Sequence record: AP019559
Origin: Escherichia phage SP15
Direction: 5' to 3' (one strand)
DNA: 64,000 nt
Shown: positions 1-64,000 of the stretch, piece by piece
Numbering within the stretch: the first letter of the stretch is position 1
How the letters are laid out: every line of letters starts with the position of its first letter
Notes under the pieces: generated by a model
The model's input: only the letters and a program-made list of their open reading frames with translations
The model's database searches: none
Told to the model about the DNA's origin: nothing
Position numbers and translations under genes: made by a program

Positions 1-159
1 TTTCCAAGCTAGACGTTTAGTGGTTACGGCAGGGAACCCCTCACGTAGATCGAACTTAGCATAGGAATCAAAAATTGAAACTGTGCCTGTTCCTGTACGA
101 TCATTACGTGGTTCGCCTAGTAGAATTACATCTGTTAGAATTTTTAAATATTGTTGCAT
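1..159 (-). CDS. thyA: Thymidylate synthase, N-terminal 53 codons (gene continues beyond window start)
   Basis: Reverse-complement translation MQQYLKILTDVILLGEPRNDRTGTGTVSIFDSYAKFDLREGFPAVTTKRLAW matches the ThyA N-terminal signature (NDRTGTGT, FPxxTTKR); start ATG overlaps frd stop (TAATG). Confidence 0.85.
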   Translation of the reverse strand, partial: MQQYLKILTDVILLGEPRNDRTGTGTVSIFDSYAKFDLREGFPAVTTKRLAWK

Positions 160-692
160 TAATAAGTAACCAATTCCTGTACAAATCGCAGGCTGTTATC
201 ACTGTTTGCGCCAGTTGCGTAAACTAAACGAGTAGATTCATAGTTGTAATCTAGAATCGTATTATCCAGATGTACATCTGCCTCTAGTTTTTGATTACTA
301 AAGATTGTGGATACAAAAGCACTTTCGATATGTCCATGAATGTACATTTCGTACAGTAATGTTGCGCCACCTAAAACCACTGTCTGTTGATCTTTTAAGA
401 ATGTAGGTAATGTATCCCCAATCTTAGAAATTGGAGTGTAAATATCATGTGTAATATCGTCTGGCAGTGGACGATCAGCACGAATAAATAGGTCAGAAGC
501 TCCAATCATACGTTCTCTAACGGCGTATGGAAGAGCTAAATAAGTACCCGCACCAATGATGATGTTATCTGGATTCAACACGTCCAGTTGAGAATAGAAA
601 GCATCTAGTTCTTCTTTGAAGGAACCCCATGGAAGTTTACCACGGAGGCCGAACTCTCCATTCGGCCCAACTGCGTACATTGCTGTAATCAT
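159..692 (-). CDS. frd: Dihydrofolate reductase
   Basis: 177 aa; N-terminal GxxGxLPW motif and C-terminal VLGGATLLY pattern typical of DHFR; adjacent to thyA and nrdB. Confidence 0.8.
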   Translation of the reverse strand: MITAMYAVGPNGEFGLRGKLPWGSFKEELDAFYSQLDVLNPDNIIIGAGTYLALPYAVRERMIGASDLFIRADRPLPDDITHDIYTPISKIGDTLPTFLKDQQTVVLGGATLLYEMYIHGHIESAFVSTIFSNQKLEADVHLDNTILDYNYESTRLVYATGANSDNSLRFVQELVTY

Positions 693-1834
693 AAGAAATC
701 TCCAAATTCATTACCCAGATCTTTCAGAGTATCAGTAGAGGTCTCAGTTACCTGACCTACACGGTAAGCTGCACCAATCTGGATTTCTTGTGGAGCAGGC
801 TGTAAAGAAGTGGTATCCAACCAGTTCATGATCCACGGAATAGGGTTTTTGGTGATTACTGGTAAATGACTAGGCCATTCTACACCAATGTGCATAAATG
901 CATTACGCCCCACAAAGTACAGATATTCTTCTAGAAGTTCTGCATTCAAGCCAATCAGACTACGACCTTTGAAAATGAAATGACCCCATTCAATTTCAGT
1001 TTTCAGAGTTTTCAGGAGCTGTGCTGGTGCTTTAGCCACTGCTTCATCTACCAGATCTTTGTCAAACTGCTGGAACATAATCTGGATGATTGTTTTAGAC
1101 ATCTGAGTATGTAGGGCTTCATCTTTAGCAATCAATTGCAGATTTTTAGCAATACCTTGCAGAATATCGTTCTCTGCTAACGCAAAGGTACATGCAAAGG
1201 ATGCGTAAAACTGCATTGCTTCCAGACCATAGATAGCAAAGTAAGCGTCTAATAGTTTAGCCTGAGTTTCACGTTTAACTTCAGGGAACTCCGTTTCTGG
1301 GTATGTATTGTCGCCACGATGATCGCGTACTGCGATGAAATACTGACCTAACTGGTATAGTTCATCGAATAGTTCAACAGAATCAGCGATGCGTGCGAAT
1401 GCTTCTTGGTTTTTGGTTACAGAATCAATAAATTCTGCTGGATCAGTCAGAACATTACGAATAATATTGCTATAAGCACGACTATGCAGGTCTTCAAAAT
1501 AGCTCCACTGTTTGAGCATACCTTCCAATTCTGGACGACTTACAAGCGGCATAATAGCTGCTTCAGGGGCACGACTGATAAAGGAATCAGTTTGAGTCTG
1601 CCATGCTAAGTTCAGGAGTGTAATTTCCTGAATTTCACGCGGGAGATTAGGCCATTGTTTCTTATCTGCTTCCAGACTGATTTCAGTTTCAGTCCAAAAT
1701 TGAGAACGTTGCAGAAGTGCCAGACGTTCTAGTTCTGGATGTGCTACACGTACATAATCTGCGATACCGAGAGAATCTCCCAGGAAAAGGTCAGCGTTAG
1801 TATGATCCCAATTCAGGTTTAGTAAAGTAGTCAT
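689..1834 (-). CDS. nrdB: Ribonucleotide reductase class Ia small subunit
   Basis: 381 aa; FYASFACTFALAE and EALH diiron/tyrosyl-radical region. Confidence 0.9.
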   Translation of the reverse strand: MTTLLNLNWDHTNADLFLGDSLGIADYVRVAHPELERLALLQRSQFWTETEISLEADKKQWPNLPREIQEITLLNLAWQTQTDSFISRAPEAAIMPLVSRPELEGMLKQWSYFEDLHSRAYSNIIRNVLTDPAEFIDSVTKNQEAFARIADSVELFDELYQLGQYFIAVRDHRGDNTYPETEFPEVKRETQAKLLDAYFAIYGLEAMQFYASFACTFALAENDILQGIAKNLQLIAKDEALHTQMSKTIIQIMFQQFDKDLVDEAVAKAPAQLLKTLKTEIEWGHFIFKGRSLIGLNAELLEEYLYFVGRNAFMHIGVEWPSHLPVITKNPIPWIMNWLDTTSLQPAPQEIQIGAAYRVGQVTETSTDTLKDLGNEFGDFL

Positions 1835-1940
1835 TGATTTTCCTCTTTCTCACTATTTCAGGAATATTATAGCAAATCTGATAGCGATTAGCAAGTAAAA
1901 TTTCAAAGAAAAAGGAGACCCGAAGATCTCCTTGTTTTTA

Positions 1941-4376
1941 TTAAATAGTACAACCACCTGATGCACAACCGGCTGCTTCTTCTCCAGCACCACCACCATT
2001 TGCGGTGTTGAAGTTAGCATAATACCAAGTTTTCCACCCGTATTTAACAGCAGTCATGAAATCACGAACTACTACTGGGCCAGGAATAATTTCATTCTCA
2101 AACTTGGTGTAGTCGTAGTACATATTCGTACTGATAGACTGACTGAAGAATTTCTGCATAGTTGCTACCCATTTGATCCACTCGATACGATCTACATCAT
2201 AAGCCAGTTTATAGCTCATTAAAGTTTCCCAATCGGTTGCACCTGGAGCAATTGCAATTACTTTATTCACTGCACTACCCTTGATAGACACAATCTTACG
2301 AGGTGGTTCAATAGAGTTAGTAACCCCTAACAGAACGGAAGAACTTTCTCCCGGCATCTGCGCAGTCAGAACAGAGTTACGCATACCATATTTCAGAATA
2401 TCTGCACGTAGAGACTCCCAATCCATTTCTAGACCTACGGATACCAGTTCATCAACAGTTTTCTTGTATGTGTCGATTACCAGAATTCCTTTAGATGGTT
2501 TAGTACGATCAAACCACTCACATGCACCCTGTTCTTTAGCTAGGCGTACAGAGGCTTTATGCAGGAAGTAAGACAGTTTTTCAGCCTCACGGTGAATCCA
2601 GTTACGGGCTTCAATACCTTCATAAGCCAGACCTTCTGCTGCCATTGCACCTGCTGCGTTCATCAGGCCAATACCAACATTACGACGTTTCTTAGCCGTA
2701 TATTCCATAGTTGGGAACGGATAATCCTGAATTTCAATAATTGTATCAACGAATTTCAGGAGGATGTAGCAAGTTTTTTCCCACTCAGCCAGAGATTCCA
2801 TGCGTCCAAGTACAACACCACCTAAGTTACATAGAGATACTTCACCAATATCCTCCGGCTTCATTTGATCAAGTTGTTCTTTTGTTTTATACAGTTCCGT
2901 GATATGGTGGAACGGGCGTGTAGGCTGAGTAATCTCAACACAAAGGTTTGTCATACGGATCGGATCAAGGAAATTACCGTGACGATTAGATTCCCCGATG
3001 TGATGCGCATACATACGTCCTGTTTCCATTCGGATACGTAGCCAAGTATCTAGGATTTCTTTTGCAGAGACTTTAGGAGCTGCTGGAACTGTTTTTCCTT
3101 CGTGGTCGATCTTTGTAAGAGATGCCACACGTTTCTCCGCTGCCACGTAGATTTCTTCAAATTTAGCCTCGTCATCACTATAAAACGCTTCATGAACTTC
3201 TGGAGCATAGAAGTATGACATTAGCGTAATATCTTCGTTTTTAAGATAACGTTTTAACAAAAGATTGTTGAAGCTCAGAGAATAATCCATCTTATCGATT
3301 TTATTCTCATCTGTAGCACGTTGTTGCTTAACCTGCATCAATTGAATGATTTCAGGGTCGAAGTATGGATAAGATACTGTAGCAGAACCACCACGAGTTT
3401 GCTGAGTATTGGCCTTTACTGAGCGGTCAATGTGTCGATAATATGGCAGTTTTCCGGAATGCGGGAATGCCCCATTTCGCACCGGATCAGCAATTGATCG
3501 GCTTTCAAGATGATACCCGATTCCCGCTCTGGCTGCGACCATTTTGAAGACGATGTGCTCGGCGGTGTCGATTGAATCCAACGTGTCAGTGGAATCCACG
3601 AGACAGCAACTAGCAAATCCACGGTCACTAGAGCGCAGACCAACCAGTGGCGGCGTAGGAACGTTGATTTTGTGGAGTGACATTGCGTTGTAGAGGTCGA
3701 TTGCATCTAGAATTGTCCAGTTAGGTTGAGAAAGCATCGCCATTGCCATACCCATGTAGGCAAACTGCGGGGTTTCATAAATTTCACCAGTGGCTATATT
3801 ACGACGGGAATACTTATCAAAGAACTGCTTCAGCCCACCACTAGTAAAAAGACGGTCACGATCATGGTCGATAACCTGATTCAGAGCCTCAAATTGCTCA
3901 TCGGTAATCCATGCACTCATGTCTTCCCATGCACCTACGCTAACCATGTGGTCATGGAAGAAGCGTAGAGAAGGCGGTTCGAAAGAGTCATAAAGGCGTT
4001 TACGCATTTGCGCAAGACGTAATTCCTTTGCTGGCACATCGTATGCTGGGTTATCTTTGATAAGACTTTCAGCAGCTTTAATTAATGCGTCCATCAGAGT
4101 GTCGGAATCTACAACCCCTTTAGGTAGAGTTTTTTGAGCAGCCATAGTAATGGCGGACCAACTTACATCAACTGTTTTGCAACCATACTCTGCCCAACCA
4201 TTGAGTTTTTCAGGAGCAAAGTCTTCTACAGTACCGTCACGTTTAATTACTTTTTCAATGCGATGGCTCATTTGGCTTTCCTTTTTATAGTTATCAGGAT
4301 TTAAGGAATATTTTACTTTATTATCGGTCATTAGGCAAATAAAATTTTCTGATAGAAAAGGCCCGAGTATTTTCAT
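1941..4376 (-). CDS. nrdA: Ribonucleotide reductase class Ia large subunit
   Basis: 811 aa; N-terminal ATP-cone, active-site NLCVEITQPT, C-terminal Cys pair (CASGGC); exact start uncertain. Confidence 0.9.
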   Translation of the reverse strand: MKILGPFLSENFICLMTDNKVKYSLNPDNYKKESQMSHRIEKVIKRDGTVEDFAPEKLNGWAEYGCKTVDVSWSAITMAAQKTLPKGVVDSDTLMDALIKAAESLIKDNPAYDVPAKELRLAQMRKRLYDSFEPPSLRFFHDHMVSVGAWEDMSAWITDEQFEALNQVIDHDRDRLFTSGGLKQFFDKYSRRNIATGEIYETPQFAYMGMAMAMLSQPNWTILDAIDLYNAMSLHKINVPTPPLVGLRSSDRGFASCCLVDSTDTLDSIDTAEHIVFKMVAARAGIGYHLESRSIADPVRNGAFPHSGKLPYYRHIDRSVKANTQQTRGGSATVSYPYFDPEIIQLMQVKQQRATDENKIDKMDYSLSFNNLLLKRYLKNEDITLMSYFYAPEVHEAFYSDDEAKFEEIYVAAEKRVASLTKIDHEGKTVPAAPKVSAKEILDTWLRIRMETGRMYAHHIGESNRHGNFLDPIRMTNLCVEITQPTRPFHHITELYKTKEQLDQMKPEDIGEVSLCNLGGVVLGRMESLAEWEKTCYILLKFVDTIIEIQDYPFPTMEYTAKKRRNVGIGLMNAAGAMAAEGLAYEGIEARNWIHREAEKLSYFLHKASVRLAKEQGACEWFDRTKPSKGILVIDTYKKTVDELVSVGLEMDWESLRADILKYGMRNSVLTAQMPGESSSVLLGVTNSIEPPRKIVSIKGSAVNKVIAIAPGATDWETLMSYKLAYDVDRIEWIKWVATMQKFFSQSISTNMYYDYTKFENEIIPGPVVVRDFMTAVKYGWKTWYYANFNTANGGGAGEEAAGCASGGCTI

Positions 4377-4413
4377 ACCCAGGCCCTGTATATTACCAGT
4401 CTAGCTTTTTAGC

Positions 4414-4635
4414 TTATTCAATTACTTTAGCTCTAGCTACTTCTTTTAATAGAATATCTATGGAGGTGCTCAGCTCGTTATAATTGAATGGTTTATTTGG
4501 ATTTGAGGTTACAATTTTCCACGCTAGGGTTGTCTTAGGACTTTCTTCCCCTTCCTTACGTGTAATCATATTAGCAGCACTCAGTGAAGTACGATGTATT
4601 TTAGTTTTACGGCTCAGATGAACGACGTTTCCCAT
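4414..4635 (-). CDS. Hypothetical small protein immediately downstream of phoH
   Basis: ATG overlaps phoH stop (TAATATG); basic 73-aa product; no recognisable motif. Confidence 0.3.
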   Translation of the reverse strand: MGNVVHLSRKTKIHRTSLSAANMITRKEGEESPKTTLAWKIVTSNPNKPFNYNELSTSIDILLKEVARAKVIE

Positions 4636-4636
4636 A

Positions 4637-5389
4637 TTACACCTTCCCCATGTCTTTAAAGATGTCATAGAATGCTTTAGACTCAACAGAACGAACGTTA
4701 TCCATCAATTCGATCATTGAGAATGGGGCATTTTCGTATTTCTCATAGACTTCCATAAGGAGTGCTAGACCTGAGTCACCTTTAATGTCTTTCTGAGCTA
4801 TATCTCCGCAGATAATTAAACGGCAGTCTTGTCCTACACGAGTTAGGAGACAAATCATTGCCTCAACGGAAATATTCTGAGCTTCATCGACAATTACATA
4901 GGAGTTGTTGAAAGTTCTGCCACGAGCATGTTCGATAGCCAAAAATTTAATTTTCTGACGTTCGACATATCCCTTATAGGCATGTTCGCCGATGGCCCAT
5001 TTCATACCATCAGCTATTGGCTCCAACCAAGGCTCTAGCTTTTCTGCTAGATCACCAGGAAGCATACCAAGAGACTTACCTAGAGGTTCATTAGGACGTA
5101 CGAGGATCACTTGCTCAATATCTGAGTGAATGTCTACGAGTTCCTGAGCTGCAAGAACGGACGGAATAAAGGTTTTACCAGTACCTGGCTCACCGATACC
5201 CACAGTCACTGTGTTGTTCTTGATCATATTGATATATGATTTTTGCTCGCGGTTTTTACCTACTAGGGATTTAGCAACTGGGTTAGCGTAATCATTAGAA
5301 AAATCAGCCTGAATTACGTTATTCTCATACTTGTTGCCACGCTTTCTTGAACCATTGCGGTTCTCTCTTTTTTGACGTGCTTTTCCCAT
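4637..5389 (-). CDS. phoH: PhoH-like ATPase
   Basis: Walker A GEPGTGKTF, Walker B IVDEAQN; start placed at ATG preceded by AGGAG. Confidence 0.85.
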   Translation of the reverse strand: MGKARQKRENRNGSRKRGNKYENNVIQADFSNDYANPVAKSLVGKNREQKSYINMIKNNTVTVGIGEPGTGKTFIPSVLAAQELVDIHSDIEQVILVRPNEPLGKSLGMLPGDLAEKLEPWLEPIADGMKWAIGEHAYKGYVERQKIKFLAIEHARGRTFNNSYVIVDEAQNISVEAMICLLTRVGQDCRLIICGDIAQKDIKGDSGLALLMEVYEKYENAPFSMIELMDNVRSVESKAFYDIFKDMGKV

Positions 5390-5683
5390 AAATAACACTC
5401 CTATAGTGTACTTCGCTAACAGAGGATCAACAAAAAGATCTTGTTTATCAACTTACAAATATATTATACCAATATATACAGTAAAAAGCAACTACAATTT
5501 TAAATAAGCCTATGATATTGCATTTAAATAAAAAATTTGCTTGCTTTTAACGTGAGATGTGTGATACTAGATAATCATTTTATATCGCGTGCACGAGTGC
5601 GTGATTATACAATTTTTAATAGAGATTGGCAAATAAAATTTTTTGACTCAGATCATGTTACAGAACTTTATAGTAAAATATTG

Positions 5684-5712
5684 TTGACATCCGCCCTCGA
5701 ATGAGTTATAAT
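5684..5712 (+). promoter_or_regulatory. Sigma70-type promoter upstream of nrdD (TTGACA, 17-nt spacer, TATAAT)
   Basis: Perfect -35/-10 consensus with 17-nt spacer about 30 nt before the nrdD RBS. Confidence 0.6.
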
Positions 5713-5741
5713 AGTAGTCTTAGTTAGAGAAGGAGAGTATA

Positions 5742-7616
5742 ATGAATCGCAATGAAGAACTGAAGTATAAAGAAATGCAGGCGTTAATTAGAAACTGCAA
5801 AGAGATTATCGAAGGGTCAGCAGATGAAGAGCTGCTGTTTAATAATGCCAATAAACCCTCAGAACGTTTCCCTACACAAAGGGATATGCTTGCAGGTGAG
5901 TTGAGTAAGTATCTAATTCTAGAAGAAATGCCAATTCAGATTCGAAATGCTCATATGATTGGGGATATTCATTTCCATGATGCTGATTATGCTGCATTAG
6001 GCATGACTAACTGTTGCCTGGTAGCTCTGGAAGATATGTTGAAGAATGGTATGAAGGTTGGTAATGCTGAAATTAGCACTCCAAACTCTATCACTACTGC
6101 GGCGGCTATCACTGCTCAGATTATCACTCAAGTTAGCTCCCATCAGTATGGCGGTACTTCTGTAGATCGCCTTGATGAAGTATTAGCCCCTTATGTTCGT
6201 AAATCCTATGACAAAAATCATGCGTTTGCAAAACGTTGGACTAAGGATGAAGCCAAAGCATCCGTAATGGCTACGGAGATGACTGAAAAAGAAGTCTATG
6301 ATGCTTGTCAGGGTCTAGAGTATGAAATCAATACGATGTTCAACTCTAATGGTCAGAGTCCGTTTATTACCTTTGGCTTTGGTCTGGGAACTTCTTGGGA
6401 GGCACGTCTAGTACAGAAAGCAATACTGAAAGTACGTATGGATGGTTTAGGTATCAATAAACGTACAGCTATCTTCCCGAAACTGGTATTTGTGCTTCGT
6501 GATGGCGTAAATATGAAACCAGGAGATGTTAATTATGACATCAAGAAGTTAGCTATGAAATGTACTGCTGAACGTATGTATCCAGATTATATCAGCTATG
6601 ACAAAGTTGTAGAAGTTACTGGAGACTACAAAGTTTCTATGGGCTGCCGTTCATTCCTAGCTGCTACAGAAGATGGTGAAACTGCCGGTCGTAATAACTT
6701 AGGTGTTGTTTCTGTAAACTTGCCTAGAATTGCTATCGAAGCTGAAGGAAATATTGACCTATTCTTTGATTTGCTTGAGCTACGTGTGGATACAGCGTTA
6801 AAAGCATTGGAGTGGAGAGTTGATCGCTTAAAATACATTCAAGCTAAAGCTGCGCCCATCCTCTATATGTCAGGAGCCTTTGGACTGCGCTTGGAGCCTG
6901 ATGAATATGTATTCGATCATTTCTATAACCGTGCTTCTGTATCTCTAGGGTATATTGGTTGCCATGAAATGCTACAGTTCATGTTTGGCAAAGATGTAGA
7001 CACAATGTCCGAGACCTGCATCAAGTTTGTTCAGCGTGTATTGCAGTACATGCGGGATAGAGTAGATCAGAAGAAGGAAGAAACTAAGTTAGGTTATAGC
7101 CTGTATGCTACACCATCAGAGTCCCTGTGTGACCGTTTTTGTCGTCTAGACCGTGAATATTTCCCGGAGCATGAAGATATTCTGTCCAAAGGATACTACA
7201 CTAACTCTCACCACCTTGATGTGGAACGTAAAGTTGCTCCTAACGTCAAATTTGATTATGAGTCTAACTTTACTCCTATTGCTTCTGGTGGGTGCATCTC
7301 CTATGTAGAATTACCGGATATGAAACGATTCCCAGATGCACTGGAATGGGTTATTAATTATGCTGCTAGTAAGGTTCATTACTTCGGTATTAATACTCCA
7401 GTGGATTCTTGTGGTAAATGTGGATTCTTAGGTGAAACAATAGCATCCGAAGATGGATTTAAGTGCCCTATCTGTGGTAATCATGACCCCGAAACTCTTG
7501 AAGTAACTCGCCGAGTTTGTGGGTATCTTGGAAATCCAGGTGCTCGTCCATTTAACCCCGGCAAACAGCACGAGGTGATGGGTAGAGTTAAGCATCAGGA
7601 TATTCGAGCTAAGTAA
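5742..7616 (+). CDS. nrdD: Anaerobic ribonucleoside-triphosphate reductase (class III)
   Basis: 624 aa; C-terminal zinc ribbon CGKCGF...CPICG and glycyl-radical motif RVCGYLG. Confidence 0.85.
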   Translation: MNRNEELKYKEMQALIRNCKEIIEGSADEELLFNNANKPSERFPTQRDMLAGELSKYLILEEMPIQIRNAHMIGDIHFHDADYAALGMTNCCLVALEDMLKNGMKVGNAEISTPNSITTAAAITAQIITQVSSHQYGGTSVDRLDEVLAPYVRKSYDKNHAFAKRWTKDEAKASVMATEMTEKEVYDACQGLEYEINTMFNSNGQSPFITFGFGLGTSWEARLVQKAILKVRMDGLGINKRTAIFPKLVFVLRDGVNMKPGDVNYDIKKLAMKCTAERMYPDYISYDKVVEVTGDYKVSMGCRSFLAATEDGETAGRNNLGVVSVNLPRIAIEAEGNIDLFFDLLELRVDTALKALEWRVDRLKYIQAKAAPILYMSGAFGLRLEPDEYVFDHFYNRASVSLGYIGCHEMLQFMFGKDVDTMSETCIKFVQRVLQYMRDRVDQKKEETKLGYSLYATPSESLCDRFCRLDREYFPEHEDILSKGYYTNSHHLDVERKVAPNVKFDYESNFTPIASGGCISYVELPDMKRFPDALEWVINYAASKVHYFGINTPVDSCGKCGFLGETIASEDGFKCPICGNHDPETLEVTRRVCGYLGNPGARPFNPGKQHEVMGRVKHQDIRAK

Positions 7617-7621
7617 GATAA

Positions 7622-7660
7622 TCAGCCGGGTTGCTAGTCGACCTGGCTTTTATTTTATTT
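7622..7660 (+). terminator. Probable rho-independent terminator after nrdD
   Basis: Imperfect hairpin AGCCGG...CTGGCT followed by TTTTATTTTATTT. Confidence 0.4.
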
Positions 7661-7687
7661 GCTTTCAGCCAAAAATTTATATATAAT
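7659..7687 (+). promoter_or_regulatory. T5-type early promoter (TTGCTT, 17 nt, TATAAT) with conserved ATAAATTTGAGAGGAG leader
   Basis: Member of a reiterated promoter cassette; see findings. Confidence 0.6.
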
Positions 7688-7715
7688 AGATTTATAAATT
7701 TGAGAGGAGAAAGAT

Positions 7716-8096
7716 ATGGAATTAAAGCCCTATATAGTTGAGTCTACGTGTGGTAGTTTCCATCTGGGCGTGGATGATATTGCTGAAGCTGTCTTTGCTG
7801 CCACAGGTGATTACTCGCATATAGAGGGTGTTGCATACCCTACCATTATTGGCGATTGGGTGGGAACAAATCTAGATGTATCGCCTTATAACCCATATTG
7901 CTTGTTTGATGAAGACAGAGATGAAGTAAAATGTAATCTTGAATTTGTGTATAATAGAGTGTTAAAAGTATACCAACGTAGCCCCAATGGATACGAAGAT
8001 ATTACTTGGAGTATTAAACAGTATCTTAAAGATGTATACTCTAGTTTTTCTGACGAAGACCTAGAAACAGTTGCAGTGGAGTTTAATAATGACTAA
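7716..8096 (+). CDS. Hypothetical acidic protein
   Basis: 126-aa ORF with RBS GAGGAG downstream of promoter; no motif recognised. Confidence 0.5.
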   Translation: MELKPYIVESTCGSFHLGVDDIAEAVFAATGDYSHIEGVAYPTIIGDWVGTNLDVSPYNPYCLFDEDRDEVKCNLEFVYNRVLKVYQRSPNGYEDITWSIKQYLKDVYSSFSDEDLETVAVEFNND

Positions 8097-8295
8097 GAAT
8101 GTAAAACATCTTAAATATCGCTTAATTTATAACGGACGTATGGAAACAGAAGATCTGGCCCAGTTAGCTATTAATTCTAATGAGGTTACAGTGCGTGCGC
8201 TGGCAATTGAAAAGTTGCGTGCCTCTTATGAAAATCGTGTTATGGAACTAGAGGAGAAACTTTATGGCATTCTCGAAGCCGATGCTACCAGATAA
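8089..8295 (+). CDS. Hypothetical protein
   Basis: Small ORF whose ATG overlaps the upstream stop; coding-like composition. Confidence 0.4.
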   Translation: MTKNVKHLKYRLIYNGRMETEDLAQLAINSNEVTVRALAIEKLRASYENRVMELEEKLYGILEADATR

Positions 8296-8485
8296 GGGTT
8301 TAAACGCCGCTTTGGAAAACGCATTAATGCAGCACTGGGAAACTGGCTATAAGGATGGTGTTGAATCCTGCGCTACTATGCTAGAAGTTATTGCTAATAC
8401 CTTAATGGAGAAAGGCAATAAAGAATTAGCTGAGCTATTAGACAGTATTGGGCAAAACTTCAGAGAACAGGTGAAAAATGCGTAG
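8264..8485 (+). CDS. Hypothetical protein
   Basis: 73-aa ORF; stop overlaps start of Sir2-like gene (ATGCGTAG). Confidence 0.4.
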   Translation: MAFSKPMLPDKGLNAALENALMQHWETGYKDGVESCATMLEVIANTLMEKGNKELAELLDSIGQNFREQVKNA

Positions 8486-9296
8486 ATTAATTATTATTAG
8501 CGGTGCAGGTTTGAGTGTTGAAAGTGGTGTACGAGCTTTTCGTACTGATACTGCTAGTGGTAAAGCATTGTGGGATGATTATGATCTAGAAGAAGTATGT
8601 AATATTCATGCCTTTCGTGGTAATTTTTATCATAAAACCCATATGTTTTACAACAAGCGTCGTGAAGAGCTAAAAACTGTTGAACCTAATCTTGCTCATT
8701 TGCGTATTGGTGAGTGGTATAAACAATATCCAGGTCAAGTAGTAAACTTGACTACCAACGTTGATGACCTTATTGAGCGTGCTGGCGTTCCACATAGTGA
8801 CATTCTGCACATTCATGGGTACTTAAAAGAGGTTGTTGTGGCTGATAGTCACAATAGTAGTAATAAACGAGTTATTGATGTAGGATACAATTCTATTGAT
8901 CCAGATGACTATAAATGGGTTAAACCTAATGTAATCTTCTTTGGGGAGCATGCTCCAGCATATGCAGAAATGTACAATATTTTTGATGGTATTACCAATC
9001 AAGATATGATCATTGTGGTTGGTTGCTCTAACCAAGTAATTAACTTCTACTGGGAATTATTTCCTATTCTTAACCGTACTGCTGCCAAGCTAATGGTAGT
9101 TAACTACTATGATAGTGCCCTAGCGGCAGAACCAGGCTATCAAGGTATGACTCGTAGTGAGATGTACCAGCTGGAAGAACGCGGTATCCCTTACTGGAGT
9201 AAAGGGGCTGTAGATGCCTTCAGTGATCCTGATTTTATTGCTCGTGTAGAAGCTCATCTAGAGGGTAGACCTTATGTGTCAGGAAGTAAGAAATAA
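8478..9296 (+). CDS. Sir2-family (sirtuin/CobB-like) NAD-dependent enzyme lacking the zinc-ribbon cysteines
   Basis: Sirtuin motifs GAGLSVESGVRAFR, NLAH, TTNVDDLIERAG, ILHIHG; no CxxC...CxxC module between the catalytic His and the C-terminal Rossmann half. Confidence 0.75.
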   Translation: MRRLIIISGAGLSVESGVRAFRTDTASGKALWDDYDLEEVCNIHAFRGNFYHKTHMFYNKRREELKTVEPNLAHLRIGEWYKQYPGQVVNLTTNVDDLIERAGVPHSDILHIHGYLKEVVVADSHNSSNKRVIDVGYNSIDPDDYKWVKPNVIFFGEHAPAYAEMYNIFDGITNQDMIIVVGCSNQVINFYWELFPILNRTAAKLMVVNYYDSALAAEPGYQGMTRSEMYQLEERGIPYWSKGAVDAFSDPDFIARVEAHLEGRPYVSGSKK

Positions 9297-9459
9297 TGAA
9301 TGGGATATTTTCATAACTGAGTCTGGTACTTGGTGCTATAGATTTGCCTATAGGTTTCCTAGTGTAAGAAAACGGCTGGGGTACACATATAAAATTATCT
9401 ACACTACAGATAATATATGGTTGTCCTCTGGAGATGAGGGGAAACAGATATGTCCATAG
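9274..9459 (+). CDS. Hypothetical small protein (WCYR-motif paralog A)
   Basis: 61-aa ORF sharing DIF...G(T/S)WCYR motif with next ORF. Confidence 0.4.
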   Translation: MCQEVRNNEWDIFITESGTWCYRFAYRFPSVRKRLGYTYKIIYTTDNIWLSSGDEGKQICP

Positions 9460-9632
9460 TTAAATCTGTGTATACACATCCCGATGATATATTTGTATGG
9501 GCGGATGGTAGTTGGTGCTATCGATGTGAGCTATGGGAAATGGACTATAAATCTGATGACTATGGTGTCATATATGTTGATACGGTTGAGTATGATACGT
9601 TCTTAGAAAGGGACAAAAATGGAAATAAGTAA
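9450..9632 (+). CDS. Hypothetical small protein (WCYR-motif paralog B)
   Basis: 60-aa ORF, tandem paralog of previous. Confidence 0.4.
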   Translation: MSIVKSVYTHPDDIFVWADGSWCYRCELWEMDYKSDDYGVIYVDTVEYDTFLERDKNGNK

Positions 9633-10125
9633 TACTCCAATTATTTTTCTAGACATTGATGGGGTGCTTAATTCGAGCATCTCCCACCATCATGCACCTG
9701 ATGATGAAAAGATTTTCTTTGGAAGTGACTGGGTTTTTAAGCCACTTCTCAAGGCTTTTCAGGACTTTATTCGTCCTTCTCCAATAATGATTGTTGGGGT
9801 ATCTTCATGGTTCTCTGTCAGGAATGAGATGGAGAACGTTCAGATTATGACCGGATTAGATCTTATCGATCGTTTTCTTGGTACAACGGATTTTACTGGT
9901 GGTGGGCTATCTAGGGGTAATTCTGTTCTTCGCTTCGTTGAAAAGCATAAGCTCAAACATTGGTGTGTGCTGGATGACGCTGGTGCTATGATGTATCAGT
10001 ATCCAACTGTTATAGTCAATGGTAGAATTGGAATAAATCTTCAAGATTTAAGAGCTGTTAGCTATATGTTAGAATTTAGTCCAGATCTTGAAATGTGTAA
10101 AGCCCTACAACAATTTAAGGTGTAA
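9619..10125 (+). CDS. HAD-superfamily hydrolase/phosphatase-like protein
   Basis: Motif I FLDIDGVLN (DxDxV) and downstream VLDDAG. Confidence 0.55.
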   Translation: MEISNTPIIFLDIDGVLNSSISHHHAPDDEKIFFGSDWVFKPLLKAFQDFIRPSPIMIVGVSSWFSVRNEMENVQIMTGLDLIDRFLGTTDFTGGGLSRGNSVLRFVEKHKLKHWCVLDDAGAMMYQYPTVIVNGRIGINLQDLRAVSYMLEFSPDLEMCKALQQFKV

Positions 10126-10127
10126 AT

Positions 10128-10556
10128 ATGTTCAATAATGTGTTCTCTAAAGAAGCTAACCCAATATTAGTTAATTTTTGGCGTACTCTTCCAGCCAACC
10201 TGTACAATGAGGCTATTAATGCTCTGAAAATATGGTGTGAGAATAATGAAATCTCCTTTGCTTTTAAAGGCGAGGTTGAAGAGGCTCCCTGTATTGGTTT
10301 AATTGTGCAGGTGGAGGATGGTCTTGAAGAGATTGTCGGCTGGAAAGAGTTGGATGAAATGGGCTTGGTTTTTGCGTTAAACTATAAGCTGTTTATGCCC
10401 AATAAACACCGTATTGTTGTTAACTATAAAACCAATGAATCTCCTGGTTTTCAAGTTAATGAACGGTATGGTTGGTCTTACTCACCGGAAGAGGTAAATG
10501 ATGGTATCCAGAAACTTCGTCGTTTTGGTTATCAAATTCCGGGTTTAACTGCCTAA
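10128..10556 (+). CDS. Hypothetical protein (tandem paralog 1)
   Basis: 142 aa; shares PCIG, MGL(V/I)xALN, xIPGL with the next ORF. Confidence 0.5.
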   Translation: MFNNVFSKEANPILVNFWRTLPANLYNEAINALKIWCENNEISFAFKGEVEEAPCIGLIVQVEDGLEEIVGWKELDEMGLVFALNYKLFMPNKHRIVVNYKTNESPGFQVNERYGWSYSPEEVNDGIQKLRRFGYQIPGLTA

Positions 10557-10565
10557 GGAGGCACA

Positions 10566-10958
10566 ATGGAACAAGTATATTGGCGTCAGATCGACCCTAG
10601 TTTGGTGAAGCGTGCAGAGAAGCTGCTACAACGTTGGTTGGGGGTAAGACAAGCCTCCTTCACTTTTCCGGAGCAGCAAATAGACGATCCCTGTATTGGT
10701 GTTTTCCTATCAGGCTACGCTAGGGAATGGGAATTGGATTGGAATGAATTGTCTGCTATGGGTTTAATTGTTGCACTAAATTTCTCTTTGTTCCATCCAC
10801 GTGGTTTGGCCATATGTCGTGTGCCTGAGGACGGTTGTTCGCCCCATCTTTTACAGGTGGAAGATGATATTTGGGAGTACACTCCAGATATTCTCAAAGA
10901 AGCCAAAGAACAATTAAACCGTGTTGGAATTTATATTCCAGGCCTGAATGATGAATGA
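10566..10958 (+). CDS. Hypothetical protein (tandem paralog 2)
   Basis: 130 aa; paralog of 10128-10556; strong RBS TAAGGAGG. Confidence 0.5.
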   Translation: MEQVYWRQIDPSLVKRAEKLLQRWLGVRQASFTFPEQQIDDPCIGVFLSGYAREWELDWNELSAMGLIVALNFSLFHPRGLAICRVPEDGCSPHLLQVEDDIWEYTPDILKEAKEQLNRVGIYIPGLNDE

Positions 10959-11097
10959 TTTTTATTGGTTGACCTCTATAATCCGGGCTATTAGTGCTCG
11001 GATTATTGCCTAATCTTTCCAGCTAATTGACAGCATGAATAAATTGTCATTGACAAATTGAATAGATTATGTAATAATATGTGTATTGGAGGTAAAG

Positions 11098-11550
11098 ATG
11101 TCGCTCACACAACAAGAACTTTTAGATAATTTCCGATATGAAGATGGAAAATTATTTAGAACCACAGGAAGAAATGCAGGCAAGGAATGTTGTGTTTCAA
11201 CGGGAAATGGGTATTATCGTATTTCTCTAGGTAGTAAAACTATGCTCCGACACAGAGCCATCTTCTTAATGCATCATGGTTATCTCCCTGATTTAGTAGA
11301 TCATGAGAATACTATAAAAGGTGATGATCGTATTGAAAATCTTAGAGAGCAGACAGTATCCGGTAATCTAAGAAATATCAAATATAAGAAAGGAATGCAT
11401 GTTTACCCTTCTGGTAGTAAGAACTGGCAAGTAGTATTTACTATTAACCGTAAACGTATAGTTAAAGGAACATATGACAACTATGAGGTTGCATGTTCTA
11501 TGGCCAAGATGTTTAGAGGTCAATTATACGGTAGGGAATCAATCCAGTAA
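11098..11550 (+). CDS. HNH homing endonuclease (HNH_3 type)
   Basis: Motif LVDHENTIKGDDRIENLRE; start at ATG preceded by GGAGG; free-standing in an intergenic position. Confidence 0.7.
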   Translation: MSLTQQELLDNFRYEDGKLFRTTGRNAGKECCVSTGNGYYRISLGSKTMLRHRAIFLMHHGYLPDLVDHENTIKGDDRIENLREQTVSGNLRNIKYKKGMHVYPSGSKNWQVVFTINRKRIVKGTYDNYEVACSMAKMFRGQLYGRESIQ

Positions 11551-11618
11551 AATTTCATTTGCAAGGGAGTATTATTTTATAGTATAATATTCCCATAAAT
11601 GAGAGATATTAGTAAAAA

Positions 11619-11648
11619 TTGATTTTGCTAATTTTTCTTGTTTACAAT
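11619..11648 (+). promoter_or_regulatory. Candidate sigma70 promoter (TTGATT, 18 nt, TACAAT)
   Basis: Lies upstream of the long GC-rich leader preceding the helicase gene. Confidence 0.35.
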
Positions 11649-12085
11649 CCGCGATACGGAACAGTTAGGCTGCCCCATTAAGGGTTGTTTTAACTGTTAC
11701 GTGTTAGTTTTTAAGCAAATAATTAATAGAATACTTAGCGATCTGCGTCCCGTAGGAACCCTGGTAAGGCCTCGAAGCAACCTAGATAGAGGTGGTTGTG
11801 AAGTGAGACGGGAGGAGTGAAAAACTCCGAGACGTGATTCTGTAAGTTATATTGCATCTAGTATGAGCTAGTATATGAAGCATTAGGTGAGCAAATCTGG
11901 CTTAGCGGCCATCCTCAAGGATTTGTGCGGTATAGCAAAGCAGCAGCGCAGCGTGAAAGTGGAAGTTGCCACCCCACTTCAGTATTTGCGATTAATTTGT
12001 TGAGAAATTGACAGTAACAGTTGTTCTATTCTTTCTGAATAGTCCTAAAGAAAACTTATTTCATTTCCAACACAGGAGTATTGTT

Positions 12086-14875
12086 GTGTTTTCAATCCTA
12101 CAAGGTCATGCAGGATTTCATCGCGATTTAGCCACAGGCAATTGGCGAGAAGTTAAGGCAGAAGATTATCTTTTTGCTAAAAGATTTTCCTCAAAGCATC
12201 CCGAAGGTAAACCAGCTTCAATGCCCTTCAAGTTTGATGTAATTGATGAAGTTGATCCTCAAACCCTAGTAGAAATGCTTCCTCTTATGAGACGTTTAAC
12301 GTCTGACCCTCATATCGTTGCGGTACGAGGTCGATGTCTTGCACCTAAAAATAATGTGCGACGTAAGAAGGGCAACTTTAATGTATCTAATCCAAGTCAT
12401 ATAATCGCAATGGATGTGGATGGTATTGTAGATACAGGAGGTTGTAACAAGTTTGATCTTGTTGGCATGGCGCGTCATATTATTAGGATGTTGAATAGTA
12501 TTAGTGAGGATATGTTTCCTCTTGATGCAGGGTTTATTGCTCATGCATCATCTTCGGCTGGCCTAAAACCAGGTATCCGAATGCACTTAATACTAGAATC
12601 TAATGTTAAAGTTACACAGGGTCAGATCAAGTTCTTATTTACATCTATCAACGAAAGTAGTAGACAAAAGTATGGCTTTGATATTGCCGACTTAGCTTAT
12701 TACTCTTCCGTACAGCTCCACTATTTTGCAGATCCTTTATTTACTGATGGTATAGTTGATCCGTTTAAAGCGGAGGGTGCTTCACGTCTGGTATTTGTTA
12801 AAGGCTCAAAAGTAAATTTACCTAATAATCTAGTTGACTATGAAACAACTAGAGGAGAGTTTAAAGAGGAATTCTACTCTTTACTCGATCAAATTAAAGG
12901 TAAAAAAGCCGCCTCCGATAAAGTAGAGGAAACTATCAGCGAACTAGAAGAAGCTGAGGATGGAGTGTATCTACGTATTATTCCTAAACTCTATCACAGG
13001 GCTTTAGAGGATGGTGTTGATTTTGCATGGCTAGAAAAAGAAATCCGCCCAGCCTTATCAGAGTATATTGCAACTAAAGATAATAGTCGTAATATTCAAG
13101 ATTATTTTAACAACGGTAGAAAACAGGCTCTGAAAGCGTTTGTTAATAATTCTAAACGTGATATACCGGATGTTTTAAAAGGTATTCCACTTAAAAAGCT
13201 AGAAACTAACTCTCTAGAGACTGATAACTTCTTGAAATTAAATACTGTACCACCAGAAGGTTATATGACTTTTGTAAAAGCAAGTCTAGGTACAGGTAAA
13301 ACTACGGCGGTTGTGCGTTGGTTAGATTCAGGAGTTATTAAGGGTAATTTCTTAGCAATTACCAATACTCGAGCACTGGTATCTTCAAATGCTAAGAAAT
13401 TTAGTGCAGGACAATATGATAAGTCTGTAGATATGCTTAATTTTAAGCGTGGCGCTATTGACCGTATGTCCACAACTATACATTCTTTGCATAAGTTCAA
13501 GAGTTTTATTGGTCAAATCGATGCAATCTTTATCGATGAATGTGACGCTGTAATGAATGACCTATTATTCGCCCCGGTTGTTAAACAACGTCGTGAATGT
13601 ATTCAGGTTCTTCGGGATATTCTTGCAACTGCAAAAATCATTATATTATCTGATGGTGATATTAGTGCTGAAACAATTGAAGCATATGGTTCTTTGATTG
13701 AGTTTGATAAACCGGTTGCATTTTATAATCATCACCGTAAGATGCTGTCAAAAGCTCATGCTTATGAGTTCCCTGATGAATCTAGTATTTGGGTTGCACT
13801 TCAGACCTCTCTAGAGATGGGTGAGAAATCTATTCTGGTATCTGATTGTGGGCCGGATGAGCTGAATGAGAAAGGTATGGCACTGCGTCGTAATACGGGT
13901 GCGTTAGTTAAGGAAATCCATTCAAACTCTACCTCAGATGTGGATATTAGACGTATTCTGGATTACACAACTAATGAACTAATTGATCAACAAATTGATT
14001 GTTTATTATGTAGTCCATCCGTAACGAGTGGTGTTGACTTTAACTATTTTGATAACGTATTTGTTATTACTAGAACTAGTAATCAAGCGCCAAACATGCG
14101 TTTCCAAGCAATCAGGCGCGACCGTGGTGCTCAGAATATCTATTATTTTATTGATAAATCCACTAGTGGATTCTCCGCAGGTTCTGAACAATATAATATT
14201 GATGAGGGTTGGCTGGAGTTAGCACAGCAATTATACGCACGTCGCAGGGAGCTGGAATCTAGGAACTATACTAGTACTTTACGTTATTACTTACTTGATC
14301 AGGGTGCAACTATTGATATTTTCAGTGAAAGCTGGGGAACTATTGAAGGTGCTGGTAAAGAGTATACAGAAGAGCGAATCAAAGCTATTCTGCACTCAAC
14401 TCCTGATTATTGTGCTCCACGTCATGCGGATGCGTATGAAGCTAAACTACTTCTTGTTCGCTATTATCATCTGGAGTCTATTAAAGATGTAACCGTTGAG
14501 CATGTTGAACAATATATCAAAGATAAGCCGAATGATCGAGCTGCATTCTTCCATAAGATGCATGAGATGTTCTGGGAAGATATTAAGAAGTGTTCAAATG
14601 TCACTATCAAACCTTTCATAGAAGCTCTGAAAGGTAAGAAGAAAGATTTCTTCCTTAAAACAGGTCAGAGTGCTAACCCAAAATATGCTAGAATGTATCT
14701 TGGTATGATGGGTATTGGTAAAGATATGAACACGGAGAATATCGTAGACTGGTACAGAACCTATTGTAAAATCGAGTGTATGCCAATTCCTTTCAAATTC
14801 ATGACAGAGGAAGAACGTCAGATGCACGAGGAAGCAATGTCAGAGCTAGGTGCTAGAAATGACAGTGAAGAATAA
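12086..14875 (+). CDS. Large P-loop NTPase / SF2-type helicase, putative replication initiation (origin-binding) helicase
   Basis: Walker A SLGTGKTT, Walker B FIDECDAV; start placed at GTG preceded by AGGAG (ORF track extends to 12008). Confidence 0.65.
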   Translation: MFSILQGHAGFHRDLATGNWREVKAEDYLFAKRFSSKHPEGKPASMPFKFDVIDEVDPQTLVEMLPLMRRLTSDPHIVAVRGRCLAPKNNVRRKKGNFNVSNPSHIIAMDVDGIVDTGGCNKFDLVGMARHIIRMLNSISEDMFPLDAGFIAHASSSAGLKPGIRMHLILESNVKVTQGQIKFLFTSINESSRQKYGFDIADLAYYSSVQLHYFADPLFTDGIVDPFKAEGASRLVFVKGSKVNLPNNLVDYETTRGEFKEEFYSLLDQIKGKKAASDKVEETISELEEAEDGVYLRIIPKLYHRALEDGVDFAWLEKEIRPALSEYIATKDNSRNIQDYFNNGRKQALKAFVNNSKRDIPDVLKGIPLKKLETNSLETDNFLKLNTVPPEGYMTFVKASLGTGKTTAVVRWLDSGVIKGNFLAITNTRALVSSNAKKFSAGQYDKSVDMLNFKRGAIDRMSTTIHSLHKFKSFIGQIDAIFIDECDAVMNDLLFAPVVKQRRECIQVLRDILATAKIIILSDGDISAETIEAYGSLIEFDKPVAFYNHHRKMLSKAHAYEFPDESSIWVALQTSLEMGEKSILVSDCGPDELNEKGMALRRNTGALVKEIHSNSTSDVDIRRILDYTTNELIDQQIDCLLCSPSVTSGVDFNYFDNVFVITRTSNQAPNMRFQAIRRDRGAQNIYYFIDKSTSGFSAGSEQYNIDEGWLELAQQLYARRRELESRNYTSTLRYYLLDQGATIDIFSESWGTIEGAGKEYTEERIKAILHSTPDYCAPRHADAYEAKLLLVRYYHLESIKDVTVEHVEQYIKDKPNDRAAFFHKMHEMFWEDIKKCSNVTIKPFIEALKGKKKDFFLKTGQSANPKYARMYLGMMGIGKDMNTENIVDWYRTYCKIECMPIPFKFMTEEERQMHEEAMSELGARNDSEE

Positions 14876-15092
14876 AAAATGGGAAACAAGGAAGTTTCCA
14901 GTAAAAGAACGCAAAGTTCCTGTTTATGATACTTCGGAGAAGCTATGTAGGGTGGTACCGCATAGATTAGCTGGTATCCCTAACATATCCGAGTGGTTAC
15001 TTAAACAACGGAGGACTAACGTATCTCTTCGCGTAGGGTTTGAGTTAGATAAAGTATATGCTGAACTTTCTTCTTTGCTCAAAGAATCATAA
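14859..15092 (+). CDS. Hypothetical small basic protein
   Basis: ORF overlapping helicase stop; weak RBS. Confidence 0.25.
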   Translation: MTVKNKKWETRKFPVKERKVPVYDTSEKLCRVVPHRLAGIPNISEWLLKQRRTNVSLRVGFELDKVYAELSSLLKES

Positions 15093-15101
15093 AAAATTTA
15101 T

Positions 15102-15130
15102 TTGCTTTCAGGAAAAATTTTCTGTATAAT
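15102..15130 (+). promoter_or_regulatory. Strong early promoter, near-identical to the T5 PN25 promoter as I recall it
   Basis: TCATAAAAAATTTATTTGCTTTCAGGAAAAATTTTCTGTATAATAGATTCATAAATTTGAGAGAGGAG; -35 TTGCTT, 17 nt, -10 TATAAT. Confidence 0.8.
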
Positions 15131-15161
15131 AGATTCATAAATTTGAGAGAGGAGTTTAAAT

Positions 15162-15866
15162 ATGGCTGGTTCTCGCAGAAAGAAACATATCCATGAAATC
15201 CCGGATGAAGTCTTTAAAAAAGTTATAGAGCACCTGGAGAACGGTGGTACTAAGAAAGCAGCATGTGAAATGCTCGGCGTATCATCCAATCCAACTATGG
15301 AAAGGATGATAGAAGAGTGGCAAGACCGGCAGATCCAAGTTGCCGAGATGAAGAAAAAGAAACGCGGTACACTCATTGAAGGCATTGAGTTGGCCAACGT
15401 TATTGAACAGTATCTATCTGGTGATTCCTTTGAGGAGATTGCCGATCGTAATTATCGTTCTGTAGCAATGGTTAAATCTGTTCTGGAACGCTATGGTGCT
15501 CTGCTTCGTTTGAACGATATTGTAGATCCATTGAACCCACCAATTATTCCTGATGATGCTGTAGCAGAAGAATTTGAGGTAGGTGAGCTTGTTTGGGTTC
15601 CTGGATACCAGTGTATCGGTGAAATCAAAAAAGCAATGGATAACCCTGTCGGTTGTTACCGTGTATGGCTTCTATCAGAAGGCAAACAACAGAACGTTCA
15701 TTATATGAATTACGAGCTGGCTTCTGTTAAACATCTGGAAAAGTTAGGGGTTGATGTAAAGTCTCTGGGGTACAAATGGTCCCGGGAAGAAGTTATCACA
15801 CTGATTAACGAAGCTGTTAAGGCTGCCCTGAAACTTGATAAAGAAAAAGGTAAACGTCGTGAGTAG
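15162..15866 (+). CDS. Putative DNA-binding protein with two HTH-like segments
   Basis: 234 aa; N-terminal GGTKKAACEMLGVS and SFEEIADRNYRSVAMVKSVLERYG; immediately downstream of PN25-like promoter. Confidence 0.55.
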   Translation: MAGSRRKKHIHEIPDEVFKKVIEHLENGGTKKAACEMLGVSSNPTMERMIEEWQDRQIQVAEMKKKKRGTLIEGIELANVIEQYLSGDSFEEIADRNYRSVAMVKSVLERYGALLRLNDIVDPLNPPIIPDDAVAEEFEVGELVWVPGYQCIGEIKKAMDNPVGCYRVWLLSEGKQQNVHYMNYELASVKHLEKLGVDVKSLGYKWSREEVITLINEAVKAALKLDKEKGKRRE

Positions 15867-16110
15867 ACTAACTGATTTACTTAAAGATGGGGAAGTAAAA
15901 ACGCTATATCGTAGAAGCTGGGATAACGATAATAACGGCTTAGTGTTACTAACTTTAGATGCTGACTCGGATGTAGCTACTCAGCATACCTGGGTAGCCG
16001 GTAACTATCCATATAGCGAGGTTGTTTCATTAACAGTATGCGAAGCTATTGCGGACGATTGGGAGGTTGCCAGCATTGATGATATGCTCGCTGTTGGCCT
16101 GGTGGAGTAA
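15835..16110 (+). CDS. Hypothetical protein
   Basis: 91-aa ORF overlapping the previous gene end; start ambiguous (TTG 15835 or GTG 15859). Confidence 0.35.
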   Translation: MIKKKVNVVSRLTDLLKDGEVKTLYRRSWDNDNNGLVLLTLDADSDVATQHTWVAGNYPYSEVVSLTVCEAIADDWEVASIDDMLAVGLVE

Positions 16111-16127
16111 CTACTTAAAAATTTCAG

Positions 16128-16156
16128 TTGCTTAATCCTATAATTCTTGATATAAT
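16128..16156 (+). promoter_or_regulatory. T5-type early promoter (TTGCTT, 17 nt, TATAAT)
   Basis: Consensus hexamers with 17-nt spacer upstream of 16214 ORF. Confidence 0.55.
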
Positions 16157-16213
16157 ATTCTCATAGTTTGAAAGAACTATTCTGTTTAATTCTTAATTAA
16201 GGAAATATAAAAT

Positions 16214-16624
16214 ATGACTACTCCAACTCAGTGGACTGATGAACTGTTTGAAAAAATGTCTTCCGAATATGTTGCTCGTATGGAGCAATTCCCAGAGGAT
16301 GAACGTCCGGGTGTTAGCATGGAAATTGTTAGCGAAATTGCCCAGGAAAATGGTGTAACTCCGAACGGTTTTCGTATGAAGCTGACTAAAGCAGGTTTGT
16401 ATATCAAGAAAGCTGCTGGTTCTACTTCGAAATCTAGCGCATCTACTGGAGAAAAAGCTTCCGGTGGTTCTCGTACCTCCAAAGCTCAAGCCCATGCCGA
16501 CCTTCGTTCAGCTTTCTCTGATGCTGGCTTAGCACCAGATTTTCTGGATGATGCAATTATCGACAAACTGACCGGTAAAGCGGCTGCTCATCTGGCAGAA
16601 GCAATCCGAGCTATCACTAAGTAA
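16214..16624 (+). CDS. Hypothetical protein with Ser/Thr/Gly-rich linker
   Basis: 136 aa, RBS AAGGAAAT; host-optimal codon usage. Confidence 0.5.
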   Translation: MTTPTQWTDELFEKMSSEYVARMEQFPEDERPGVSMEIVSEIAQENGVTPNGFRMKLTKAGLYIKKAAGSTSKSSASTGEKASGGSRTSKAQAHADLRSAFSDAGLAPDFLDDAIIDKLTGKAAAHLAEAIRAITK

Positions 16625-16661
16625 TATTTAGATAAATCCACCAACAAAAGGAACTATAGCT

Positions 16662-16958
16662 ATGACTAAAGCTGAAATTATTGCACAGTGCGAAAAATTT
16701 GGTGAGTTTTATCTTCATTACGAGAAACTTCGTCAGAAAGGAACCACGTACCTTCAGGGTACAATGGAATTTGATCCAGCCCAAGATAAATATCTGGCTG
16801 AGCGTATTAAACGTGAACGTATTCGTAAAGCGAAAGATGATGAAATCCTTGTCTTCTCTCGTACTAATGATAGCTTCCGTTTTATTCCTGTCGAGAAAGT
16901 TCGTCGTGTGACTAGCCTCCAATCAGAGTTAGATCGTGCTTCTCCAGTAGGCCGATAA
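16662..16958 (+). CDS. Hypothetical protein
   Basis: 98 aa with RBS; followed by terminator. Confidence 0.5.
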   Translation: MTKAEIIAQCEKFGEFYLHYEKLRQKGTTYLQGTMEFDPAQDKYLAERIKRERIRKAKDDEILVFSRTNDSFRFIPVEKVRRVTSLQSELDRASPVGR

Positions 16959-16968
16959 GAAAACAATT

Positions 16969-16990
16969 AGCCCCTATATGGGGCTTTTTG
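16969..16990 (+). terminator. Rho-independent terminator
   Basis: Hairpin AGCCCC-TATAT-GGGGCT followed by TTTTT. Confidence 0.7.
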
Positions 16991-17008
16991 TGTATTTGGG
17001 ATATGTAA

Positions 17009-17317
17009 ATGAGCGAACAGGTAAATCAAAACTATGAAGGACACGTTGATGACCAGTCCATCATACTTTGGGAGAAGGAGGGGGAACAAGTAAGATTAAC
17101 AGTATCTGAATTTCGTGGGAATCTATACATGGGTATTCGTTACTGGCTTCTTGATATTAATGATGAATGGTTTCCAACGAAATCTGGCTTCTCTTTTCCT
17201 TACACCCTAGAAACAACATCACAGCTTTTCTATGCGTTTACACAGATTCTTAGCGAATCTGAGGTTTTACATGAAGTACAGAAACGAGCTGAAGAACTCA
17301 AAGCCAAGAATGCCTAG
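17009..17317 (+). CDS. Hypothetical protein
   Basis: 102-aa ORF followed by terminator. Confidence 0.5.
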   Translation: MSEQVNQNYEGHVDDQSIILWEKEGEQVRLTVSEFRGNLYMGIRYWLLDINDEWFPTKSGFSFPYTLETTSQLFYAFTQILSESEVLHEVQKRAEELKAKNA

Positions 17318-17333
17318 TTCTTGGCTTTTTCTT
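17303..17333 (+). terminator. Rho-independent terminator
   Basis: Hairpin AGCCAAGAA...TTCTTGGCT followed by TTTTTCTTT. Confidence 0.65.
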
Positions 17334-17344
17334 TATAAATGTAT

Positions 17345-17373
17345 TTGCTTTCAACTCAGTTTTGTTATATAAT
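17345..17373 (+). promoter_or_regulatory. T5-type early promoter (TTGCTT, 17 nt, TATAAT)
   Basis: Consensus hexamers; downstream ATAAATTAATGAGAGGA leader. Confidence 0.55.
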
Positions 17374-17403
17374 ATTTATATAAATTAATGAGAGGATTGC
17401 AAA

Positions 17404-17676
17404 GTGAAAAAGATAAATATAAGTACACTTAAACCTTTTCCATATATCGGACAGCCTCTCATCCTCATGTGGGAGGAAAAGATTAATGGGGAAAAGTATA
17501 CTAAAACTAGAATTGGGTATAAACTGATTTCACTTTATTACGAAAAAGAAGTATTAATAGCTGAAATATACTCTCCATTATCGGATAGGCTAGTAAAAAC
17601 TACATATTTGCATCTTTGCAAAAATTATACGTGGCACGGATCTACCAGACAACCCACGTACTATGAGGCAGAATAA
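17404..17676 (+). CDS. Hypothetical protein
   Basis: 90-aa ORF (GTG start) directly upstream of ligase gene. Confidence 0.4.
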   Translation: MKKINISTLKPFPYIGQPLILMWEEKINGEKYTKTRIGYKLISLYYEKEVLIAEIYSPLSDRLVKTTYLHLCKNYTWHGSTRQPTYYEAE

Positions 17677-18648
17677 ATGACTAATGTAAAAGAATTTATT
17701 AAACGCTGTCAAGAAGCATATTATCGGGGTATGTCTTTAATCTCTGATGAGGAGTATGATTGCCTGGTAAAACGCTTCCCGTTAGAAGAAGAGATCGGGC
17801 CTAAGGGTGATATTCCACATCTGTACCGTATGTATTCTTTACAGAAAGTTTATTATAATCGTGGGGATAAACCACCATTTAATCCTTTAGGTCAGGTAGA
17901 AACTGATAAGTTAGATGGTTGTGCAATTTCTCTGCTATATATTAACGGCGAATTTGTTCAAGCACTAACTCGTGGTAATGGTATTCTAGGGAATGATGTC
18001 ACAAGCAACGTAAGACTGCTGAATATCCCTAAAAAGATTTCCCAAAAAGTACCAACTCAAATCACTGGTGAAGTTCTAATTACAAAAGAAGTAGAAAATA
18101 AACGTAACTTTGCCTCTGGTGCTATTAACCTCAAAGATAGTGATGATTTCGTACAACGTATCGGGGAAGGTGGTTTAATCTTCGTTGCATACGGTATCCA
18201 GTGTTCTGCCGAATCTGTAGGTATTACAGAAGCATACTTAAAAGATATGCTTTGGCTAGAGAATGAGAACTTCTTAACAGTTGTTAATGTGCGTTCCTTC
18301 TTTAAATGGATTCCGACGGACGGTAAAGTTGTTCGTATTAATGACAACAACAAATTCTTCCGAGAAGGCTGGACTAATAAATTCCCTCGCGGGGCGTTCG
18401 CTATTAAAGAGGATGAAGAAGGCGAGATTACAACTCTTACTAAAGTTGAATGGCAGGTAGGGGCTTCTGGTAAAGTAACTCCAGTTGGTTATTTCGAACC
18501 GGTAATTATTGATGATGCTACAATTGTTAAAGCGACTCTTAATAACGTTGATTATATTAACTCTCTCGATCTAGAGATCGGTTGCCAGATTCGAGTGATT
18601 CGTGCTGGTGGTGTAATCCCGTGCATAGTAGAGCGAGTATACGATTAA
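17677..18648 (+). CDS. ligA: NAD-dependent DNA ligase, N-terminal part (adenylation and OB domains)
   Basis: KLDGCAISLLYINGEFVQALTRGNGILGNDVT matches LigA KxDG and TRGDG motifs; ends before the zinc-finger/HhH/BRCT part. Confidence 0.75.
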   Translation: MTNVKEFIKRCQEAYYRGMSLISDEEYDCLVKRFPLEEEIGPKGDIPHLYRMYSLQKVYYNRGDKPPFNPLGQVETDKLDGCAISLLYINGEFVQALTRGNGILGNDVTSNVRLLNIPKKISQKVPTQITGEVLITKEVENKRNFASGAINLKDSDDFVQRIGEGGLIFVAYGIQCSAESVGITEAYLKDMLWLENENFLTVVNVRSFFKWIPTDGKVVRINDNNKFFREGWTNKFPRGAFAIKEDEEGEITTLTKVEWQVGASGKVTPVGYFEPVIIDDATIVKATLNNVDYINSLDLEIGCQIRVIRAGGVIPCIVERVYD

Positions 18649-18698
18649 CTAACAACCCTTTGCTACCCATCTACCATATCGGAATTATAAAGTGGTTA

Positions 18699-18727
18699 TT
18701 GACATTTTCGCCGCTTAGGTATATACT
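18699..18727 (+). promoter_or_regulatory. Sigma70 promoter (TTGACA, 17 nt, TATACT) within the ligase spacer
   Basis: Consensus hexamers between the two ligase ORFs. Confidence 0.5.
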
Positions 18728-18791
18728 ATTATCATTCAGTTGAGGGATAGAAAGTTATGGCGAGGGTAAGCAAAGTTAGTTAAAATTGTAG

Positions 18792-18820
18792 TTGCTAAAT
18801 GCTTAAATACTTGCTATAAT
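18792..18820 (+). promoter_or_regulatory. T5-type early promoter (TTGCTA, 17 nt, TATAAT)
   Basis: Directly upstream of second ligase ORF; ATAAATTGATAAGGAAG leader. Confidence 0.55.
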
Positions 18821-18850
18821 ATTTATATAAATTGATAAGGAAGAAATTTG

Positions 18851-19630
18851 ATGAAAATCGAAATTCCAACACAATGTCCCTCTTGTGGTTCTAAGCTCGA
18901 TCTTGTCAACGGACAATTATTCTGTCGTAATAAGTCCAACTGTCCAGCACAATCAAGTAAGTTAATTGAGAACTTCTGTACAAAAATGAAGTTAAAGGGT
19001 TTTGGCCCAAAAACTATTGAGAAGCTGGAGCTGACGAAGATTTCAGAACTATTTTACCTAACCGAAGAAGATTTGGTTAGAGCCGTGGGTAGCAAGGTTG
19101 CCGCTAAGTTAATTAGCGAATTAAATACTAAAGTTCGCGGAGACATTGACTTTGGTTCAGTTCTCGGTTCTTTAGGAATCCCTCTAATTGGAGAGGTTGC
19201 AGCAAAGAAATTATCCCAAAATTGCACTAGCTTCCACGATGTGAAGGCTGACGGCAAGGCTGGAGAAAACTATAAAGCCTGGCTAAATTCCACACAAGGC
19301 AAGGATGTTATCGAATTACCGTGGAAATTCACAACTGGTATTAAAGGTGCTAAAGCCGAGGTCATCATTACTGATGGTCTAGTAGCCCAACCAAATGGAA
19401 TAACGGTATGTATTACCGGATCTTTGCAAGATTTTGCAAATAGAACGGATGCAACAAACTATCTAGAAGGTCTAGGGTATACTGTTAAAAAATCAGTTAC
19501 CAAAGACGTTAAATACCTAATCTGTGAGGATGAATCTAAGCGTTCTTCCTCATCTTATAAGAAAGCCGAAACGAATGGGATAGAAATCCTGTCGATTAAA
19601 GAACTATTGGAGAAAAATAATAATGTCTAA
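18851..19630 (+). CDS. ligA: NAD-dependent DNA ligase, C-terminal part (zinc finger, HhH, BRCT-like)
   Basis: N-terminal Cys cluster CPSCGS...CRNKSNCP, then GFGPKTIEKLEL helix-hairpin-helix. Confidence 0.7.
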   Translation: MKIEIPTQCPSCGSKLDLVNGQLFCRNKSNCPAQSSKLIENFCTKMKLKGFGPKTIEKLELTKISELFYLTEEDLVRAVGSKVAAKLISELNTKVRGDIDFGSVLGSLGIPLIGEVAAKKLSQNCTSFHDVKADGKAGENYKAWLNSTQGKDVIELPWKFTTGIKGAKAEVIITDGLVAQPNGITVCITGSLQDFANRTDATNYLEGLGYTVKKSVTKDVKYLICEDESKRSSSSYKKAETNGIEILSIKELLEKNNNV

Positions 19631-20390
19631 ACTGAACTGGAACGTAGAGGGTGTAACCGAGTCTCTGAAAGCAAAAGCCACTGCTCTGGGTGTTGATGTA
19701 ATCTCTCAAGAACAAGTAGCTGCTATCGCTGCTGAACTGGCTGCTGAAACTGGCAAAGACGTTACCGCTCGCTCTGTTGGCTCTAAGCTGCGTAAAGAAG
19801 GTTTCGAAGTACAGAAAGCTAACGAAGTACAGAAATCCCCGTGGACTCCTGAGCAGGAAGCTGAACTGGTTGATTTCCTGAACGCTCATGCTGGTCAGTA
19901 TACTTATGCTGAAATCGCTGCTGCTGTAGCTGGTGGTCAGTTCGGTGCTAAACAGGTACAGGGTAAGATCCTGAGTCTGGAAATGACCGCTTCTGTTAAA
20001 CCAACTGAAAAAGCTGCTGCTGTTCGTTCCTTCACCCCTGATGAAGAAACTGATTTTGTTAACCAGGTTGTTGCTGGTGCTACTATTGAAGCTATCGCTG
20101 CTCACTTCGGTCGCAATATTAAGCAGATCCGTGGTAAAGCTCTGAGTCTGCTTCGTGAAGGTCGTATCGCCGCTATGCCGGTACAGGAAACTTCAAGTGC
20201 TAAAACTCGTGAAGATCTGTTAGAAGGTCTGGATCTGGCTAACATGACCGTTGCTGAGATTGCTGAGAAAACTGGTAAGTCTGAGCGTGGTGTTAAATCT
20301 ATGCTGTCTCGTCGTGGTCTGGTTGCTAAGGACTATGATGGTGCCGCTAAGCGTGCTAAACTGGATGCAAAAGCTGCGGCTGCTGAATAA
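19623..20390 (+). CDS. Four-repeat HTH (sigma70 region 4-like / HeH-like) DNA-binding protein, Ala-rich, host-optimal codon usage; possibly the abundant early DNA-binding protein (T5 D5-like)
   Basis: Four ~45-aa repeats each ending in an xIAxxxGxxxxxVxxxxSKLR-like helix-turn-helix; CTG/GCT/CGT/GGT codon bias unlike neighbours. Confidence 0.6.
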   Translation: MSKLNWNVEGVTESLKAKATALGVDVISQEQVAAIAAELAAETGKDVTARSVGSKLRKEGFEVQKANEVQKSPWTPEQEAELVDFLNAHAGQYTYAEIAAAVAGGQFGAKQVQGKILSLEMTASVKPTEKAAAVRSFTPDEETDFVNQVVAGATIEAIAAHFGRNIKQIRGKALSLLREGRIAAMPVQETSSAKTREDLLEGLDLANMTVAEIAEKTGKSERGVKSMLSRRGLVAKDYDGAAKRAKLDAKAAAAE

Positions 20391-20407
20391 TCTGGTAAAT
20401 TAAACCT

Positions 20408-20440
20408 AAGGGGAGGGGGCTATGCTCCTTCCCCTTTTTG
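20408..20440 (+). terminator. Rho-independent terminator
   Basis: GC-rich hairpin AAGGGGAGGGGG...CCTTCCCCTT followed by TTTTT. Confidence 0.6.
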
Positions 20441-20472
20441 CATTTAGAAGGCACGAAAGCGTGCAAAGGAGA

Positions 20473-21945
20473 ATGACCTTGTTTAACGTGCAAGCTGTAG
20501 TGTTGAAGATGCTTCTAGCTTCCGAACAGAAGCAAATAGCATTGGAAACATTCTCAAAACTGCATAAAGATCATTTTAATGACGCTTTCTCCTCAATTTA
20601 CCAAGCCGTCCAGAATTATTATAAAAAATATAACACAATGCCGTCCATTGACGCACTGATGCTTGAGGCTAATAGGAACGCCCGCCTTTCTCAAGCTCTA
20701 GTCGTTTTAGCTAACACTCAAATTCCAGAAGTTAGCATGGAACAGGCACTTGAAGTCCTAGAAGCCGAGTATACACAGGATTTATTCCTGAAGCTTCTAG
20801 AAACAGACGTGCTTCAAGATTTAACAATGCTGGATCAGGGAGAAATTCTTAACCGAGTTGCCTCCCTTCACTTAAAATTAGAAGAGAAAGTAACGAATAC
20901 TGGAAAAGTATTCAACGCAGATAACATGCGTATTTTCCAGAGAGAAGAAGATACCAAACTGAACTTAATCGCTCTTGGTATCTGTAATGAGTTCGACGCT
21001 CAAATTGGTTTAGCTCGCACAGAAACGTTACTGCTTGGTGGTTGGCGTGGTACTGGTAAATCCATTATCTGTTCAAACATACAGGTTCAGCAATATTTGA
21101 ATGGGGATATTGCTCCATACTTCTCAATTGAGATGAAAGAACATGAAGTATTTAGACGTAATCTAGCCATGTTAGCTGGTGTATCCGCACTAGCAATGCG
21201 TAATAATACTCTAGAAGGCGCAGCTCTGTTGAGATTAGCCAGAACTAGAGCTAGGATGTTTAATGGTGGTGAAGAGCTTTTCGATAACTTCGTTAAACAG
21301 TACACAATGGCTAAGATGAGTGATTTCTACGATATGGAAAGTAAGCTAATAGAAGGGTATGAACTACATACTCCTATGATTATTGTTTATGATCCTGAGC
21401 TGTCTATTACAACAGTTGACGTAGAATTAAATAAATTAGTTGCTAGATATGGGGATAAAGTTACAGTAGCTTTACTGGACTATATTAACCAAACCCGACT
21501 TCCAGATTCTAAAACCATTGATATGTATGACTGGAAAGAACAGATGGTTGTTAGCTCGTCTTTCAAATCTATCTGCCAGAAACATAACGTGGCTGGCGTA
21601 GCTCCTTACCAGATCGATCAAGATGGTAGAACACGTATGTCAAAAGGGATTCTTGATTCCGCAGACATGGCTGCTAATCTTAATGCTGCAAAAGCTGATA
21701 ATGGTCAAGGTGCTATTATGTTTGACTTCGTTAAGACTCGTTCTTCTGATAGCGTGAAGTTTATGCCTAAAATGAACTGGGAAACCCTGCGGATGGATAA
21801 TACTACCAACCTAGCAATGGAAGATATATCTCAAATGGAAGCTGAGTTCGTTATCCCTATTGAGAAGGATAAGCCGGCTCAATCTAAACGTGCTAAGAAA
21901 GACAAAGCTGAAAATTCAACAGGTGAACAGGCCAGCGATATATGA
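20473..21945 (+). CDS. DnaB-like replicative DNA helicase
   Basis: Walker A GGWRGTGKSIICSN; start uncertain (ORF open from 20422). Confidence 0.7.
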   Translation: MTLFNVQAVVLKMLLASEQKQIALETFSKLHKDHFNDAFSSIYQAVQNYYKKYNTMPSIDALMLEANRNARLSQALVVLANTQIPEVSMEQALEVLEAEYTQDLFLKLLETDVLQDLTMLDQGEILNRVASLHLKLEEKVTNTGKVFNADNMRIFQREEDTKLNLIALGICNEFDAQIGLARTETLLLGGWRGTGKSIICSNIQVQQYLNGDIAPYFSIEMKEHEVFRRNLAMLAGVSALAMRNNTLEGAALLRLARTRARMFNGGEELFDNFVKQYTMAKMSDFYDMESKLIEGYELHTPMIIVYDPELSITTVDVELNKLVARYGDKVTVALLDYINQTRLPDSKTIDMYDWKEQMVVSSSFKSICQKHNVAGVAPYQIDQDGRTRMSKGILDSADMAANLNAAKADNGQGAIMFDFVKTRSSDSVKFMPKMNWETLRMDNTTNLAMEDISQMEAEFVIPIEKDKPAQSKRAKKDKAENSTGEQASDI

Positions 21946-22475
21946 TAACACAGGAAAGGCTAAAAGAGTTATTTGATTACTCCCCAGAAACTGGGGAGTT
22001 TACTAGAAAAGTATCTAGAGGTAATCAGAAAGCTGGTAGTATAATAACCAGAAAAGACTCTAACGGTTATATAATTATTGGTATAGATGGCAAGGGTTAC
22101 AAAGCCCATCGGATGGCTTTTCTATTTATGGAAAATACATTGCCGGAAAAAGTAGACCATGTAAACAGAATACCTTTTGATAATAGGTGGTGTAATCTAA
22201 GAGACGCCACAGCTCAGGAAAATAGTAGAAATAAAACCGCATGTAGTAAGTCTGGATATTTGGGAGTTGCTTGGGATATCGAAAAACAAAGATGGAGAGT
22301 TCAAGTAAGAGACTCTAATAGCACTCTTAAAAATGGTGGCAGATTTAAGTATGAAGAGCTAGAGCTAGCTGTAAATTCAGCAAATATATTAAGGACTAAG
22401 TTACATGGAGAACGTGCTGTTATAGAAATTTTTGATACATCCAATTATCCTTCACTGGAGGAGTTAAATTCATGA
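21942..22475 (+). CDS. HNH homing endonuclease with AP2-like DNA-binding domain
   Basis: VDHVNRIPFDNRWCNLRDAT and SGYLGVAWD; ATGA overlaps with both flanking genes; paralog of 63412-63948. Confidence 0.75.
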   Translation: MITQERLKELFDYSPETGEFTRKVSRGNQKAGSIITRKDSNGYIIIGIDGKGYKAHRMAFLFMENTLPEKVDHVNRIPFDNRWCNLRDATAQENSRNKTACSKSGYLGVAWDIEKQRWRVQVRDSNSTLKNGGRFKYEELELAVNSANILRTKLHGERAVIEIFDTSNYPSLEELNS

Positions 22476-23362
22476 GTCGAATAACAGAATTACTTGATCT
22501 TAAGGGAATTGAGTATAAAGATACTGGTGGAGATATTTTAATCTGTTGTCTCAATCCAGATCATGACGATAAACACCCAAGTTTGCGTATTGACCCTGAA
22601 ACAGGTATTATGCACTGCTTGAGTTGTGGCTTCGGTAAAGGTATACCGAGCATTTACCATTATTTTAATGAGACTCAGTACCGACAGTCCCCAAGGCTAT
22701 CACAAGTACGTAAAAAGATTTCAGAGATTAGGAATGGATCAACGAATCTTGCAATTCCTGAATCTGCTTACCTTTTTGAAGGTGATTTCCGAGGTATAAG
22801 TTCTAAGACCTTGAAGAAATATTTTGCTTTCCAACACCAAGCAGACTGGGAAGGCAGAATCGTATTCCCAATCACAGATGCTGTTGGACGCAATATCCTA
22901 TTTTTGGGTCGTTCTATAAACAGTTCTGCCCCTCCTAAATACTTAGTAAAACCAAAACAAGTTTCACCGCCAATTTTTCCTGTACGATATAATACTCCAG
23001 TTCTTATTCTAGTTGAAGGCATCTTTGATATGCTGAACCTAGAGGATAATGGTATAGACTACGCTTCTTGCTGCTTTGGTACACATCAGTTTACTTCGGA
23101 TAACATTGCAGATAAGTTCAGTCCTTATATTATTGCCGGTGTAAAAGTTGTTGTTATCTTACTAGATAATGATGCTTCTGGTAATAAAGCTGCACAAGCA
23201 TTGGCCAAGCTAATTCGTACAAAAACGCGTTTAACACCTGTAGTTGCTAACTTTCTTCTGCCTGAAGGTAAAGACCCGGGTGACTTAAATAAAGAAGAGA
23301 TTGATATGTTAGCAAAACGTATTGAAATTTTAGTTGCTGAATCGCTTAAAGATTTGGTATAA
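22472..23362 (+). CDS. DNA primase (zinc-binding domain plus TOPRIM)
   Basis: CCLNPDHDDKHPSLRIDPETGIMHCLSCG zinc motif; TOPRIM LVEGIFDML and LLDNDASG. Confidence 0.8.
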   Translation: MSRITELLDLKGIEYKDTGGDILICCLNPDHDDKHPSLRIDPETGIMHCLSCGFGKGIPSIYHYFNETQYRQSPRLSQVRKKISEIRNGSTNLAIPESAYLFEGDFRGISSKTLKKYFAFQHQADWEGRIVFPITDAVGRNILFLGRSINSSAPPKYLVKPKQVSPPIFPVRYNTPVLILVEGIFDMLNLEDNGIDYASCCFGTHQFTSDNIADKFSPYIIAGVKVVVILLDNDASGNKAAQALAKLIRTKTRLTPVVANFLLPEGKDPGDLNKEEIDMLAKRIEILVAESLKDLV

Positions 23363-23388
23363 TAGTCCTAAATAACTGAGGAGCTACT

Positions 23389-23718
23389 ATGGAATATGTA
23401 TATATTTACGAGGATGTTCCAGTATACGATAGTATAACACACGAAGAGGTTAAACTAGAGCTGTTTACAGTACTAGAGTCCCTTAATAAACGGAAGGATT
23501 TTCATTTATTTGGTGATCCTAAATTACCTGCATCTTATATTTTCTTTAAAGTAAAAGATACAGGTCAAGAGGTGTATCTAACTTATGATTGGGCTGTTGT
23601 AGAAAATACTGAGCAATCTATGAAAGTGTTAGGTGCTTTTCTGCGTATAGTTGAAGAATTTCAGGCACTAGAAAAGCAGCGCAATGAAATGCGTAAATTA
23701 CTACATACCTATAAATAG
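23389..23718 (+). CDS. Hypothetical protein
   Basis: 109-aa ORF with RBS GAGGAG. Confidence 0.5.
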   Translation: MEYVYIYEDVPVYDSITHEEVKLELFTVLESLNKRKDFHLFGDPKLPASYIFFKVKDTGQEVYLTYDWAVVENTEQSMKVLGAFLRIVEEFQALEKQRNEMRKLLHTYK

Positions 23719-23721
23719 TAT

Positions 23722-23750
23722 TTGCTATTATCCCAATATTTTGATATAAT
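23722..23750 (+). promoter_or_regulatory. T5-type early promoter (TTGCTA, 17 nt, TATAAT)
   Basis: Consensus hexamers upstream of DNA polymerase gene. Confidence 0.55.
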
Positions 23751-23811
23751 ATATTGGTAAGTTAGAGAAGAAACACTGAAGTTATACTTACTTACCAAGA
23801 GGAGATTAAAT

Positions 23812-26379
23812 TTGAAAATCGCAGTAGTTGATAAAGCCCTAAATAACACTCGTTATGATAAACATTTCCAGCTATACGGCGAGGAAGTTGATGTATTCCA
23901 TATGTGTAACGAGAAGTTGTCCGGTCGTTTGCTCAAAAAGCATATTACTATCGGGACTCCGGAAAACCCATTTGACCCGAATGATTATGATTTTGTTATA
24001 CTGGTAGGTGCCGAACCTTTCCTGTACTTTGCAGGTAAAAAAGGTATTGGTGATTATACCGGTAAACGTGTAGAGTATAATGGGTATGCTAACTGGATTG
24101 CGAGTATCAGCCCAGCCCAGTTACACTTTAAACCTGAAATGAAACCAGTTTTTGATGCAACAGTAGAGAATATCCACGATATTATCAATGGTCGTGAGAA
24201 GATTGCAAAAGCTGGTGATTACCGTCCTATTACTGACCCTGATGAGGCAGAAGAATATATCAAGATGGTGTATAATATGGTTATCGGACCTGTCGCATTC
24301 GACTCCGAAACCTCAGCACTATACTGTCGAGATGGTTATCTGCTTGGTGTTTCTATTTCTCACCAAGAGTATCAGGGTGTATATATCGATTCTGATTGTC
24401 TCACAGAGGTTGCAGTATATTACCTCCAGAAAATTCTGGATAGTGAAAACCACACTATTGTTTTTCACAACTTGAAGTTTGATATGCACTTTTATAAGTA
24501 CCATCTGGGACTTACTTTTGATAAAGCACATAAAGAACGCAGGCTCCATGATACCATGTTGCAGCACTATGTTCTAGATGAACGTCGGGGTACTCATGGC
24601 TTGAAATCTCTAGCAATGAAGTATACCGATATGGGTGACTATGACTTCGAACTAGATAAGTTCAAAGATGATTACTGCAAAGCACATAAAATCAAGAAAG
24701 AAGATTTCACCTATGATTTAATTCCGTTTGATATTATGTGGCCTTACGCTGCGAAAGATACAGATGCCACCATACGTTTGCACAACTTCTTCTTACCAAA
24801 AATTGAGAAGAATGAAAAACTTTGCAGTCTGTATTACGATGTTTTGATGCCTGGTTGCGTATTCTTGCAACGTGTTGAAGATCGTGGTGTACCTATTTCT
24901 ATTGATCGTTTAAAAGAAGCTCAATATCAGTTAACCCATAATCTGAATAAGGCCCGTGAGAAACTGTACACTTATCCAGAAGTTAAACAGCTAGAACAAG
25001 ATCAGAATGAAGCATTTAACCCAAACTCTGTTAAGCAGCTACGTGTTCTTCTGTTTGATTACGTTGGCTTAACTCCAACAGGTAAACTGACGGATACTGG
25101 AGCAGATTCTACGGATGCAGAAGCTCTAAATGAACTGGCTACGCAGCATCCAATTGCTAAAACTCTGCTAGAGATTCGTAAGCTGACTAAGCTGATCTCT
25201 ACTTATGTTGAGAAGATTCTACTGAGTATTGATGCAGATGGTTGCATTCGTACTGGTTTCCATGAACATATGACTACTTCTGGTCGTCTGAGTTCTTCTG
25301 GTAAACTGAACCTGCAACAGTTACCTCGTGATGAATCTATTATCAAGGGTTGTGTAGTAGCTCCTCCGGGGTATCGTGTAATCGCATGGGACTTAACAAC
25401 TGCGGAAGTTTATTATGCTGCTGTTCTATCTGGGGATAGAAATATGCAACAAGTATTTATCAACATGAGAAATGAACCTGATAAATACCCTGACTTCCAC
25501 TCTAACATCGCACACATGGTATTTAAGCTCCAATGCGAACCTCGTGATGTTAAAAAGTTATTCCCAGCTCTGCGTCAAGCAGCTAAAGCAATTACCTTTG
25601 GTATTTTGTATGGTTCTGGCCCAGCTAAAGTAGCTCATTCTGTTAACGAAGCTCTTCTGGAGCAGGCTGCTAAGACAGGCGAACCGTTTGTAGAGTGTAC
25701 TGTTGCAGATGCTAAAGAGTACATTGAAACTTACTTCGGTCAGTTCCCGCAGCTTAAGCGTTGGATTGATAAGTGCCACGATCAGATCAAGAATCATGGA
25801 TTTATCTACAGTCACTTTGGTCGTAAACGTCGTCTGCATAATATCCACTCCGAAGACCGTGGTGTTCAGGGTGAAGAAATCCGTTCTGGATTTAACGCAA
25901 TCATTCAGTCTGCTTCTTCTGATAGTCTCCTTTTAGGTGCTGTAGATGCAGATAATGAGATCATTTCTCTTGGCCTAGAACAAGAGATGAAGATTGTTAT
26001 GCTGGTTCATGACTCCGTAGTTGCTATTGTTCGTGAAGACTTGATTGATCAATACAATGAAATCCTGATTCGTAATATTCAGAAAGACCGTGGTATCAGT
26101 ATTCCTGGCTGTCCGATTGGTATTGATTCAGATTCTGAAGCTGGAGGTTCTCGTGACTATTCTTGCGGTAAGATGAAGAAACAGCACCCATCAATCGCTT
26201 GTATTGATGATGATGAATATACTCGTTATGTTAAAGAAATGCTACTTGATGCAGATTTCGAGTATAAGAAATTAGCTGCAATGGATAAAGAGCATCCAGA
26301 TCATAGCAAGTACAAGGATGATAAGTTTATTGCTGTATGTAAAGATCTGGATAACGTGAAAAGGATTCTCGGTGCTTAA
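23812..26379 (+). CDS. DNA polymerase, family A with 3'-5' exonuclease domain
   Basis: 855 aa; Exo I FDSETSALY, motif B RQAAKAITFGILYGSG, motif C LVHDS; TTG start after AAGAGGAG. Confidence 0.9.
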   Translation: MKIAVVDKALNNTRYDKHFQLYGEEVDVFHMCNEKLSGRLLKKHITIGTPENPFDPNDYDFVILVGAEPFLYFAGKKGIGDYTGKRVEYNGYANWIASISPAQLHFKPEMKPVFDATVENIHDIINGREKIAKAGDYRPITDPDEAEEYIKMVYNMVIGPVAFDSETSALYCRDGYLLGVSISHQEYQGVYIDSDCLTEVAVYYLQKILDSENHTIVFHNLKFDMHFYKYHLGLTFDKAHKERRLHDTMLQHYVLDERRGTHGLKSLAMKYTDMGDYDFELDKFKDDYCKAHKIKKEDFTYDLIPFDIMWPYAAKDTDATIRLHNFFLPKIEKNEKLCSLYYDVLMPGCVFLQRVEDRGVPISIDRLKEAQYQLTHNLNKAREKLYTYPEVKQLEQDQNEAFNPNSVKQLRVLLFDYVGLTPTGKLTDTGADSTDAEALNELATQHPIAKTLLEIRKLTKLISTYVEKILLSIDADGCIRTGFHEHMTTSGRLSSSGKLNLQQLPRDESIIKGCVVAPPGYRVIAWDLTTAEVYYAAVLSGDRNMQQVFINMRNEPDKYPDFHSNIAHMVFKLQCEPRDVKKLFPALRQAAKAITFGILYGSGPAKVAHSVNEALLEQAAKTGEPFVECTVADAKEYIETYFGQFPQLKRWIDKCHDQIKNHGFIYSHFGRKRRLHNIHSEDRGVQGEEIRSGFNAIIQSASSDSLLLGAVDADNEIISLGLEQEMKIVMLVHDSVVAIVREDLIDQYNEILIRNIQKDRGISIPGCPIGIDSDSEAGGSRDYSCGKMKKQHPSIACIDDDEYTRYVKEMLLDADFEYKKLAAMDKEHPDHSKYKDDKFIAVCKDLDNVKRILGA

Positions 26380-26869
26380 TTTCAAATTGCCCGTCTATGC
26401 GTTACGGGCGTTTGTATCAATTGAGCAAGAAGGTGATTATTCCGTAATTACAACAAGATATAATAAATATGTGCTAGATAACAGGAAGTTGCCTGGCACG
26501 TTTTCTCAACGTAGGCTTATTCTATTTGAGAAACGGAAAGAATTACCATACAAGCTCTATCCTATTAGAGGTAGAATATCAATGTTGTCTCAATTAGTTG
26601 GGTCAAAGCGTAACCAATTTATAGATTCTGATGGAAATCTTATTAATTGGAAGAAAACTACGTTCTACGATGTTGTCACCTCTAAAGTTTTGCATTCAGC
26701 TAGAATTTATAATGGAAAATACCAATGCTATGTGGCTAAAGTCCCTTATCCATTTGTATTATCCTATGTTCCAGCTTATATAAGCTATATTCTGGTAAAT
26801 AATAGCCCTGTTATTTATCAAGTCCATCAAGAGGAGCCTGAAATTCCTAGACTTAGAATAAAATTATGA
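26372..26869 (+). CDS. Hypothetical protein
   Basis: 165-aa ORF overlapping both neighbours. Confidence 0.45.
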   Translation: MLNFKLPVYALRAFVSIEQEGDYSVITTRYNKYVLDNRKLPGTFSQRRLILFEKRKELPYKLYPIRGRISMLSQLVGSKRNQFIDSDGNLINWKKTTFYDVVTSKVLHSARIYNGKYQCYVAKVPYPFVLSYVPAYISYILVNNSPVIYQVHQEEPEIPRLRIKL

Positions 26870-28218
26870 AGGTTGTTATATCTAATAAAGCCTATTTCAA
26901 GCCCGATGATGAACTTTGGGATTATTGTAGTAAGCAAACCACTTATCACATAGAGACAATGACTAGTAAATACCCTATTATGTATAAGAATAGTGGTGTT
27001 GTTGCCAAAGAGATTAAGTGGATTCCTATTACGCGTCTGGACTTACTAGATGCTAAAGGAGTAAAATACGAATTAGTCGATAAACGCACATTAGCTCCGG
27101 TAGATATACCAAAACCTAAGTTCAAACTGCGTGAAGAAGATCAGCTTCCAATATATGAAGAATGCGATGATACCTGTATTATTAATGGTAAGCCTGGATT
27201 TGGTAAGACTATTCTAGCCCTTGCACTTGCGTATAAATTTGGCCAGAAAACTTTGGTAATCTGTACGAATACATCCATTCGTGAAATGTGGGCGGCAGAA
27301 GTTCGTAAATGGTTTGGGTTTGAACCAGGCATCATAGGTTCTGGGAAATACAATATTGATCCACCAATTGTAGTCAGTAATATTCAAACAGTGAATAAAC
27401 ATGCGAATAATCTTTCTAAAGTATTTGGTACTGTTATAGTTGATGAAGTTCACCATTGTGTGGCTACAACTTTCACTAACTTCCTAGAAATATCATGTGC
27501 TCGCTATAAAATTGGACTATCCGGCACACTAAAACGAAAAGATGGTTTACAAGTTATGTTCAAAGATTTCTTTGGATATAAGATATTTAGCCCGCCGGTT
27601 AATAATACTGTTGCACCTACAATCCATAGGTACTCCGTGCCTGTTGAGCTATCAGGAAACCAAAACGTGCCGTGGGCATTACGTGCTAACGATGTGTATA
27701 ATCATCCTGAATATCGAGAGACTATTATAAACCTAGCACATTTATATGTGAATATGGGACATAAAGTACTCATTGTAAGTGATAGAACAGAGTTAATCCA
27801 AACAGTACTAGAAGCACTATCTCAGCGAGGAGTCACAACCTATGAGATTATTGGCGCAACCCACTTAGATAACCGATTAAAAATTCAGGAAGATATAGCA
27901 AAAGGTGGCCCTTGTGTACTTGCAGCAGCTCAAAGTATCTTCTCTGAAGGTATTTCCCTTAATGAGCTATCTTGTTTAATAATGGGAAGCCTCATTAATA
28001 ATGAATCTCTCATTGAACAGCTTGCAGGCCGTGTTCAACGTATTGTCGATGGTAAACTCGACCCTATTGTTGTAGATCTAATTATGAAAGGTGGCACTGG
28101 ACTAAGGCAGGCTTCTGGACGGATGGCAGTATATCGTAACAATGGGTGGAAAACTATTACTATGACTCCTGAGAAAGCAGTTCAATTAGCTAAAATTGCA
28201 TTTGGCAACAGCTCATAA
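26866..28218 (+). CDS. SF2 DEAD/DEAH-box ATP-dependent helicase (T5 D10-like)
   Basis: Walker A GKPGFGKT, Walker B VDEVHHC, helicase C-terminal motifs. Confidence 0.8.
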   Translation: MKVVISNKAYFKPDDELWDYCSKQTTYHIETMTSKYPIMYKNSGVVAKEIKWIPITRLDLLDAKGVKYELVDKRTLAPVDIPKPKFKLREEDQLPIYEECDDTCIINGKPGFGKTILALALAYKFGQKTLVICTNTSIREMWAAEVRKWFGFEPGIIGSGKYNIDPPIVVSNIQTVNKHANNLSKVFGTVIVDEVHHCVATTFTNFLEISCARYKIGLSGTLKRKDGLQVMFKDFFGYKIFSPPVNNTVAPTIHRYSVPVELSGNQNVPWALRANDVYNHPEYRETIINLAHLYVNMGHKVLIVSDRTELIQTVLEALSQRGVTTYEIIGATHLDNRLKIQEDIAKGGPCVLAAAQSIFSEGISLNELSCLIMGSLINNESLIEQLAGRVQRIVDGKLDPIVVDLIMKGGTGLRQASGRMAVYRNNGWKTITMTPEKAVQLAKIAFGNSS

Positions 28219-28230
28219 ATGATGTATAAT
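28202..28230 (+). promoter_or_regulatory. Early promoter (TTGGCA, 17 nt, TATAAT), first of a tandem pair
   Basis: Followed by ACATAAATTTGAGAGAGAAAG leader. Confidence 0.5.
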
Positions 28231-28301
28231 ATATACATAAATTTGAGAGAGAAAGTTTCGGATTGATAAGAAAGTCCGAAGCAGAAAAATAAAAATTTTA
28301 G

Positions 28302-28331
28302 TTGCTAAATTCTCTCGAAATCTAGTATAAT
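28302..28331 (+). promoter_or_regulatory. Early promoter (TTGCTA, 18 nt, TATAAT), second of a tandem pair
   Basis: Followed by ACATAAATTCGAGGAGAAAAC leader. Confidence 0.5.
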
Positions 28332-28438
28332 ATATACATAAATTCGAGGAGAAAACAAAAATTAAATTCTTCGATTATGAAAAGCTATACTTACTAGCTA
28401 GAGGAAATTCCGACCTAATTATTAAGTTATTCAAAAGA

Positions 28439-28723
28439 ATGCTTATAGAGCCTGATGCTCACCAATTATTGGTCGGTTCCTCATTCATTTTGAATGAGTC
28501 AACAATAGTTGATAATCCAAATAAATTGTCTAATAGACAACTGGCAGAATATCTAGGAATTTTAAGTCTACGAAATTATGCCGAATACAAGTTTACAAAC
28601 GATCCTAGTTTGAACATACAATATGTTCCAGTATGGATACCACGTTTAGTAATCGACACTAACCCACTAATCGCAATTAACAAATCGAAATTAATCTTTA
28701 AAGAGGAAATAAAATATGGCTAA
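28439..28723 (+). CDS. Hypothetical protein (doubtful)
   Basis: 94-aa ORF without clear RBS. Confidence 0.25.
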   Translation: MLIEPDAHQLLVGSSFILNESTIVDNPNKLSNRQLAEYLGILSLRNYAEYKFTNDPSLNIQYVPVWIPRLVIDTNPLIAINKSKLIFKEEIKYG

Positions 28724-29489
28724 GTCTTGGGGCGAAACTACTGGCGGTTCTAACGATAAAATCGAATTCCTGAAGTTCAACAACGGTATCACTCGTGTTC
28801 GTATCGTTTCTGGTGTTCTTCCACGTTATGTCTATTGGCTGACTAATAAAGAGGGTAACGTAGCTCCTTTCGAATGTCTCCGTTTTAACCGTGACAAAGA
28901 GAGCTTTGTTCGTGGTAAAGCTGATCCAGTTCATGAGATGGGCTTCTTCGAGAAAGAGCTGGATAAAGATGGTAATCGTGTTCCGCTGAAACCGAAGAAA
29001 AACTATATCGCTTTTGTTATCGACCGTTCTGATAACAAACTGAAAGTAATGGAAGTCAAGGCTACTATTCTGAAAGGCATCCAGTCTATCATGAAGCAGT
29101 TGAATCTGGCAACTCCGTTTGATATTGATATTTCTATCGAGAAAAAAGGTAAAGGTTTCGATACTGAGTATGATGTGCAGCAGATTGCTGCTATGCAGTT
29201 CCAGATTAAGCTGCAAGACCCTAACAGTGCGGAATCTAAGCAATATGCTGCGGATGTAGATCTGATCGGTGAAGCTATGTGTGATGAAGATGGCGACATC
29301 ATTAAGTTCGAAAAAGTTCCTTCTCTGGAACAAACCTATCCGGTTCCTACCTATGAAGAGCAGAAAGAAGCAATTCAAGCCTTCATGGAAGGTCGTGAGA
29401 ATAAAGATGATGATGCCAAATCTGGTAATAGCAATGCAGGCTCCCAGAAAGGTATTGACACAGAAGCTGCAAGCGATCTGGACGACTAA
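28716..29489 (+). CDS. Highly expressed early protein with acidic C-terminal tail, possible ssDNA-binding protein
   Basis: Strong RBS AAAGAGGAAAT, host-optimal codons, C-terminus EAASDLDD; function inferred only. Confidence 0.4.
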   Translation: MAKSWGETTGGSNDKIEFLKFNNGITRVRIVSGVLPRYVYWLTNKEGNVAPFECLRFNRDKESFVRGKADPVHEMGFFEKELDKDGNRVPLKPKKNYIAFVIDRSDNKLKVMEVKATILKGIQSIMKQLNLATPFDIDISIEKKGKGFDTEYDVQQIAAMQFQIKLQDPNSAESKQYAADVDLIGEAMCDEDGDIIKFEKVPSLEQTYPVPTYEEQKEAIQAFMEGRENKDDDAKSGNSNAGSQKGIDTEAASDLDD

Positions 29490-29496
29490 TAAATAG

Positions 29497-29520
29497 AGGG
29501 GCTTCGGCCCCTTTCTTTTT
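29497..29520 (+). terminator. Rho-independent terminator
   Basis: Hairpin AGGGGC-TTCG-GCCCCT followed by TTCTTTTT. Confidence 0.75.
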
Positions 29521-29525
29521 AACAA

Positions 29526-30503
29526 ATGAGAATATTATTTAGTGCTGATCATCATATCAAACTAGGACAAGATAAAGTTCCAAAGGAATGGCAGAAGCGT
29601 CGCTTCCTGATGCTAGGAGAACGGTTAAATGATATATTCCATAATCATAACTGTGATCTTCATATTGCTGGTGGTGATATACTTGATGTTGCCGACCCGT
29701 CGTCAGAAGAAATAGAACTGCTTGAACAGTTCATGTCAAGACTTGACCATCCAGGCAAAATCTTTACTGGAAATCATGAAATGTTAACGAAAACCATTTC
29801 ATGCCTATATCATTATGCAGGAGTTATTAATAAAGTAACGAGTGGGAAGTGGGAGGTAGTTACCAAACCATATCGTTCCCCTGAATTTGATATTGTTCCG
29901 TATGATGAAATCCATAAGTCTAAGTGGAAACCATCTGAATCAAAACTATGTTTCACGCATGTTCGTGGTGAAATCCCTCCACATGTAAAACCAGAAATTG
30001 ATCTAACTAAGTACAACTGTTATGATACTGTAATTGCTGGCGATTTACACTCTTATACTAATAGCCAGACTATCGGATCTACCAGACTCCTCTACCCAGG
30101 GTCTCCATTAACTACATCGTTCCATAGAGAACGCACAAAAGGTACAAATGGTTGCTTTATCGTTGATACCGACACATTAAAAGTAGAATGGATTGAACTA
30201 GGTGATTTACCACAACTGATTCGTAAAACAATCGGAGCGGGTGAAGAGATGGAACCTAGTGATTATGATCGTGTAGTCTATGAAGTTACTGGTGACGTTG
30301 TTCAATTAAAGTCTATCAAAGACTCTGATTTATTAGATAAGAAGATTAACCATCGAGTTACTAAAGACGCTAAGTTAAATCTTGTTGATCTTGATATGTT
30401 AGGTGAACTTGAACTTTACTTCCGTGAAGTTGAGAAGCTATCTCAAGGTGACATTGATAGAATCTTGGCTAGAGCTGCGAAATATGTCAAAGATTACAAT
30501 TAA
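29526..30503 (+). CDS. SbcD/Mre11-like recombination nuclease subunit
   Basis: Calcineurin-like phosphoesterase motifs DHH, GDILD, GNHE, GDLH. Confidence 0.8.
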   Translation: MRILFSADHHIKLGQDKVPKEWQKRRFLMLGERLNDIFHNHNCDLHIAGGDILDVADPSSEEIELLEQFMSRLDHPGKIFTGNHEMLTKTISCLYHYAGVINKVTSGKWEVVTKPYRSPEFDIVPYDEIHKSKWKPSESKLCFTHVRGEIPPHVKPEIDLTKYNCYDTVIAGDLHSYTNSQTIGSTRLLYPGSPLTTSFHRERTKGTNGCFIVDTDTLKVEWIELGDLPQLIRKTIGAGEEMEPSDYDRVVYEVTGDVVQLKSIKDSDLLDKKINHRVTKDAKLNLVDLDMLGELELYFREVEKLSQGDIDRILARAAKYVKDYN

Positions 30504-32322
30504 GACACTAAAATTTAGTAACGTTATGTCTTACGGTAAGGACATCGTAATTCATTTCGACAAGAATCCAGTTACTCAACTAATTGGTGGCAATGGGCTA
30601 GGGAAATCCACCATCGCTACGGTTATCGAGGAATTGTTTTATAACAAGAACTCACGGGGTATTAAGAAAGATGCTCTGTTCTCTTGGTCTTCTCCGAAAA
30701 AAGAGTATGATATGCACGCTTATTTCTCGAAAGATGAAGATGAGTATGAATTGCATAAAGTAGTTAAGTCAACTGCTAAAGTAACTCTTATTAAGAATGG
30801 GGAAGATATTAGTGGACACACGGCAACCCAAACATACAAGATGATTGAGGAGATTATGGGCGGTGACTTCCAAACATTCACCAAACTAATTTATCAATCA
30901 GTGGGTTCCAATCTAGACTTTCTAAAAGCAACAGATGCAACACGTAAGGCTTTTCTTGTCAACTTGTTCAATCAAGAACAGTATAAAGAAATGTCAGAAA
31001 CTATTAAGGCTGATCGTAAAGAAATAGCAAATACCTTAAATAATTTGCAGGGCCAAATGGCTGTAATTACGAAAATCCTTAATGGAAAGAATAATCTGGG
31101 AACTTTGCAGGAACCTGTAGAAGTACCAGAGTTTGATGAAGAGCCATTAGCACAAGAACTTACTGAATCGAAAATTAAGGCGGCATTAGCCAAGTCTCAA
31201 GAGGCTAATATTACTAAATTGCGTAATTTGGACAAAGCTGTACAAGTTGCCGAACAATCTTTCGAGCCTTTCAAAAATTTACCCGCGCCCACTGACCAAA
31301 ATGAAGAGATCTCGAGTGTTACGCGTGACCTAACGATTGTGACCTCACGTGCGAGCGAAGTTAAGAAACGTTATCAGAAGTTCAAGCAAGAGGCTTCAAA
31401 TACTGAATGTCCTACCTGTGGTACTCATCTGGATACAACTGCTGCGCAAAAAGCAATGGATATGGCTAGAACAGAATATGATCCTCTGTTCAAAGAGAAG
31501 CAATCTCTTGAAGCTAAGCTAGAACAGTTGAAGAAAGAACAACTTGAGTACGTTGCATATACTAGAGCAAGGGATGCTTTGGATAAGGCAGTAGCATCTA
31601 GAGACGAATTCAAAAATTCAATGAGTGATACTTCTTTTGAAGAACTCAATGTGCAAAACCTACAGGTGCAAATCCGACAACTAGAACAGGAAATCGCTGA
31701 TGGCCGTTCTAAGGTTGCAATTGCCAAAGAGCATAATGCAAATGTTGAATTAGCCAATGCAAAATATAAAGCGAAACTAGAACAGATTGAGAAAGCTGAG
31801 GCAGAAATGTCTGAGATTACTTCCAAACTGGATGGAGTATCAGAAGCTGTTGCTGATCTCGATATTCTGATTGCTGCATTGAAGAATCTAGTAGGATATA
31901 AACTAGAGCATAGTGTGAAAGTATTTGAAGAGCTTATCAATAAATACCTTTCTATTATGACTGGCGGTAAATTCGCACTTGGATTTGAACTTGATGAAAC
32001 AAAATTACAAGTAGTAATCTTCAATGATGGAAATCGTACCAGTATGGAGAACTGCTCTACTGGTCAACAGAGTCGAATTAACCTAGCAACCCTGTTAGCT
32101 ATTCGGATGCTGTTAACATCTATTAGTAAAGTTAATATTAATCTTCTATTCCTTGATGAAGTAATTAGCTTTATTGATACAAAAGGACTTGATACTCTTG
32201 TTGAATTATTAAATGAGGAAGAAAGTCTAAATTCTATCATTGTTTCTCATGGGCATACGCATCCATTAGCCCATAAGATTACTGTCAAAAAAGATGCAGA
32301 AGGATTTTCCTACTTAGAATAA
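30484..32322 (+). CDS. SbcC/Rad50-like recombination ATPase subunit
   Basis: N-terminal Walker A GGNGLGKST, long coiled coil, C-terminal LFLDE signature; start overlaps sbcD-like end. Confidence 0.8.
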   Translation: MSKITIKTLKFSNVMSYGKDIVIHFDKNPVTQLIGGNGLGKSTIATVIEELFYNKNSRGIKKDALFSWSSPKKEYDMHAYFSKDEDEYELHKVVKSTAKVTLIKNGEDISGHTATQTYKMIEEIMGGDFQTFTKLIYQSVGSNLDFLKATDATRKAFLVNLFNQEQYKEMSETIKADRKEIANTLNNLQGQMAVITKILNGKNNLGTLQEPVEVPEFDEEPLAQELTESKIKAALAKSQEANITKLRNLDKAVQVAEQSFEPFKNLPAPTDQNEEISSVTRDLTIVTSRASEVKKRYQKFKQEASNTECPTCGTHLDTTAAQKAMDMARTEYDPLFKEKQSLEAKLEQLKKEQLEYVAYTRARDALDKAVASRDEFKNSMSDTSFEELNVQNLQVQIRQLEQEIADGRSKVAIAKEHNANVELANAKYKAKLEQIEKAEAEMSEITSKLDGVSEAVADLDILIAALKNLVGYKLEHSVKVFEELINKYLSIMTGGKFALGFELDETKLQVVIFNDGNRTSMENCSTGQQSRINLATLLAIRMLLTSISKVNINLLFLDEVISFIDTKGLDTLVELLNEEESLNSIIVSHGHTHPLAHKITVKKDAEGFSYLE

Positions 32323-32325
32323 AAC

Positions 32326-32808
32326 ATGGCTGTAGATAGTAGAGAGAAAGGTAAACGTGGTGAATATCAGGTAAGAGATATTCTACGTGAGCGTACAGGT
32401 CTTGAGTGGGAACGTGTTCCTGGCTCTGGTGCTTTTGGCCAGAGCCACGGATTGAAGGGTGACATCTACCTTCCACCACAAAGCGGACACATTAGTAAAT
32501 ACTGCTTCGAAGTTAAGTGGTATAAAGATGATAATATATCAAGTAATTTATTTAATGTTGGTGAATCCACTCTAGAGAAGTGGTGGCAGCAGTGCTCACG
32601 TGAAGGCGAGCAGATGAACTCCAAACCTGCATTAATATTCAAAAAAGACAGAGGACAGTGGTTAATAGCTTTGGATAGCTCAGACCCGATGGTTGACAAC
32701 TTAATGAGTCGTACCCATATGGTGTTAAATAAGAAAGACATGGAAATCGTAATTGGTTTATTTGAACCGTGGCTACATCATGCATCTGTTGAGGACTTAA
32801 TTAAATAA
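32326..32808 (+). CDS. PD-(D/E)xK nuclease, Hjc-like Holliday junction resolvase
   Basis: Pattern KGxxGEYxVRxxL...G...R..GSG...GDIYL...FEVKW resembles archaeal Hjc catalytic E/D/E-x-K. Confidence 0.5.
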   Translation: MAVDSREKGKRGEYQVRDILRERTGLEWERVPGSGAFGQSHGLKGDIYLPPQSGHISKYCFEVKWYKDDNISSNLFNVGESTLEKWWQQCSREGEQMNSKPALIFKKDRGQWLIALDSSDPMVDNLMSRTHMVLNKKDMEIVIGLFEPWLHHASVEDLIK

Positions 32809-33683
32809 TGAGTAAATCCTGGGGAAAATTTATTGAAGAAGAGGAAGCTGAAATGGCTTCCCGTCGTAACCTAATGATTGTTGATGGAACTAACTTAGGC
32901 TTTCGCTTCAAGCATAACAATAGTAAAAAACCCTTTGCCTCAAGTTATGTTTCTACAATTCAATCTCTAGCAAAATCTTATTCTGCTAGAACTACAATAG
33001 TTTTAGGGGATAAAGGAAAGTCTGCATTCCGCTTAGAGCATCTTCCCGAGTATAAAGGGAATCGAGATGAGAAATACTCTCAGCGCACGGAAGAGGAGAA
33101 GGCGTTAGATGAGCAGTTCTTCGAGTATTTGAAAGATGCTTTCGAACTATGTGAAACTACATTCCCAACCTTCACTATTCGTGGCGTAGAAGCAGATGAT
33201 ATGGCAGCTTATATTGTTAAGCTGATTGGGCATCTATATGATCATGTTTGGCTAATTTCTACCGATGGTGACTGGGATACTTTATTAACTGATAAAGTTT
33301 CTCGCTTCTCTTTCACAACACGTCGTGAATATCATCTTCGTGATATGTACGAGCATCATAATGTTGACGATGTAGAGCAGTTTATCTCTCTGAAAGCAAT
33401 TATGGGTGATTTAGGAGATAATATCCGTGGTGTTGAGGGCATTGGGGCAAAACGCGGGTATAACATTATTCGTGAATTTGGTAACGTTCTGGATATTATT
33501 GATCAGCTTCCACTGCCTGGAAAACAGAAATATATACAGAATTTAAATGCTTCGGAAGAGTTGCTTTACCGAAACCTAATTCTGGTTGATTTACCTACCT
33601 ACTGTGTGGATGCTATTGCTGCTGTAGGTCAAGATGTATTAGATAAGTTTACAAAAGATATTTTGGAGATTGCAAAACAATGA
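32808..33683 (+). CDS. Flap endonuclease / 5'-3' exonuclease
   Basis: 291 aa; STDGDWDTLL and helix-3-turn-helix region GDxxDNIRGVEGIG. Confidence 0.8.
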   Translation: MSKSWGKFIEEEEAEMASRRNLMIVDGTNLGFRFKHNNSKKPFASSYVSTIQSLAKSYSARTTIVLGDKGKSAFRLEHLPEYKGNRDEKYSQRTEEEKALDEQFFEYLKDAFELCETTFPTFTIRGVEADDMAAYIVKLIGHLYDHVWLISTDGDWDTLLTDKVSRFSFTTRREYHLRDMYEHHNVDDVEQFISLKAIMGDLGDNIRGVEGIGAKRGYNIIREFGNVLDIIDQLPLPGKQKYIQNLNASEELLYRNLILVDLPTYCVDAIAAVGQDVLDKFTKDILEIAKQ

Positions 33684-34126
33684 TTAAAATTAAACTAACT
33701 CATCCAGATTGTATGCCTAAGATTGGTTCCGAAGATGCCGCAGGTATGGATCTGCGAGCATTCTTTGGTACTAACCCTGCCGCAGATTTACGCGCTATTG
33801 CACCAGGCAAATCCTTAATGATTGACACCGGTGTCGCGGTAGAAATTCCGCGAGGTTGGTTCGGTTTGGTAGTTCCTCGCAGTTCTTTAGGTAAACGCCA
33901 TTTGATGATTGCAAATACCGCAGGAGTGATTGACTCAGACTATCGTGGAACTATTAAGATGAACTTGTTCAATTACGGTTCTGAAATTCAAACTCTGGAG
34001 AATTTTGAAAGACTTTGTCAGTTAGTAGTAGTACCGCACTATTCAACTCATAATTTTGAAATCGTTGACGAACTAGGGGAGACTGATCGTGGGGAAGGCG
34101 GATTTGGAAGCTCAGGAAGTAAATAA
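33680..34126 (+). CDS. dut: dUTP pyrophosphatase
   Basis: Five dUTPase motifs: AAGMDL, PRSSLG, IANTAGVIDSDYRG, V, RGEGGFGSSG. Confidence 0.9.
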   Translation: MIKIKLTHPDCMPKIGSEDAAGMDLRAFFGTNPAADLRAIAPGKSLMIDTGVAVEIPRGWFGLVVPRSSLGKRHLMIANTAGVIDSDYRGTIKMNLFNYGSEIQTLENFERLCQLVVVPHYSTHNFEIVDELGETDRGEGGFGSSGSK

Positions 34127-34148
34127 TCTACGTATCAAATAAATAATA

Positions 34149-34180
34149 AACCCCAGTGGATTTTGTCCACTGGGGTTTTC
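34149..34180. terminator. Bidirectional rho-independent terminator between convergent early and late gene blocks
   Basis: Hairpin CCCCAGTGGA-TTTTG-TCCACTGGGG flanked by A-run and T-run. Confidence 0.75.
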
Positions 34181-34185
34181 TTACA

Positions 34186-35934
34186 TTACTGCACTAGGTT
34201 TGCTCTTAATTGCTTGAGTTCTTCCTCTAAGTCTTCAACCCTTTTAATAAGATCCTGCACAACATGCATAGTATCAAGAAGCATTGGAGTTGTATCTAAT
34301 TCCTTTTGCTCCTGTTCTACTCCGTCATCATTATAGAATCTTCTAGTCTTTACATAGAGTGGCTCTATAGTCTCTACTTGCTGTGCAATAACCCCACGTC
34401 GGATACGAGATTTTTCATCGTTATTATATATAAAGGACTGGAATTCTAATCCTTTTAATACCTCGATGGACTTAGTTGCATCTATAGCTTTAATATCATG
34501 CTTTAAACGAGAATCAGATATAGCATTTAACTGCAGAGTATACGTTGCTGCGCCATTGGGCCACCAAGAATAGAAATAAATACTATTATTGTTCGGTTGA
34601 ATTTTTAAACGTACACCATATCTGTTATCCGCGTCTCCCGATACGTGCCAGCAAGAATCAGCAAAGGAACCTAAGTCATTATGAATTAATCCAAAATGTG
34701 CAGATGTTTTATACCCCGCATTAGAATACTGGGAACCACTCAAAATACTGTTAAAAGCGTAATTTGTTCCAATAGCCTGTTCTTCTGTACTAAATGTACC
34801 TTTAACAAGACCTGTTTCACTCCAAGCCATCATAGTCCCATAGCGGGCGCTATATCTATCAGAGTTTAATGTACCTGTGTCATCAAAGGCAAGGTCTTTT
34901 GTCACCCCTTTTGTCTTGTTGTATACAGACAGAATCGCATAATAAAGGCCATCCATGTACGCATCGCAACGAAGGCCAGCATCAGCTTCAACAACGGTGC
35001 CGATTTTGTATTGCGCCTTTACCTGCCCAGAGTATGCTCTTACTCCAGAACCTGGGCGAACAGCATCACCATTGATCACACTCCAAGAGGTATTCGCAGC
35101 AACAAATCCACCAGATGCACGAATCACCCAGACGCCGACAAAGTTTCGTGTAAGGATTTCGTCATTTGATGCCCCGTAGATCGGGCTTGAGCGTGACGCA
35201 TCAATCTCAAGGGTGTTGTAGCGCCCAGATATTGAAATTGCACCCGTCATTGGGATTGCATCACCTGCCGCAGCAGGGTATAGATCATTACTTGTTCTAA
35301 ATGCACCTTGATTGATATCGCTGAATACCTGAGCATATGACGAGCCAGAATAACTAGCAATACGCCCATAGATATTAGGCGCAGCGGATTCAAAAACACG
35401 CCCGTTAGCGTCGGACATACCACCATCTCCACGGCCATAAAGAGCACGTATTGATCCCTCCTGCACCCCATTCTTATCTGGAACACGAAAAGTTGTTGCT
35501 CCGTCACCATTAGAGTATTTGCCACGCTGGAATTTATCAGCTAACCATACCGAATCCTCTATAACACCAACCATTTGAGCGTACGCCCAAAGCTCCGGCC
35601 AGTCGGCTCTATTAAGAAGTTGTCCATCAGAAACCACTTCGTACGGTTGGATATACGCACGACTATCTCGAAGGTGGAAATCACCAACCCCGTAATTCAT
35701 AACGCCGTTCATAGTAGGACCGACTGTGCCAGTATTAATCTTATTCTCCACCCAACGTTTAGTTGCAGCGTCATAGTCTCTCACAGGATCCCCCGCAAGA
35801 GGGGTAGACCCAATAGGACGTACATTTAGCCATGCTGCTGCACGGTCCGCAAGATCGGATAAGTTATTACTTTTATCCATCTTTTCATCTTTAAGTTTTG
35901 TAATGTCCCGAGGGATATTAGTATAAGTAGTCAT
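34186..35934 (-). CDS. Distal L-shaped tail fibre protein (LtfB-like) with C-terminal intramolecular chaperone (peptidase S74-like)
   Basis: N-terminal tail-fibre attachment motif; C-terminal SDSRLKHDI...GLEFQSFIYNND autoproteolytic chaperone signature and coiled-coil tail. Confidence 0.75.
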   Translation of the reverse strand: MTTYTNIPRDITKLKDEKMDKSNNLSDLADRAAAWLNVRPIGSTPLAGDPVRDYDAATKRWVENKINTGTVGPTMNGVMNYGVGDFHLRDSRAYIQPYEVVSDGQLLNRADWPELWAYAQMVGVIEDSVWLADKFQRGKYSNGDGATTFRVPDKNGVQEGSIRALYGRGDGGMSDANGRVFESAAPNIYGRIASYSGSSYAQVFSDINQGAFRTSNDLYPAAAGDAIPMTGAISISGRYNTLEIDASRSSPIYGASNDEILTRNFVGVWVIRASGGFVAANTSWSVINGDAVRPGSGVRAYSGQVKAQYKIGTVVEADAGLRCDAYMDGLYYAILSVYNKTKGVTKDLAFDDTGTLNSDRYSARYGTMMAWSETGLVKGTFSTEEQAIGTNYAFNSILSGSQYSNAGYKTSAHFGLIHNDLGSFADSCWHVSGDADNRYGVRLKIQPNNNSIYFYSWWPNGAATYTLQLNAISDSRLKHDIKAIDATKSIEVLKGLEFQSFIYNNDEKSRIRRGVIAQQVETIEPLYVKTRRFYNDDGVEQEQKELDTTPMLLDTMHVVQDLIKRVEDLEEELKQLRANLVQ

Positions 35935-35944
35935 TAATCACCTC

Positions 35945-36211
35945 TTATGCCCAGTTACGTACACGGGGATTCTTAATAATAAATTGTTCAAGATTTGATA
36001 AGTCCACATCGTCCCCTATTATTCTTATGTTTATATAATACCCCTCTTTGCCAATGACAACTGGAGTCTTACTTTTAGGGTCATCTACTAGGAGGACAAA
36101 ACCAATTTCATCTACAAACACTTTACCATAGTTTGTCTTAAGCCACTCACTATCAATGACAACATCCCGATAATGTTTTTCGTCTTTAAATTGCAAATTA
36201 ATATCTTTCAT
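35945..36211 (-). CDS. Hypothetical small protein between tail-fibre genes
   Basis: 88-aa ORF tightly packed between the two fibre ORFs. Confidence 0.4.
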   Translation of the reverse strand: MKDINLQFKDEKHYRDVVIDSEWLKTNYGKVFVDEIGFVLLVDDPKSKTPVVIGKEGYYINIRIIGDDVDLSNLEQFIIKNPRVRNWA

Positions 36212-36212
36212 T

Positions 36213-38384
36213 TTAAACTTTCTCCCTCATTTGATTATCCGTTAATACTCGATTCCATATTCTAAGGTTACGAATATGACCGTACAATTTTGACGGATCA
36301 GTTGGTCTTCCACCTATTTCCACTAGCGAGTCCGAGTCCGTTCCTTTCCATGTAAAACCGTGTGAGGTCCCACCTTTATTCCCATTAACAAACGATGTGA
36401 CATCCCCATTACCACTAAAAATAAAACCAAATATATGTGGAGAAAATTTATTTTCAAACGAATAACCTCTAGACAACGTAGCTGATTCATCCTCATTTAG
36501 TACATACGTGTAAGGTGTCACGGAGATTATGTCAAATTCCGCAATAAATGCTTTTCCTCCTACATTGTATTGATTATTATCAATTATCATTGGGTATATA
36601 TTATTTAATTGAAAGCTATCCCAGTTAACGCTCACTTCAGCAAGGAATGAAATATTCGTCCCCGAGAAATTATTTCTTGCAGGTATAGTAACATAATCCA
36701 GAGTCCTTGTTGCAGGCGTGCTTCCCGTAATAATGAAGGAGGATGCACAAAAGCCCTTTTCAAATTGCGGAGTACAAAATGATATTGTATCCCCAACTTG
36801 CACAGGTTGATCATTATTTCGACAATAATTTACAGATCCAATAGAACTACCTCCACGTTCTACAAATTTACACATAGCTTCAACTTTCAACCATCCGTTG
36901 TCTTCTCTATATATTCTATGTGTTATAGTCCCTCTCCCTTCTACTACAGAAGAAACTTCGCCGGTTTCGCAATTTATGAAAGATCTAGCGCCGAGAATAA
37001 GACCTCCATCCTCACCTACTAAATAAAATTGTGGGGTGATATAGATATCCAAGTTTGCCTTTACTCGTATAGATAAAGAAACGTATTCATTTTGCTGACA
37101 GTTGATTGCATTTACTGTTTCACAATAAAATAATGAAGGATACTCACCTTGTGAATTTTCGTTTGCTGTTGCGGTTGCATATGCAAAACCATACTTATCA
37201 ATATTATAAGTAACATCACTACGGTATTTATCTGTATTTAATGAAGCGGGGTCATTACTGAAAGTAATGTGATTTGTCCGCTGGCCTTCAATTAAGAGTC
37301 CTTGCTTTTCAAATCTAGGTTCATCGATATTAGCAATACAAAATTCACCATGCTTATTTATATATGTTGCGTTTGATGCACGCGAGAAACTAACAACCTT
37401 ATCAGAAGGCATTGTAATAACATCTTCACCAACTGTTATTTTCTTATAGCCTGGTGAATAACCTGCAAGCATATCAAGCGAGTCATTAAATGGAATCCAT
37501 ACGTCAGGGAATGGTTGAAGATCCGGAGCCCTGTTAGCTGCAACTTCCGCACGGTCTGCTTCTGTTTTTGCACGGTCTGCTTCTGCTTTAGAGCTGTTTG
37601 CACTACCAGCAGCATTGCTAGCTTGTTGCCCGGCCTCAATAGCACTATTACCAGCTTGTGTAGCAGAAGCAGCAGCTTGGTTTTTTAAAGCTGTTGTATC
37701 AGATACCGCGCTATCCTTAATACCTTGTGTATCCGTTTTTAATTGCTCAACATCTGCTTTTAAAGTTGTTATCTCGGATACCGAGCTATTTTTAATGGCC
37801 TGGGTATCAGATTTTAACTGTTCTACATCTGCTTTTAAAGCTGTTGTCTCTGTTACAGCACTATTTTTAATGGACTGGGTATCAGATTTTAACTGTTCGA
37901 CATCTGATTTAAGTCCTTGAATAGCAGCTACAGATTGGCTGGCAGAAGTTGCAGATCCCGCAGCATTAGTTTCACTAGCCTTAGCTTTTGTTTCCGAGGT
38001 TTTTGCATTGGTTTCAGAGATTTTTGCCGCAGATGCCGATGCAGCAGCTTGCCCAGAAAATATTTCCGCCTCATTCCTAAAACCGCTAGAATCAGCCGCT
38101 GATTGAGCTGCATTAGTCTCACTTGCCTTTGCGTTACCCTCGCTAAGTTTTGCATATTTCCGCCTCATTCCTAAAACCGCTAGAATCAGCCGCTGATTGA
38201 GCTGCATTAGTCTCACTTGCCTTTGCGTTACCCTCGCTAAGTTTTGCATCAGCCGCTGATTGAGCTGCATTAGTCTCACTTGCCTTTGCGTTACCCTCGC
38301 TAAGTTTTGCAGCAGTAGCTGATGCGTCAGCGTTAGTTTCACTAGTCTTTGCATTAGTTTCACTAGCCTTTGCGTTAGTTTCAC
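36213..38384 (-). CDS. ltf: Proximal L-shaped tail fibre protein, C-terminal fragment; real coding begins near 38154, upstream part of this ORF is out of frame
   Basis: Ala/Ser/Thr-rich coiled repeats (LKSDVEQLKSDTQ) then globular C-terminal domain. Confidence 0.6.
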   Translation of the reverse strand: MKLTQRLVKLMQRLVKLTLTHQLLLQNLARVTQRQVRLMQLNQRLMQNLARVTQRQVRLMQLNQRLILAVLGMRRKYAKLSEGNAKASETNAAQSAADSSGFRNEAEIFSGQAAASASAAKISETNAKTSETKAKASETNAAGSATSASQSVAAIQGLKSDVEQLKSDTQSIKNSAVTETTALKADVEQLKSDTQAIKNSSVSEITTLKADVEQLKTDTQGIKDSAVSDTTALKNQAAASATQAGNSAIEAGQQASNAAGSANSSKAEADRAKTEADRAEVAANRAPDLQPFPDVWIPFNDSLDMLAGYSPGYKKITVGEDVITMPSDKVVSFSRASNATYINKHGEFCIANIDEPRFEKQGLLIEGQRTNHITFSNDPASLNTDKYRSDVTYNIDKYGFAYATATANENSQGEYPSLFYCETVNAINCQQNEYVSLSIRVKANLDIYITPQFYLVGEDGGLILGARSFINCETGEVSSVVEGRGTITHRIYREDNGWLKVEAMCKFVERGGSSIGSVNYCRNNDQPVQVGDTISFCTPQFEKGFCASSFIITGSTPATRTLDYVTIPARNNFSGTNISFLAEVSVNWDSFQLNNIYPMIIDNNQYNVGGKAFIAEFDIISVTPYTYVLNEDESATLSRGYSFENKFSPHIFGFIFSGNGDVTSFVNGNKGGTSHGFTWKGTDSDSLVEIGGRPTDPSKLYGHIRNLRIWNRVLTDNQMREKV
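38061..38248. repeat. Perfect 94-bp tandem duplication (2 x 94 nt) inside the tail-fibre gene
   Basis: 38061-38154 and 38155-38248 are identical; 94 is not a multiple of 3. Confidence 0.85.
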
Positions 38385-38754
38385 TAGTTTTTGCGTTAGT
38401 CTCAGATATTTTTGCAGCCGCCGCTGATTCTGCAGATCTATCCGCGGATGCAGCAGATTGAGTAGCAGATGTAGCGGATTGAGTAGCAGAAGTTTCAGAA
38501 GCTCCAGCAGAAATAGCAGCTTCCTGTTCAGAGTTCTTAGCGTTAAGTTCCGAAGTCTTAGCAGCTATCTCAGAATCTTTTGCAGCTGCAGCAGACTTAG
38601 CTGCTGCCTCAATAGAAGATACTAACTCACTTGCAGTAATAGAACTAATAGAGTTACCAAGAGTTACTGTATATCTAGGAAATTTACTCGCAGTAGCCTT
38701 AGTATCATCAATATTTAATATCTGTTGTACAATAATTTTAGTAGTTACTGCCAT
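38143..38754 (-). CDS. ltf: Proximal L-shaped tail fibre protein, N-terminal fragment terminated by frameshift
   Basis: N-terminus [17 protein letters not shown] typical of T5 pb1-like fibre; ends in EICKT stop inside a 94-bp tandem duplication. Confidence 0.6.
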   Translation of the reverse strand: MAVTTKIIVQQILNIDDTKATASKFPRYTVTLGNSISSITASELVSSIEAAAKSAAAAKDSEIAAKTSELNAKNSEQEAAISAGASETSATQSATSATQSAASADRSAESAAAAKISETNAKTSETNAKASETNAKTSETNADASATAAKLSEGNAKASETNAAQSAADAKLSEGNAKASETNAAQSAADSSGFRNEAEICKT

Positions 38755-39176
38755 TATTTAGTTACCCCATCACTGATAAATACTTTACCCTCCATTATAC
38801 GAAAGGAGCTAATTGCAGATCCTATAACATCTCTAGTCATAATTATATCATAGTATCCTGCGAATCGCTGACGAGGATTATACTTATCTCTATCTTTAGA
38901 TGCTTTAGCTCCTATATTTTCCACGGATTCTACGGGTAAACTTATAGCTACAGCTCCTTGAGCAGCATCAATAATATTAGTAGTAAAGGATGCTAATATC
39001 TCCGCATTCTCATCTAGGCTACTTTTTATAGTGCCCCTTAAAGAATACCCAGTTAAGTTAACGGGGGTATTTGTAGGTGGATAAGCACTATCATCAACGT
39101 CTAAGAACTGCATCATTAGACCATATGGTACATTTTCGTCTATTACTAAATCTATAACTCTATTTTCAGTACTCAT
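38754..39176 (-). CDS. Tail collar protein (T5 p132-like)
   Basis: 140 aa, position between fibre gene and pb4-like gene as in T5. Confidence 0.5.
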
Positions 39177-39179
39177 TAT

Positions 39180-41252
39180 TTACCTTATATGAATGTACCC
39201 GTTTTGCAGGTCTATCTTCATTCTATAATAGGCTTCCGGATTATCAGATAATGCAGCGTTTCTATCATAAATAACGTTAACACCGATCTGAGATAAGAAG
39301 GCATTATTTGCTACAATCTTACTGGCGGTTACCGTACCGTTAACTATCATATCGCCATGCAGTACCATTGCAGGGTTAATCCAACCGGAACCATTCCATT
39401 GACGAGTAAATGCAGATTGCGGAGCATTACTATTAAACTCAGTCAATACATCATATCTAACTGGTGGACTACCAAAGTTATTCTGGAAGAAGGCATTAGC
39501 TTGTCCATCATCCCAGCCTCCAAGACCTGGAATACCTAAGGAGTACATGCCAGGCCCCCTTTGACCATCTGCACCAATAGTACCTTCAGTACCGCTCCAC
39601 TGAACTACATCAGACCAGCTAGTACCTTCAAGAAGTTTGTTAGTAACTGGATCAAGTGTACCCGTAGTCGCATAAATATTTTGAGTCATATCTGTGCGGT
39701 TAGGTGGGGTTTTAGACCAACCAGGAGGTGGGTAATCTTGTTCTAGTGGTTTAGCAGGTAGAGATGTTGCTAACTTATAAACAAATACTGTTTGCTTACC
39801 TTGCATACCAGTACCTAGATCTACATCGCCATTAGGAGTTCCAATAACTACTCCACTAGAAATACGTAGCACATCACCATCATAACGAATCCACTGTGTG
39901 GCATTACCAATGTCTAATTTAGCTTTGGCAGAGGTATTATCCATACCCATCCAAATACCAGAGTTATTATCTCCCCAAGATTTACCTTGAGTGTAAATTG
40001 CTGGGTTATCCTTACCAGATAAGTTAGTCATGATAAAGTTCGCAGCATTAATATCTCTAGTAATTACTTTACCATCAACGTTAACAACACGGTTTATAGG
40101 GTCGAAAGAAATAGGTGCTTTTCCTTCTTCATCTAGCAGACCAATGTTAATAGCACCAGTAGCTGCGTCGATTAAGAATGTCTGTCTCCAGATTTCTCCA
40201 TCTTTCATGCTGCCCTTAATAAAGGCATAATTAACATCAATACCCGTCTCATTGACAAAGCTGTTGTCTAGAGGAGTATCTTCATTCAATATAAATGTTA
40301 CAGGAGCTGATTCTGTTATATCTTGCTTATTTGGTCCCCAGGCAATTGATGATACCTTAAAAGTATGCTCAACTTTCCATGGGAATGATATAATTGTTGC
40401 AGCTCTAGCAGCCCCAACGTTTATCTTTTGAGCTTTAGCCCAACCAGTCTTAGCGTATTCTTCAGAGTTTATATAAGTAACCAGAAATTCACGGACATTA
40501 GCACCAGCACCACGTTCCCAGTCCCATTCTATTCTAACATCATATCGTTCCTTACCGTCTGCGATTCGTGCAGCTTTAAAGGCAATGTTAGTAGGTGCAG
40601 TAGGTGGTACGAAATTATAAGCTACAGTGAAAACGCTAGGATATTCATAATAACCAGATGAGTCAACTGTAACACCATCTGGCATCGTAACTTGACCAGA
40701 TATTCTGATCTTATAGTCACCAACAGGAACACCACCAAATTTGATAGTAGGTCCCAGTGCGCCTATATAATATTTAACCCATTCACTATCTTCTGATGCA
40801 GTACTTTTTAATTCAATAGTGCAGTAATTAGCTTCACCAGCAGTCTCTACAACAACTATTGGAGCACCAACACCAACGTCAACGGGTTCTGATTCAGATC
40901 TTGCTGCAGTAATTATTGGCTTTTCCTTTGTTCTAAAGTTAGTTTCATTAGAGAGGTTGATACCAATCTTAGCTTCCAGTAACTCTGAGTCAATAATTGA
41001 GTCATAGAAAGCCCCCTGAATCTCATAGGAGGTAGAGGGGGTTAGATTATTAATCATTACGAAGAAAGTATCTATACCGGTGTAATCACGTCTATCTATA
41101 CTTTCTCCTATTTTTAACCAAAAAGATCTACCAATAACATCATAATCAGTATAAATGGAGTGCTGGACATAAGCCAAAGTATATCCAGTCATTATACTAT
41201 TTAAGACCATTTTGGCTGGTGCATTATTTGAAATCATTAAATGGATGCCCAC
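39180..41252 (-). CDS. Baseplate/tail tip protein pb4-like
   Basis: 690 aa, fibronectin-III-like repeats, synteny with pb3-like gene. Confidence 0.65.
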   Translation of the reverse strand: MGIHLMISNNAPAKMVLNSIMTGYTLAYVQHSIYTDYDVIGRSFWLKIGESIDRRDYTGIDTFFVMINNLTPSTSYEIQGAFYDSIIDSELLEAKIGINLSNETNFRTKEKPIITAARSESEPVDVGVGAPIVVVETAGEANYCTIELKSTASEDSEWVKYYIGALGPTIKFGGVPVGDYKIRISGQVTMPDGVTVDSSGYYEYPSVFTVAYNFVPPTAPTNIAFKAARIADGKERYDVRIEWDWERGAGANVREFLVTYINSEEYAKTGWAKAQKINVGAARAATIISFPWKVEHTFKVSSIAWGPNKQDITESAPVTFILNEDTPLDNSFVNETGIDVNYAFIKGSMKDGEIWRQTFLIDAATGAINIGLLDEEGKAPISFDPINRVVNVDGKVITRDINAANFIMTNLSGKDNPAIYTQGKSWGDNNSGIWMGMDNTSAKAKLDIGNATQWIRYDGDVLRISSGVVIGTPNGDVDLGTGMQGKQTVFVYKLATSLPAKPLEQDYPPPGWSKTPPNRTDMTQNIYATTGTLDPVTNKLLEGTSWSDVVQWSGTEGTIGADGQRGPGMYSLGIPGLGGWDDGQANAFFQNNFGSPPVRYDVLTEFNSNAPQSAFTRQWNGSGWINPAMVLHGDMIVNGTVTASKIVANNAFLSQIGVNVIYDRNAALSDNPEAYYRMKIDLQNGYIHIR

Positions 41253-44086
41253 TCCACAGACTGTTCTCCATCATCCCCTTCTGCCCTAATACGAAAATAC
41301 AATTTTCTATTTATACCTAGAGCACCGCTGTTCTGGAGAGCAAAGTCTGCCTTATTATATGTTAATAAATAGTCATAAGTATACTGATTTTCAATACGTA
41401 CACTTCTTAACATCCTATTTTGCGAATCGTGTATTTCAAGGGTATAAAATATACTCTCTATTATATCTTCTTCAGGTATTCTATCCCAGGCTAGTTTCAC
41501 ATCTGGGCCAACAAACTCAGTTACATCTCCAGAAGCAGTATTAGTTACCCTAAAATTAGATACTACACTAAGGTTTTTAGCAGAGTTAAGTTCTATAGAC
41601 AGAGTCACCGGGGAACTTCTTCTACCATTAATATCTACTGCCCTTATCTCAAATATAGCCAGACCTGCTGGTTCCCCAATTATTTCTTGGATCATACGTT
41701 CGTTAGGATTGGTCTCTAACTGTTGTATTATGTAAGGTTCAGCATGACCGGAATGCACGATAGAGTAATAAACTACATTATTGGTTAGACTCGGAAGCCA
41801 GGATAACTCACCATTTTTACCTATAGAACCAACTAAGCCACCGGGTGTAGGAGTATACTTAAAATCTCTAGGAGGAAGAACATTGTTACTAATATCTGGT
41901 ATATCATTACCGCTATTATCAACCTGCTCAGAGTTGATGAATACATCTTCTCCATACTCCTGTAGAGTAACATTTATCTTACCCTCTCTAGAGTTTTCAA
42001 CCTCATCAACTAGGAAATACTTTTTGTCCCATCCATAACGATCATATGTGAATGCAATAGCATCATTAGGCTCAATACCAATGAATTGATATGGCAATGA
42101 AAAAGAAAGTGTTCTTGAGTATCTGGATTTCTTAAGTTCTCTATCCGCAAAACTTCTTGCAGTATAGTAATTAGTAATATTAGCAAAAGATAGTTGTAAT
42201 TTTTTATCCAGGTTCTTGTCCTGTTCCTTATACTTGGAGTTATAGAATGTAATGGAATTAGTTTTCCAGCTAAGGGCTGGGTCTACGATAGATGCTTGAA
42301 CTGAGTTGAATTTATTTCTACCAGTAGTATCTGATAGCTCCAAATCACCATAAGTATCTAGAAAATTAATCTCTAATGGAGTATTAGAGTATTTTTCTAC
42401 AGTAACCCTGTACTGGCCAGATAAGTTGTTAATAGCCCCACCGTAGGACTCTAATAAACCTTGCACATTTTTAAATACTGATTCAGATGTATCCAGAATA
42501 GTATTCATTTGTACTATTTGTCTATTTTCTGCTAGTGGATCAGTCCACCCAACGTATCTCCAATATGGCTGCCAAGATACCTGATAGGATTCATCTATAA
42601 TATCTAAAATAGCTGCTTCCTGTATTAATTGCTGAAGAGGGAACTGATCAATGGTAATATTAGCACCGTATCTATCAGAGGTTAAGTAATCAAGTGTTTG
42701 CCAAATACCATTTAAACTAGTACTATTAGCAGTTACTCTACCATCAGAATGATAGACTTTTACTTTTTTACCTTGAATTTCAGCACTAACTTCAGGAATC
42801 TCAGTCCTATTTTCATTAATAGTGAAGCGCACCACTGCGTATGCAGTATCTAGTAGTTTATATCTAGCATCCCAGTACTCCGGTCCATTGCCATTCATAT
42901 TCTGAAGGTAGAACCCACGTTCTTTAGCTATATCTACTAGTACTTCAGAAGCCGTTTGATCAGATTTTCCATGATACGTCCAGATTCTTATATCACCATT
43001 ACCATCATTATACTTATACTCCTGCCCATGCATAGAAGGACTACTAGAAGGTGTTCCTGACGCTATTCTTTGCATGGTATCTCCGGCTACTTTTTTAACA
43101 CCGAAACAGGTTCTAGCAGAGCTATCATTAGAGTCCATACAAATCATGGGGTTATCCCCAAATGAAAAGTCAAGAAAACCGTCTATCTCTCCTTCAGCAA
43201 AAGCATATACTACGTAAACTATATTAGGATTGTGTAATTCCGTATCCGCAAAAATAGGTATTCCCGGTATTTTTTGAACTCCATAAACCACCGGTATATA
43301 TTTAGCAGCAAGGTTAAAATCTATATCTACTTCTTTAGTAACAGTCTCATAGTACTTTTTAAGACTATAGCTTCTAGATAGACCAAATAGTTTTTTCTTA
43401 GACTTTAGCTTGTATCTTTCTTCCTGTACCTGATATTTTGCTAGGATAGAGATACTTTTATTAGAGTGGAAGAATCCATAGTCTTCTTGGTACTCAGGTC
43501 TTTTAGCCCCATTAGATGGTACTAACTGTCCAGCTACAACTTCAAGCCCCCTATGGGAAGCGTCATCAGTATATCTGCCATTAACTCTATCAAAGTCATA
43601 GAATTGGTTAGAACAATTCCAGGTAATTATAGAGGTTCCTACTCCAGAGGTACTAATGTTATCTTTAATGCCCCCTCCAGTAATCCTCCCCCTAAAATAT
43701 AGTAAAGGACCATTTGTATCTGGGTCTACTGGTAGAATAGAACCATCTTCAGTAATAATTGCTTGATGAATTGATACGGTTCTATCTAAGAAGGATACAC
43801 CATTTTGTACTAGTTTTAGTACTTCATCCTGTGCTGTACCAGTAATAGTAAAAGATAGACTACCAATAGATAAATCTCTATTTTGTTTGTGTGAGCTAAT
43901 AGACTTAACTTTACCCGCCTGGTATAAGATGCCATTATATAGTACATCCCTAAAATAATCAGTTAAATAAATAAAAGCAGTACTAGTACCAGTAGAGCCA
44001 GGTAACTCTAGAGAAATTAGACTAGCAGTTTTTATTCTGCTATTATTTTTTAAGTAGTTTCTAGCACTATCTAGTATTTTTTTCAT
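41237..44086 (-). CDS. Baseplate hub protein pb3-like
   Basis: 949 aa, same length and position as the T5 pb3 gene. Confidence 0.7.
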   Translation of the reverse strand: MKKILDSARNYLKNNSRIKTASLISLELPGSTGTSTAFIYLTDYFRDVLYNGILYQAGKVKSISSHKQNRDLSIGSLSFTITGTAQDEVLKLVQNGVSFLDRTVSIHQAIITEDGSILPVDPDTNGPLLYFRGRITGGGIKDNISTSGVGTSIITWNCSNQFYDFDRVNGRYTDDASHRGLEVVAGQLVPSNGAKRPEYQEDYGFFHSNKSISILAKYQVQEERYKLKSKKKLFGLSRSYSLKKYYETVTKEVDIDFNLAAKYIPVVYGVQKIPGIPIFADTELHNPNIVYVVYAFAEGEIDGFLDFSFGDNPMICMDSNDSSARTCFGVKKVAGDTMQRIASGTPSSSPSMHGQEYKYNDGNGDIRIWTYHGKSDQTASEVLVDIAKERGFYLQNMNGNGPEYWDARYKLLDTAYAVVRFTINENRTEIPEVSAEIQGKKVKVYHSDGRVTANSTSLNGIWQTLDYLTSDRYGANITIDQFPLQQLIQEAAILDIIDESYQVSWQPYWRYVGWTDPLAENRQIVQMNTILDTSESVFKNVQGLLESYGGAINNLSGQYRVTVEKYSNTPLEINFLDTYGDLELSDTTGRNKFNSVQASIVDPALSWKTNSITFYNSKYKEQDKNLDKKLQLSFANITNYYTARSFADRELKKSRYSRTLSFSLPYQFIGIEPNDAIAFTYDRYGWDKKYFLVDEVENSREGKINVTLQEYGEDVFINSEQVDNSGNDIPDISNNVLPPRDFKYTPTPGGLVGSIGKNGELSWLPSLTNNVVYYSIVHSGHAEPYIIQQLETNPNERMIQEIIGEPAGLAIFEIRAVDINGRRSSPVTLSIELNSAKNLSVVSNFRVTNTASGDVTEFVGPDVKLAWDRIPEEDIIESIFYTLEIHDSQNRMLRSVRIENQYTYDYLLTYNKADFALQNSGALGINRKLYFRIRAEGDDGEQSVEWASI

Positions 44087-44697
44087 AAACTTTCCCGTAA
44101 ATTTAATGAGATGCCGGAGTATGTTCCGTTATTATTTAATGTAGATCCGAAAGCATCACCATTCATGAGTTTTGTTCTAAATAATATCCCATTAAATACT
44201 GGTTTTTCAGCTCCAGTAGTAGTTACAAATAAATCAGGATATACGTTAATAGACCATGAATTACCAGATCTATTAAATGATGTTATTTTATAAACTTTTG
44301 GGTGATTGGATAACTTAAATAAATCACCTGGTTTAGGAATACCGGTAAGAACACCTTTTGTATCCATAGTAATATTGGAACCTTTCTGTCCAGCAGGTAT
44401 ACTTACTAAGTTAGTATTGCCACTAACCCTAAAAGCCTCATACTGAGGTAATATAACATCAATGTAGCCTCCTGTCCTCTTATACTCTAGAATAAAGGAA
44501 TCTAGAACACTGAATTCATCAGGAAACAATTCTGGGTAAGAAATGTTTATACCCCAGTACTGAGCGGATACCTTAACTTCGTTAACTTTACCATTAGGTA
44601 ACTCATCACGAATTACTGGGTCATTATCAATCAGGTTAACACTTTCGAATCCTAAGCCTGAAAGTTCTGGATTCGTGTATGGGTCTGGTAATCTCAT
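44083..44697 (-). CDS. Distal tail protein pb9-like
   Basis: 204 aa immediately downstream of tape measure gene. Confidence 0.65.
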   Translation of the reverse strand: MRLPDPYTNPELSGLGFESVNLIDNDPVIRDELPNGKVNEVKVSAQYWGINISYPELFPDEFSVLDSFILEYKRTGGYIDVILPQYEAFRVSGNTNLVSIPAGQKGSNITMDTKGVLTGIPKPGDLFKLSNHPKVYKITSFNRSGNSWSINVYPDLFVTTTGAEKPVFNGILFRTKLMNGDAFGSTLNNNGTYSGISLNLRESL

Positions 44698-44779
44698 AGT
44701 TAATTTCTCCTCTTTAATAACAATATTATAATAGTATTAGAAAATTTTATCAAGAAATTTTTATTTTTCCATAAAGAAA

Positions 44780-44800
44780 AGGAGGACTCAAAGTCCTCCT
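44780..44800 (-). terminator. Rho-independent terminator after tape measure gene
   Basis: Hairpin GGAGGACT-CAA-AGTCCTCC, T-run on minus strand. Confidence 0.6.
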
Positions 44801-44806
44801 CCAGTT

Positions 44807-47800
44807 TTAAGAATTTCCTAATGTTTTCAGACTAGCACCGTTCTCATTCAGAGCTAGTTCTACTGCGTCTCTTAGAGCACTACTATTACTAGAGGCAAAC
44901 TCTCTAAAACTTGCAGCATCCATAGCACTAATATTCAGGATGATAGGTCTTCCTGAAGTTGAGTTAGACGAGGTTTTTAGCTCATCATTAGGTGTAGCTT
45001 TCATAGGAATCATAGGTGTAATTACTTCTGTACCATGTTCTCCCATCTGGTAGCTAACCCCGGGGTACATATTACCACCTTCGGCACGCGGCACAAATGA
45101 ATTAGCGTTACCAATACCTTGATCGCCACGAATATAAGATAGTTCACCTGCATTAGCAGACATGGACACATCAATGTTCTTCTGTCGCTCCCCTAAGGTT
45201 AAGTAACTAGTTGTATCTGCCCCAGAATCCGCAATACTTGACATACTAGATGCAGAGGATGCCTGAGCAAGAGCTAATGCACCTGCCAAACCTGCCGCTA
45301 CCATTAGAGGAATAGAGAACGGGTAAGGTACAGCTGTTGCTGCCTGCATAACTGCTACTGCAGTTTGGATGATAATCTGCTTCTTAGCTGCATCTTGTTG
45401 AATCTTCAGCTTTTCAGCTTCTAGCTTCTTCAATTTAGCTTTAGATGCTTCTGATTTACCATCACGTTTCTGCTCCGCTGCGATAGCTGCATCAATAGCA
45501 CTAACCTGTTGACTAGTACTATACTGAATCATAGAAGATACAGTTTGCATGCCAGAAGCAATCAAGGAGGTAGTATCTAGTGATCCCTGAGAGAACTGGA
45601 TCATAGCGTTAGTTAAGTTACCCATACTTTGAGCCACAGCGGTTGCTTCAGAATTTAATTCAGATAGCTTAGAGATTGCCTGATCATAAGAAGCCATTCT
45701 ATTTTGCATATCTGCAAAATCTTTGTCTTCCCCAGATAGTCCAGTTGTAGGAGTGTACACAGCACCCACAGAAGATCCTACCTGTTGCTGCATTTGGCCT
45801 TCTCTTTGCTTTCTAAGTTGCTCTAGAGCAGCAGCAGTTTTATAGATCTCATTACGATACTTGATCTCTTCTTCGGTATTGCCCTTAGATAGTTCTAGCT
45901 GTTCTTGCAAAACAGATAATCTTTCCGTAAGAATCTGAGCTTGGCCAGTAACATTTCTTTGTGTTTGGCTGACTTCTAGTGCATCCATGAGAGCTGATAC
46001 ATGTGAGGCAGTTGCCTGCTTCTCCGTTTCCCATAGTTCCCTGCTTATTTGTGCTTGAGCACGTCTAGACTGTTCCGCCTCTTTCTGTTTGTCCGCTTGT
46101 TTTGTATACCATTCGTACTTCTCTTTCTCTACAGTTAGTTCTAGTTTTAGCTGAGCTAATCTATATTGAGTAGTAGTCATAGTACGGTCATTCAGAAGAG
46201 CTATCTCACGATCTACACCAAGAATTTTATCTGTGTAATCCTTGACCTTCTTCTGAGCTTCCATACCCTGATTGGTAAGTTTAAGTTTCTCCAGCTGAAT
46301 TTTTTCAATTTCTTTCTCAACAGCTTTATTCCCCTGGTTTGTTTGAAGAACACGGCGTAAAGCAGCTTCTTGCTCTTCTAACTGTTGCAACTCTAAACGT
46401 CTACCAGCTTCCTGAGCCTTTTCCTTATCCTTAGTTTGATTGTATACATCAGCTATCTTCTGTTGAACTGCTAACTGATTTTTAGTTTCATTACCAGTTA
46501 GTTTAACATACTCAGATAGAGCCTGAGATGCAGTTTTCATTTCAGACAGGGTGTTATAACCCAGATTAAGGTTTTTAACATATTCATCAGCACTCTTACC
46601 AGTACCTAGAGATAGAGATTCTATGTTTTTTATAGCATCTGCTAAAGTAGCACTAGTTTTAGCAGCAGTATCTGTATTCTGAGCAACGTTCTGTATGTCA
46701 TTAGCTAAGTCACTAGCCGTTTTCTTAGTCTGATTGTACGCTTTCTGCTGCTCAGTTAGTCCTTTTAATACAGTAGAGTTAAAATCGTATACAGCATCAG
46801 GATCAGTAGTATCTCTCTGTAGATTAATTTGCTTCTGAAACTCTGGACTAGCCTTTGCAGCAGCGGCCCCAGCAGCTTGATACGCTGATTTCCAAGCATT
46901 GAGATTCTCTGTAGAATCCTCTACTTCCTTACCAAGTCTAGTTACTTGTAAACCCATAGCTGCAGTTTCTGCTACAAATTGCTTATTGGCCTCCGAAGCA
47001 CCTGCTGCTGCAAGACCAACAGGAATACCTTCACCAACTTGACGTATAGCTAATTTTGTATAGAAATCTGCTTGTTCCATTCGTTTATCGAACTCAGATT
47101 TTAGCTTATTACGCTTATCAAGAGATTCCTTATACATATCTAGAGCTTTATTATACCCTTCTTCAGAAGCGGCTAAACTTAAAGCAACAGCACCAACGTT
47201 GGTAGGATCTATCTGTCTATTAGTTTTTTCTTGAGCTCTAGCTGCTTCAGCAGATACAGAAGCCTGAGAAGTATAAAATACTGTGTTGATAGCATCAATT
47301 ACGGGCCCTAAGTATTTAGCAGCAGCCTGCTGAATCTTTCTCAGTGCGGCATCAGCATTAGCGGCAAATTGCTCCCACGGAGTAGCACGTAAAACTTCAT
47401 CTAAGTAGCCAAAACGTTTAGTAGACTCTGCTATAACAGCATTAGCATACGCCTGCTGTTTCTGGAAAGTAGTAAGGCTGTTAATATTATATGTTATACC
47501 TGTGTTTGCAGCATTTAACTGCTTAACGTAATCAGCATAAGCATCATTAAGACGAATAGTAACACCAAGTTCATCCAGAAGTTCGATTTCTTGTTTAGAT
47601 ACACCCTTAATTACACGGTTAAGTGCATCAGTCATATCAACGCCAAGAACAGCAGCAGCACGACGAGCTACTAAACCAAATTTATTAAGTTGTTCGGCGT
47701 CAAATCCATAAGCGGACGCTGAGGATGCTTGCCTCATAGCTTCTTCAAAAGAGATTGCATAGCCAGCTGCCTCTTGTAGTGATCTAGCAAGGGACTGAAC

Positions 47801-48487
47801 AGGAGTACCTGTCTGAGTACCTACTATAACACCAAATTTTTCTAGACGATTTAGCTGATCACCTAGTTTAAGTTGCTCGAATGCAGATTGCAAAACGAAG
47901 ATGTTGGAAGCAAGAGCTGCGTACATAATAGGTAAACTACCACCGATCTTAGCCATTGCTGCAAAATCACGAGTTGCACCGCGTGCCGAACCAGAAGTAT
48001 TACCGATAGCTCTGGAAGCTCTTCCAGCAGCACCAGTAGTATCATTAAAGCCCTTAGCTGTACCACCTAAAGCTCTATTAGTATCGTATAACCTATCTTG
48101 AACTTTCTCTGTTGCAGCTGCAACATCATTGCCCATTGTTTTAACAGATCTAGAAACTCCATCGAATCCAACTTCTAGTTTATCTGCTACTTCAATCATT
48201 GTAATAGCTAGGTCATCCAGCTTAGTCCCTATATCATTAATAGATTTAGTAATACTAAGCATGCCCCTACTAGCCTGCATTTTAGTAAGACTTTTCGCTG
48301 CTCTATCTGCTGCCCTCTCAATGGAGTATAGAGTTTTGGGCATTTTACCTAACTGTTCATTCGTTAGCTCAGAAGCCGCAGCAGCATTCTCTAATGCATC
48401 AGATACGTTTTCAATAGACTTTGCAGTACGAGTTGCCCCCTTCTGTTTAACGTCTATCAGTAATTCTCGTATTAGCTTATCAGTCAT
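44807..48487 (-). CDS. Tail tape measure protein (pb2-like)
   Basis: 1226 aa, extensive coiled coil and Ala/Gln-rich, hydrophobic segment near C-terminus. Confidence 0.85.
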   Translation of the reverse strand: MTDKLIRELLIDVKQKGATRTAKSIENVSDALENAAAASELTNEQLGKMPKTLYSIERAADRAAKSLTKMQASRGMLSITKSINDIGTKLDDLAITMIEVADKLEVGFDGVSRSVKTMGNDVAAATEKVQDRLYDTNRALGGTAKGFNDTTGAAGRASRAIGNTSGSARGATRDFAAMAKIGGSLPIMYAALASNIFVLQSAFEQLKLGDQLNRLEKFGVIVGTQTGTPVQSLARSLQEAAGYAISFEEAMRQASSASAYGFDAEQLNKFGLVARRAAAVLGVDMTDALNRVIKGVSKQEIELLDELGVTIRLNDAYADYVKQLNAANTGITYNINSLTTFQKQQAYANAVIAESTKRFGYLDEVLRATPWEQFAANADAALRKIQQAAAKYLGPVIDAINTVFYTSQASVSAEAARAQEKTNRQIDPTNVGAVALSLAASEEGYNKALDMYKESLDKRNKLKSEFDKRMEQADFYTKLAIRQVGEGIPVGLAAAGASEANKQFVAETAAMGLQVTRLGKEVEDSTENLNAWKSAYQAAGAAAAKASPEFQKQINLQRDTTDPDAVYDFNSTVLKGLTEQQKAYNQTKKTASDLANDIQNVAQNTDTAAKTSATLADAIKNIESLSLGTGKSADEYVKNLNLGYNTLSEMKTASQALSEYVKLTGNETKNQLAVQQKIADVYNQTKDKEKAQEAGRRLELQQLEEQEAALRRVLQTNQGNKAVEKEIEKIQLEKLKLTNQGMEAQKKVKDYTDKILGVDREIALLNDRTMTTTQYRLAQLKLELTVEKEKYEWYTKQADKQKEAEQSRRAQAQISRELWETEKQATASHVSALMDALEVSQTQRNVTGQAQILTERLSVLQEQLELSKGNTEEEIKYRNEIYKTAAALEQLRKQREGQMQQQVGSSVGAVYTPTTGLSGEDKDFADMQNRMASYDQAISKLSELNSEATAVAQSMGNLTNAMIQFSQGSLDTTSLIASGMQTVSSMIQYSTSQQVSAIDAAIAAEQKRDGKSEASKAKLKKLEAEKLKIQQDAAKKQIIIQTAVAVMQAATAVPYPFSIPLMVAAGLAGALALAQASSASSMSSIADSGADTTSYLTLGERQKNIDVSMSANAGELSYIRGDQGIGNANSFVPRAEGGNMYPGVSYQMGEHGTEVITPMIPMKATPNDELKTSSNSTSGRPIILNISAMDAASFREFASSNSSALRDAVELALNENGASLKTLGNS

Positions 48488-48511
48488 ATTTTATTTTTCC
48501 CAATAAAAAAA

Positions 48512-48536
48512 GGCTCTGGGCAAATCACCCAGAGCC
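48512..48536 (-). terminator. Rho-independent terminator just upstream of tape measure start
   Basis: Hairpin GGCTCTGGG-CAAATCA-CCCAGAGCC, T-run on minus strand. Confidence 0.6.
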
Positions 48537-48571
48537 AAGCCTCATCGTGGAACGCCCATTGGAGGAAACTT

Positions 48572-48940
48572 TTATCGCGCCCGAGATCTAGCATGTGGCT
48601 TAACGTTAGGTATTCTACCGTTTTGCGGCTTATGCTTCTCAGCACGTTTACGTGCAGCGTCTACAGCTTTAGCATCAAATATATTGATAATGTGTAGAAC
48701 AAATTCTTTCTCTATAGGATCGGTAATCCCATAAATATCAAATAAAACACCTAGAGCAGCTTTATCTTTGCCTATAAAGATAGGAAAGTCACCCGGTATG
48801 AAACAGTCAACTAGACTATTATAAATATTCATACTAATAGCTACAATAGGTGGAAAATCTTCAAGTTCAACAGGCATAGCCTTAGGATCAGGTTCTATAC
48901 CCATTGACTCGCAAAGTATTAGATATTGTTGTTTAGTCAT
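48572..48940 (-). CDS. Putative tail assembly chaperone, downstream ORF (no obvious RBS)
   Basis: 122-aa ORF upstream of tape measure; its frame is open back into the end of the preceding ORF. Confidence 0.45.
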   Translation of the reverse strand: MTKQQYLILCESMGIEPDPKAMPVELEDFPPIVAISMNIYNSLVDCFIPGDFPIFIGKDKAALGVLFDIYGITDPIEKEFVLHIINIFDAKAVDAARKRAEKHKPQNGRIPNVKPHARSRAR

Positions 48941-49001
48941 TTTAGACGCTGAGCTTTTAATACATTTATCAGCAAAGTCGGCAACAGCATCTAGTAGTTC
49001 T

Positions 49002-49406
49002 TTACGCTTTTGAGCTACGAAAAGTGTCTAAGTGGAACACTGTCTGGTTGATCCAAGAATCAAACGCAGCAGAGTTCTGCATGAGCATTACAGCATTATC
49101 GCGGCTAAAAGGAACTTCAGTAGCAGGATCAGCATCTGTTTCAATCAGCATCAGTTTTTCAACGTCACCTACAGTCAAACCGGTCCAACCTTTAATAGCT
49201 GCGTCAACGAAGGCTTCAATGAACTTATCATCATCCTGTACCTGAATCAAAGTACCATTAACCCATTCATCGCGTTTAGCAGAAGAAATAACACGTTTAG
49301 AGGTAGCACGAGACATATAGTTAAGTTCTAATTTAAAGTTCGGCATACCTGGGTAGGAAAGAGTAATAGTACGAGTATCAAGAGTAATATCTTTTAAATT
49401 AATCAT
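49002..49406 (-). CDS. Putative tail assembly chaperone
   Basis: Acidic 134-aa ORF with GGAG RBS, upstream of tape measure gene. Confidence 0.5.
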   Translation of the reverse strand: MINLKDITLDTRTITLSYPGMPNFKLELNYMSRATSKRVISSAKRDEWVNGTLIQVQDDDKFIEAFVDAAIKGWTGLTVGDVEKLMLIETDADPATEVPFSRDNAVMLMQNSAAFDSWINQTVFHLDTFRSSKA

Positions 49407-50301
49407 TTTTAATTTCTCCAAAGAAATCTATTCTCACTGGGTCTGAAGAAGCAGTAGGTATAATATCCCACTCAACTCTATACACATCTGAGAAATCTAG
49501 GCGTTTTGTAATACGTGCTGAAGGAAAATCTATAGAAATATTATTATTTCTTATATTTAAAGGTACATCTGTCTCCGGTTCGATATTGTAAACCATATCT
49601 CCTGCAAAACGTTTTAAGTAATATAGAGAAATGGTTGCCGAAGCATTCATTTCATTTACATAAGCTCTTTTATTATTATAAATTTTATTTATATCAAAAA
49701 CACTCTTATCCTCTCTCCAGGAGCACTGCTGTTGGAAAGATAAAGAGGCAGAAATAAGACCGGGTAAGATGCTGCCATTAGTAGAAGCTATTACTGGGCT
49801 GTAAGACATTACTTCACCCTGTATAATAGAAGCTGCTTCTCTATAGGTAGATACTTCTGAGAATTTCCCAGACTCAATACCAACATTAAGAATTGGTATG
49901 TTCTTATCTAAAGAAAAATCTACCGTAGATACATAACAGTTTTCAAAATATACACAGTTATTATCTTTATTTACTATATAGATATTGAACATAATAGGTT
50001 CAATATTACTACTATATAGTGGGAGTAAGAAAGTATTACCTTTTCTATCAAAACCTAACCATTCAAAGAAGTTAGCCTCTGTAAGAGTATTACTGAAATT
50101 TATTGCTAGAGAGATAGAAGAGGGGGTTTGAGCATTTATAATAGAGTCTGCATAGTTAGTTCTACGATGAACAGTCCTACGAAGAGTCTTGAATTCCTCG
50201 TAGGAAGTCTGTATATCATAGTTTGATAGGGCATCAAAATGAAATGCCCTACCATCATACTCAACTATAACTTTTGACTCTCGCATTAGAGAGTAGTACA
50301 T
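49399..50301 (-). CDS. Minor tail protein (T5 p140-like)
   Basis: 300 aa directly downstream of tail tube gene. Confidence 0.5.
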   Translation of the reverse strand: MYYSLMRESKVIVEYDGRAFHFDALSNYDIQTSYEEFKTLRRTVHRRTNYADSIINAQTPSSISLAINFSNTLTEANFFEWLGFDRKGNTFLLPLYSSNIEPIMFNIYIVNKDNNCVYFENCYVSTVDFSLDKNIPILNVGIESGKFSEVSTYREAASIIQGEVMSYSPVIASTNGSILPGLISASLSFQQQCSWREDKSVFDINKIYNNKRAYVNEMNASATISLYYLKRFAGDMVYNIEPETDVPLNIRNNNISIDFPSARITKRLDFSDVYRVEWDIIPTASSDPVRIDFFGEIKND

Positions 50302-50305
50302 TTAT

Positions 50306-51712
50306 TTAACCACCAGCACTAACTGTGATAGTTTTAGTACCTTCTACACCAGAACCATCTTTAGCTACAGCCTTCACAGTAACTGCACCAGTTTTAGAGG
50401 CATCAGCTGTTAATAACCCAGATTCTGCATCAATTGTAGCTGCGTTACCACTAGAAATAGACCAAGTTACAGCCTTATTAGTAGCTTCTGAAGGTGTTAC
50501 CTCAACAGACATCTGTAAAGTATTACTATTTGTTACAGAAACAGCCTCACCTGCCGACTTAACTGTAATGGATTTAACGGGAACTGGAGGAGTTTTAGCA
50601 CCATCCCCCGTAGCAATCAGATTAGCCACAGTAGTTTTTGTATACTTGTTAGAAAATCCAAGATAACCTTCGTCACCAGTATCCAAATCAGTAGGAATAG
50701 CTTTAAACTCTACTGAAGTACCAAGTACATCATCAGTCTCAATAGTAGGGATATTAACATGCGCCTGTTTAGCAACTAACACAGCTGCCGGACGTTCCTC
50801 GTCATATTCTCCACCCAAAATAAGTGCGATTTCAAAACGGTTAACTACCTTAAGGGTTTTAATCAGATCTTTGTACAGTTCCATAGAACCAAGAGACTTA
50901 TCATTAAGGTAAGCTGTCAAAGAACCCGTTAACTCAAACGCACCCGTAAATGAGCCGATTGGAATATTTACACGTGACATAATATTCGGGGTTAGGTACG
51001 TGATGTTGTTATTAATGGTAAAAGTACCACCAGTAATAGGAATATCATATGCCTTATCAGAATCCATATCCTTAATTTTTAGGATAGTTAACTTGTTCTT
51101 AATGTAAGAACTCTGAATAGTCATATAAGTTTCATCATCAATACCTAATGCATCAGGGTCAAATGGTTGGCTATCTAACGGAATGAGCTGATTACCGTTA
51201 CCAGACCAAGTTACACGACCAATATCTTCAATATCAACGTTAACTTCTGCCTGGTTGATCTGGCAAGAGTCAATGTAACTCCACGCATTGTCAGTTAGAA
51301 TGTAAATATGCAGCATAGCCAGTTCGTGATATGCGTTATCTTTGAAGTTAACCATGAAGTTAGTAGCATTATTATGTGCTCCAGTATCTCCATCAAGGTT
51401 AATAGCTTTACCACTAGAAAGTGCATGCCATAACATATAGTCAGGAACAATTTGTTTGCTAGTAGTTTTATCCATGTATGGCAGGATATAGGTGGAGAAG
51501 CTCCACTCAGCTGCATTCAAGGAATCGTTAAAACGTTTAGAACCACGAGTAGGACGCGGACCAGCTTCGTTAACAGTAATATCTGTTGAGTTACTGTCCT
51601 GACCCCAAGAAATATCATCCTGAACTAGAATCTCTTGCGTGTTGGTCTTATCGTGACCAGTCTTAACCGTAGACACGAAGATTCGAGTATTACGTAATAG
51701 TTGTAAAGACAT
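50306..51712 (-). CDS. Major tail tube protein (pb6-like) with C-terminal Ig-like domain
   Basis: 468 aa; C-terminal Big_2-like segment VTVKSAGEAVSVTNSNTLQMSVEVTPSEATNKAVTWS. Confidence 0.8.
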   Translation of the reverse strand: MSLQLLRNTRIFVSTVKTGHDKTNTQEILVQDDISWGQDSNSTDITVNEAGPRPTRGSKRFNDSLNAAEWSFSTYILPYMDKTTSKQIVPDYMLWHALSSGKAINLDGDTGAHNNATNFMVNFKDNAYHELAMLHIYILTDNAWSYIDSCQINQAEVNVDIEDIGRVTWSGNGNQLIPLDSQPFDPDALGIDDETYMTIQSSYIKNKLTILKIKDMDSDKAYDIPITGGTFTINNNITYLTPNIMSRVNIPIGSFTGAFELTGSLTAYLNDKSLGSMELYKDLIKTLKVVNRFEIALILGGEYDEERPAAVLVAKQAHVNIPTIETDDVLGTSVEFKAIPTDLDTGDEGYLGFSNKYTKTTVANLIATGDGAKTPPVPVKSITVKSAGEAVSVTNSNTLQMSVEVTPSEATNKAVTWSISSGNAATIDAESGLLTADASKTGAVTVKAVAKDGSGVEGTKTITVSAGG

Positions 51713-51738
51713 TTAATTATTTTCTCCTAATCTGTAAC

Positions 51739-52224
51739 TTATCTGCGAAGTGACCTACGTGGAGGCTGATACCTCACTGTTACATTTATTTCTGCTAAAC
51801 CATATGGGGCCAGTAGACCCTCATCTGTACTAACTGATGTAATGCTCATATCAGTCGCCTCACATGGGAAGGTCGATCCATTAGGTTTACTAACAGTATA
51901 TTCTAAATTTCCACCTGTGTCAATAACGGTTTTTATATCCGCTACGAGTTTTTCAAGTTGCTCTTGAATGTCTGTTTTCTCTTTATCATACACCAGGATA
52001 GGAAGTTCTAAAAACATCCACTGTTGACCTGAGGGAAGATACTGCCCAGTTTCAGTTCCGATATGAACTGCAACATAAGGAAACTCTCGTATCTCCTCAA
52101 ACTTATAAGTTTGACGTGAGACGTTTCCATACAAGTTATTAAAATATTCATCTGGTTGAGAGCCATCCATTTGTTTGGCTATTCGATCAACCAGAGCTTG
52201 TGCTATACTTGTTCTGTGATCCAT
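51739..52224 (-). CDS. Tail terminator protein (p142-like)
   Basis: 161 aa, synteny. Confidence 0.5.
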   Translation of the reverse strand: MDHRTSIAQALVDRIAKQMDGSQPDEYFNNLYGNVSRQTYKFEEIREFPYVAVHIGTETGQYLPSGQQWMFLELPILVYDKEKTDIQEQLEKLVADIKTVIDTGGNLEYTVSKPNGSTFPCEATDMSITSVSTDEGLLAPYGLAEINVTVRYQPPRRSLRR

Positions 52225-52227
52225 TTA

Positions 52228-52995
52228 TTAGGTTCCTTGATTAACCTTAATTTTGTATCTGGAGTGAATTAAGTCTCTTGCAGCTTTAGCTATCGCCTCT
52301 CCAATTAATCTTTGAGGGTTTCTAGCACCTGGGTAGGGTCGTAATGACAATCTTCGATATGTGGATACTGCAGGATTAAATACTGAATATGGACGTACCA
52401 TATAATTATATGTAACATTTAATTCAGGAGCACCTTTGCTAGTTCCAACATCTCTAAGCATAACATCTTTAACTTTTAGAGAATTTGCAAAACGACCTGT
52501 TCTAAATTTAAGTGGAGCTCCTGCTTTTTTCATATCCTTTATTAAGTATTCTTTAGCAACCAACTCCAGAATAACCTTCATATTGCTATTTGATACAAAA
52601 CGTCCTGAAGCACCTGTTACTGCACCAGAATATCCATCTTCTACGTCTCTAGGATCCCCAAAGTTTACTTGAACTCTACCAGTAGAACGTTTTTTACCTA
52701 CAGAGGATTTTTTACCAGTGGTTGCTTGTATTAAATTCTCTAAAGCACCTAAGTCTCCTGTTAGATCTAAGCTAGAAGAAACTGCTTTTAGAATAGAAGC
52801 GGTCCTAACATTAAGGAGATCTTGGGATACAGGTTTTGAGAACTTAAAAGATACCTGAGCAACAGTACCGTCCCTAGTAGGATCTTTTAATCCTGTTTCA
52901 ACAGAGTATACAACAGTATTCTTATTGTTCTCGGAACGTCCGACAGTATCTAGTTGCTCCTTAATAATTTGTGTAGCTAAATCAGAAAGAGACAT
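52228..52995 (-). CDS. Tail completion protein (p143-like)
   Basis: 255 aa, synteny. Confidence 0.5.
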   Translation of the reverse strand: MSLSDLATQIIKEQLDTVGRSENNKNTVVYSVETGLKDPTRDGTVAQVSFKFSKPVSQDLLNVRTASILKAVSSSLDLTGDLGALENLIQATTGKKSSVGKKRSTGRVQVNFGDPRDVEDGYSGAVTGASGRFVSNSNMKVILELVAKEYLIKDMKKAGAPLKFRTGRFANSLKVKDVMLRDVGTSKGAPELNVTYNYMVRPYSVFNPAVSTYRRLSLRPYPGARNPQRLIGEAIAKAARDLIHSRYKIKVNQGT

Positions 52996-53507
52996 TATAC
53001 TCTCCTGTAAACTTCAATAATAGTACGAATATGCTCTGGAATACCAGACTTAGTATTATTAAAAGTAACTGTTTCTCCACCAATTGTTTTAGCTTGACGG
53101 TAATCCTGTTTATGCCAATGATCTACTAGCATACATGCTGCAAGTTTGAGATCCTCAGGTATTGGATTAAATCCACCTTGTGTGTACTCTACATCCATAT
53201 AACCTTCCGGAGGATTAAATTTAAGAAGTATAACCCCATCAGAGTACAACTTATACTGTTCGGGATCTATCTCCTTATCATTAATAGTCATTTTGGTTAC
53301 TGAAGTAGCCGAGGGAGAACTTAAGAAGTATTTTTTACGAGTAGGTTTTGTATTGATTAACTGGTCTACCGCATCAGCATCATCCATACCTAAAAGGCTA
53401 GTAATCAGCGCATTGGCAGCAGTAATCATCATCTCTACTCCAGATTCTAGTTCAGGTCGTTTTAACCCGCCGTATAATCTATAGTCTTCAGCTGTGATTA
53501 TTTGCAT
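52995..53507 (-). CDS. Head completion / head-tail connector protein (p144-like)
   Basis: 170 aa, synteny downstream of major capsid gene. Confidence 0.5.
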   Translation of the reverse strand: MQIITAEDYRLYGGLKRPELESGVEMMITAANALITSLLGMDDADAVDQLINTKPTRKKYFLSSPSATSVTKMTINDKEIDPEQYKLYSDGVILLKFNPPEGYMDVEYTQGGFNPIPEDLKLAACMLVDHWHKQDYRQAKTIGGETVTFNNTKSGIPEHIRTIIEVYRRV

Positions 53508-53526
53508 TTATTTTTCCCAATAAAAA

Positions 53527-53546
53527 AGGAGAGCCGAAGCTCTCCT
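53527..53546 (-). terminator. Rho-independent terminator after major capsid gene
   Basis: Hairpin AGGAGAGC-CGAA-GCTCTCCT, T-run on minus strand. Confidence 0.7.
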
Positions 53547-53566
53547 TATCGGCTGAAAAGCCTGTA

Positions 53567-54943
53567 TTAAGCGGTAGCGTAAGCACCGGATACAACACCA
53601 TTACTAAAGTAACGTTGCAGGTTAACACGCTGAGTAACGTAGTATGCATCACGCTGTTTACCAGCTTGGCGCTCACGTTCAACAGTAACAGCACGCTGGC
53701 GTGGCATCACGAAGTTATCTTTATAAACAATAACTGCGAACTCTTTCTCAGCTGCTTTAGCTGGGAAGTACTCAGAAACTACAACCGGCAGACCGTAAAT
53801 ACGACCAACCTGACCTTGCAGTTTAACAGCATCGTTGCCAACCTGTGCAACATCCTGCCATTCTTCATCTTCCAGCAGATCGTAGTAAGCATCCATAGAT
53901 ACGATCAGTACCAGTTTGCTCAATTTCAGACCATGACGGCCAAGTTTACGACGCAGTTTAGAAATAGTTTTAGCAGTTACCAAAACAGTACCATCAGCTT
54001 TAGCTTCAGTAGTAACTTTAGCACCATCTTCACTAGCAAGAGTCAACAGACCTTTCGGCTGACCAGTACCATTACCAGTCATAAACGCTTCTTCGATAGA
54101 AACGGCATGTGCTTCGATCAGACGCTTACGCAGCAGAGGCAGCAGGGAGAAGATTGCATCTTCTTCAGTTTCATCAGTGATGAAGGACTTAGCAGCCAGC
54201 TTGTAAGTTTTGAAACTAATCTCAGTCAGAGTACCTTTAACTTCGTCACCAACAGTTTCGTCAGTACCGAATTTGGAAGCATCTACCCAAGTAGCTTTTC
54301 CAGCTTCTGGTTCAACCAGCATAGTAAGAATTTTGCTGGACATTGGCAGTTCATCGAACAGTGCGCCAACTACTAATTCTTTCTGCAGGTCACGGATAAT
54401 ACGAGTGGAGAAGATAGTTTCATATGCTTCGCTAGACATAGAAACGGAAGAAGAACCATTAACAGCCTTAACGTGGGCTTTACCATGTTCAGTTTCAAAT
54501 ACATCCTTCTCCATCATATAAGACAGAAGAACCAGTTTTTCAACTTCATCTTCAAAAGCTTCCTGAGTACCATACAGTGCTTTAGCTACACTATCACCAA
54601 CGAAGGAACGGCCTTCACGAGCTGCTAGCAGAGATTTAATTTCATCCTGAAGACCAACAATAGTTTCCTGTTGTTTTTCTACAGTTTGTGCAAATAGTTC
54701 TGCGCTCTTCTTAGATTTCTCATCCAGGGACTTAACCAGATCCAGAGCCTCTTCCAGACGCTTACGGTCTTCACCAACAGCTTTAGAAACCAGGTCATTC
54801 ATACGAGCCAGTTCTTTTTCTTCCTGCTCTTTACGCATACGTTCAGCTTCCTGAGCTTTCTGAGCAGCGGTCAGACCTTCCAGAGATTTAGCCAGATCAC
54901 CCAGACCAAGTTCTTCTTTCAGCTTATTAATATCAATAGTCAT
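53567..54943 (-). CDS. Major capsid protein precursor (pb8-like, HK97 fold with N-terminal scaffold domain)
   Basis: 458 aa; N-terminal coiled-coil delta domain; host-optimal codon usage. Confidence 0.85.
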   Translation of the reverse strand: MTIDINKLKEELGLGDLAKSLEGLTAAQKAQEAERMRKEQEEKELARMNDLVSKAVGEDRKRLEEALDLVKSLDEKSKKSAELFAQTVEKQQETIVGLQDEIKSLLAAREGRSFVGDSVAKALYGTQEAFEDEVEKLVLLSYMMEKDVFETEHGKAHVKAVNGSSSVSMSSEAYETIFSTRIIRDLQKELVVGALFDELPMSSKILTMLVEPEAGKATWVDASKFGTDETVGDEVKGTLTEISFKTYKLAAKSFITDETEEDAIFSLLPLLRKRLIEAHAVSIEEAFMTGNGTGQPKGLLTLASEDGAKVTTEAKADGTVLVTAKTISKLRRKLGRHGLKLSKLVLIVSMDAYYDLLEDEEWQDVAQVGNDAVKLQGQVGRIYGLPVVVSEYFPAKAAEKEFAVIVYKDNFVMPRQRAVTVERERQAGKQRDAYYVTQRVNLQRYFSNGVVSGAYATA

Positions 54944-54960
54944 TTTTAAATAATTCTCCG

Positions 54961-55593
54961 TTATTCTTTAACGTAGCCTAAAGCTATCGCAAGTTTTTCT
55001 AGTTCAGAAAGATTACGTTCTTGAGCTGGGACAGCTTTAGAACTTATTGCAGTAAAAGATTTACGCCATTCAGTATAATCATAACCATTCATGCTCTTAG
55101 CGAGATTGAACGTTGAGTCCTGATTACAAGGTACAGAAACTACCGAAACTTCGTATAGTTCTAAATCTTTAATAATAAATATATCAGTAGCTTCATCCCA
55201 CTCTGCATCTAGGCAGCGGAATCCGATACTAAAAGTTTTCAGTACACCGTTTTTAATTAGTGAAAAGATAGCCGGGTCAGAACTTTCATAGATCTCGCAT
55301 TCTATTTCGAGACCCATTTCAGTAGGGTTAAGATCAATACACTTACCGATTGGACGACGATGATCGTGTCCGAAAAGAATAATCGGGTTTTTCATATAGT
55401 TAGCAAGTGCATTAGATGTTTTCCACGCAGAAGCAGGAATTACATCACCAGCGCGATCTTTACTAATTGTATTAGCGAATCCACGGATTTTTACAACACC
55501 TTCTTTGGATTCGCTATCAATAGATTTAATATAAGCATCTAAATGAACGGGTGCTGATTTTAACTTGTTATAGTCAATAGCAGCTTGTGTCAT
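54961..55593 (-). CDS. Prohead protease (pb11-like)
   Basis: 210 aa between decoration and capsid genes. Confidence 0.65.
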   Translation of the reverse strand: MTQAAIDYNKLKSAPVHLDAYIKSIDSESKEGVVKIRGFANTISKDRAGDVIPASAWKTSNALANYMKNPIILFGHDHRRPIGKCIDLNPTEMGLEIECEIYESSDPAIFSLIKNGVLKTFSIGFRCLDAEWDEATDIFIIKDLELYEVSVVSVPCNQDSTFNLAKSMNGYDYTEWRKSFTAISSKAVPAQERNLSELEKLAIALGYVKE

Positions 55594-55596
55594 TTA

Positions 55597-56088
55597 TTAG
55601 CCTCCAACACCAGGGTTAACTGTCACAGTACACGCAGTAGAATCCTTACTTACTCGCTTACTATCTGTTACAGTTACTTTATAAGAGCCGGCATCCTCAG
55701 CTGCTGCTGCAGGCTTAGTATATGTAGCTCCTGAAGCTTCCGGAATAGGGGAACCATCTTTAGTCCATGCATAAGTGTATGGACCAGTACCACCAGTTGC
55801 AGTAACAGAAAGAGTTAACGTTGCTCCAGTATCAACTGACATGCTAGCAGTTAAATCTTTAGAAAGAGTTAACGGTGGGGCCGGTGGAGCAGGAGGAACT
55901 GCTTTAACATAAGCCTCTACAAATTTCTTCCATACTTTACGGTTAGTATGCGCAGATGAAAGCCCTAGTTCTCTACGCAGAAAAGCATAGCTAGGAACAT
56001 ATTTATGCGCAGCAACCGTAGCAAAGAAGATATGAGATTCTGGCAGTTTTTCACCAAAAATGGTCTTTAGACCATTATAATCAATCAT
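55597..56088 (-). CDS. Capsid decoration protein (pb10-like) with C-terminal Ig-like domain
   Basis: 163 aa; Pro-rich linker PPAPPAPP then TLTLSVTATGGTGPYTYAW Ig-like segment. Confidence 0.7.
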   Translation of the reverse strand: MIDYNGLKTIFGEKLPESHIFFATVAAHKYVPSYAFLRRELGLSSAHTNRKVWKKFVEAYVKAVPPAPPAPPLTLSKDLTASMSVDTGATLTLSVTATGGTGPYTYAWTKDGSPIPEASGATYTKPAAAAEDAGSYKVTVTDSKRVSKDSTACTVTVNPGVGG

Positions 56089-57302
56089 TCTTTATCTCCC
56101 TCGGTGGAACCTTGAGGTCTACCACCTTCTTGACCAGATACACCTGTTGCAGAACCAGCAACGTTAGCAGGAATACGAATCCTATCCATCTGCTCATCAT
56201 CTAAAGGTTCAAGGTTCAGCTCTAAACGAGCTTCGTTACCAGTCATAATACCATTATTAACCAATGAGGTTAAATGTTTAGCCTCAGCTTCTTTATCTGG
56301 TGTTAATGCAGCTACCTCCTTAGTATTAGGGGTAATCTTATAACCAAAAAAGAAAGTAAGAGAACTAGTCAGTTTGTTCAGCATAGGAATGATAGTCATA
56401 TAATAGAACAATTCGATGTTTGGTCGAATATTCGCATTATTACCACCATCAAGTAGTACTTGCGGAACTCCAAAGGCTAGACAAATAGATTTATTAAATC
56501 CTTCGATGTCTTCCTTAAAGTCTAGATCTTTAAAAGAGGATATTTGGGAGTACGGTTTAGCTTTCATACCACCATCTAGAATCAGGACAGAAGACTGACC
56601 CGTACTAGGATTATAATCGAGTTGTAATTCTTCTTGTTTACGCTCACGCAATTTCTTGTTCAGGATTTCATCCGTTTCAAGAATAAGACCAATCACGGTT
56701 CCGTTATCGAGGAATTTCTCTTTAAAATTAAGCATCTTGGAACGCTTCTCAAGAGAATCAATAACAGTAGCAACACGAGATTGTCCAGAAATTTGAGAAT
56801 TTGTGCCACACACGTAACTGTTATCCTTTATAAAGATAATCTCATCTACGCGATAGTCTATCTGATTATTAAATATAAATTTTTTGATAAACTTATTGGC
56901 ATCTGCCTCGACCTGCATAAGAGCAGCCGGGACATGGTAAAGCGATGTGCCATCCCAATAGATGTACGCACAACCTTCAAAAAGTAGGTCAGTGACTACA
57001 AGTCTACGGAATGTGCTTATATCCATGAATGGATTAGGTCGTACATTTAAGAGAGTGTCTAGAGTCTTTGTCTTAACGCCATTAGCGTACGTAACAATAT
57101 TATATTTATCTCCGACAGTATAAGAACACTCCGCCGCACTATCTATAACCATATTGGCAGTTCGATTGAGAATCTCAATCTTGCTATAGGCTTGTCCAGT
57201 GGTAAAAGGCTTACGGTTAGTGCGATGACTAACTGGTTCCATGTCTCTTATAATACGTTGACCCGGATTTAACTTTTCAGTAATCCAGCTTTTTAAACCC
57301 AT
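56085..57302 (-). CDS. Portal protein (pb7-like)
   Basis: 405 aa, position between terminase and head genes. Confidence 0.75.
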   Translation of the reverse strand: MGLKSWITEKLNPGQRIIRDMEPVSHRTNRKPFTTGQAYSKIEILNRTANMVIDSAAECSYTVGDKYNIVTYANGVKTKTLDTLLNVRPNPFMDISTFRRLVVTDLLFEGCAYIYWDGTSLYHVPAALMQVEADANKFIKKFIFNNQIDYRVDEIIFIKDNSYVCGTNSQISGQSRVATVIDSLEKRSKMLNFKEKFLDNGTVIGLILETDEILNKKLRERKQEELQLDYNPSTGQSSVLILDGGMKAKPYSQISSFKDLDFKEDIEGFNKSICLAFGVPQVLLDGGNNANIRPNIELFYYMTIIPMLNKLTSSLTFFFGYKITPNTKEVAALTPDKEAEAKHLTSLVNNGIMTGNEARLELNLEPLDDEQMDRIRIPANVAGSATGVSGQEGGRPQGSTEGDKE

Positions 57303-57739
57303 TATAAGAACCTTGCGAATCCTGATTTTGTTTCAGTCTTGACTTGTGTCTTTTCTTGAGGATTCTGTAATTTGTCTTTCTGCTTTTGAACCCATGCTTT
57401 CTGTTTATTAGCAGAAAATAATGGAGGTTCTTTCGTGTAAACCTTATGTAATAGTTGGTGATGGTGCTGGCACAATGTTACCACGTCCCTAACTAACTCA
57501 TGCTCATATTTCTTGTAGAATGCTTCCCTATTTGAAAGGACGATATTCTCATCAGTGAAATCCAGCTGGAGTTCTTTAGCAAATTTTTTTATTAGCTGAG
57601 ATATAGTATGATAATGGTGAAGTTCTAGGTCTTCACTACTACCACATATAGCACAGCAACCATCCTTACTATACCTAGATTTTATGCCATCCCTCATTAT
57701 GGAAATGGCATCACGTTTGTACTTAGTATTAGTGGCCAT
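57302..57739 (-). CDS. Small HNH endonuclease
   Basis: CAICGSSEDLELHHYH...CQHHHQLLH HNH/zinc motif; start uncertain. Confidence 0.6.
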   Translation of the reverse strand: MATNTKYKRDAISIMRDGIKSRYSKDGCCAICGSSEDLELHHYHTISQLIKKFAKELQLDFTDENIVLSNREAFYKKYEHELVRDVVTLCQHHHQLLHKVYTKEPPLFSANKQKAWVQKQKDKLQNPQEKTQVKTETKSGFARFL

Positions 57740-58403
57740 AATCCTCCAATCCAAAGCTACTTAGAAAGATTACTATATTCTCGGGAGCAACATTAAAAAA
57801 TTCCGTGCTTCCTGTAAAATTAGAAAACCCACAGTTTTTATTATAATATTCTCTGTGAACTTCCTTTTCTAAATCTAAAGCAGTCTCTCTATCTGGCAGA
57901 TGATACATGGTGAACAAGTATAGATCAGAAAATCCAGATTCTCTTTTAACTTCATTCAGCCGTTTCTCAGGGTATAAGCTTATGCCTACTTTAGTACCCC
58001 TAGAGGAGGACATGATATAGAGGAACCCGCCATTCTCCCATTTAAGAGAACAATAAGGGCATCTCTTACCTTGAGTCAATCCATCTAAGGTAATGAAACA
58101 GTCATGCCCATTATTGCAGCGTAGATGTAGTTTTGTTTTAGCATTAGTATAGCTGCTTAACAGAGTATACCCTATATTAGATATTCTGTTACTAACTTCA
58201 TCTAACGATATTGTATTATTGGAGCAGTGTGGACAACCTCTCCTCATATGGAGTATAGAATGTGGTGTTGCTTCCCAAACGTGTGCTCTCTGGCATTTAA
58301 ATACTGTTTTTGTACGTTGGTTTACATATTCACCGATAATTTGGATTCCACGATCAGCTAATCTAATATTTATATCTTTTATTGTTAGCTTTTGTCGACC
58401 CAT
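57729..58403 (-). CDS. T5orf172/GIY-YIG-like nuclease domain protein with two N-terminal zinc-ribbon modules
   Basis: Paired CxxxH...CPHC and C...CPYC modules then GFLYIM...KVGIS...R...E segment; start at ATG after GGAG. Confidence 0.5.
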   Translation of the reverse strand: MGRQKLTIKDINIRLADRGIQIIGEYVNQRTKTVFKCQRAHVWEATPHSILHMRRGCPHCSNNTISLDEVSNRISNIGYTLLSSYTNAKTKLHLRCNNGHDCFITLDGLTQGKRCPYCSLKWENGGFLYIMSSSRGTKVGISLYPEKRLNEVKRESGFSDLYLFTMYHLPDRETALDLEKEVHREYYNKNCGFSNFTGSTEFFNVAPENIVIFLSSFGLEDYGH

Positions 58404-58573
58404 AGAATCTCCTACACCCATGTAGAGCATTAATTTTTCTTGTTTACGTTCTATTATGGGAGAAGTTCTCCCGATCAATGAATATAGTATACATAATCGT
58501 ATCGAATTTGTAAAGGGGATTTTAAAATACAGGAATGGGATACCAACTGAGTAGTATCCCATCCTATACTTAT

Positions 58574-59890
58574 TTATTTACCACGGGAAATAGAGTAAAT
58601 TCCATAGCGGAGCGCATCACAAAGGTGAGAGTTAGCATCATGACGTGGTTTTTCACGCGATAATTTCTCTTCGCCTTCTTGGAAGTCCCACTTATAGTTC
58701 TGCAATGCATGAATTAAGGAGGAACATGAGGCATCTACAATAATCTTGCCCTGCTGGAATAGCGCTTGCAAGCATGCTAGACCATCTAGGACAGATTTTT
58801 TAGCTGGAGCCGATGCAATTTCATGCTCATAAGCTAAGTCTTGACGGAACTGAGCTGCCGCGGAGTCAACAAAAATACGATCAACTTTATAACGATCTAT
58901 ACAGTGCTGAATATAAGCAGCATGCTGAGCTGTAGTTTTCTCCGCCTGCTGGTACTCTTCTAACACATAGTAAGTATCCGTATCGTAATGATATTTAATA
59001 GTAAGAACTGCTGTAGGATCACGATAACCAACGTCAATACCAAGCAACGTTTCGAATGCTTCATCATCTTTAAAGAAGTGACGCATACCTTTGAGATCTT
59101 TAACATGATCTATAGCATTGAAAGTATCAAATATCTGCCCTTCGAATACAGAGAAGTCAGCCTCGTATTCTTGGCGGAAATAGTTTTTACTAACTGTACG
59201 ACGTGCTTCCTCAATATCATTCAAATCAGCACGTGGGTTATCACGATATGTACCATGAATAGACACCCAGTTAGGTAATGTATCATCAAATCCATAGGCG
59301 TAAAACTCTTTAAACCAGTTACCCCCACGAGGGGTGGAAATAAATAGAGCCTTAGAATTAGGTTTATCTAGAGTAGGACGCAGCTGAACCCTGAAGGCAT
59401 CACCACCCACATCGGAAATTGCCGCCTCGTCAAAGATGATAAAATCATATGAACGTCCAACTGCGGAGTCAGCCTGAGCCGCGGAAGCTAGTTTAAATAG
59501 GGAACCGTTTGCCAGCTCAATCTCTTTATCTTTAGCATTCTCACGTTCTGTTTGCAACCCATACTTCTTAATAAGACCACGAATCTGAGACCATCCGATA
59601 TTAGCCAGTGAGTAGTTAGGGGCGACTACTAGTACCTTCACATTGGGTTCCAGCAATTTTAGGAACCCAAGTGTATACGCTATAAAAGATTTACCTACAC
59701 GGCGTGATACACACGCCGTTACAAAACGATGTCTAGGGTCTTCTAGGGCATTGATAATTGCTATTTGAGGGCCATTAGGTGTAATACCCTCTTGTGCTAG
59801 TATTCCGGAAACAGGTAAACGAAAGAAACGCTTATCTATTCCGAAATCAATAACATCTACTGTATTAACGTAGGGTCTTGATACTTCCAT
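58574..59890 (-). CDS. Terminase large subunit
   Basis: 438 aa; ATPase Walker A-like RVGKSF, Walker B IIFDEAA, C-terminal nuclease domain. Confidence 0.85.
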   Translation of the reverse strand: MEVSRPYVNTVDVIDFGIDKRFFRLPVSGILAQEGITPNGPQIAIINALEDPRHRFVTACVSRRVGKSFIAYTLGFLKLLEPNVKVLVVAPNYSLANIGWSQIRGLIKKYGLQTERENAKDKEIELANGSLFKLASAAQADSAVGRSYDFIIFDEAAISDVGGDAFRVQLRPTLDKPNSKALFISTPRGGNWFKEFYAYGFDDTLPNWVSIHGTYRDNPRADLNDIEEARRTVSKNYFRQEYEADFSVFEGQIFDTFNAIDHVKDLKGMRHFFKDDEAFETLLGIDVGYRDPTAVLTIKYHYDTDTYYVLEEYQQAEKTTAQHAAYIQHCIDRYKVDRIFVDSAAAQFRQDLAYEHEIASAPAKKSVLDGLACLQALFQQGKIIVDASCSSLIHALQNYKWDFQEGEEKLSREKPRHDANSHLCDALRYGIYSISRGK

Positions 59891-60372
59891 TACTTCTTAC
59901 CTCCAGTAGCTAGGGAAGTAATTAAGTCCATGTAGTTTTGATCCCCAGCTCCAGCAATAATGTTATTCTGGATATTAGTCTGATTAGCAGGAGCTCGAAC
60001 GGCAGCTTTAGCTTTTTCTAACTCCACCATCATTTTCATTTCTTCCATCTTCATTTTGTGAGCTTTCCATAGAATATCCATAATATCTTGGTCAGAACCC
60101 ATGCCAGTTTCTTCTAGCTCTTCTAGCTTACGCTTAATAACTTCATCTAGAACACCGAACAAACGATCTCTATTACGGAATCCACTCTCCATAAAAATAT
60201 CGTTTAAGTAGTTCTTAACTTCACTACGATTCATAATATCTCGGAAAGCAATTTCGGACATTCCAAGACTACGTGCGGCAGAAGGCACATCGCTGCCACA
60301 CTGTAAATAAGCTTCAATCACATCCATCCCTTCAGGGGACATAAGATCTGGTACTAATACATCATTTGCCAT
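59890..60372 (-). CDS. Terminase small subunit
   Basis: 160 aa immediately upstream of large subunit, strong RBS AGGAGG. Confidence 0.6.
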
Positions 60373-60382
60373 ATTTCCTCCT

Positions 60383-62305
60383 TTAGGTAAGGCGTTGAAT
60401 TATAAGTTTAATATTTGGTAAGCATGCTTTCATGCCAATTATATTGCTCATAGAGGATTCTAACCAAATAGAGATATTATTATTTCCATCATTTCTCATA
60501 TAGTATGTTAGAGTATAGTAACCCGTTTGACCTACGGATCCTGGCAACCCAGATACCCAGTATGGAGTTGGAGTATACCCAGCAGCCTGTAATTTACAAG
60601 CATTTACTACAGTACCTTTAATAGTAAAAAATGGTACATATTCTCCTGCAGGTAGGGACAATATTTGGTGAAGTTTTTTATCAATAGTATTGCCACCCAT
60701 TCTAAACCTACTATCGCCATATTCAGCGCCTTTAGATAGCATTTCCGTAGGATTAAAGCAGCCAATACCTCCTGCAGACAACCATGTGTCATCTAGGAAC
60801 TCCATAGTACATACAATTGCACCATTTCTACTACTATTAAGATCTAGTCCCACGGTACCAACATGCACGGAACCATTACCCTGAAATACTATGTTACCAG
60901 ATAGTACAGTACTTCCGCTACCACCTAGAAGTCTTAAAGGTAGAAGATTTTCACTCCAAACGTCCCCATAATTACTCCCTATTTTTGGAGGATTACTAGA
61001 AACATACCAAGATGCTGAAGGTAAAAAGTTATAAATACTAACTACATTAGTATTTAAACCACCAACGTTACCACCCTTAATACTTGGTGCGTTATTGCTT
61101 TCTGTGGTTGGTAGTCCAAATGTTGCTATGCCAGAGATCCCAGTAGAGGGGCCACCCATACTCAAGTTACACCCAACATCACGAAAATCAGCTCTGCTCC
61201 CTACATTAAAGTTTTTCTCAACAAAGTTAATAAACTTCCACGACGTATTATTAACGTTAACCCCTTTAATAATAAATTCTCTTGGACTAAGTTTAATATC
61301 ATTGCCAGTAAATAGCCCACTATCGATACTGTATCCTGAGCCATTGTATACTAGATTGGTAACATACCAAGTAATTTTAGATGGATAAATACCGAGGTGC
61401 TCACTATATATACCTATGGGCCCATTAGCAGCATCATTCGGATCACCCATACTTTCCCAATACGCATAGTTAGTGGGATCAGCACGTGCGAAACCTACAG
61501 AGTACTTAGGAGCCGAGGGATTGCTAGGATTAGACATAAAGTTAAGAGCCCCTGAACTCGACGCCCCATGTACAGCTCCAGCAGTGGTGTAGTTGGGCCC
61601 TTCCATACCATAAAGAACTCTATTACAAGACCTACCACGAACATATATGGCGTTAAATCCAAAGTTTCTAGCTCCGGGATGCCTAACGTAGTCGCTAGGG
61701 ATAGTTAGAGTTCCTGAATCCGGCACTACATATCCTGAACCATCCCAGGCAGACTTATAAAGAGCGGCACCTCCTAAATACATTGCACTAGATGCAAACC
61801 CTCTACGCCCACTAAAGGCGCCAAACATATGCTGACATCCAGTACCGTCTCTTAATTTCTGGGGGATAGTTCCACTAGTACCACTATTAAAATAGCCCAC
61901 ATCAAGAGATAGATCAGCACTAGCTGTTATTTGTGTTTTTAAACCACCTTGAGACATGACCTGCGGATTTATAATTCCATACGCTTTAGCCCCTACCCCC
62001 ATAGACATGCCAGATAACATATGTCTAGAGCCATCAGAAAACTCAATTTCTGTTAGCACAACTCTATTGGGGTCATTATTATGTAACTGGGTAATTCTGC
62101 TAGGCATATCAGACCAGTAGTAATCTCCAGCACCTTGATCTAGCCTCAACCCTGTGGAGTGAGTTTCTGTTATGATAACATGGGGCATATCTGAATGGAA
62201 TATGGTCTGAGAGTCAGGATTAATATGTTGATTAGTATCTCCGCCACTACCCCTTCGCAGTGAGAGTATAGATTTGTTATTTAGCTTACCAGCGAAAAAA
62301 CTCAT
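60383..62305 (-). CDS. oad: Receptor-binding tail protein pb5-like
   Basis: 640 aa, divergently adjacent to llp-like lipoprotein gene as in T5. Confidence 0.65.
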
Positions 62306-62324
62306 AAGTTCTCCAAAAATTTAG

Positions 62325-62353
62325 TTGCTTATACTGCCATAATTCTGTATAAT
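62325..62353 (+). promoter_or_regulatory. T5-type early promoter (TTGCTT, 17 nt, TATAAT) driving llp
   Basis: Consensus hexamers 30 nt upstream of llp RBS AGAGGAG. Confidence 0.6.
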
Positions 62354-62384
62354 AGTATTATAAATTAAATAGAGGAGAATGTAA

Positions 62385-62618
62385 ATGAAAAAATTATTTT
62401 TAGCTCTGGCAGTGGTACTTCTTTCGGCTTGCTCTACTTTTGGGCCTAAAGATATTAAATGTGAGGCCTACTATGTACAAGATCATGTGAAATATAAGGC
62501 TAATGTTTTTGATAGAAAAGGGGATATGTTCCTGGTGGCACCAATCATGGCCTATGGATCTTTCTGGGCTCCAGTAAGCTACTTTACCGAGGGGAATACA
62601 TGTGAAGGAGTTTTCTAA
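62385..62618 (+). CDS. llp: Lytic conversion lipoprotein precursor (Llp-like)
   Basis: 77 aa; signal peptide with lipobox LLSAC; divergent from pb5-like gene. Confidence 0.75.
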   Translation: MKKLFLALAVVLLSACSTFGPKDIKCEAYYVQDHVKYKANVFDRKGDMFLVAPIMAYGSFWAPVSYFTEGNTCEGVF

Positions 62619-62778
62619 GTAAAAACCACCCCAGTAATCATCACCTAAGATGAACCTAGTGCAGAATTAGTTCAGGATGCCACACAAGACACTATGGAAG
62701 GTGTAATGAGAATAGTTACACTAACCACTGCAACTATTAGAATACTTCAAATACCACACTTATAGGAGCATGAAAGAT

Positions 62779-62907
62779 ATGTCAAACAAAAGAAAGAGTA
62801 GACGCGGAGAAGTGTATGAGAGTTGGATAAATAGTTTTGGGTTCGGAACTATCCTATTCTTTATTTTCGTAGGTTTTTGGTTAGCAGCTATGGCGGGGTG
62901 GATTTAA
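62779..62907 (+). CDS. Tiny membrane protein (42 aa, one TM helix)
   Basis: RBS AGGAG; basic N-terminus then hydrophobic helix; below ORF-track length cutoff. Confidence 0.4.
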   Translation: MSNKRKSRRGEVYESWINSFGFGTILFFIFVGFWLAAMAGWI

Positions 62908-63014
62908 TGGAATGGGTAATTATTGCGTTGCTAGGGATTGTGATTATTGGGCAATGTATTTTAGATAATCACTTAGCTAGAATTGAAACTTTACTAACGG
63001 AGAAACGTAAATGA
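62907..63014 (+). CDS. Tiny membrane protein (35 aa, one TM helix)
   Basis: Start overlaps previous stop (TAATG); N-terminal hydrophobic helix. Confidence 0.35.
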   Translation: MEWVIIALLGIVIIGQCILDNHLARIETLLTEKRK

Positions 63015-63205
63015 TGGAAGTAGTAGCTACACTAATAGTAATACTAGTCTGGGCAACTTTCATTGTTTCTTATAACGCGTATGTTCGCCTAAAAACTCTA
63101 GAAGCTCAAGTAAAACAACAACAATTTGCTCTAGAAAAATTAGTAGAACTCCAACGTTGTGATAGTACCCGTATTCTGCAAATTGAGGGGGAATTAGATG
63201 TTTAG
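63011..63205 (+). CDS. Small membrane protein (64 aa), N-terminal TM helix plus coiled-coil tail
   Basis: Start overlaps previous stop (ATGA). Confidence 0.45.
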   Translation: MMEVVATLIVILVWATFIVSYNAYVRLKTLEAQVKQQQFALEKLVELQRCDSTRILQIEGELDV

Positions 63206-63422
63206 TATTATAATTGCTTTTATTATCGGGGTACTTGCGGGAATTTTCGGAATGACTGCGGCTATTAACAAGCATCGTAAGTATACTGCGGAAGTATCGC
63301 GGGAGATTGCGGAAAGGGAGCGGAAGTTTGACGAGAAACGTGCGGAGTTCGAACGAGAGTGGTCGGATGGTTCTCGGGCGTCGCGGAAGAGATTTCGGGC
63401 TAAGGTGAGTGATGAAGAATAA
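63198..63422 (+). CDS. Small membrane protein (74 aa), N-terminal TM helix plus charged tail
   Basis: Overlaps previous ORF end; hydrophobic N-terminus, Arg/Glu-rich C-terminus. Confidence 0.45.
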   Translation: MFSIIIAFIIGVLAGIFGMTAAINKHRKYTAEVSREIAERERKFDEKRAEFEREWSDGSRASRKRFRAKVSDEE

Positions 63423-63948
63423 CTTAAGTATACAGGACATACAAGAAGCATTTGCTTATGATCCCGAAACCGGGGTTATTACCTGGAAAAGTGGTAGTCG
63501 TAAAGGTAAAGAAGCTGGTACTTTAAATAGAGGATATAGGCAGCTTAAGTACAAAGGGTTTAGAGCTTATGCACATCAAATAGCTTTTGTTATTATGGAA
63601 AATAGATGGCCCGAGGAATGCGTTGACCATATTGACAGGAATAAACTAAATAATAGATGGTCAAATCTGCGAGAAGCTACAATTACGGAAAATAATCATA
63701 ACGGTAGAACTTCAAAAACATCCTCGGGCTATCTAAATGTTACGTGGCATAAAGGACTCCAGAAATGGATGGTAAGATTACACGACAAACATGGACTTAT
63801 AAAGGGTACTACTGAGTATTTTTCCTACGATAGATTGGAAGATGCAGTAAATTATGCGAATTTACTAAGAAAGAAATTTCATGGCAGCTTTGCAGTACAA
63901 GAGGCATTCAAAGGGAACATACCAGATGTTGTTCAGTTAAACAGTTAA
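63412..63948 (+). CDS. HNH homing endonuclease with AP2-like domain
   Basis: VDHIDRNKLNNRWSNLREAT and SGYLNVTWH; paralog of 21942-22475. Confidence 0.75.
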   Translation: MKNNLSIQDIQEAFAYDPETGVITWKSGSRKGKEAGTLNRGYRQLKYKGFRAYAHQIAFVIMENRWPEECVDHIDRNKLNNRWSNLREATITENNHNGRTSKTSSGYLNVTWHKGLQKWMVRLHDKHGLIKGTTEYFSYDRLEDAVNYANLLRKKFHGSFAVQEAFKGNIPDVVQLNS

Positions 63949-64000
63949 TTAGCACTAAAATGACTTTTGCCAAATTCTTTGGATTACGTACGCGTGGGTG

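Follow-up and report, generated by a model that had tools for sequence, protein, structure and literature searches.

The intergenic stretch upstream of the helicase gene D2 in Escherichia phage SP15 (sequence record AP019559) is, on comparative sequence evidence, the template for a large RNA of about 450 nt (approximately 11595-12045) with a defined fold rather than spacer DNA. Positions refer to the window, the whole 64,000-nt stretch of DNA that was analysed. We are highly confident that the interval gives rise to a conserved, structured plus-strand RNA that is physically linked to D2. We infer that its likeliest role is that of a D2-coupled, cis-acting platform controlling processing or translation. 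Whether the RNA acts in cis on D2 expression is a close call, leaning slightly towards no; the full explanation, a structured 5' leader of the D2 mRNA including the cis mechanism, is in our judgement an even bet.

The window comes from a T5-like phage with 99.5% identity to phage BB1. D2 (feature 12074..14875, plus strand) carries an AGGAG ribosome-binding site at 12074-12078 and a GTG start at 12086, and encodes a UL9-like SF2 helicase annotated as 'replication origin binding protein' (T5.108 / T5p106). A Pfam Herpes_ori_bp match covers residues 394-533, and the protein has been characterised as a bipolar DNA helicase (PMC3632103). Its N-terminal domain had no match in Pfam or PDB sequence searches and two partial matches only in the protein database; a single-sequence AlphaFold run (pLDDT 34) returned an unusable model, and no fold was obtained. 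The N-terminal sequences of D2 co-segregate with the class of the RNA (I or II). D2 homologues occur in 904 Demerecviridae records.

The leader, roughly 490 nt in length, separates a conserved early promoter (11559-11588) from the D2 GTG, and the element is intergenic, with T5.107 (or the HNH gene) on one side and D2 on the other. The initial annotation had described 11551-12085 as a long, GC-rich, hairpin-rich non-coding leader, and its coordinates and content are as described. The rise in G+C is genuine but modest: positions 11700-11999 have a G+C content of 0.42-0.455, against 0.325-0.33 in the immediate 5' flank and 0.355-0.40 downstream, and the 209-nt core reaches 0.49, against roughly 0.39 for the window. 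Some nearby coding stretches reach 0.475.

Candidate promoters had been placed at the 5' end of the interval, and a sigma-70 promoter-like site, TTGCAA-18-TATAAT, is indeed found on the plus strand at 11559-11588; T5 records carry a promoter annotation at the corresponding place, and the AKFV33 record labels the homologous site as a T5-consensus promoter. In Pectobacterium phage DU_PP_V and a Klebsiella phage, TTGCAA-17-TATAAT is preceded by a terminator, and the order of terminator, TTGCAA-N17-TATAAT promoter, leader and D2 is conserved. The site at 11559-11588 is the probable start of a transcript comprising the leader and D2, with transcription predicted to begin near 11595. A weaker promoter-like site (11619-11648) overlaps the first hairpin, P0. 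On the plus strand between the RNA and D2, no terminator-like site was detected in the window or in the relatives checked, and no conserved antisense promoter was found in the leader region. The RNA is co-oriented with D2 and strictly linked to it in every lineage. The element thus has the placement of a cis-regulatory leader: it sits downstream of the promoter and ahead of the start codon, has the orientation of the gene and is not cut off from it by a terminator.

In total, 444 phage records retain the interval. Its sequence and base pairs are preserved, with compensatory changes, in Tequintavirus, Epseptimavirus and T5-like phages of Klebsiella, Pectobacterium, Pantoea and Providencia. Conserved islands alternate with variable stretches whose length is constant; across all clades the core measures 201-215 nt, and for the whole unit the range is 461-472 nt. 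A single global MAFFT alignment with RNAalifold over all clades was too poor, and the final comparison used segments aligned from anchors, separate alignments for each clade and a covariance model. Beyond the MAFFT-alignable set, part of the helices across clades was assigned by eye. The overall structure has approximately 143 base pairs and extends from 11596 to 12042.

The initial annotation had suggested a comparison of related phages for compensatory base changes, and these were found in both the core and the outer helices. In the core (55 pairs), 94.2% of cells were paired, compared with 35-45% when the partners were slid; both-side changes occurred in 33 of the 55 pairs, compared with 6-12 for slid partners, and none of 500 shuffles reached the core pairing level. 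In the outer helices, 83% of cells were paired (35-50% with slid partners), and both-side changes were seen in 48 of 83 pairs. The outer helices contained 378 G·U cells and 48 A·C cells; hence, the structure belongs to the plus strand. An independent RNAalifold run with window-type sequences plus AAS21 returned 138 pairs, 22 of them compensatory, and a run with T5- and Eps7-type sequences returned 64 pairs, with 5 compensatory and 0 broken. The curated fold has an energy of -114.8 kcal/mol (-135.6 kcal/mol with extra local pairs), and the minimum free energy (MFE) is -140.7 kcal/mol. The single-sequence MFE z-scores are modest (-0.1 to -4.7) and not decisive; the argument is carried by covariation. 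The element therefore has the covariation-backed secondary structure expected of a cis-acting leader.

Covariance model R1 finds all class-I relatives. It did not align the 5' half of the class-II (T5, Eps7) core and gave no match in the Vibrio, Aeromonas and Providencia loci or in locus L070. The 5' half of the core is very different between the two classes; class II retains helices P2, P5b, P7, P6 and P6a.

The RNA begins with P0 (11596-11644, plus strand), a 21-bp A/U-rich hairpin (UAAAUGAGAGA.AUUAGUAAAA / UUUUGCUAAU.UUUCUUGUUUA) with a U-rich 3' side. It is 83-86% paired in 33 sequences, and 10 of its pairs have both-side changes. P0 is annotated as a 'terminator' in phage Stitch, and in AAS21 it is terminator-like. 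Three loci (L014, L038 and L029) have a different sequence in place of its 5' half. P0 may be an attenuator. The next stem-loop, PA (11653-11679, plus strand), carries the conserved motif AUACGGAACAGUUAGGCUGCCCCA (GAU/AUU, GG/CC, CAG/CUG), has the invariant columns GGC..C..CA in the alignment and is 95-98% paired. Compensation in PA is seen as CAG/CUG to CGG/CCG in AAS21, GG/CC to AG/CU in Klebsiella phages and AAS21, and GCAU/AUGC to GUAU/AUAC within the Klebsiella type.

A long-range helix, P1, irregular and about 45 bp in length, closes the core by joining 11691-11740 to 11952-12023. On the plus strand, its 5' strands are P1 (11691-11724), P1b (11729-11735) and P2b (11738-11740), and its 3' strands are P2b (11952-11954), P1b (11981-11987) and P1 (11990-12023). 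P1a and P1a2 together form 21 bp interrupted by one bulge, and P1c, P1b, P2b and P2 lengthen this duplex; the flanks therefore supply the mostly Watson-Crick duplex of at least about 20 bp that characterises an RNase III stalk. The sequence of the P1 arms differs between clades, and their complementarity is kept. In nine clade representatives with differing sequences, the P1 duplex had an energy of -27 to -40 kcal/mol, compared with -15 to -26 kcal/mol for shuffles (z from -2.3 to -7.0), and the duplex on the complementary strand was much weaker (by 5-24 kcal/mol). The 3' side also contains P8 (11957-11979, plus strand), a conserved hairpin AAGTGG/CCACTT with loop AAGUUGCCACC, in which a UA to GC compensation occurs in four sequences. 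The RNA ends with a terminal hairpin CUAUUC/GAAUAG (12026-12042, plus strand) that is 91% paired and has both-side changes in 5 of its 6 pairs. As no U-run follows it, this hairpin is not a terminator.

Three local hairpins and a direct repeat had been noticed in the SP15 sequence. GGAGT/ACTCC (P4) and AAGTGG/CCACTT (P8) are conserved with compensatory changes. The third hairpin, AACAGTTA/TAACTGTT (11660-11699), exists in the SP15 sequence but is not conserved; its 3' arm is the 5' strand of the long-range helix, with its partner at 12014-12023. The two copies of CTAGTAT are present (11859-11865 and 11869-11875), but the repeat is not conserved and is at chance level.

The core (11743-11951, plus strand; 209 nt) is closed by P2 (CUGCGU/GCGCAG), which also occurs as CUACAU/GUGUAG, CUGUGU/GCACAG, CUGCAU/GUGCAG, CUAGAAU/GUUCUAG and CUACAC/GUGUAG. 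Its four-way junction is made up of P2, P3 (with P3a, P3b and P3c), P4 (GGAGU/ACUCC, 11814-11828, plus strand) and P5, with the joining strand GAGA(A/C)GUG. P5 leads into a three-way junction of P5b, P7 and P6. Two possible pseudoknots are leads only: PA GGCUGC with P6a GCGGCC fits six of eight clades and fails in Providencia, and the P8 loop CCACC with GGUGG fits four of five class-I clades.

The loop closed by P6 contains a mini-hairpin, P6a (GGCU-UAGC-GGCC, 11899-11910, plus strand), which displays the invariant octamer CUUAGCGG (11901-11908, plus strand) as a hairpin loop and candidate recognition site. The octamer is present in every locus found via helicase homology, down to 57% protein identity. 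The closing pair covaries, from G-C to A-U in AAS21 and My1 and to G·U in locus L018, and the CUUAGCGG hairpin is kept in L070 too. Aeromonas phage TS3 has CUUAGCGG twice, each time in a hairpin loop, within a 1.6-kb ORF-free stretch that precedes its helicase gene. Further GCTTAGCGGC matches in the window are antisense, lie within coding genes and are probably due to chance. Short likenesses to what we take to be 16S rRNA sequence (CCGUAGG, CCUCCUUA) and RNase P RNA sequence (UAGGCUGC, GGCUUA.CGG) were rejected; they are at chance level for 7-9-mers and are not conserved across clades.

A covariance-model scan against Rfam and group I intron models had also been proposed; it was carried out and matched no family. 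An Rfam 15 cmscan of window positions 10500-13000 with permissive filters (E<=10) gave only chance miRNA/sRNA matches of 13-23 bits, and an Rfam search of 8 loci from 8 clades (E<=1) gave nothing within the leader. ARAGORN detected neither tRNA nor tmRNA genes in the window, and in the T5 reference records the leader itself carries no annotation. Pattern scans returned only known T5-like contigs and 27 G+C-rich false positives in IMG/VR, eight true matches, all of known types, in metagenomes, and six chance matches in bacterial genomes. In the literature, no description of the leader RNA and no paper on T5 transcripts of the region was found; the 'Rad' anti-retron factor of T5, a protein, has no connection with the leader RNA. 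Judged from these searches, the RNA matches no known family, is annotated nowhere and is restricted to Demerecviridae among the phages and genomes scanned.

In the structured-leader reading, the transcript from the early promoter would fold so that its 5' and 3' parts pair as a helix of about 45 bp (P1, P1b, P2b and P2), which would present the 209-nt multi-junction core. The CUUAGCGG loop and the invariant joining strands would then form a binding platform for a conserved factor, most obviously D2 or some other protein of the phage or its host. The long helix is a plausible RNase III-type substrate, and its binding, its cleavage or both would set the stability or translation of the D2 message, and the amount of initiator helicase would thereby be coupled to the infection state. 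A purely conceptual likeness may be drawn to the DbpA/YxiN-type DEAD-box helicases, which recognise hairpin 92 of 23S rRNA, in that an SF2 helicase possessing extra domains is combined with a small invariant hairpin, P6a, that a larger RNA displays; the difference is that D2 has been characterised as a DNA helicase (PMC3632103).

The initial annotation had suggested a structured regulatory leader. The structural half of this proposal was borne out by the covariation, the plus-strand assignment and the uninterrupted course from promoter to D2; the regulatory half is putative. No expression platform, that is, an alternative pairing with a terminator, the Shine-Dalgarno sequence or the start codon, was found; a manual check of the clade sequences revealed no conserved pairing that consistently sequesters the D2 Shine-Dalgarno sequence, and no attenuator was found 3' of the core. 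The one alternative pairing seen in the SP15 sequence (11656-11667 with 11691-11702) shows no covariation. T-box leaders, cobalamin and lysine riboswitches, glmS and ribosomal-protein leaders are alike in being 5' UTRs co-oriented with their gene and in having a P1-closed multi-junction core, invariant joining strands and covarying helices. The D2 leader differs from them in having no Rfam match, no terminator and no platform that sequesters the Shine-Dalgarno sequence. Compared with riboswitch-type leaders, its P1, at about 45 bp, is far too stable for a switch helix, it is two to three times larger, and it precedes a gene for a replication helicase. Its size and complexity are also far above those of known protein-binding translational operators.

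A wider reading is that the RNA represents a new class of large functional RNA, specific to T5-like phages and working with D2, rather than a passive leader. It would act as a replication-initiation RNA partner or loading platform, or as a released RNP or catalytic RNA. We consider both this reading and these roles rather unlikely; if it were true, the strongly divergent class I and class II versions of the core, whose distribution follows that of the D2 N-terminus, would be specificity types.

A somewhat smaller chance is given to a stable non-coding RNA, for which P1 would be a processing stalk whose cleavage releases an RNA of about 300-330 nt acting in trans. At the same low likelihood, this RNA could serve as the RNA subunit of a complex that contains D2 or a different replication protein, or could act as a decoy that captures a host factor. 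The small RNA suggested in the initial annotation would fit only as a processing product of roughly 330-400 nt. The irregular duplex of about 45 bp around a compact multi-junction core of constant size is consistent with such a product, and the invariant loops and junction strands are typical of RNP or tertiary-contact sites. The complexity resembles that of large ornate RNAs and not that of operators, no expression platform was found, and the Aeromonas phage carries two CUUAGCGG modules in its long ORF-free stretch. Against it stand the strict linkage to D2, the co-orientation and the lack of a terminator in every lineage; moreover, RNase III sites cannot be reliably predicted from sequence.

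The RNase III stalks of 16S and 23S rRNA are likewise long imperfect duplexes of distant sequences enclosing a structured RNA (the leader strands are about 330 nt apart). In the leader, however, the enclosed RNA is not rRNA, an ORF follows directly and cleavage is putative. The early mRNA leaders of T7 and lambda are comparable as early phage transcripts made by the host RNA polymerase, but their RNase III sites are local hairpins of 20-30 bp, whereas the leader stem closes a 209-nt core. ROOL, GOLLD, OLE and HEARO-type RNAs are similar in exceeding 300 nt, having many junctions, often being phage-encoded and having been discovered through comparative evidence. The D2 leader has no sequence or structure match to them, is fixed in front of one gene and occurs only in Demerecviridae. 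ROOL and GOLLD are typically located near tRNA genes.

Clearly less probable is an origin or primer RNA, in which the structured transcript would form a persistent RNA-DNA hybrid or a loading site for D2. The element lies directly upstream of a UL9-like initiator helicase, and a strong conserved promoter drives the transcript. In T5, it is located at about 59.1-59.5 kb of 121.75 kb, near the middle of the genome, where we presume the primary T5 origin to lie. Electron microscopy of T5 indicated multiple internal origins (Bourguignon 1976, as cited in PMC3632103). The co-segregation of the D2 N-terminus with the RNA class fits this reading, but linkage explains it equally well. The initial annotation had likewise considered a replication origin, and the proposal gained no support at the DNA level. 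There are no iterons, direct-repeat arrays or other repeated initiator-binding sites of the UL9-box type at the leader and no compositional switch; an A+T-rich unwinding element is absent outside the promoter and P0 region. The GC-skew inflections, at about 6 kb and about 34 kb of the window, lie away from the leader, a conserved antisense promoter is lacking, and what is conserved are RNA helices bearing G·U pairs. ColE1 RNA II, the T4 oriF/oriG R-loops and T7 phi1.1A/B are alike in being promoter-driven folded transcripts of several hundred nt that adjoin replication-initiation functions; the D2 leader differs from them in having no antisense regulator, no evident hybrid-forming tract and no mapped origin.

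It is very improbable that the structure acts at the DNA level, as a cruciform or a folded single strand such as a single-strand initiation signal or a site for an origin-binding protein. Conserved complementarity would serve DNA hairpins as well, and a displaced plus strand could fold. However, the excess of G·U over A·C cells in the outer helices and the weaker minus-strand duplexes rule out both cruciforms and structures on the minus strand. In DNA, helices rich in G·T pairs and broken by many internal loops would be weak, and single-strand initiation signals are not known to have a 45-bp helix across 330 nt with a multi-junction core.

That one or two small proteins are encoded here is extremely unlikely. 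The longest plus-strand ORFs are one of 60 aa (11638-11820, TTG start) and one of 38 aa (11887-12003). ORFs here are labelled 'hypothetical protein' in PMBT29, Stokescottia and others, and an ORF of 38-39 aa lies at a similar place in T5 and AAS21. However, the 60-aa frame is interrupted by an in-frame stop in four relatives with 95-98% identity (L008, L011, L014 and L038), and substitutions relative to AAS21 fall on the three codon positions about equally often (25/18/20 and 16/17/19), so that neither the preserved frame nor the third-position bias of a small gene is seen among relatives. Clades are separated by frame-breaking indels of 1-2 nt, the position of the longest ORFs changes from clade to clade, Pfam has no match to either ORF, and the observed substitutions come as pairs across helices. 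The initial annotation had found no convincing ORF and had named a conserved short protein-coding gene as the finding that would speak against it; such a gene was looked for in the interval, and none is present.

The suggestion of a degenerate group I or II intron or other mobile remnant (e.g., a MITE) tied to the adjoining HNH gene can be set aside, although the P1 strands resemble inverted repeats: there is no Rfam intron match at E<=10, the element is single-copy at a fixed intergenic locus and interrupts no gene, its P1 arms are clade-variable yet complementary, the opposite of conserved transposon ends, and it was not found in bacterial genomes or other phages. It thus has neither the interrupted gene and endonuclease co-occurrence of a group I intron nor the multiple copies, presence/absence variation and conserved ends of a MITE. 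The HNH gene is a rare insertion upstream of the leader RNA and is unrelated to it. Among the 443 records that match a query including the HNH 3' end, the alignment runs across that end in only 21, whereas the leader RNA is present in all 443; the gene is missing from about 95% of the RNA-carrying phages.

To our knowledge, bacteria and phages have yielded very few RNAs that exceed 300 nt and contain many conserved junctions. Where the function of such large RNAs is understood, they are ribozymes, RNP scaffolds or major regulators. The structured leader of D2 adds a candidate from a classical model phage that is amenable to genetics, located directly ahead of the gene that is thought to initiate T5 replication. 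Its recognition supplies a seed alignment and a model for a new RNA family, and corrects spurious 'hypothetical protein' calls in many T5-like genomes, including those of phage-therapy candidates. If the RNA controls or partners D2, it would offer a concrete handle on the control of T5 replication.

Alignments across clades bear out the structural part of the structured leader that the initial annotation had proposed for 11551-12085: a + strand fold with compensatory changes precedes D2, the UL9-like SF2 helicase gene. D2 starts at GTG 12086, with AGGAG seven bases before it, and is a homologue of T5.108/T5p106. Records label it 'replication origin binding protein' or 'DEAD/DEAH helicase', and its residues 394-533 match Pfam Herpes_ori_bp. 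Biochemically, the protein is a bipolar SF2 helicase, a relative of herpesvirus UL9 (PMC3632103). The window comes from a T5-like phage (Demerecviridae, Tequintavirus). Over 11400-12200, its identity to Escherichia phage BB1 is 99.5%, and a similarity search with this segment matched 443 phage records. The layout of the T5 reference is T5.107, a terminator, a promoter (58999-59073, NC_005859), about 470 nt without annotation, and D2. The ORF that ends at 11550 encodes an HNH endonuclease (Pfam HNH_3). The query included the 3' end of this gene, and only 21 of the 443 alignments spanned it; in records without the HNH alignment, similarity begins at window 11583. More than 400 phages therefore have the interval but lack the HNH gene, and the gene is, judging from these alignments, an insertion.

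The HNH gene (11098-11550) is preceded by a promoter-like site close to consensus (TTGACA-17-AATAAT with TG). The flanking segments concerned are 11050-11078, 11552-11576, and 12058-12082. The 25 nt past the HNH stop and the 25 nt directly before the D2 ribosome-binding site form a 76% direct repeat, which may be a trace of the acquisition of the HNH cassette. A further ORF (14850-15092) overlaps the 3' end of D2, and the BB1 gene that starts there (about window 14859) carries the annotation HNH endonuclease (P-TflIX-like); if the ORF is HNH as in BB1, homing-endonuclease genes lie on both sides of the D2 locus. The translations of 10128-10556 and 10566-10958, the homologues of T5.106 and T5.107, have sequence blocks in common and appear to be tandem paralogues; the latter has a DUF7415 Pfam match.

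The G+C richness first noted for the interval was confirmed: G+C is 0.42-0.455 in 11700-11999 vs 0.325-0.33 just upstream, and 0.49 in the 209-nt core of the RNA vs about 0.39 in the whole window. The CTAGTAT duplication is also present. The lack of a convincing ORF held as well, the + strand maxima being 60 aa (11638-11820) and 38 aa (11887-12003). Some automatic annotations label these two ORFs 'hypothetical proteins'. Both were rejected as genes, and neither is conserved as coding: the 60-aa frame is broken by an in-frame stop in relatives of 95-98% identity, variable sites are evenly distributed across codon positions in the two ORFs, the longest ORF changes place from clade to clade, and clades are separated by 1-2 nt indels.

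The interval was aligned from the window, T5, Eps7, Stitch, AKFV33, Pantoea AAS21, and Klebsiella, Pectobacterium, and Providencia phages. Invariant islands were found near 11668 (GGC..C..CA), near 11740 (GAUCUG), at 11900 (GCUUAGCGGC), and near 11945 (AGCGCAGC), separated by stretches free to vary in sequence and constant in length. The octamer CUUAGCGG occurs in every locus found through homology of the helicase protein, with identities as low as 57%, and lies 223-232 nt past the first island wherever both occur. With bounds set 75 nt upstream of the first island and 150 nt past the octamer, the unit, which runs from hairpin P0 to the terminal one, is 461-472 nt long in 40 of 40 distinct sequences, and the core 201-215 nt.

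In the proposed fold, all on the + strand, a 21-bp A/U-rich hairpin (P0, 11596-11644) is followed by PA (11653-11679), a stem-loop with AUACGGAACAGUUAGGCUGCCCCA. The long-range helices P1 (11691-11724 with 11990-12023), P1b (11729-35 with 11981-87), and P2b (11738-40 with 11952-54) and the core-closing helix P2 (11743-48 with 11946-51) add up to an irregular helix of about 45 bp, which closes the 209-nt core. P2 opens into a four-way junction with P3, P4, and P5. The P3 domain (11749-53 with 11808-12) includes P3a, P3c, and P3b; P4 is a hairpin at 11814-28, and its joining strand to P5, J4/5, reads GAGA(A/C)GUG. P5a and P5b (11840-56 with 11926-43) lead into a three-way junction with arms P7 (11857-62 with 11882-87) and P6 (11892-97 with 11920-25), and the P6 loop holds P6a (11899-11910), a GGCU-UAGC-GGCC mini-hairpin with the invariant octamer. 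Hairpin P8 (11957-79) and the terminal hairpin (12026-42, CUAUUC/GAAUAG) complete the unit, and the D2 ribosome-binding site lies 31 nt past the latter. The curated fold has 143 pairs, each checked, at -114.8 kcal/mol (-135.6 once extra local pairs are included); the unconstrained MFE is -140.7. All three hairpins listed earlier exist in the sequence. GGAGT/ACTCC is P4 and AAGTGG/CCACTT is P8, and AACAGTTA/TAACTGTT is unconserved: the TAACTGTT arm becomes TAACTATT in AKFV33, Eps7, and Stitch, with the compensating change at 12017-12019 (GTAATAGTT) and not in the AACAGTTA arm.

The P8 loop (CCACC, 11970-11975) may make a loop-loop contact with the P3b loop/stem (GGUGG, 11791-11795); AAS21 has the counterparts CUGCC/GGUAG, Klebsiella CCAC/GUGG, and DU_PP_V CACC/GGUG, with My1 a misfit. 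The 3' part of the P6 loop (11909-11919) is AUCCUCAAG in the window, CCUCCUUA in DU_PP_V (L068 about 1330-1340), and UCUCCUUAG in My1 (L069 about 1338-1348), and differs in other clades; CCUCCUUA and UCUCCUUAG are identical to the 16S rRNA 3' tail (anti-Shine-Dalgarno).

Selection on the core fold was assessed in a MAFFT alignment of 12 sequences of class I, one of two versions of the core 5' half (window-type variants, AAS21, DU_PP_V, and My1). Standard pairs fill 94.2% of cells vs 35-45% with 3' partners slid by 1-3 columns, and both-sided changes occur in 33 of 55 pairs vs 6-12. None of 500 column shuffles matched any of five measures; shuffles ignore phylogeny, which the slid-partner controls account for. 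P2 has at least six sequence versions, every one pairing. Blind RNAalifold on window-type and AAS21 sequences gave 138 pairs (22 compensatory) and retrieved a P0-like helix, PA, P1, P2, P3, P3b, P3c, P4, P5, P8, and the terminal hairpin. Within the class II core (T5- and Eps7-type), 13 of 17 variable columns fall in predicted pairs and all 13 keep pairing, five pairs in P2, P5b, P7, and P6 with both-sided change; the three-way junction and P6a are thus common to both classes. The outer helices (33 distinct sequences) pair in 83% of cells vs 35-50% with slid partners, with both-sided change in 48 of 83 pairs. Across nine clade representatives with unrelated sequences at these sites, the long-range duplexes between the core flanks reach -27 to -40 kcal/mol vs -15 to -26 for shuffled partners (z = -2.3 to -7.0; 0/100 shuffles attain the observed value in eight of nine). 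The comparison covers about eight independent lineages, and helices of the most divergent clades (Klebsiella, Providencia, and the class II 5' half) were partly assigned by eye. Single-sequence z-scores (-0.1 to -4.7) are unremarkable and play no part in the argument.

The fold belongs to the D2-sense strand, because the outer helices hold 378 G·U vs 48 A·C cells, the long-range duplexes lose 5-24 kcal/mol of stability on the complementary strand, and the + strand folds about 20-30 kcal/mol better overall. This strandedness points to RNA instead of a cruciform.

R1, a covariance model of the core, retrieves all class I members at E <= 1e-33, matches the Klebsiella type partially (E about 1e-5), and finds the P6 hairpin alone in class II, so the core has two deeply different 5' halves, even inside Tequintavirus. 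The unalignable halves are window 11749-11840 and 1664-1760 of the T5 locus (L027). The window type (BB1 and close relatives), AAS21, DU_PP_V, My1, and Klebsiella belong to class I; T5, AKFV33, Eps7, Stitch, and Providencia belong to class II. Between the two versions, P0, PA, P1, and the terminal hairpin hardly differ, and the first 100 nt of the class II core are almost invariant between T5 and Eps7. D2 residues 1-305 cluster by the same division, which may be simple linkage.

D2 homologues occur in 904 phage records. Pattern scans gave about 32 true matches and 27 G+C-rich false ones in IMG/VR, 8 true matches in metagenomes, and 6 chance matches in bacterial genomes; in these scans, the RNA was confined to T5-like contigs. 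In distant Demerecviridae, unannotated DNA precedes the D2 homologue over about 1.1 kb in Vibrio phage JSF10 (L075 828-1928) and 1.6 kb in Aeromonas phage vB_AdhS_TS3 (L078 219-1808). In TS3, this stretch lacks ORFs of >=60 aa and carries two hairpins with CUUAGCGG loops, at 698 and 942, which suggests an even larger related RNA. In locus L070, a single hairpin of this type lies about 410 nt before D2. In the window, a second exact GCTTAGCGGC lies on the minus strand (20343-20352), with one-mismatch copies at 19100-19109 and 20169-20178, antisense within + strand ORFs 18848-19630 and 19623-20390; these copies are probably chance (4 matches vs 2.0 expected).

The promoter suggested for the 5' end was located at 11559-11588 (TTGCAA-18-TATAAT). 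The order terminator, TTGCAA-N17-TATAAT promoter, leader, and D2 is common to T5, a Klebsiella phage, and Pectobacterium DU_PP_V, and no terminator-like site was found between the RNA and D2 in these or in the window. No further promoter-like site was found from window 11648 to D2, so the D2 mRNA, unless processed, must include the structure. P0 could act as an attenuator, given its U-rich 3' side, its terminator label in Stitch, and its terminator-like form in AAS21. It is half-deleted in three T5-like phages (L014, L038, and L029), and thus not essential to the unit. There, at about 1282-1550, some 270 nt of unrelated DNA with no ORF replace the promoter region and the P0 5' half (window about 11560-11633), with the junction exactly at TTTTTCTTGTTTACAAT and the remaining RNA intact.

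Always lying before D2 in every lineage, co-oriented and with no terminator between, the RNA is argued to have a function tied to D2. No expression platform was found in the leader, which is also too large for an operator, and for these reasons two alternatives to a cis-acting role stay alive. Release of a stable RNA or RNP is rather unlikely, and an origin or primer RNA working with D2 is improbable. A replication origin, raised at the outset, was discarded in its classical form because the interval lacks iterons and the skew inflections lie elsewhere in the window. A degenerate intron remnant and a MITE both fail on a single-copy, fixed intergenic locus where the HNH gene is usually absent and the arms covary instead of being kept in sequence. 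An Rfam scan including intron models matched no family, no tRNA or tmRNA was found, and our literature search found no paper on the leader RNA or on T5 transcripts of the region.

The N-terminal 390 residues of D2 (window 12086-13270 encodes residues 1-395) had no Pfam or PDB sequence match and only two partial matches in a search of 5.8 billion proteins, and the single-sequence AlphaFold model was unusable (pLDDT 34). This domain might read the RNA or an origin. RNase III processes long duplexes in rRNA precursors and phage early mRNAs, and the 45-bp stalk of the leader is of the type cut there. The P6a loop and the junction strands, both invariant, resemble recognition surfaces. We tentatively prefer, as a reading of the conserved fold, a cis-acting platform on the D2 message, where binding of a putative factor, cleavage of the stalk, or both would determine how stable the message is or how well it is translated.

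Follow-up and report, generated by a model that had tools for sequence, protein, structure and literature searches.

The window analysed here (the whole stretch of 64,000 nucleotides) contains, at positions 15078-15161, a sequence that is almost certainly orthologous to PN25 of phage T5, a host sigma-70 promoter of early genes. The feature as such is already known and is already annotated in the T5 reference records. Its sequence identity, synteny, conservation and the enrichment of the promoter family to which it belongs were established in the present analysis, and its strength, sigma-70 dependence, early timing and start site are taken from the literature on T5. A preliminary description of the window had proposed near-identity to T5 PN25, and this was verified against two T5 records and against printed PN25 sequences, from all of which the window differs by one base.

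The 68-nt string quoted in that description has a single exact occurrence in the window (15087-15154, plus strand, 0 mismatches) and had 0 matches in 100 shuffles. The interval originally given for it, 15088-15164, thus starts one base off, the true start being 15087, and its end, 15164, falls on the G of the start codon (ATG) of open reading frame (ORF) 15162-15866. With a 111-nt query, a regulatory feature labelled 'promoter P-N 25' was found at the homologous place in both T5 records (54987-55061 in AY692264 and 63043-63117 in NC_005859), and 74 of its 75 bases are identical in the window. According to the alignment to the T5 records, the sole substitution in the promoter (window AAAAATTTT versus T5 AAAATTTTT) is a change from T in T5 to A in the window at -20 (window position 15117), inside the A/T tract of the spacer. 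After the ribosome-binding site the window has one extra T relative to NC_005859; AY692264 agrees with the window here. The same single-base difference separates the window from PN25 as printed in a primer (PMC4447248, which names it 'the strong coliphage promoter PN25') and in a template (bioRxiv 10.1101/042432); an engineered cassette printed in PMC9303389 shares its -35 box, spacer and -10 box with PN25 and likewise differs from the window by that base. The -20 A allele also occurs in natural T5-like phages (loci L006, L008, L025 and L026 of our comparison). The change leaves the spacer tract composed of A and T only, and the window allele presumably behaves like that of T5. Otherwise, the two copies share the TTGCTT hexamer, the 17-bp spacer, TATAAT, the discriminator AGATTC, the ATAAATTTGAGAGAGGAG leader and the start codon context. 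They also share their genomic place between the homologues of T5.110 and T5.111: in the window, the promoter follows the genes for the origin-binding protein and the T5.110 homologue and precedes the T5.111 homologue.

The surrounding DNA agrees with this assignment. BLAST of NC_005859 (46.0-121.7 kb) against the window showed that window positions 1-63.4 kb are colinear with T5 47.7-111.4 kb, interrupted by a few indels and spanning both the early region (replication and nucleotide metabolism) and the late (virion) region. When 4 kb surrounding the PN25 site served as the query, 450 phage records matched, nearly all of them from T5-like phages of Escherichia or Salmonella, at an identity of at most 96%; the first 25 kb gave the same outcome, with MM-1, BB1 and JLBYU40 as the closest records (about 95-96% identity). 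All best matches of the window are Tequintavirus phages, and the window is accordingly a Tequintavirus (T5-like) genome, as the preliminary description had proposed. We considered whether the window could be BF23 itself, which is 99% identical to it around the pol promoter, and rejected this identification: BF23 lacks both the 278-bp ORF that the window has before ligA and the HNH gene that the window carries at 21945-22472. The T5 gene hegI, located upstream of T5.110, is absent in the window. Rfam and tRNA scans of the whole 64-kb window yielded no matches.

The anatomy of the PN25 copy (all elements on the plus strand) can be laid out as follows. An A/T-rich UP-type element occupies 15078-15100 (about -59 to -37) and includes an A-tract, AAAAAA, at 15091-15096 (-46 to -41), which overlaps the end of the preceding ORF 14850-15092 (stop codon at 15090-15092). 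The -35 hexamer TTGCTT (15102-15107) is separated by a 17-nt spacer with an A/T tract (TCAGGAAAAATTTTCTG, 15108-15124) from the -10 hexamer TATAAT (15125-15130), which is invariant in 25 distinct relatives. Compared with the sigma-70 consensus, the -35 box matches TTGACA at three of six positions and the -10 box matches TATAAT at all six, with a 17-bp spacer. Then come the 6-nt discriminator AGATTC (15131-15136), with G at -5 (15132), and a transcribed leader of 25 nt (15137-15161) beginning with ATAAATTTGAGAGAGGAG. The leader consists of an ATAAATT box (15137-15143), a Shine-Dalgarno run (GAGAGAGGAG, 15145-15154) and a 7-nt gap, followed by the ATG at 15162-15164. We place the +1 position at the A at 15137, since ApU is the initiating dinucleotide on T5 N25 (bioRxiv 10.1101/042432) and A-T is found at 15137-15138. 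This arrangement agrees with the account of N25 given by Hsu and Han 2025 (PMC12464699), who describe a -35 box TTGctt, a 17-bp spacer containing an A/T-rich UP-like element, a -10 box TATAAT, a canonical UP element centred at -49 and a 6-bp discriminator with G-5. No terminator hairpin is present at PN25 itself. Folding of the PN25, PN26 and pol leaders was no better than that of shuffled sequences (z = -1.2, +0.5 and +0.6, respectively), and a hairpin in the leader of the P31A homologue was the only one standing out.

The first gene of the PN25 unit (15162-15866, plus strand) encodes a 234-aa homologue of T5.111, for which we found a weak helix-turn-helix match below the Pfam cut-off. The Pfam scan of eight small neighbouring proteins found only a PC4-like domain in the product of 17009-17317 in addition to this sub-cut-off match. 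The labels attached to T5.111 itself vary between records, being 'D3 protein' in AY692264 and 'D2 helicase' in RefSeq.

With the published properties of N25 in mind, the PN25 copy may be regarded as an ordinary, very strong promoter read by the host RNA polymerase with sigma-70. The A/T-rich upstream element and the TTGCTT -35 box would recruit RNA polymerase, and the 17-bp A/T-rich spacer together with the perfect TATAAT would make binding fast and the open complex long-lived. In the comparison of strong promoters in PMC12464699, N25 has the highest on-rate; its rate-limiting step is escape, and escape is controlled by the initial transcribed sequence. Transcription would begin at the A at 15137, and the 25-nt leader would supply the ribosome-binding site for the 234-aa gene at 15162, so that promoter, start site and ribosome-binding site may come as one unit.

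Searching viral contigs with the PN25-driven protein as a query returned 46 loci. The stretch from the -10 box to the ribosome-binding site, including the leader, is invariant in about 30 T5-like loci, and variation in PN25 is limited to the -35/spacer part, which occurs as two alleles (TTGCTTTCAGG... and TTGCATAGTKC...), and to sequence lying far upstream. At L032 and L034, where protein identity falls to 68-74%, the -35 box, the -10 box and ATAAATT at the expected start are kept, with diverged spacers; no such cassette was found at loci where the protein identity is 41% or less. Across the group, conservation of the cassette is highest from -10 to +8.

The PN25 copy is one of 12 members of a family of cassettes in the window, each lying a short distance before a gene and oriented with it. 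Their consensus comprises a proximal AAAATT tract, TTGCT(T/A), a spacer of 17-18 nt, TATAAT followed by A, and an A/T-rich discriminator. The AAAATT-type tract recurs just 5' of the -35 box in all cassettes, TGn often precedes the -10 box, and A at -6 is invariant, the discriminators taking various A/T-rich forms (AGATTC, ATATTT, ATTTAT, ATATAC and others). ATAAATT is present at +1 in seven members and absent from the other five, including those of PN26, pol and both minus-strand cassettes. Eleven of the 12 lie between 1.8 and 28.3 kb, in the block of replication and nucleotide-metabolism genes, and the twelfth precedes llp.

Besides PN25, eight cassettes had been listed in the preliminary description; all were found at the positions given there, each falling on an annotated T5 promoter. 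On the plus strand, the first of them (7659-7718; -35 box at 7659-7664, -10 box at 7682-7687, ATG at 7716) corresponds to the unnamed T5 promoter 55708-55782 before T5.100; it has the leader ATAAATTTGAGAGGAG and a terminator hairpin upstream at 7624-7648. The PN26 homologue (16128-16156; TTGCTT, 17 nt, TGA-TATAAT, no ATAAATT box) drives ORF 16214-16624. The ligA promoter cassette (17345-17373; T5 65284-65358) has a terminator upstream at 17300-17328, and the PK28a homologue (18792-18820; TTGCTA, 17 nt, TGC-TATAAT) drives ligB. The remaining four are the pol promoter cassette (23722-23750), the P31A homologue (28202-28230; TTGGCA, 17 nt, TATAAT, ATAAATTTGAGAGAG), the P31B homologue (28302-28331; TTGCTA, 18 nt, TATAAT, ATAAATTCGAGGAG) and the llp promoter cassette (62325-62353; T5 110349-110423). 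The pattern initially ascribed to them (TTGCTT or TTGCTA followed by 17 nt) fits the listed sites except P31A, with its TTGGCA, and P31B, with its 18-nt spacer. Likewise, the supposedly conserved leader holds in so far as the ATAAATT box occurs in seven of the nine listed sites; the exceptions are PN26 (16128) and pol (23722).

As a map of early transcription units the initial list was partly complete, missing three cassettes as well as the promoters PK28b and nrdD. Two of the additional cassettes are on the minus strand: 1894-1866 (TTGCTA, 17 nt, TGC-TATAAT; T5 50061-50135), which drives nrdB-frd-thy and has a minus-strand terminator hairpin (1933-1912) directly upstream, and 5491-5463 (TTGCTT, 17 nt, TGG-TATAAT; T5 53638-53712), which drives phoH and nrdA. 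The third, on the plus strand at 23334-23363 (TTGCTG, 18 nt, TATAAT), lies in the 3' end of the primase gene and drives ORF 23389-23718; we refer to it as pri-3'. Over the aligned 51-75 nt, the window cassettes are 95-100% identical to their T5 counterparts and occupy the same place in the same orientation. The two genomes differ at the pol promoter, where a pair of cassettes separated by an extra 109-aa ORF in the window stands in place of the one hybrid promoter of T5 (the -10 box and downstream half of the window pol cassette correspond to T5 71025-71061). The window also has an extra 90-aa ORF after the ligA promoter and lacks an equivalent of the T5 cassette 58999-59073, which precedes the gene for the origin-binding protein.

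How far these cassettes stand out from the AT-rich background depends on the pattern used. A generic TTGACA/TATAAT scan revealed no enrichment in the AT-rich window (44 matches versus 58 expected; 59 versus 60), and PN25 is itself not listed by such a scan because TTGCTT matches TTGACA at only three of six positions. The specific pattern TTGCT-N18/19-TATAAT, by comparison, has 11 matches versus 0.31 expected, no shuffle having reached 11, and TATAAT-N5-7-ATAAATT has seven versus 0.06 expected. We also scored the members by a leave-one-out procedure with a position weight matrix spanning -48 to +8 and built in the 17-nt register with eleven members. Ten of these scored 30-50 bits, and the maximum in thirty random 64-kb sequences was 16.3 bits. 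The pri-3' copy scored 9 bits, a low value explained by the misfit of its 18-nt spacer to the 17-nt register; it is counted as a member chiefly for its hexamer pattern and because it makes up the left half of the pol promoter of T5. The signal hence resides in the specific cassette and not in generic promoter-likeness. Matches to the matrix occur at the same syntenic places in T5, BF23, MM-1, FFH1, slur09 and SmurfNell.

These results bear directly on the idea that the cassettes are functionless promoter look-alikes arisen by chance. AT-rich phage DNA does yield many look-alikes, and the window is no richer than shuffled sequences in generic sigma-70 matches, yet the specific cassette is 35-fold to more than 100-fold above shuffles, ten of the eleven leave-one-out scores far exceed the random maximum, every cassette is sense-oriented just upstream of a gene and has syntenic equivalents in the six other genomes, and the T5 copy is an experimentally studied promoter; we therefore give chance virtually no credence. 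Hardly any more credible is an origin of the PN25 sequence as contamination or as an engineered insert from a laboratory expression construct. PN25 is indeed used in engineered strains and templates, commercial vectors use a PN25-derived 'T5 promoter', and laboratory constructs of this kind (PN25 with lac operators, e.g. PN25/O4) derive from PN25. The window copy differs from them in having the natural spacer and leader and no operators: neither operator insertions (lac operator) nor vector sequence adjoin the promoter, the site lies within 64 kb of colinear T5-like genome with natural genes on both flanks, and the -20 A allele is shared with other natural T5-like phage genomes.

A different question is whether the box extending from the discriminator to +7 (A at -6, ATAAATT at +1) serves mainly as the site at which a phage regulator switches off the early genes, rather than as a determinant of promoter strength. 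This box is specific to early cassettes, being absent from the late promoters PG25 and PJ5, and it persists in relatives with diverged spacers; moreover, gpT5.026 weakens RNA polymerase contacts at the discriminator and lowers early transcripts (Klimuk et al. 2020). PN26, pol and the two minus-strand cassettes nevertheless lack ATAAATT though they are in the early region, Ppol transcripts being early, and the control of N25 escape by the initial transcribed sequence (PMC12464699) is enough to explain the conservation. We regard a regulator target as the main role of the box as unlikely, and nothing observed here requires it. Recognition of the cassettes as host sigma-70 promoters of early genes is the reading that we retain.

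The promoters annotated in T5 and present in the window also include four that do not fit the matrix: PK28b (18699-18727) and the nrdD promoter (5684-5712), both non-cassette promoters of the early region, and the late promoters PG25 (44753-44725, minus strand) and PJ5 (51923-51895, minus strand). Klimuk et al. 2020 reported that early and late T5 promoters differ mainly just 3' of the -10 box, in the discriminator, that early promoters have an ATATT-type discriminator, and that Ppol transcripts are early and those of PJ5 and PG25 late. The misfit of PG25 and PJ5 to the cassette matrix agrees with this early/late difference; an exact ATATT discriminator occurs in only two of the 12 cassettes, at 5468 (minus strand) and 23745. 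Rommens et al. 1983, cited by Klimuk et al. 2020, have the expression 'T5P25 early promoter' in their title.

Terminator-like hairpins were found at 7624-7648, 16969-16985, 17300-17328, 20408-20436 and 29495-29514, and a bidirectional one at 34148-34178. Together with the cassettes, they would split the early region into short units. Rightward, these would run from the 7659 cassette through T5.100-T5.107, from PN25 through the T5.111 and T5.112 homologues, from PN26 through the T5.113-T5.115 homologues, from the ligA promoter through ORF 17404 and ligA, from PK28b and PK28a through ligB, D5, D6, the HNH gene and pri, from the pri-3' promoter to ORF 23389, from Ppol through pol and D10, and from P31A and P31B through the SSB gene to dut. 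Two leftward units would start at 5491 (phoH-nrdA) and 1894 (nrdB-frd-thy). The eleven further copies may thus drive genes for nucleotide metabolism, ligase, replication, polymerase and SSB/recombination functions, as well as llp.

It is tempting to ask whether the reiterated cassettes have a further role, as recombination substrates whose inter-copy exchange inserts, deletes or swaps small genes, in the manner of the PeSL (promoter-early stem-loop) cassettes of T4-type phages (Arbiol et al. 2010, PMC2839356). We advance this only as a tentative idea, and one that, were it correct, would perhaps add to the promoter explanation and not replace the promoter role. The main case for it is a 376-bp segment (23364-23740; ORF 23389-23718 plus a -35 box and spacer) between two cassette copies, which is present in 49 of 534 records, including BF23, MM-1 and slur09. 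T5, FFH1 and SmurfNell have instead a hybrid whose part before the -10 box matches the left copy and whose part from the -10 box on matches the right one, the junction lying inside the -10 box of the two copies, within TTTG(G/A)TATAATA at 23364/23740. If exchange does occur, this segment could conceivably represent one such cassette-to-cassette event. Ends of five further variable segments lie no more than 50 nt from a cassette (1859/1864, 7718, 15010-15092, 15926-16112 and 17394), and three cassettes have a terminator hairpin just upstream, as in PeSL.

Several observations speak against such a role. Promoters and whole-gene indels are both restricted to gene boundaries, so that some proximity is expected; about half of the events are away from cassettes, including those of the HNH genes hegI and hegJ, and HNH homing endonuclease genes, which insert by a mechanism of their own, account for several of the mobile segments. 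The copy-to-copy signature is seen in one event only, and its junction is identical in all genomes without the segment, which may reflect a single old event. The combination of promoter and stem-loop that characterizes PeSL is likewise restricted, a hairpin being directly upstream in only three of the 12 cassettes (at 7624-7648, 17300-17328 and, on the minus strand, 1933-1912). Both kinds of cassettes are reiterated strong early promoters of the sigma-70 type that border small variable genes, some of the T5-like ones have PeSL-like adjacent terminator hairpins and one T5-like indel junction lies inside two cassette copies; they nevertheless belong to different phage families and differ in sequence, which leaves a weakly supported resemblance in behaviour only. 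Our literature search concerning recombination at promoters in T5-like phages found nothing relevant in the literature searched. On balance, exchange between cassettes appears to us possible but rather doubtful, and their role as early promoters is the one on which the following remarks build.

The PN25 copy fixes the window as part of a T5-like phage, corresponding to T5 47.7-111.4 kb, and the checked map of 12 early promoter cassettes can anchor the annotation of transcription units. As a discovery this carries little weight, the link of the cassettes to gene gain and loss being the only lead with some novelty. It would be worth a further look whether the cassettes mark, or perhaps cause, the gains and losses of genes by which T5-like phages differ from one another.

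Upstream of the pol gene lies a 376-bp variable segment (23364-23740) that is bounded on both sides by a copy of the repeated PN25-type early promoter cassette, one at the 3' end of the primase gene (23334-23363) and the other being the pol cassette itself (23722-23750), with the junction falling within TTTG(G/A)TATAATA. The segment is found in BF23, MM-1 and slur09 and is missing in T5, FFH1 and SmurfNell; 49 of the 534 matching records have it. Inside it is a 109-aa ORF (23389-23718) without a Pfam match. Another cassette, that of ligA, is adjoined by a 278-bp insertion (17394-17672) relative to T5, BF23, FFH1 and slur09, the left end of which is situated directly 3' of the Shine-Dalgarno sequence in the cassette. 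The insertion encodes a 90-aa ORF (17404-17676, GTG start), for which no Pfam match was obtained and whose stop codon directly adjoins the ligA ATG. This ORF is likewise carried by MM-1, whereas SmurfNell has a different segment, 198 bp long, at the corresponding place.

The genomes compared also differ in their content of HNH homing-endonuclease genes, the sites concerned in the window being 1859-1864, 10977-12013, 14814-14855 and 21942-22475. T5 has hegH and hegI, both of which are absent from the window, while a hegJ-like ORF of the HNH group (21942-22475) has a counterpart in T5 but not in BF23, FFH1 or SmurfNell. The region 10977-12013 is unlike that of T5, BF23, FFH1 and slur09, all four of which have a cassette promoter at that site, and is similar to MM-1, in which an HNH endonuclease is annotated at the corresponding position.

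In a scan of the whole 64 kb for RNA genes, no tRNA gene was detected, nor did any Rfam family reach the gathering threshold. A hairpin, GUUUCGGAUU...AGUCCGAAGC (28255-28282), is predicted at the start of the transcript from P31A, a homologue of an annotated T5 promoter, with a stability of -14.2 kcal/mol (z = -4.7) that none of 200 shuffled sequences equalled. It sits between P31A and P31B, promoters not separated by any ORF. In the leader of pol, directly 5' of the ribosome-binding site, there is an inverted repeat with perfectly matching 9-nt arms, TTGGTAAGT...ACTTACCAA (23752-23798); its left arm lies partly upstream of the predicted transcription start, and the leader folded from +1 is not more stable than its shuffles (z = +0.6). 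Downstream of the late promoter PG25, the leader ATTAAAGAGGAGAAATTAACTATG (44718-44695, minus strand) exactly matches primer or vector sequences of 13 papers, and the same sequence serves as the ribosome-binding site in widely used expression vectors with a T5 promoter. The 'synthetic' site of these vectors is therefore apparently the leader that PG25 has in nature.

Within nrdA, a weak site resembling the cassette (TTGCCT, 17 nt, TAAAAT; 4338-4310, minus strand) scores 14.8 bits against the cassette-derived weight matrix, near the maximum for random sequences. It is kept in BF23, MM-1, FFH1, slur09 and SmurfNell, T5 falling below the 14-bit threshold, and could be an internal promoter or a chance match.

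Finally, two promoters that are both annotated in T5 converge and overlap at 62325-62385, with only 3 nt separating their -10 boxes: that of llp (plus strand, -10 box at 62348-62353) and that of oad (TTTACA, 17 nt, TATAAT; 62385-62357, minus strand), which encodes the receptor-binding tail protein. RNA polymerase bound at one should exclude RNA polymerase from the other and, if so, this mutual exclusion could couple an early gene with a late one.

Follow-up and report, generated by a model that had tools for sequence, protein, structure and literature searches.

Escherichia phage SP15 belongs to the T5-like phages (genus Tequintavirus), and in the 64,000-nt stretch of its DNA that we analysed (sequence record AP019559; referred to as the window) the parts of an NAD-dependent DNA ligase are distributed over two genes. 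An earlier interpretation from the letters alone, here called the sequence-only reading, had proposed that the ligase must function as a two-subunit enzyme unless the spacer between the genes is the remnant of an inserted element, and had named splicing as the alternative to two polypeptides. This raises the question whether the two halves work together as separate chains or are joined during or after expression, and how the split came about. The features of the locus are compiled in Table 1.

Table 1. Features of the split ligase locus. Positions refer to the window.
Feature	Position	Strand	Description	Basis
Terminator-like hairpin	17300-17328		precedes the T5P35 equivalent	
T5P35 equivalent	17329..17398	+	predicted to serve orf90 and ligA	67/70 identical to T5P35 of AY587007
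orf90	17404..17676	+	90-aa ORF, phrog_35018, function unknown, not part of the ligase; abuts the ligA start	ORF call, PHROG
ligA (dnlj1)	17677..18648	+	323 aa (subunit A); shortened domain Ia, nucleotidyltransferase domain, OB fold	Pfam, PHROG, PDB, EcoLigA alignment
Intergenic spacer	18649..18850		202 nt; stops in all three forward frames, no conserved ORF	
T5P36 equivalent	18682..18751	+	putative early promoter; core 18699-18727	70/70 identical to T5 annotation
T5P37 equivalent	18775..18844	+	early promoter; core 18792-18820	70/70 identical to T5 annotation
ligB Shine-Dalgarno sequence	18837..18843	+	AAGGAAG, 7 nt upstream of ATG	
ligB (dnlj2)	18851 (ATG)..19630	+	259 aa (subunit B); Cys4 zinc finger, reduced HhH, BRCT	Pfam, PHROG, PDB, EcoLigA alignment
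D5 DNA-binding protein gene	19623..20390	+	8-nt overlap between its start and the end of ligB	

The upstream half had been read as the adenylation/OB portion of a ligase from its KLDG and TRGNG motifs, and the ORF together with its Pfam matches confirmed this (DNA_ligase_aden, PF01653, 83.5 bits at a cutoff of 27; DNA_ligase_OB, PF03120, 78.4 bits). Residues 1-323 of subunit A matched positions 1-325 of the 325-position profile phrog_3359 (E 1e-175), HMMER aligned the protein to PDB chain 9hu3_A (E 3e-103), and it could be aligned to residues 1-393 of E. coli LigA (EcoLigA), with a domain Ia that is about 25 residues shorter. The adenylatable lysine is kept (K78 in the KLDG motif, EcoLigA K115), as are the other catalytic residues (EcoLigA/phage: D117/D80, R136/R99, E173/E132, D285/D215, K314/K244) and G81, while the motif IV lysine, EcoLigA K290, is replaced by Arg220 (codon 18339-18341). 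An arginine also stands at this place in the Providencia phage structure sequence (DGKVVRI/DGLVRRV versus DGVVIKV). In EcoLigA, the use of NAD+ is conferred by the domain Ia residues Y22, H23, D32, Y35, and D36. Four of these five are kept in subunit A (EcoLigA/phage: Y22/Y16, D32/D24, Y35/Y27, D36/D28), and H23 is changed to R17. Subunit A hence carries both LigA-family characters expected of this half, the nucleotidyltransferase domain with the KxDG lysine and motifs III, IV, and V as well as the NAD+ residues of domain Ia.

For the downstream half, the assignment of the zinc-finger, HhH, and BRCT modules and of a separate ribosome-binding site, both already seen by the sequence-only reading, held up. 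Besides the ATG listed in Table 1, there is a TTG at 18848, 3 nt further upstream; the N-terminus of subunit B reads MKIEIPTQCPSCGS. A purine-rich site comparable to the AAGGAAG in front of ligB was found in all relatives. The zinc finger follows the pattern CxxC...C...C (C9, C12, C25, C31), BRCT was detected by Pfam (35.1 bits), and HhH gave only weak, sub-threshold matches (24.4 bits versus 27). The same region aligned to the HhH domain of LigA with E 2e-10. Residues 1-258 of subunit B matched positions 1-255 of the 256-position profile phrog_3498 (E 3e-136); its HMMER match to PDB chain 9hu3_B had an E value of 8e-80, and it aligned to about residues 400-671 of EcoLigA with one HhH repeat missing. 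Taking both genes together, the OB fold, Cys4 zinc finger, HhH, and BRCT modules of the LigA family are all present, and only the single polypeptide is absent: the two ORFs lie 202 nt apart, with stop codons in all frames between them.

Aligning the phage proteins to bacterial LigA, which the sequence-only reading had recommended for defining the break point, showed subunit A to end opposite EcoLigA 393. Residue 8 of subunit B pairs with H407, which directly precedes the first cysteine of the zinc finger. This puts the cut at about EcoLigA 394-399, in the flexible linker that connects the OB fold with the zinc finger.

Such a locus is not new. It is the two-gene (ligA/ligB) NAD-dependent DNA ligase typical of T5-like phages, real and already known, and the guess of the sequence-only reading that split ligases are annotated in these phages proved right. 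Subunits A and B are named in hundreds of T5-like records, and the T5 reference record is complete in this respect: AY587007 (T5 ATCC 11303-B5) annotates dnlj1, dnlj2, the putative early promoters T5P36 and T5P37, and copy 5 of repeat b at the equivalent spots. Both genes, both promoters, and the idea of two subunits have thus been part of the T5 annotation since the mid-2000s, which leaves little for discovery. In our literature search for biochemical or structural studies of the split ligase, we found only genome announcements naming subunits A and B, plus a T5 promoter paper. The PHROG collection holds one dedicated family for each half, phrog_3359 with 325 and phrog_3498 with 256 positions. 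The locus also shows the cut in the OB-Zn linker, the order of A upstream of B on one strand, and the synteny of a PC4-like gene followed by ligA, ligB, D5, helicase, and primase; it fully qualifies as a T5-type LigA/LigB pair (PHROG 3359 and 3498). Two observations go beyond the existing annotation, namely that the promoter cores are invariant across genera and that an unsplit ligase of 555-578 aa occupies the same syntenic slot in uncultivated T5-like phages.

The spacer had been described as about 200 nt with two consensus promoters, and this description was correct. It has a GC content of 32%, compared to 39% for the window, and contains two sigma-70-like sites, the P36 core TTGACA-17-TATACT (11/12 match) and the P37 core TTGCTA-17-TGcTATAAT (10/12 match, with an extended-10 TG). 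Repeat b lies within T5P37 at 18815-18839. The P37 equivalent is also annotated in phage AKFV33, with the T5 consensus TTGCTT-N17-18-TATAATA. When the dinucleotides of the spacer were shuffled 5000 times, two plus-strand sites matching at least 10/12 positions arose in only 0.5% of the shuffles (P = 0.005). Over the surrounding 2.7 kb, the total number of promoter-like sites was not above chance (6 found, 7.5 expected), so that it is their score, position, and conservation that speak for the two promoters. We aligned the spacers of the window phage, T5, phiR2-01, S132, KpGranit (Sugarlandvirus), and My1 (Myunavirus), which represent three genera. Both promoter cores and their spacing, an AAAATT upstream of P37, and the ribosome-binding region were invariant, while the intervening sequence has drifted. 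Read as a comparative alignment, these invariant blocks are a phylogenetic footprint of function. An 8-codon mini-ORF in the spacer (MARVSKVS, 18758-18784) was rejected as a gene, being frameshifted in KpGranit and deleted in My1.

The elements of P37, a TTGCT -35 region, the TG-extended TATAATA, and the downstream ATAAATTGA, are common to at least 12 other intergenic promoters of the window, which by these motifs assigns P37 to the T5 early promoter class. In the window, at least 14 promoters have the architecture AAAATT..TTGCT-N17-TGnTATAATA..ATAAATTTGAGAGG. Three regions (15090-15160, 16116-16170, and 44765-44700 on the minus strand) presumably correspond to the classic T5 promoters known from expression vectors, namely PN25, P26, and PD/E20 with the 'RBSII' AAAGAGGAGAAATTAACTATG. 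P37 also has the ATATT discriminator, which has been described as characteristic of every known T5 early promoter (PMC7472727). The spacer is an ordinary T5 early-promoter intergenic region. No terminator was found after ligA.

Taken together, the locus very probably encodes an NAD+-dependent ligase in the form of two separate polypeptides that would assemble non-covalently into an enzyme equivalent to LigA. Subunit A would contribute the NAD-specific residues of domain Ia, the adenylatable lysine, and the OB fold, and subunit B the DNA-binding and clamp-closing modules, that is, the zinc finger, HhH, and BRCT. The predicted heterodimer would equal the single-chain LigA and may seal nicks and Okazaki fragments in the nicked genome of the phage. 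That the enzyme has two subunits, as the sequence-only reading had assumed, is supported by PDB entries 9HU3 and 9I5I, in which homologues of both halves occur as separate chains, as well as by the annotations in T5-like records. Chain B of these entries matches the protein of the T5-like Providencia phage vB_PreS_PR1/PSTCR5 with 100% identity in the 163 residues tested, and the presence of both halves in the same entries supports, by analogy, a two-subunit enzyme for the window phage.

In terms of expression, ligA would be transcribed from T5P35, and ligB, D5, and the downstream replication genes by read-through combined with initiation at P36 and P37, which we take to be host sigma-70 promoters. 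This pattern is suggested by the lack of a detectable terminator after ligA and by the overlap of ligB and D5. With read-through and additional initiation both serving ligB, subunit B is probably made in excess of A. D5 shares a transcription unit with ligB, downstream of T5P36/P37, and their 8-nt overlap (19623-19630) suggests translational coupling.

We then looked at the split across phages. In all Demerecviridae genera that we sampled (Tequintavirus, Epseptimavirus, Sugarlandvirus, Myunavirus, Novosibvirus, and Thalassavirus, as well as other Vibrio phages), the cut was at the identical position. The gap between ligA and ligB ranged from 191 to 1051 nt across the sampled genera and sometimes contained extra genes. 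It measured 191-205 nt in T5, phiR2-01, KpGranit, and My1, 344 nt in Proteus phage RP7, with a 55-aa ORF inside, 361 nt in Salmonella phage S132, and 443 nt in Vibrio phage D386, whose gap contains two small ORFs. The S132 gap carries a 156-nt insertion right after the ligA stop (L011 2811-2966), with an unannotated 59-aa ORF without PHROG match, which indicates that the gap is used as an insertion site even in close relatives. The gap of about 1 kb in the Vibrio phages AG74 and KIT04 harbours a DprA-like gene for a recombination mediator (phrog_768; L005 1449-2344 and L006 1690-2247) and, in AG74, a 113-aa ORF in addition. This DprA-like gene was the sole identification in a PHROG scan of the gap ORFs of these other phages, and no mobile-element genes were detected among them.

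Unsplit relatives bear on the origin of the split. Subunit B was used for a HMMER scan over 1.84 billion cluster representatives, and the best 131 classifiable matches were counted; the classified set additionally took in six phage B subunits and E. coli LigA. Among these best matches, 106 of the 131 were standalone B subunits, mostly of 230-270 aa and starting a few residues before the zinc finger, and 10 were ligases in a compact fused form, 555-578 aa long and 33-41% identical to subunit B. The gene order around one of the latter, P0107 on metagenome contig L015, is as in T5: PC4-like gene, fused ligase, D5 homologue (44% identity, E 2e-57), DnaB helicase, and primase. The start of this D5 homologue follows the stop of the ligase gene at a distance of 2 nt. 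Another fused ligase, P0031, is encoded near a gene with a Phage_T5_A2 domain. The compact unsplit enzymes of uncultivated T5-like phages (P0107, P0031, P0088, P0117, and others) share the streamlined domain set with the split pair, and P0107 also the synteny, but they are encoded by one ORF without an intergenic promoter region and have 17-29 aa between 'IIP' and the first cysteine. In the split forms, the tail of A and the lead-in of B comprise 6-8 aa each and together fall short of the linker of the fused forms by only about 3-6 residues. Since the linker is nearly all accounted for and an unsplit ligase occupies the same slot, we read the split as a clean fission within the linker; gene fission would explain these sequences, and a fusion of two genes is possible, too. 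A neighbor-joining tree built from 128 B-domain sequences grouped the split with the compact fused forms, apart from the long bacterial LigAs. The tree was star-like and gives neither direction nor number, and was therefore rejected for counting fission events. Inside the fused gene of L015, an 11/12 sigma-70-like site with an extended-10 TG was noted at 6992-7020, about 30 nt downstream of the codon for the first zinc-finger cysteine; as a promoter near the T5-type cut site, it is indistinguishable from chance.

Compatible with the two-subunit model is the claim that the spacer is what remains of a promoter cassette or mobile element once inserted into an ancestral single ligase gene. The unsplit ligases of 555-578 aa in the PC4-ligase-D5-DnaB-primase context are in line with this claim, and so are the use of the gap as a variable cargo site (the ORFs of S132 and RP7, the DprA-like gene of the Vibrio phages) and the presence of a repeated promoter element, repeat b, within T5P37. 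However, the spacer has no similarity to the cargo genes of the other genera, and neither a transposase or endonuclease nor terminal repeats were seen. Point mutations creating a stop and a start could likewise split a gene, with the promoters evolving later, and the tree, which lacks direction, accommodates a two-gene fusion as well. We therefore regard an insertion origin as possible but rather unlikely. As for the inserted-element alternative of the sequence-only reading, the spacer is a normal T5 early-promoter region and does not demonstrate an insertion; the unsplit relatives do indicate that a fission took place at some point. A more elaborate scenario appears still less probable and is offered as speculation: a compact ligase of about 560 aa, of a form that would survive to this day in uncultivated relatives, may have undergone fission in the T5 lineage in connection with an early-promoter cassette in the OB-Zn linker, which would have uncoupled expression, provided an excess of B together with D5 and perhaps a second role for B (e.g., binding the natural genome nicks), and created a conserved site at which accessory genes could land. 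As the tree shows split and fused forms interleaved, fission or re-fusion may have occurred repeatedly.

The two halves might also not constitute one enzyme at all, with A acting as a minimal stand-alone ligase and B, expressed with D5, as an independent DNA- or nick-binding factor. Domain deletions of LigA have shown that Ia-NTase-OB alone is poor at nick sealing, which counts against such separate roles. The additional promoters of ligB, the suggested translational coupling to D5, and the probable excess of B would fit with them, and minimal NTase-OB ligases do exist among ATP-dependent enzymes (PMC12133292). But A and B are neighbours in every genome examined, both are found together in 9hu3/9i5i, and the unsplit relatives present A and B as one functional unit. 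Hence, we consider separate roles quite improbable and maintain that the halves would form a single enzyme.

A joining of the two ORFs across the spacer, be it by RNA splicing, a split intein, read-through, or frameshifting, could be suspected, because the halves are adjacent, have the same orientation, and together make up a complete LigA, and because T5-like phages carry mobile elements such as homing endonucleases (PMC4319617). The spacer, however, contains 7, 5, and 7 stop codons in its three frames, ligA is read in another frame than ligB, and no Rfam intron family matched the spacer, the best hit scoring 15 bits against a gathering score of 35. Moreover, conserved promoters lie in the gap, which in other genera accommodates entire unrelated genes, e.g., the DprA-like one; ligB has its own ribosome-binding site and ATG; and in the solved homologue the two chains have their termini at the gene ends. 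Since each half aligns with LigA over its entire length, there are no extra residues at the junction from which intein halves could be made. The splicing alternative of the sequence-only reading is thereby excluded at the level of the sequence, read-through and frameshifting likewise appear effectively excluded, and we see hardly any chance for a joined product of whatever kind. Finally, that the split reflects a mistake in sequencing or assembly, or a pseudogene in decay, can be dismissed as practically inconceivable. A single frameshift or stop may mimic a split gene in one genome, but this architecture is present in 427 phage records at the DNA level and 990 at the protein level (at least 80% query coverage each), recurs in independent genera with 44-71% protein identity, and has both halves retaining full-length, high-scoring PHROG matches.

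The preferred reading, two chains forming one ligase, makes the locus a clean natural case of a multidomain enzyme that is cut at a linker and predicted to act as a heterodimer, which is of use when split ligases are to be designed by protein engineering. The locus further illustrates how phage genomes place promoters inside what was formerly a single gene.

Compared to known systems, the closest counterpart is T5 ATCC 11303-B5. Gene sizes, a gap of 202-205 nt, T5P36 and T5P37 (70/70 identical each), repeat b, and the flanking PC4-like gene and D5 are the same, and its spacer is 97.9% identical to the 241-base query from the window. T5 lacks the 90-aa ORF between T5P35 and ligA and otherwise shows point differences only. 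This ORF, which in the window sits between the T5P35-type promoter and ligA, is also present in T5_ev212, and KpGranit has a similar ORF of about 91 aa at its position, the likeness being one of size and place. AKFV33 and S132 are without it like T5, and in all three the promoter directly abuts ligA.

With bacterial LigA (E. coli, PDB 2OWO), the phage pair shares the domain order Ia, NTase, OB, Zn, HhH, BRCT, the catalytic lysine and motif residues, the NAD-contact residues of domain Ia, and the zinc-finger cysteines, three of the four being in aligned columns and the third one two columns off. LigA is a single chain of 671 aa, whereas the two chains of the phage enzyme add up to 582 aa, domain Ia being shortened, NTase loops deleted, one HhH repeat missing, and K290 exchanged for Arg. 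Judged by its domains, the phage pair is a streamlined yet complete LigA, and its kinetics may differ from those of LigA given Arg220 and the missing HhH repeat. Finally, 9HU3 and 9I5I contain a chain A named 'DNA ligase (NAD(+))' and a chain B named 'DNA ligase subunit B', with chain ends corresponding to the gene ends; they differ from the pair described here in coming from another genus, with an A subunit of 332-339 aa that has small insertions and a B subunit of 248 aa.

Follow-up and report, generated by a model that had tools for sequence, protein, structure and literature searches.

The open reading frame at positions 19623–20390 (plus strand) of the window, a 64,000-nucleotide stretch of DNA from Escherichia phage SP15 (AP019559), is the ortholog of bacteriophage T5 gene D5 (T5.118), and its product is probably an early, very abundant, monomeric protein of ~27 kDa that serves as a stoichiometric, low-specificity coat of duplex DNA. 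The reading frame encodes 255 amino acids (27.06 kDa, pI 6.3), as an earlier note on this DNA had read it, and both peptides quoted there occur in the product (aa 154–180 and 208–232). The source is a T5-like phage (at the nucleotide level, the window is 98.4% identical to DT57C), and database comparison gave the same 98.4% nucleotide identity to genes annotated as D5. The product matched PHROG 323 ("transcriptional regulator, D5-like") with an E-value of 1.5e-71, aligning aa 1–253 with profile positions 3–270 of 319. T5.118 has the same length, genomic position, and neighbors, so the tentative assignment to T5 D5 in the earlier note proved right. The protein in the window is ~98–99% identical to D5 of T5-group phages and matches the profile over its full length; coverage of the protein reaches at least 80% in 889 phage records. 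The gene is therefore T5 D5 in a close T5 relative: ordinary, previously annotated, and already known. D5 has been named since the 1970s, hundreds of genomes carry the annotation, and both databases and a 2026 preprint note its helix-turn-helix (HTH) nature. According to the T5 record, T5.118 binds DNA, is required for replication and late transcription, and takes part in early shut-off. Database labels for the protein include "transcription factor D5" and "late gene transcription factor," and the term sigma factor is used in some GenBank records. Interest in D5 stems from the T5 early-to-late switch, in which the sigma-70 holoenzyme is kept; its mechanism is called unknown in the literature, and D5 is among the few genes genetically tied to it.

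The AlphaFold2 model of D5 (pLDDT 92, pTM 0.50) contains four HTH modules followed by a C-terminal helix. This was the structure-prediction check proposed with the original claim of four HTH repeats, and the claim survived it; the proposed repeat length of ~45 aa did not, since the modules measure 47–59 aa and are spaced 52–63 aa apart. Module R1 (aa 6–64; positions 19638–19814, plus strand) is a three-helix HTH with small β bridges that give it a winged-helix-like appearance (helices 11–22, 29–43, and 49–58). Its recognition helix (aa 49–58, ARSVGSKLRK) includes the invariant residues R50, K55, L56, and R57. R2 (aa 70–124; 19830–19994, plus strand; helices 76–88, 95–101, and 109–118) and the homologous R3 (aa 133–184; 20019–20174, plus strand; helices 139–150, 155–162, and 166–178) are Myb/SANT- or GcrA-like HTH units, with the sequences SPWTPEQEAEL...AKQVQGKILSL and SFTPDEETDF...IKQIRGKALSL, respectively. 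In R4 (aa 192–238; 20196–20336, plus strand), the HTH (MTVAEIAEKTGKSERGVKSMLSRRG) is followed by a short β hairpin, and the modeled helices span aa 205–207, 210–217, and 221–231. The conserved C-terminal amphipathic helix (aa 240–254, GAAKRAKLDAKAAAA; 20340–20384, plus strand) may offer a surface for protein-protein contact or self-association. Among D5 homologs, D237, G240, and K246 show little or no variation. Within every module, conservation peaks in the third helix, which bears invariant basic residues; its mean column identity is 0.86, 0.86, 0.71, and 0.78 in R1 to R4, respectively, versus 0.62 overall.

Relatedness among the modules was assessed by self-alignment of the protein and with hhalign, using modules cut from an alignment of 36 D5 homologs. 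The best off-diagonal self-alignment score was 75, at an offset of ~63 aa, against 38.4 ± 7.4 (maximum 69) for 100 shuffled sequences. The hhalign comparisons linked R2 with R3 (96.5% probability, E 1e-9), R3 with R4 (80%, E 1.4e-5), and R1 with both R3 and R4 (46–54%, E ~1e-4); the R1–R2 and R2–R4 pairs were weak. No repeat of the module period was found in the DNA by TRF, which returned only 9- and 12-nt micro-repeats; a recent tandem duplication at the DNA level was thus rejected, and the duplication of the modules is ancient.

A Foldseek search of the PDB with the whole D5 model yielded no match below E 0.05, as expected for a beads-on-a-string model with its low pTM. The best fold match was the DNA-binding domain of Caulobacter GcrA (PDB 5yiu), and D5 shows the features of a GcrA-type N-terminal DNA-binding domain, with the difference that it has four such modules and lacks the C-terminal sigma-70-interacting domain of GcrA. 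The corresponding sequence-profile match was not significant (E 0.44), and the Pfam GcrA model matched just 3 of 36 homologs, through its N-terminal part alone, and not the D5 protein of the window. The array also resembles the tandem three-helix DNA-binding units of Myb/SANT proteins (c-Myb R1–R3, SNAPC4, and the Timeless DNA-binding domain). A Myb-like W/F-[ST]-P-[DE]-[EQ]-E motif opens both R2 and R3, and the profile of these two modules matched the Myb repeats of SNAPC4 (E 1.3e-4) and c-Myb (5e-4) as well as MYB21 and B-Myb, over a range of E 1e-4 to 4e-3. With the Pfam Myb_DNA-binding model, the D5 protein of the window scored 17.6 bits, below the 24.4 cut-off, and 10 of 36 homologs matched at E ≤ 0.01 (best 4.2e-6). 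Unlike Myb, D5 does not keep the evenly spaced tryptophan triad, its aromatics being present in part (W74, Y95), and its R1 and R4 modules are different HTH flavors. Likeness to HeH or Rho-N modules, raised at the outset, found no support: no HeH, SAP, or Rho-N fold or model matched D5 significantly, the best being the SAP domain 1zrj at E 0.25. The R4 profile retrieved nothing meaningful from PDB sequences. Foldseek searches of viral models returned phage proteins with multiple HTH units (E 1e-6 to 1e-3). Other phage proteins with tandem HTH units, such as homing-endonuclease DNA-binding tails, Mor, and Pax/Tc3-like paired HTH proteins, differ from D5 in module number or by the presence of catalytic or further domains. 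The D5 profile also matched long poly-HTH arrays in metagenomes, and among the sequences compared, the four-module form of ~250 aa was confined to Demerecviridae-type phages.

The repeats had further been likened to sigma-70 region 4.2, and this likeness stands for one module only. Pfam Sigma70_r4_2 (PF08281) matched D5 above its cut-off (29.1 bits versus 25.7) at aa 204–230 in R4, and it matched 30 of 36 homologs. The alignment covers profile positions 23–49 of 54, a 27-residue HTH core. Searches with Pfam detected no Sigma70_r2 at E ≤ 10 and no sigma region 3 or region 4.1 in D5, and the NCBIfam sigma70-ECF model reached just 15 bits against a cut-off of 42.9, at aa 200–230 only. The first helix of R4 has just three residues in the AlphaFold2 model, so D5 does not contain a complete region 4 (4.1 plus 4.2), and structural searches with the model revealed no preference for sigma factors. 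By sequence, the resemblance to sigma-70 region 4.2 is at the level of the HTH clan.

D5 forms one transcription unit with the upstream gene ligB (18848–19630, plus strand), which encodes NAD-dependent DNA ligase subunit B. A promoter scan located two sigma-70 promoter-like sites on the plus strand upstream of ligB: TTGACA-17-TATACT (18699–18727), equivalent to T5 early promoter P-K28b, and TTGCTA-17-TATAAT with an extended -10 TG (18792–18820), equivalent to P-K28a. T5 annotation places both promoters at the equivalent position, and Proteus phage PM135 has a comparable pair. The ligB stop and D5 start overlap by 8 nt (ATGTCTAA), and a GGAG Shine-Dalgarno-like element (19609–19612, plus strand) is found 10 nt before the D5 ATG. 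Judged from these signals, D5 and ligB are transcribed jointly from strong early promoters. An intrinsic terminator with a 13-bp stem, a 3-nt loop, and a T-tract (20408–20441, plus strand) lies 18 nt beyond the D5 stop codon; T5 has the identical element, and PM135 retains it with three compensatory pair changes. This terminator probably limits read-through into the DnaB-like helicase gene, which flanks D5 on its other side, and the earlier placement of D5 between a ligase and a replicative helicase gene is thus correct. The upstream promoters and downstream hairpin are those of the T5 unit, with no substantive difference.

The codon usage of D5 is the most host-adapted in the window. Its codon adaptation index (CAI) of 0.711 is the highest among 60 ORFs (mean 0.279, SD 0.112), followed by the 458-aa major head gene at 0.636, and its effective codon number (Nc) of 30.5 is the lowest, against 41–52 for neighboring genes. 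CAI depends on weights taken after Sharp & Li (1987) and is to that extent approximate; Nc is independent of them. In codon bias, D5 narrowly outranks the major head protein, SSB, and the D3 DNA-binding protein. The protein is Ala-rich, as had been described (45/255 residues, 17.6%), and preferred codons account for 39 of 45 Ala (GCT), 17 of 19 Leu (CTG), 10 of 12 Arg (CGT), and 17 of 19 Gly (GGT). An antisense ORF at 19596–20105 (169 aa) was rejected as a mirror artefact of this GCT-rich reading frame. These values bear out the statement that D5 is optimized for the host like the major capsid gene and unlike its neighbors, and D5 of PM135 is likewise biased relative to its neighbors. The very high expression predicted on this basis agrees with published gels, which show D5 as "very abundant" in lysates of T5 and BF23, and with phiR2-01 preparations, where it is among the most abundant proteins. 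Together, the promoters, the overlap with ligB, the host-optimal codons, and the terminator point to capsid-like, stoichiometric amounts of D5.

The location of D5 between ligB and a DnaB-like helicase gene is shared by the window, DT57C, T5, PM135, Chester, and seven metagenomic contigs, and the order ligA-ligB-D5-helicase-primase-pol is retained in every distant relative examined. In these relatives, D5 identity is 48–51%, versus 26–32% for the helicase. Strong conservation of the recognition helices extends over phages of E. coli, Proteus, and Vibrio. An origin from bacteria or other cells was rejected, as all seven "genome" matches are T5-like phage contigs mis-binned into metagenome-assembled genomes.

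A DNA coat would account for these features as follows. Each module would set its conserved third helix into the major groove, and with four modules in tandem, a single D5 monomer would span roughly two turns of the helix with little sequence specificity. Given its concentration during infection, D5 would coat the replicating phage DNA, and the altered state of the template would shut off early promoters, make late transcription possible, and keep replication orderly. Classical biochemical work described the D5 product as binding duplexes cooperatively and nonspecifically and as affecting T5 DNA polymerase at nicks. Indirect support for an abundant early protein that binds double-stranded DNA comes from the extreme codon bias, the published abundance, and the retron remodeling and modeled msDNA contact described below. 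Several observations weaken the proposal of a coat. The protein as a whole is not basic, and its computed net charge of -1 and pI of 6.3 are unusual for a nonspecific DNA coat. The recognition helices are conserved across phages, as would be expected too if they read a conserved specific site. Finally, an essential structural role is in tension with the 2026 preprint, where a W74* escape phage still forms plaques.

The conserved recognition helices are equally part of the case for D5 as a sequence-specific late-gene regulator, in which a long composite operator near early promoters, late promoters, or both would be recognized by the four HTH modules, and D5 would act as a repressor or activator in the manner of Mor or GcrA. 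Tandem HTH arrays that read composite specific sites (Myb R2R3, Pax paired domains, and the bipartite domain of Tc3) are among the structural neighbors of D5, and both the transcription-factor labels in databases and the T5 annotation, which ties D5 to late transcription and early shut-off, fit this function. However, capsid-level codon optimization and abundance are far above what a site-specific regulator needs, and the main reported difference between early and late promoters of T5 lies in the discriminator region, with no operator described. In the preprint, mass photometry identified D5 as a 26-kDa monomer and showed that it remodels the retron-Kva2 complex, and AlphaFold3 models placed its HTH on the retron msDNA stem-loop. 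Engagement of this unrelated structure, as modeled, suggests relaxed specificity, and we consider a specific regulator unlikely.

The constant position of D5 between ligB and the helicase-primase-polymerase genes, even at ~50% identity, invites another interpretation: that D5 is a replisome accessory (origin-binding, helicase-loading, or nick-protecting) working with the adjacent DnaB-like helicase, and that the transcription phenotypes are secondary to a replication defect. The T5 annotation as required for DNA replication is compatible with such a role, and the conserved C-terminal helix offers a possible docking site for a partner. Against this, small amounts of a loader or initiator suffice, yet few phage proteins are as abundant as D5, and profile searches identified no ATPase or loader-like domain in it. 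A replisome accessory is accordingly given little credence.

That D5 is a sigma mimic or RNA polymerase-directed factor, as the earlier note had also proposed, with R4 imitating sigma-70 region 4 to dock on the β-flap or displace region 4 and so redirect host RNA polymerase from early to late promoters, is highly improbable: the above-cut-off match in R4 and in most homologs, the sigma-factor label in some GenBank records, and the fold match to the sigma-70-associated factor GcrA are outweighed by the restriction of that match to half of the 54-position model, the sub-threshold sigma70-ECF score, and the lack of regions 2, 3, and 4.1 and of the sigma-interacting domain of GcrA. In published work, RNA polymerase purified 3, 15, and 25 min into T5 infection still contained sigma-70, and gpA1, a pb8 fragment, and gpT5.026 made up all of its phage-specific bands; the lack of a 27-kDa band for so abundant a protein argues against a sigma mimic or a tight polymerase-binding factor.

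The DNA coat can be extended to a more speculative and rather improbable proposal, in which D5 would be a phage "chromatin" protein. Here, the four-HTH array would polymerize on replicating phage DNA, R4 and the C-terminal helix would recruit or exclude RNA polymerase or the replisome, and D5 would act as the master switch of the T5 early-to-late transition, its abundance on DNA being sensed by defense systems such as the type IX retron. The 2026 preprint reported D5 as the trigger of that retron, with mild toxicity when D5 was expressed alone and with escape mutations G53D, V149I, and G232D in R1, R3, and R4, respectively. As the trigger, D5 has DNA-binding surfaces that are relevant to work on phage defense, and the map of four HTH modules, conserved recognition helices, and C-terminal helix provides concrete targets for mutagenesis. 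DRT4 has a different trigger, as the "phage-encoded DNA binding protein" reported for it is T5 ORF55 rather than D5. A separate preprint on degradation of host DNA by T5 concerns pre-early genes only.

The ORF at 19623-20390 (+) encodes a 255-aa product (27.06 kDa, pI 6.3, net charge -1, 17.6% Ala). The ATG of the ORF and the stop codon of ligB, the gene before it, overlap (ATGTCTAA), and GGAG is located 10 nt upstream of the ATG; genes for a DnaB-like helicase, an HNH endonuclease, primase, and DNA polymerase lie downstream. The DNA is 98.4% identical to that of Escherichia phages DT57C and DT571/2, and in DT57C the gene is flanked by ligB and dnaB; 515 phage records match at the DNA level, many labelled "D5 protein/DNA-binding protein". 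The gene of equal length in the corresponding place of the T5 reference is D5 (T5.118), annotated as [quoted passage not shown]. PHROG 323 ("transcriptional regulator, D5-like") matches the full length of the protein (E = 1.5e-71). The annotation, the position and length, and the PHROG match confirm the suggestion of the earlier note, accurate overall in its observation of this ORF, that the product may correspond to T5 D5. D5 has been known for a long time and is annotated in many genomes, and databases and a 2026 preprint already record its helix-turn-helix (HTH) nature; the module-level dissection, recognition-helix conservation, and conserved promoter-terminator unit described here are modest additions.

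The codon usage of D5 was compared with that of the other ORFs in the window using CAI weights from the Sharp and Li E. coli values, on which Nc does not depend. D5 ranked first of 60 ORFs with a CAI of 0.711 (mean 0.279, SD 0.112), followed by the major head protein (53567-54943, -; 0.636), SSB (28716-29489, +; 0.553), the D3 DNA-binding protein (16214-16624, +; 0.532), and a tail assembly chaperone (49002-49406, -; 0.456). Codon bias in the window thus marks proteins required in bulk. The Nc of D5 was 30.5, compared to 41-52 for ligA, ligB, helicase, primase, and polymerase, with strong preference for GCT (39 of 45), CTG (17/19), CGT (10/12), and GGT (17/19). In Proteus phage PM135, D5 is likewise the most codon-biased among neighboring genes. 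The high expression inferred previously from codon usage is borne out, and published data agree with it: gels of T5 and BF23 lysates show D5 as a very abundant protein, and D5 ranks among the most abundant proteins in phiR2-01 virion preparations. A Ser-rich antisense ORF of 169 aa (19596-20105, -) overlaps D5, mirrors the GCT/CTG-rich reading frame of D5 and is implausible as a gene.

Self-alignment of D5 gave a best off-diagonal score of 75 at an offset of ~63 residues (100 shuffles, 38.4 ± 7.4; maximum, 69). Four modules, R1 to R4 (aa 6-64, 70-124, 133-184, and 192-238), were cut from an alignment of 36 homologs (50-81% identical to the query) and compared profile to profile. The closest pair was R2-R3 (96.5% probability, E = 1e-9), followed by R3-R4 (80%, E = 1.4e-5) and by R1-R3 and R1-R4 (~50%, E ~1e-4); R1-R2 and R2-R4 were weak. 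AlphaFold2, run on the same alignment, returned a mean pLDDT of 92 with a pTM of 0.50, a combination that fits well-defined domains joined by flexible links in the predicted structure. The modeled HTH helices span aa 11-22/29-43/49-58 (R1), 76-88/95-101/109-118 (R2), 139-150/155-162/166-178 (R3), and (205-207)/210-217/221-231 (R4), and a short hairpin behind R4 leads to a C-terminal helix (aa 240-254). Four HTH repeats of ~45 aa had been proposed; their number and type are as predicted by the model, but their length is 47-59 aa. The duplication is old, as TRF detected no DNA repeat with the spacing of the modules. The third (recognition) helix is the best-conserved segment in all four modules (mean column identity 0.86, 0.86, 0.71, and 0.78 for R1-R4 versus 0.62 overall), with invariant basic residues at R50, K55, R57, K115, K172, and R231.

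The only Pfam family above its cut-off was Sigma70_r4_2 (29.1 versus 25.7 bits), also matched by 30 of 36 homologs, and the match was limited to aa 204-230 (profile positions 23-49 of 54), the bare HTH of R4. No Pfam match to sigma region 2 was obtained even at E ≤ 10, and the NCBIfam sigma70-ECF model scored 15 bits against a cut-off of 42.9. In profile searches of PDB sequences, R2+R3 matched Myb repeats best (SNAPC4, 1.3e-4; c-Myb, 5e-4; MYB21, 3e-3; B-Myb, 4e-3), with Timeless at 4e-3, GcrA at 0.44, and SigA at 0.3-0.8. R1 matched engrailed-type homeodomain designs (5e-5) and, weakly, RpoH (2e-3). R4 had no meaningful match; a SAP domain (1zrj) at E = 0.25 was the nearest approach to the HeH/Rho-N modules once considered, which are unsupported. 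Foldseek with the whole model gave no PDB match below E = 0.05; viral models yielded D5 orthologs (E = 1.8e-27, TM 0.73), followed by a mixture of phage proteins with several HTHs. The likeness to sigma region 4.2 noted earlier is therefore an HTH-clan-level resemblance, and domains of the Myb/SANT and GcrA types are the closer counterparts of R2 and R3. Remote D5-profile matches included P0258 (1570 aa), P0241 (599 aa), P0236 (692 aa), P0252, and P0261. These are long proteins in which at least 6-10 HTH modules of Myb-like or resolvase-like type stand in tandem, and they make up a class of poly-HTH arrays that has been little described.

The best-supported reading of D5 is a stoichiometric duplex-DNA-binding protein rather than a catalytic regulator, given expression signals at the level of a capsid gene, the abundance measured for the protein, four HTH modules predicted to fold independently and to carry conserved recognition helices, and pleiotropic phenotypes in replication, late transcription, and early shut-off. 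Studies of the 1970s and 1980s (McCorquodale et al. 1979; Rice et al. 1979; Fujimura & Roop 1983) reportedly found that D5 binds duplexes cooperatively and non-specifically and inhibits T5 polymerase on nicked duplexes. D5 would coat phage DNA, and the coating may alter the state of the template. Stoichiometric binding is also supported by the monomeric state of D5 (26 kDa by mass photometry), its mild toxicity when expressed alone, and its concentration-dependent remodeling of the retron-Kva2 complex (2026 preprint); in an AlphaFold3 model, D5 sits on the unrelated msDNA stem-loop of this retron (2026 preprint). The near-neutral pI is a caveat, being unusual in a DNA coat. A replisome accessory would fit the position of D5 in the replication module and its replication phenotype, but is argued against by the abundance of the protein and by the absence of a loader or ATPase domain in Pfam and NCBIfam searches. 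Abundance also argues against a sequence-specific regulator, as it far exceeds the needs of a site-specific factor; there is no known operator, and T5 early and late promoters reportedly differ mainly in the discriminator region. The proposed sigma mimic or RNA polymerase-directed factor is not supported, since RNA polymerase from T5-infected cells (3, 15, and 25 min) retained sigma-70 and the phage-specific bands in the purified enzyme were limited to gpA1, a pb8 fragment, and gpT5.026.

Retron-escape T5 phage with a premature stop at D5 W74 (window 19842-19844) still formed plaques, and other escape changes in D5 were G53D, V149I, and G232D (2026 preprint). The plaque-forming W74* phage is a further caveat to the DNA-coat reading and is at odds with the T5 annotation, which has D5 needed for replication and late transcription; its viability might be due to re-initiation (e.g., at M121) or to a mixture of genotypes.

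D5 protein was found in 901 phage records, with hosts including Escherichia, Salmonella, Klebsiella, Vibrio, Proteus, Aeromonas, and Pectobacterium; among the matches listed, these records are mostly ~100-128 kb. A profile search of the full library recovered 606 clusters at E ≤ 1e-3 (78 at E ≤ 1e-30), and the full-length matches among those listed are mostly ~233-262 aa, indicating that the four-module form is conserved. Across 185,579 species genomes, D5 occurred only in seven MAG contigs, labelled Methanosarcinales, Poseidoniales, Cyanobacteriota, Sphingobacteriales, Porticoccaceae, Aureispira, and Alphaproteobacteria. All seven have the order ligA-ligB-D5-helicase-primase-pol and are therefore phage contigs mis-binned into cellular genomes; their D5 proteins are 48-51% identical to that of the window and their helicases 26-32%. 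Records labelled as Listeria or Campylobacter phages (OR848168.1, OR847187.1, and MG065642.1) and two proteins labelled Enterococcus faecalis (P0020 and P0041) carry D5 98-99% identical to the window and probably represent contamination or mislabelled T5-like sequence.

A spacer of ~200 bp separates ligA from ligB, the two parts of the split NAD-dependent ligase (17677-19630, +). Sigma-70-type sites upstream of ligB at 18699-18727 (TTGACA-17-TATACT) and 18792-18820 (TTGCTA-17-TATAAT with TG) coincide with the annotated T5 early promoters P-K28b and P-K28a. With both of these putative strong early promoters in the spacer, ligB and D5 constitute a separate unit with high transcription. A terminator with a 13-bp stem and T-tract (20408-20436) lies 18 nt past the D5 stop codon and is identical in T5. 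PM135, whose D5 is 56% identical to that of the window, has both promoter-like sites and the hairpin (3283-3311 of its locus), the latter with three compensatory pair changes (G-C to A-T, A-T to G-C, and G-C to A-T); the terminator structure is conserved in both the T5 group and PM135. In Vibrio phage Chester, a simple scan found one promoter-like site and no terminator. The helicase ORF starts here at ATG 20422, as in the T5 and DT57C annotations, and this codon falls within the loop of the hairpin. The PM135 helicase ATG aligns to TTG 20479 of the window, with AGGAG 7 nt upstream, and ATG 20473 is an alternative; the true start of the helicase probably lies ~17-19 codons downstream of the annotated one. 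An HNH homing-endonuclease ORF between helicase and primase (21942-22475, +) is absent from this position in DT57C, PM135, and Chester and is therefore a mobile insertion, whose T5 counterpart in place is hegJ.
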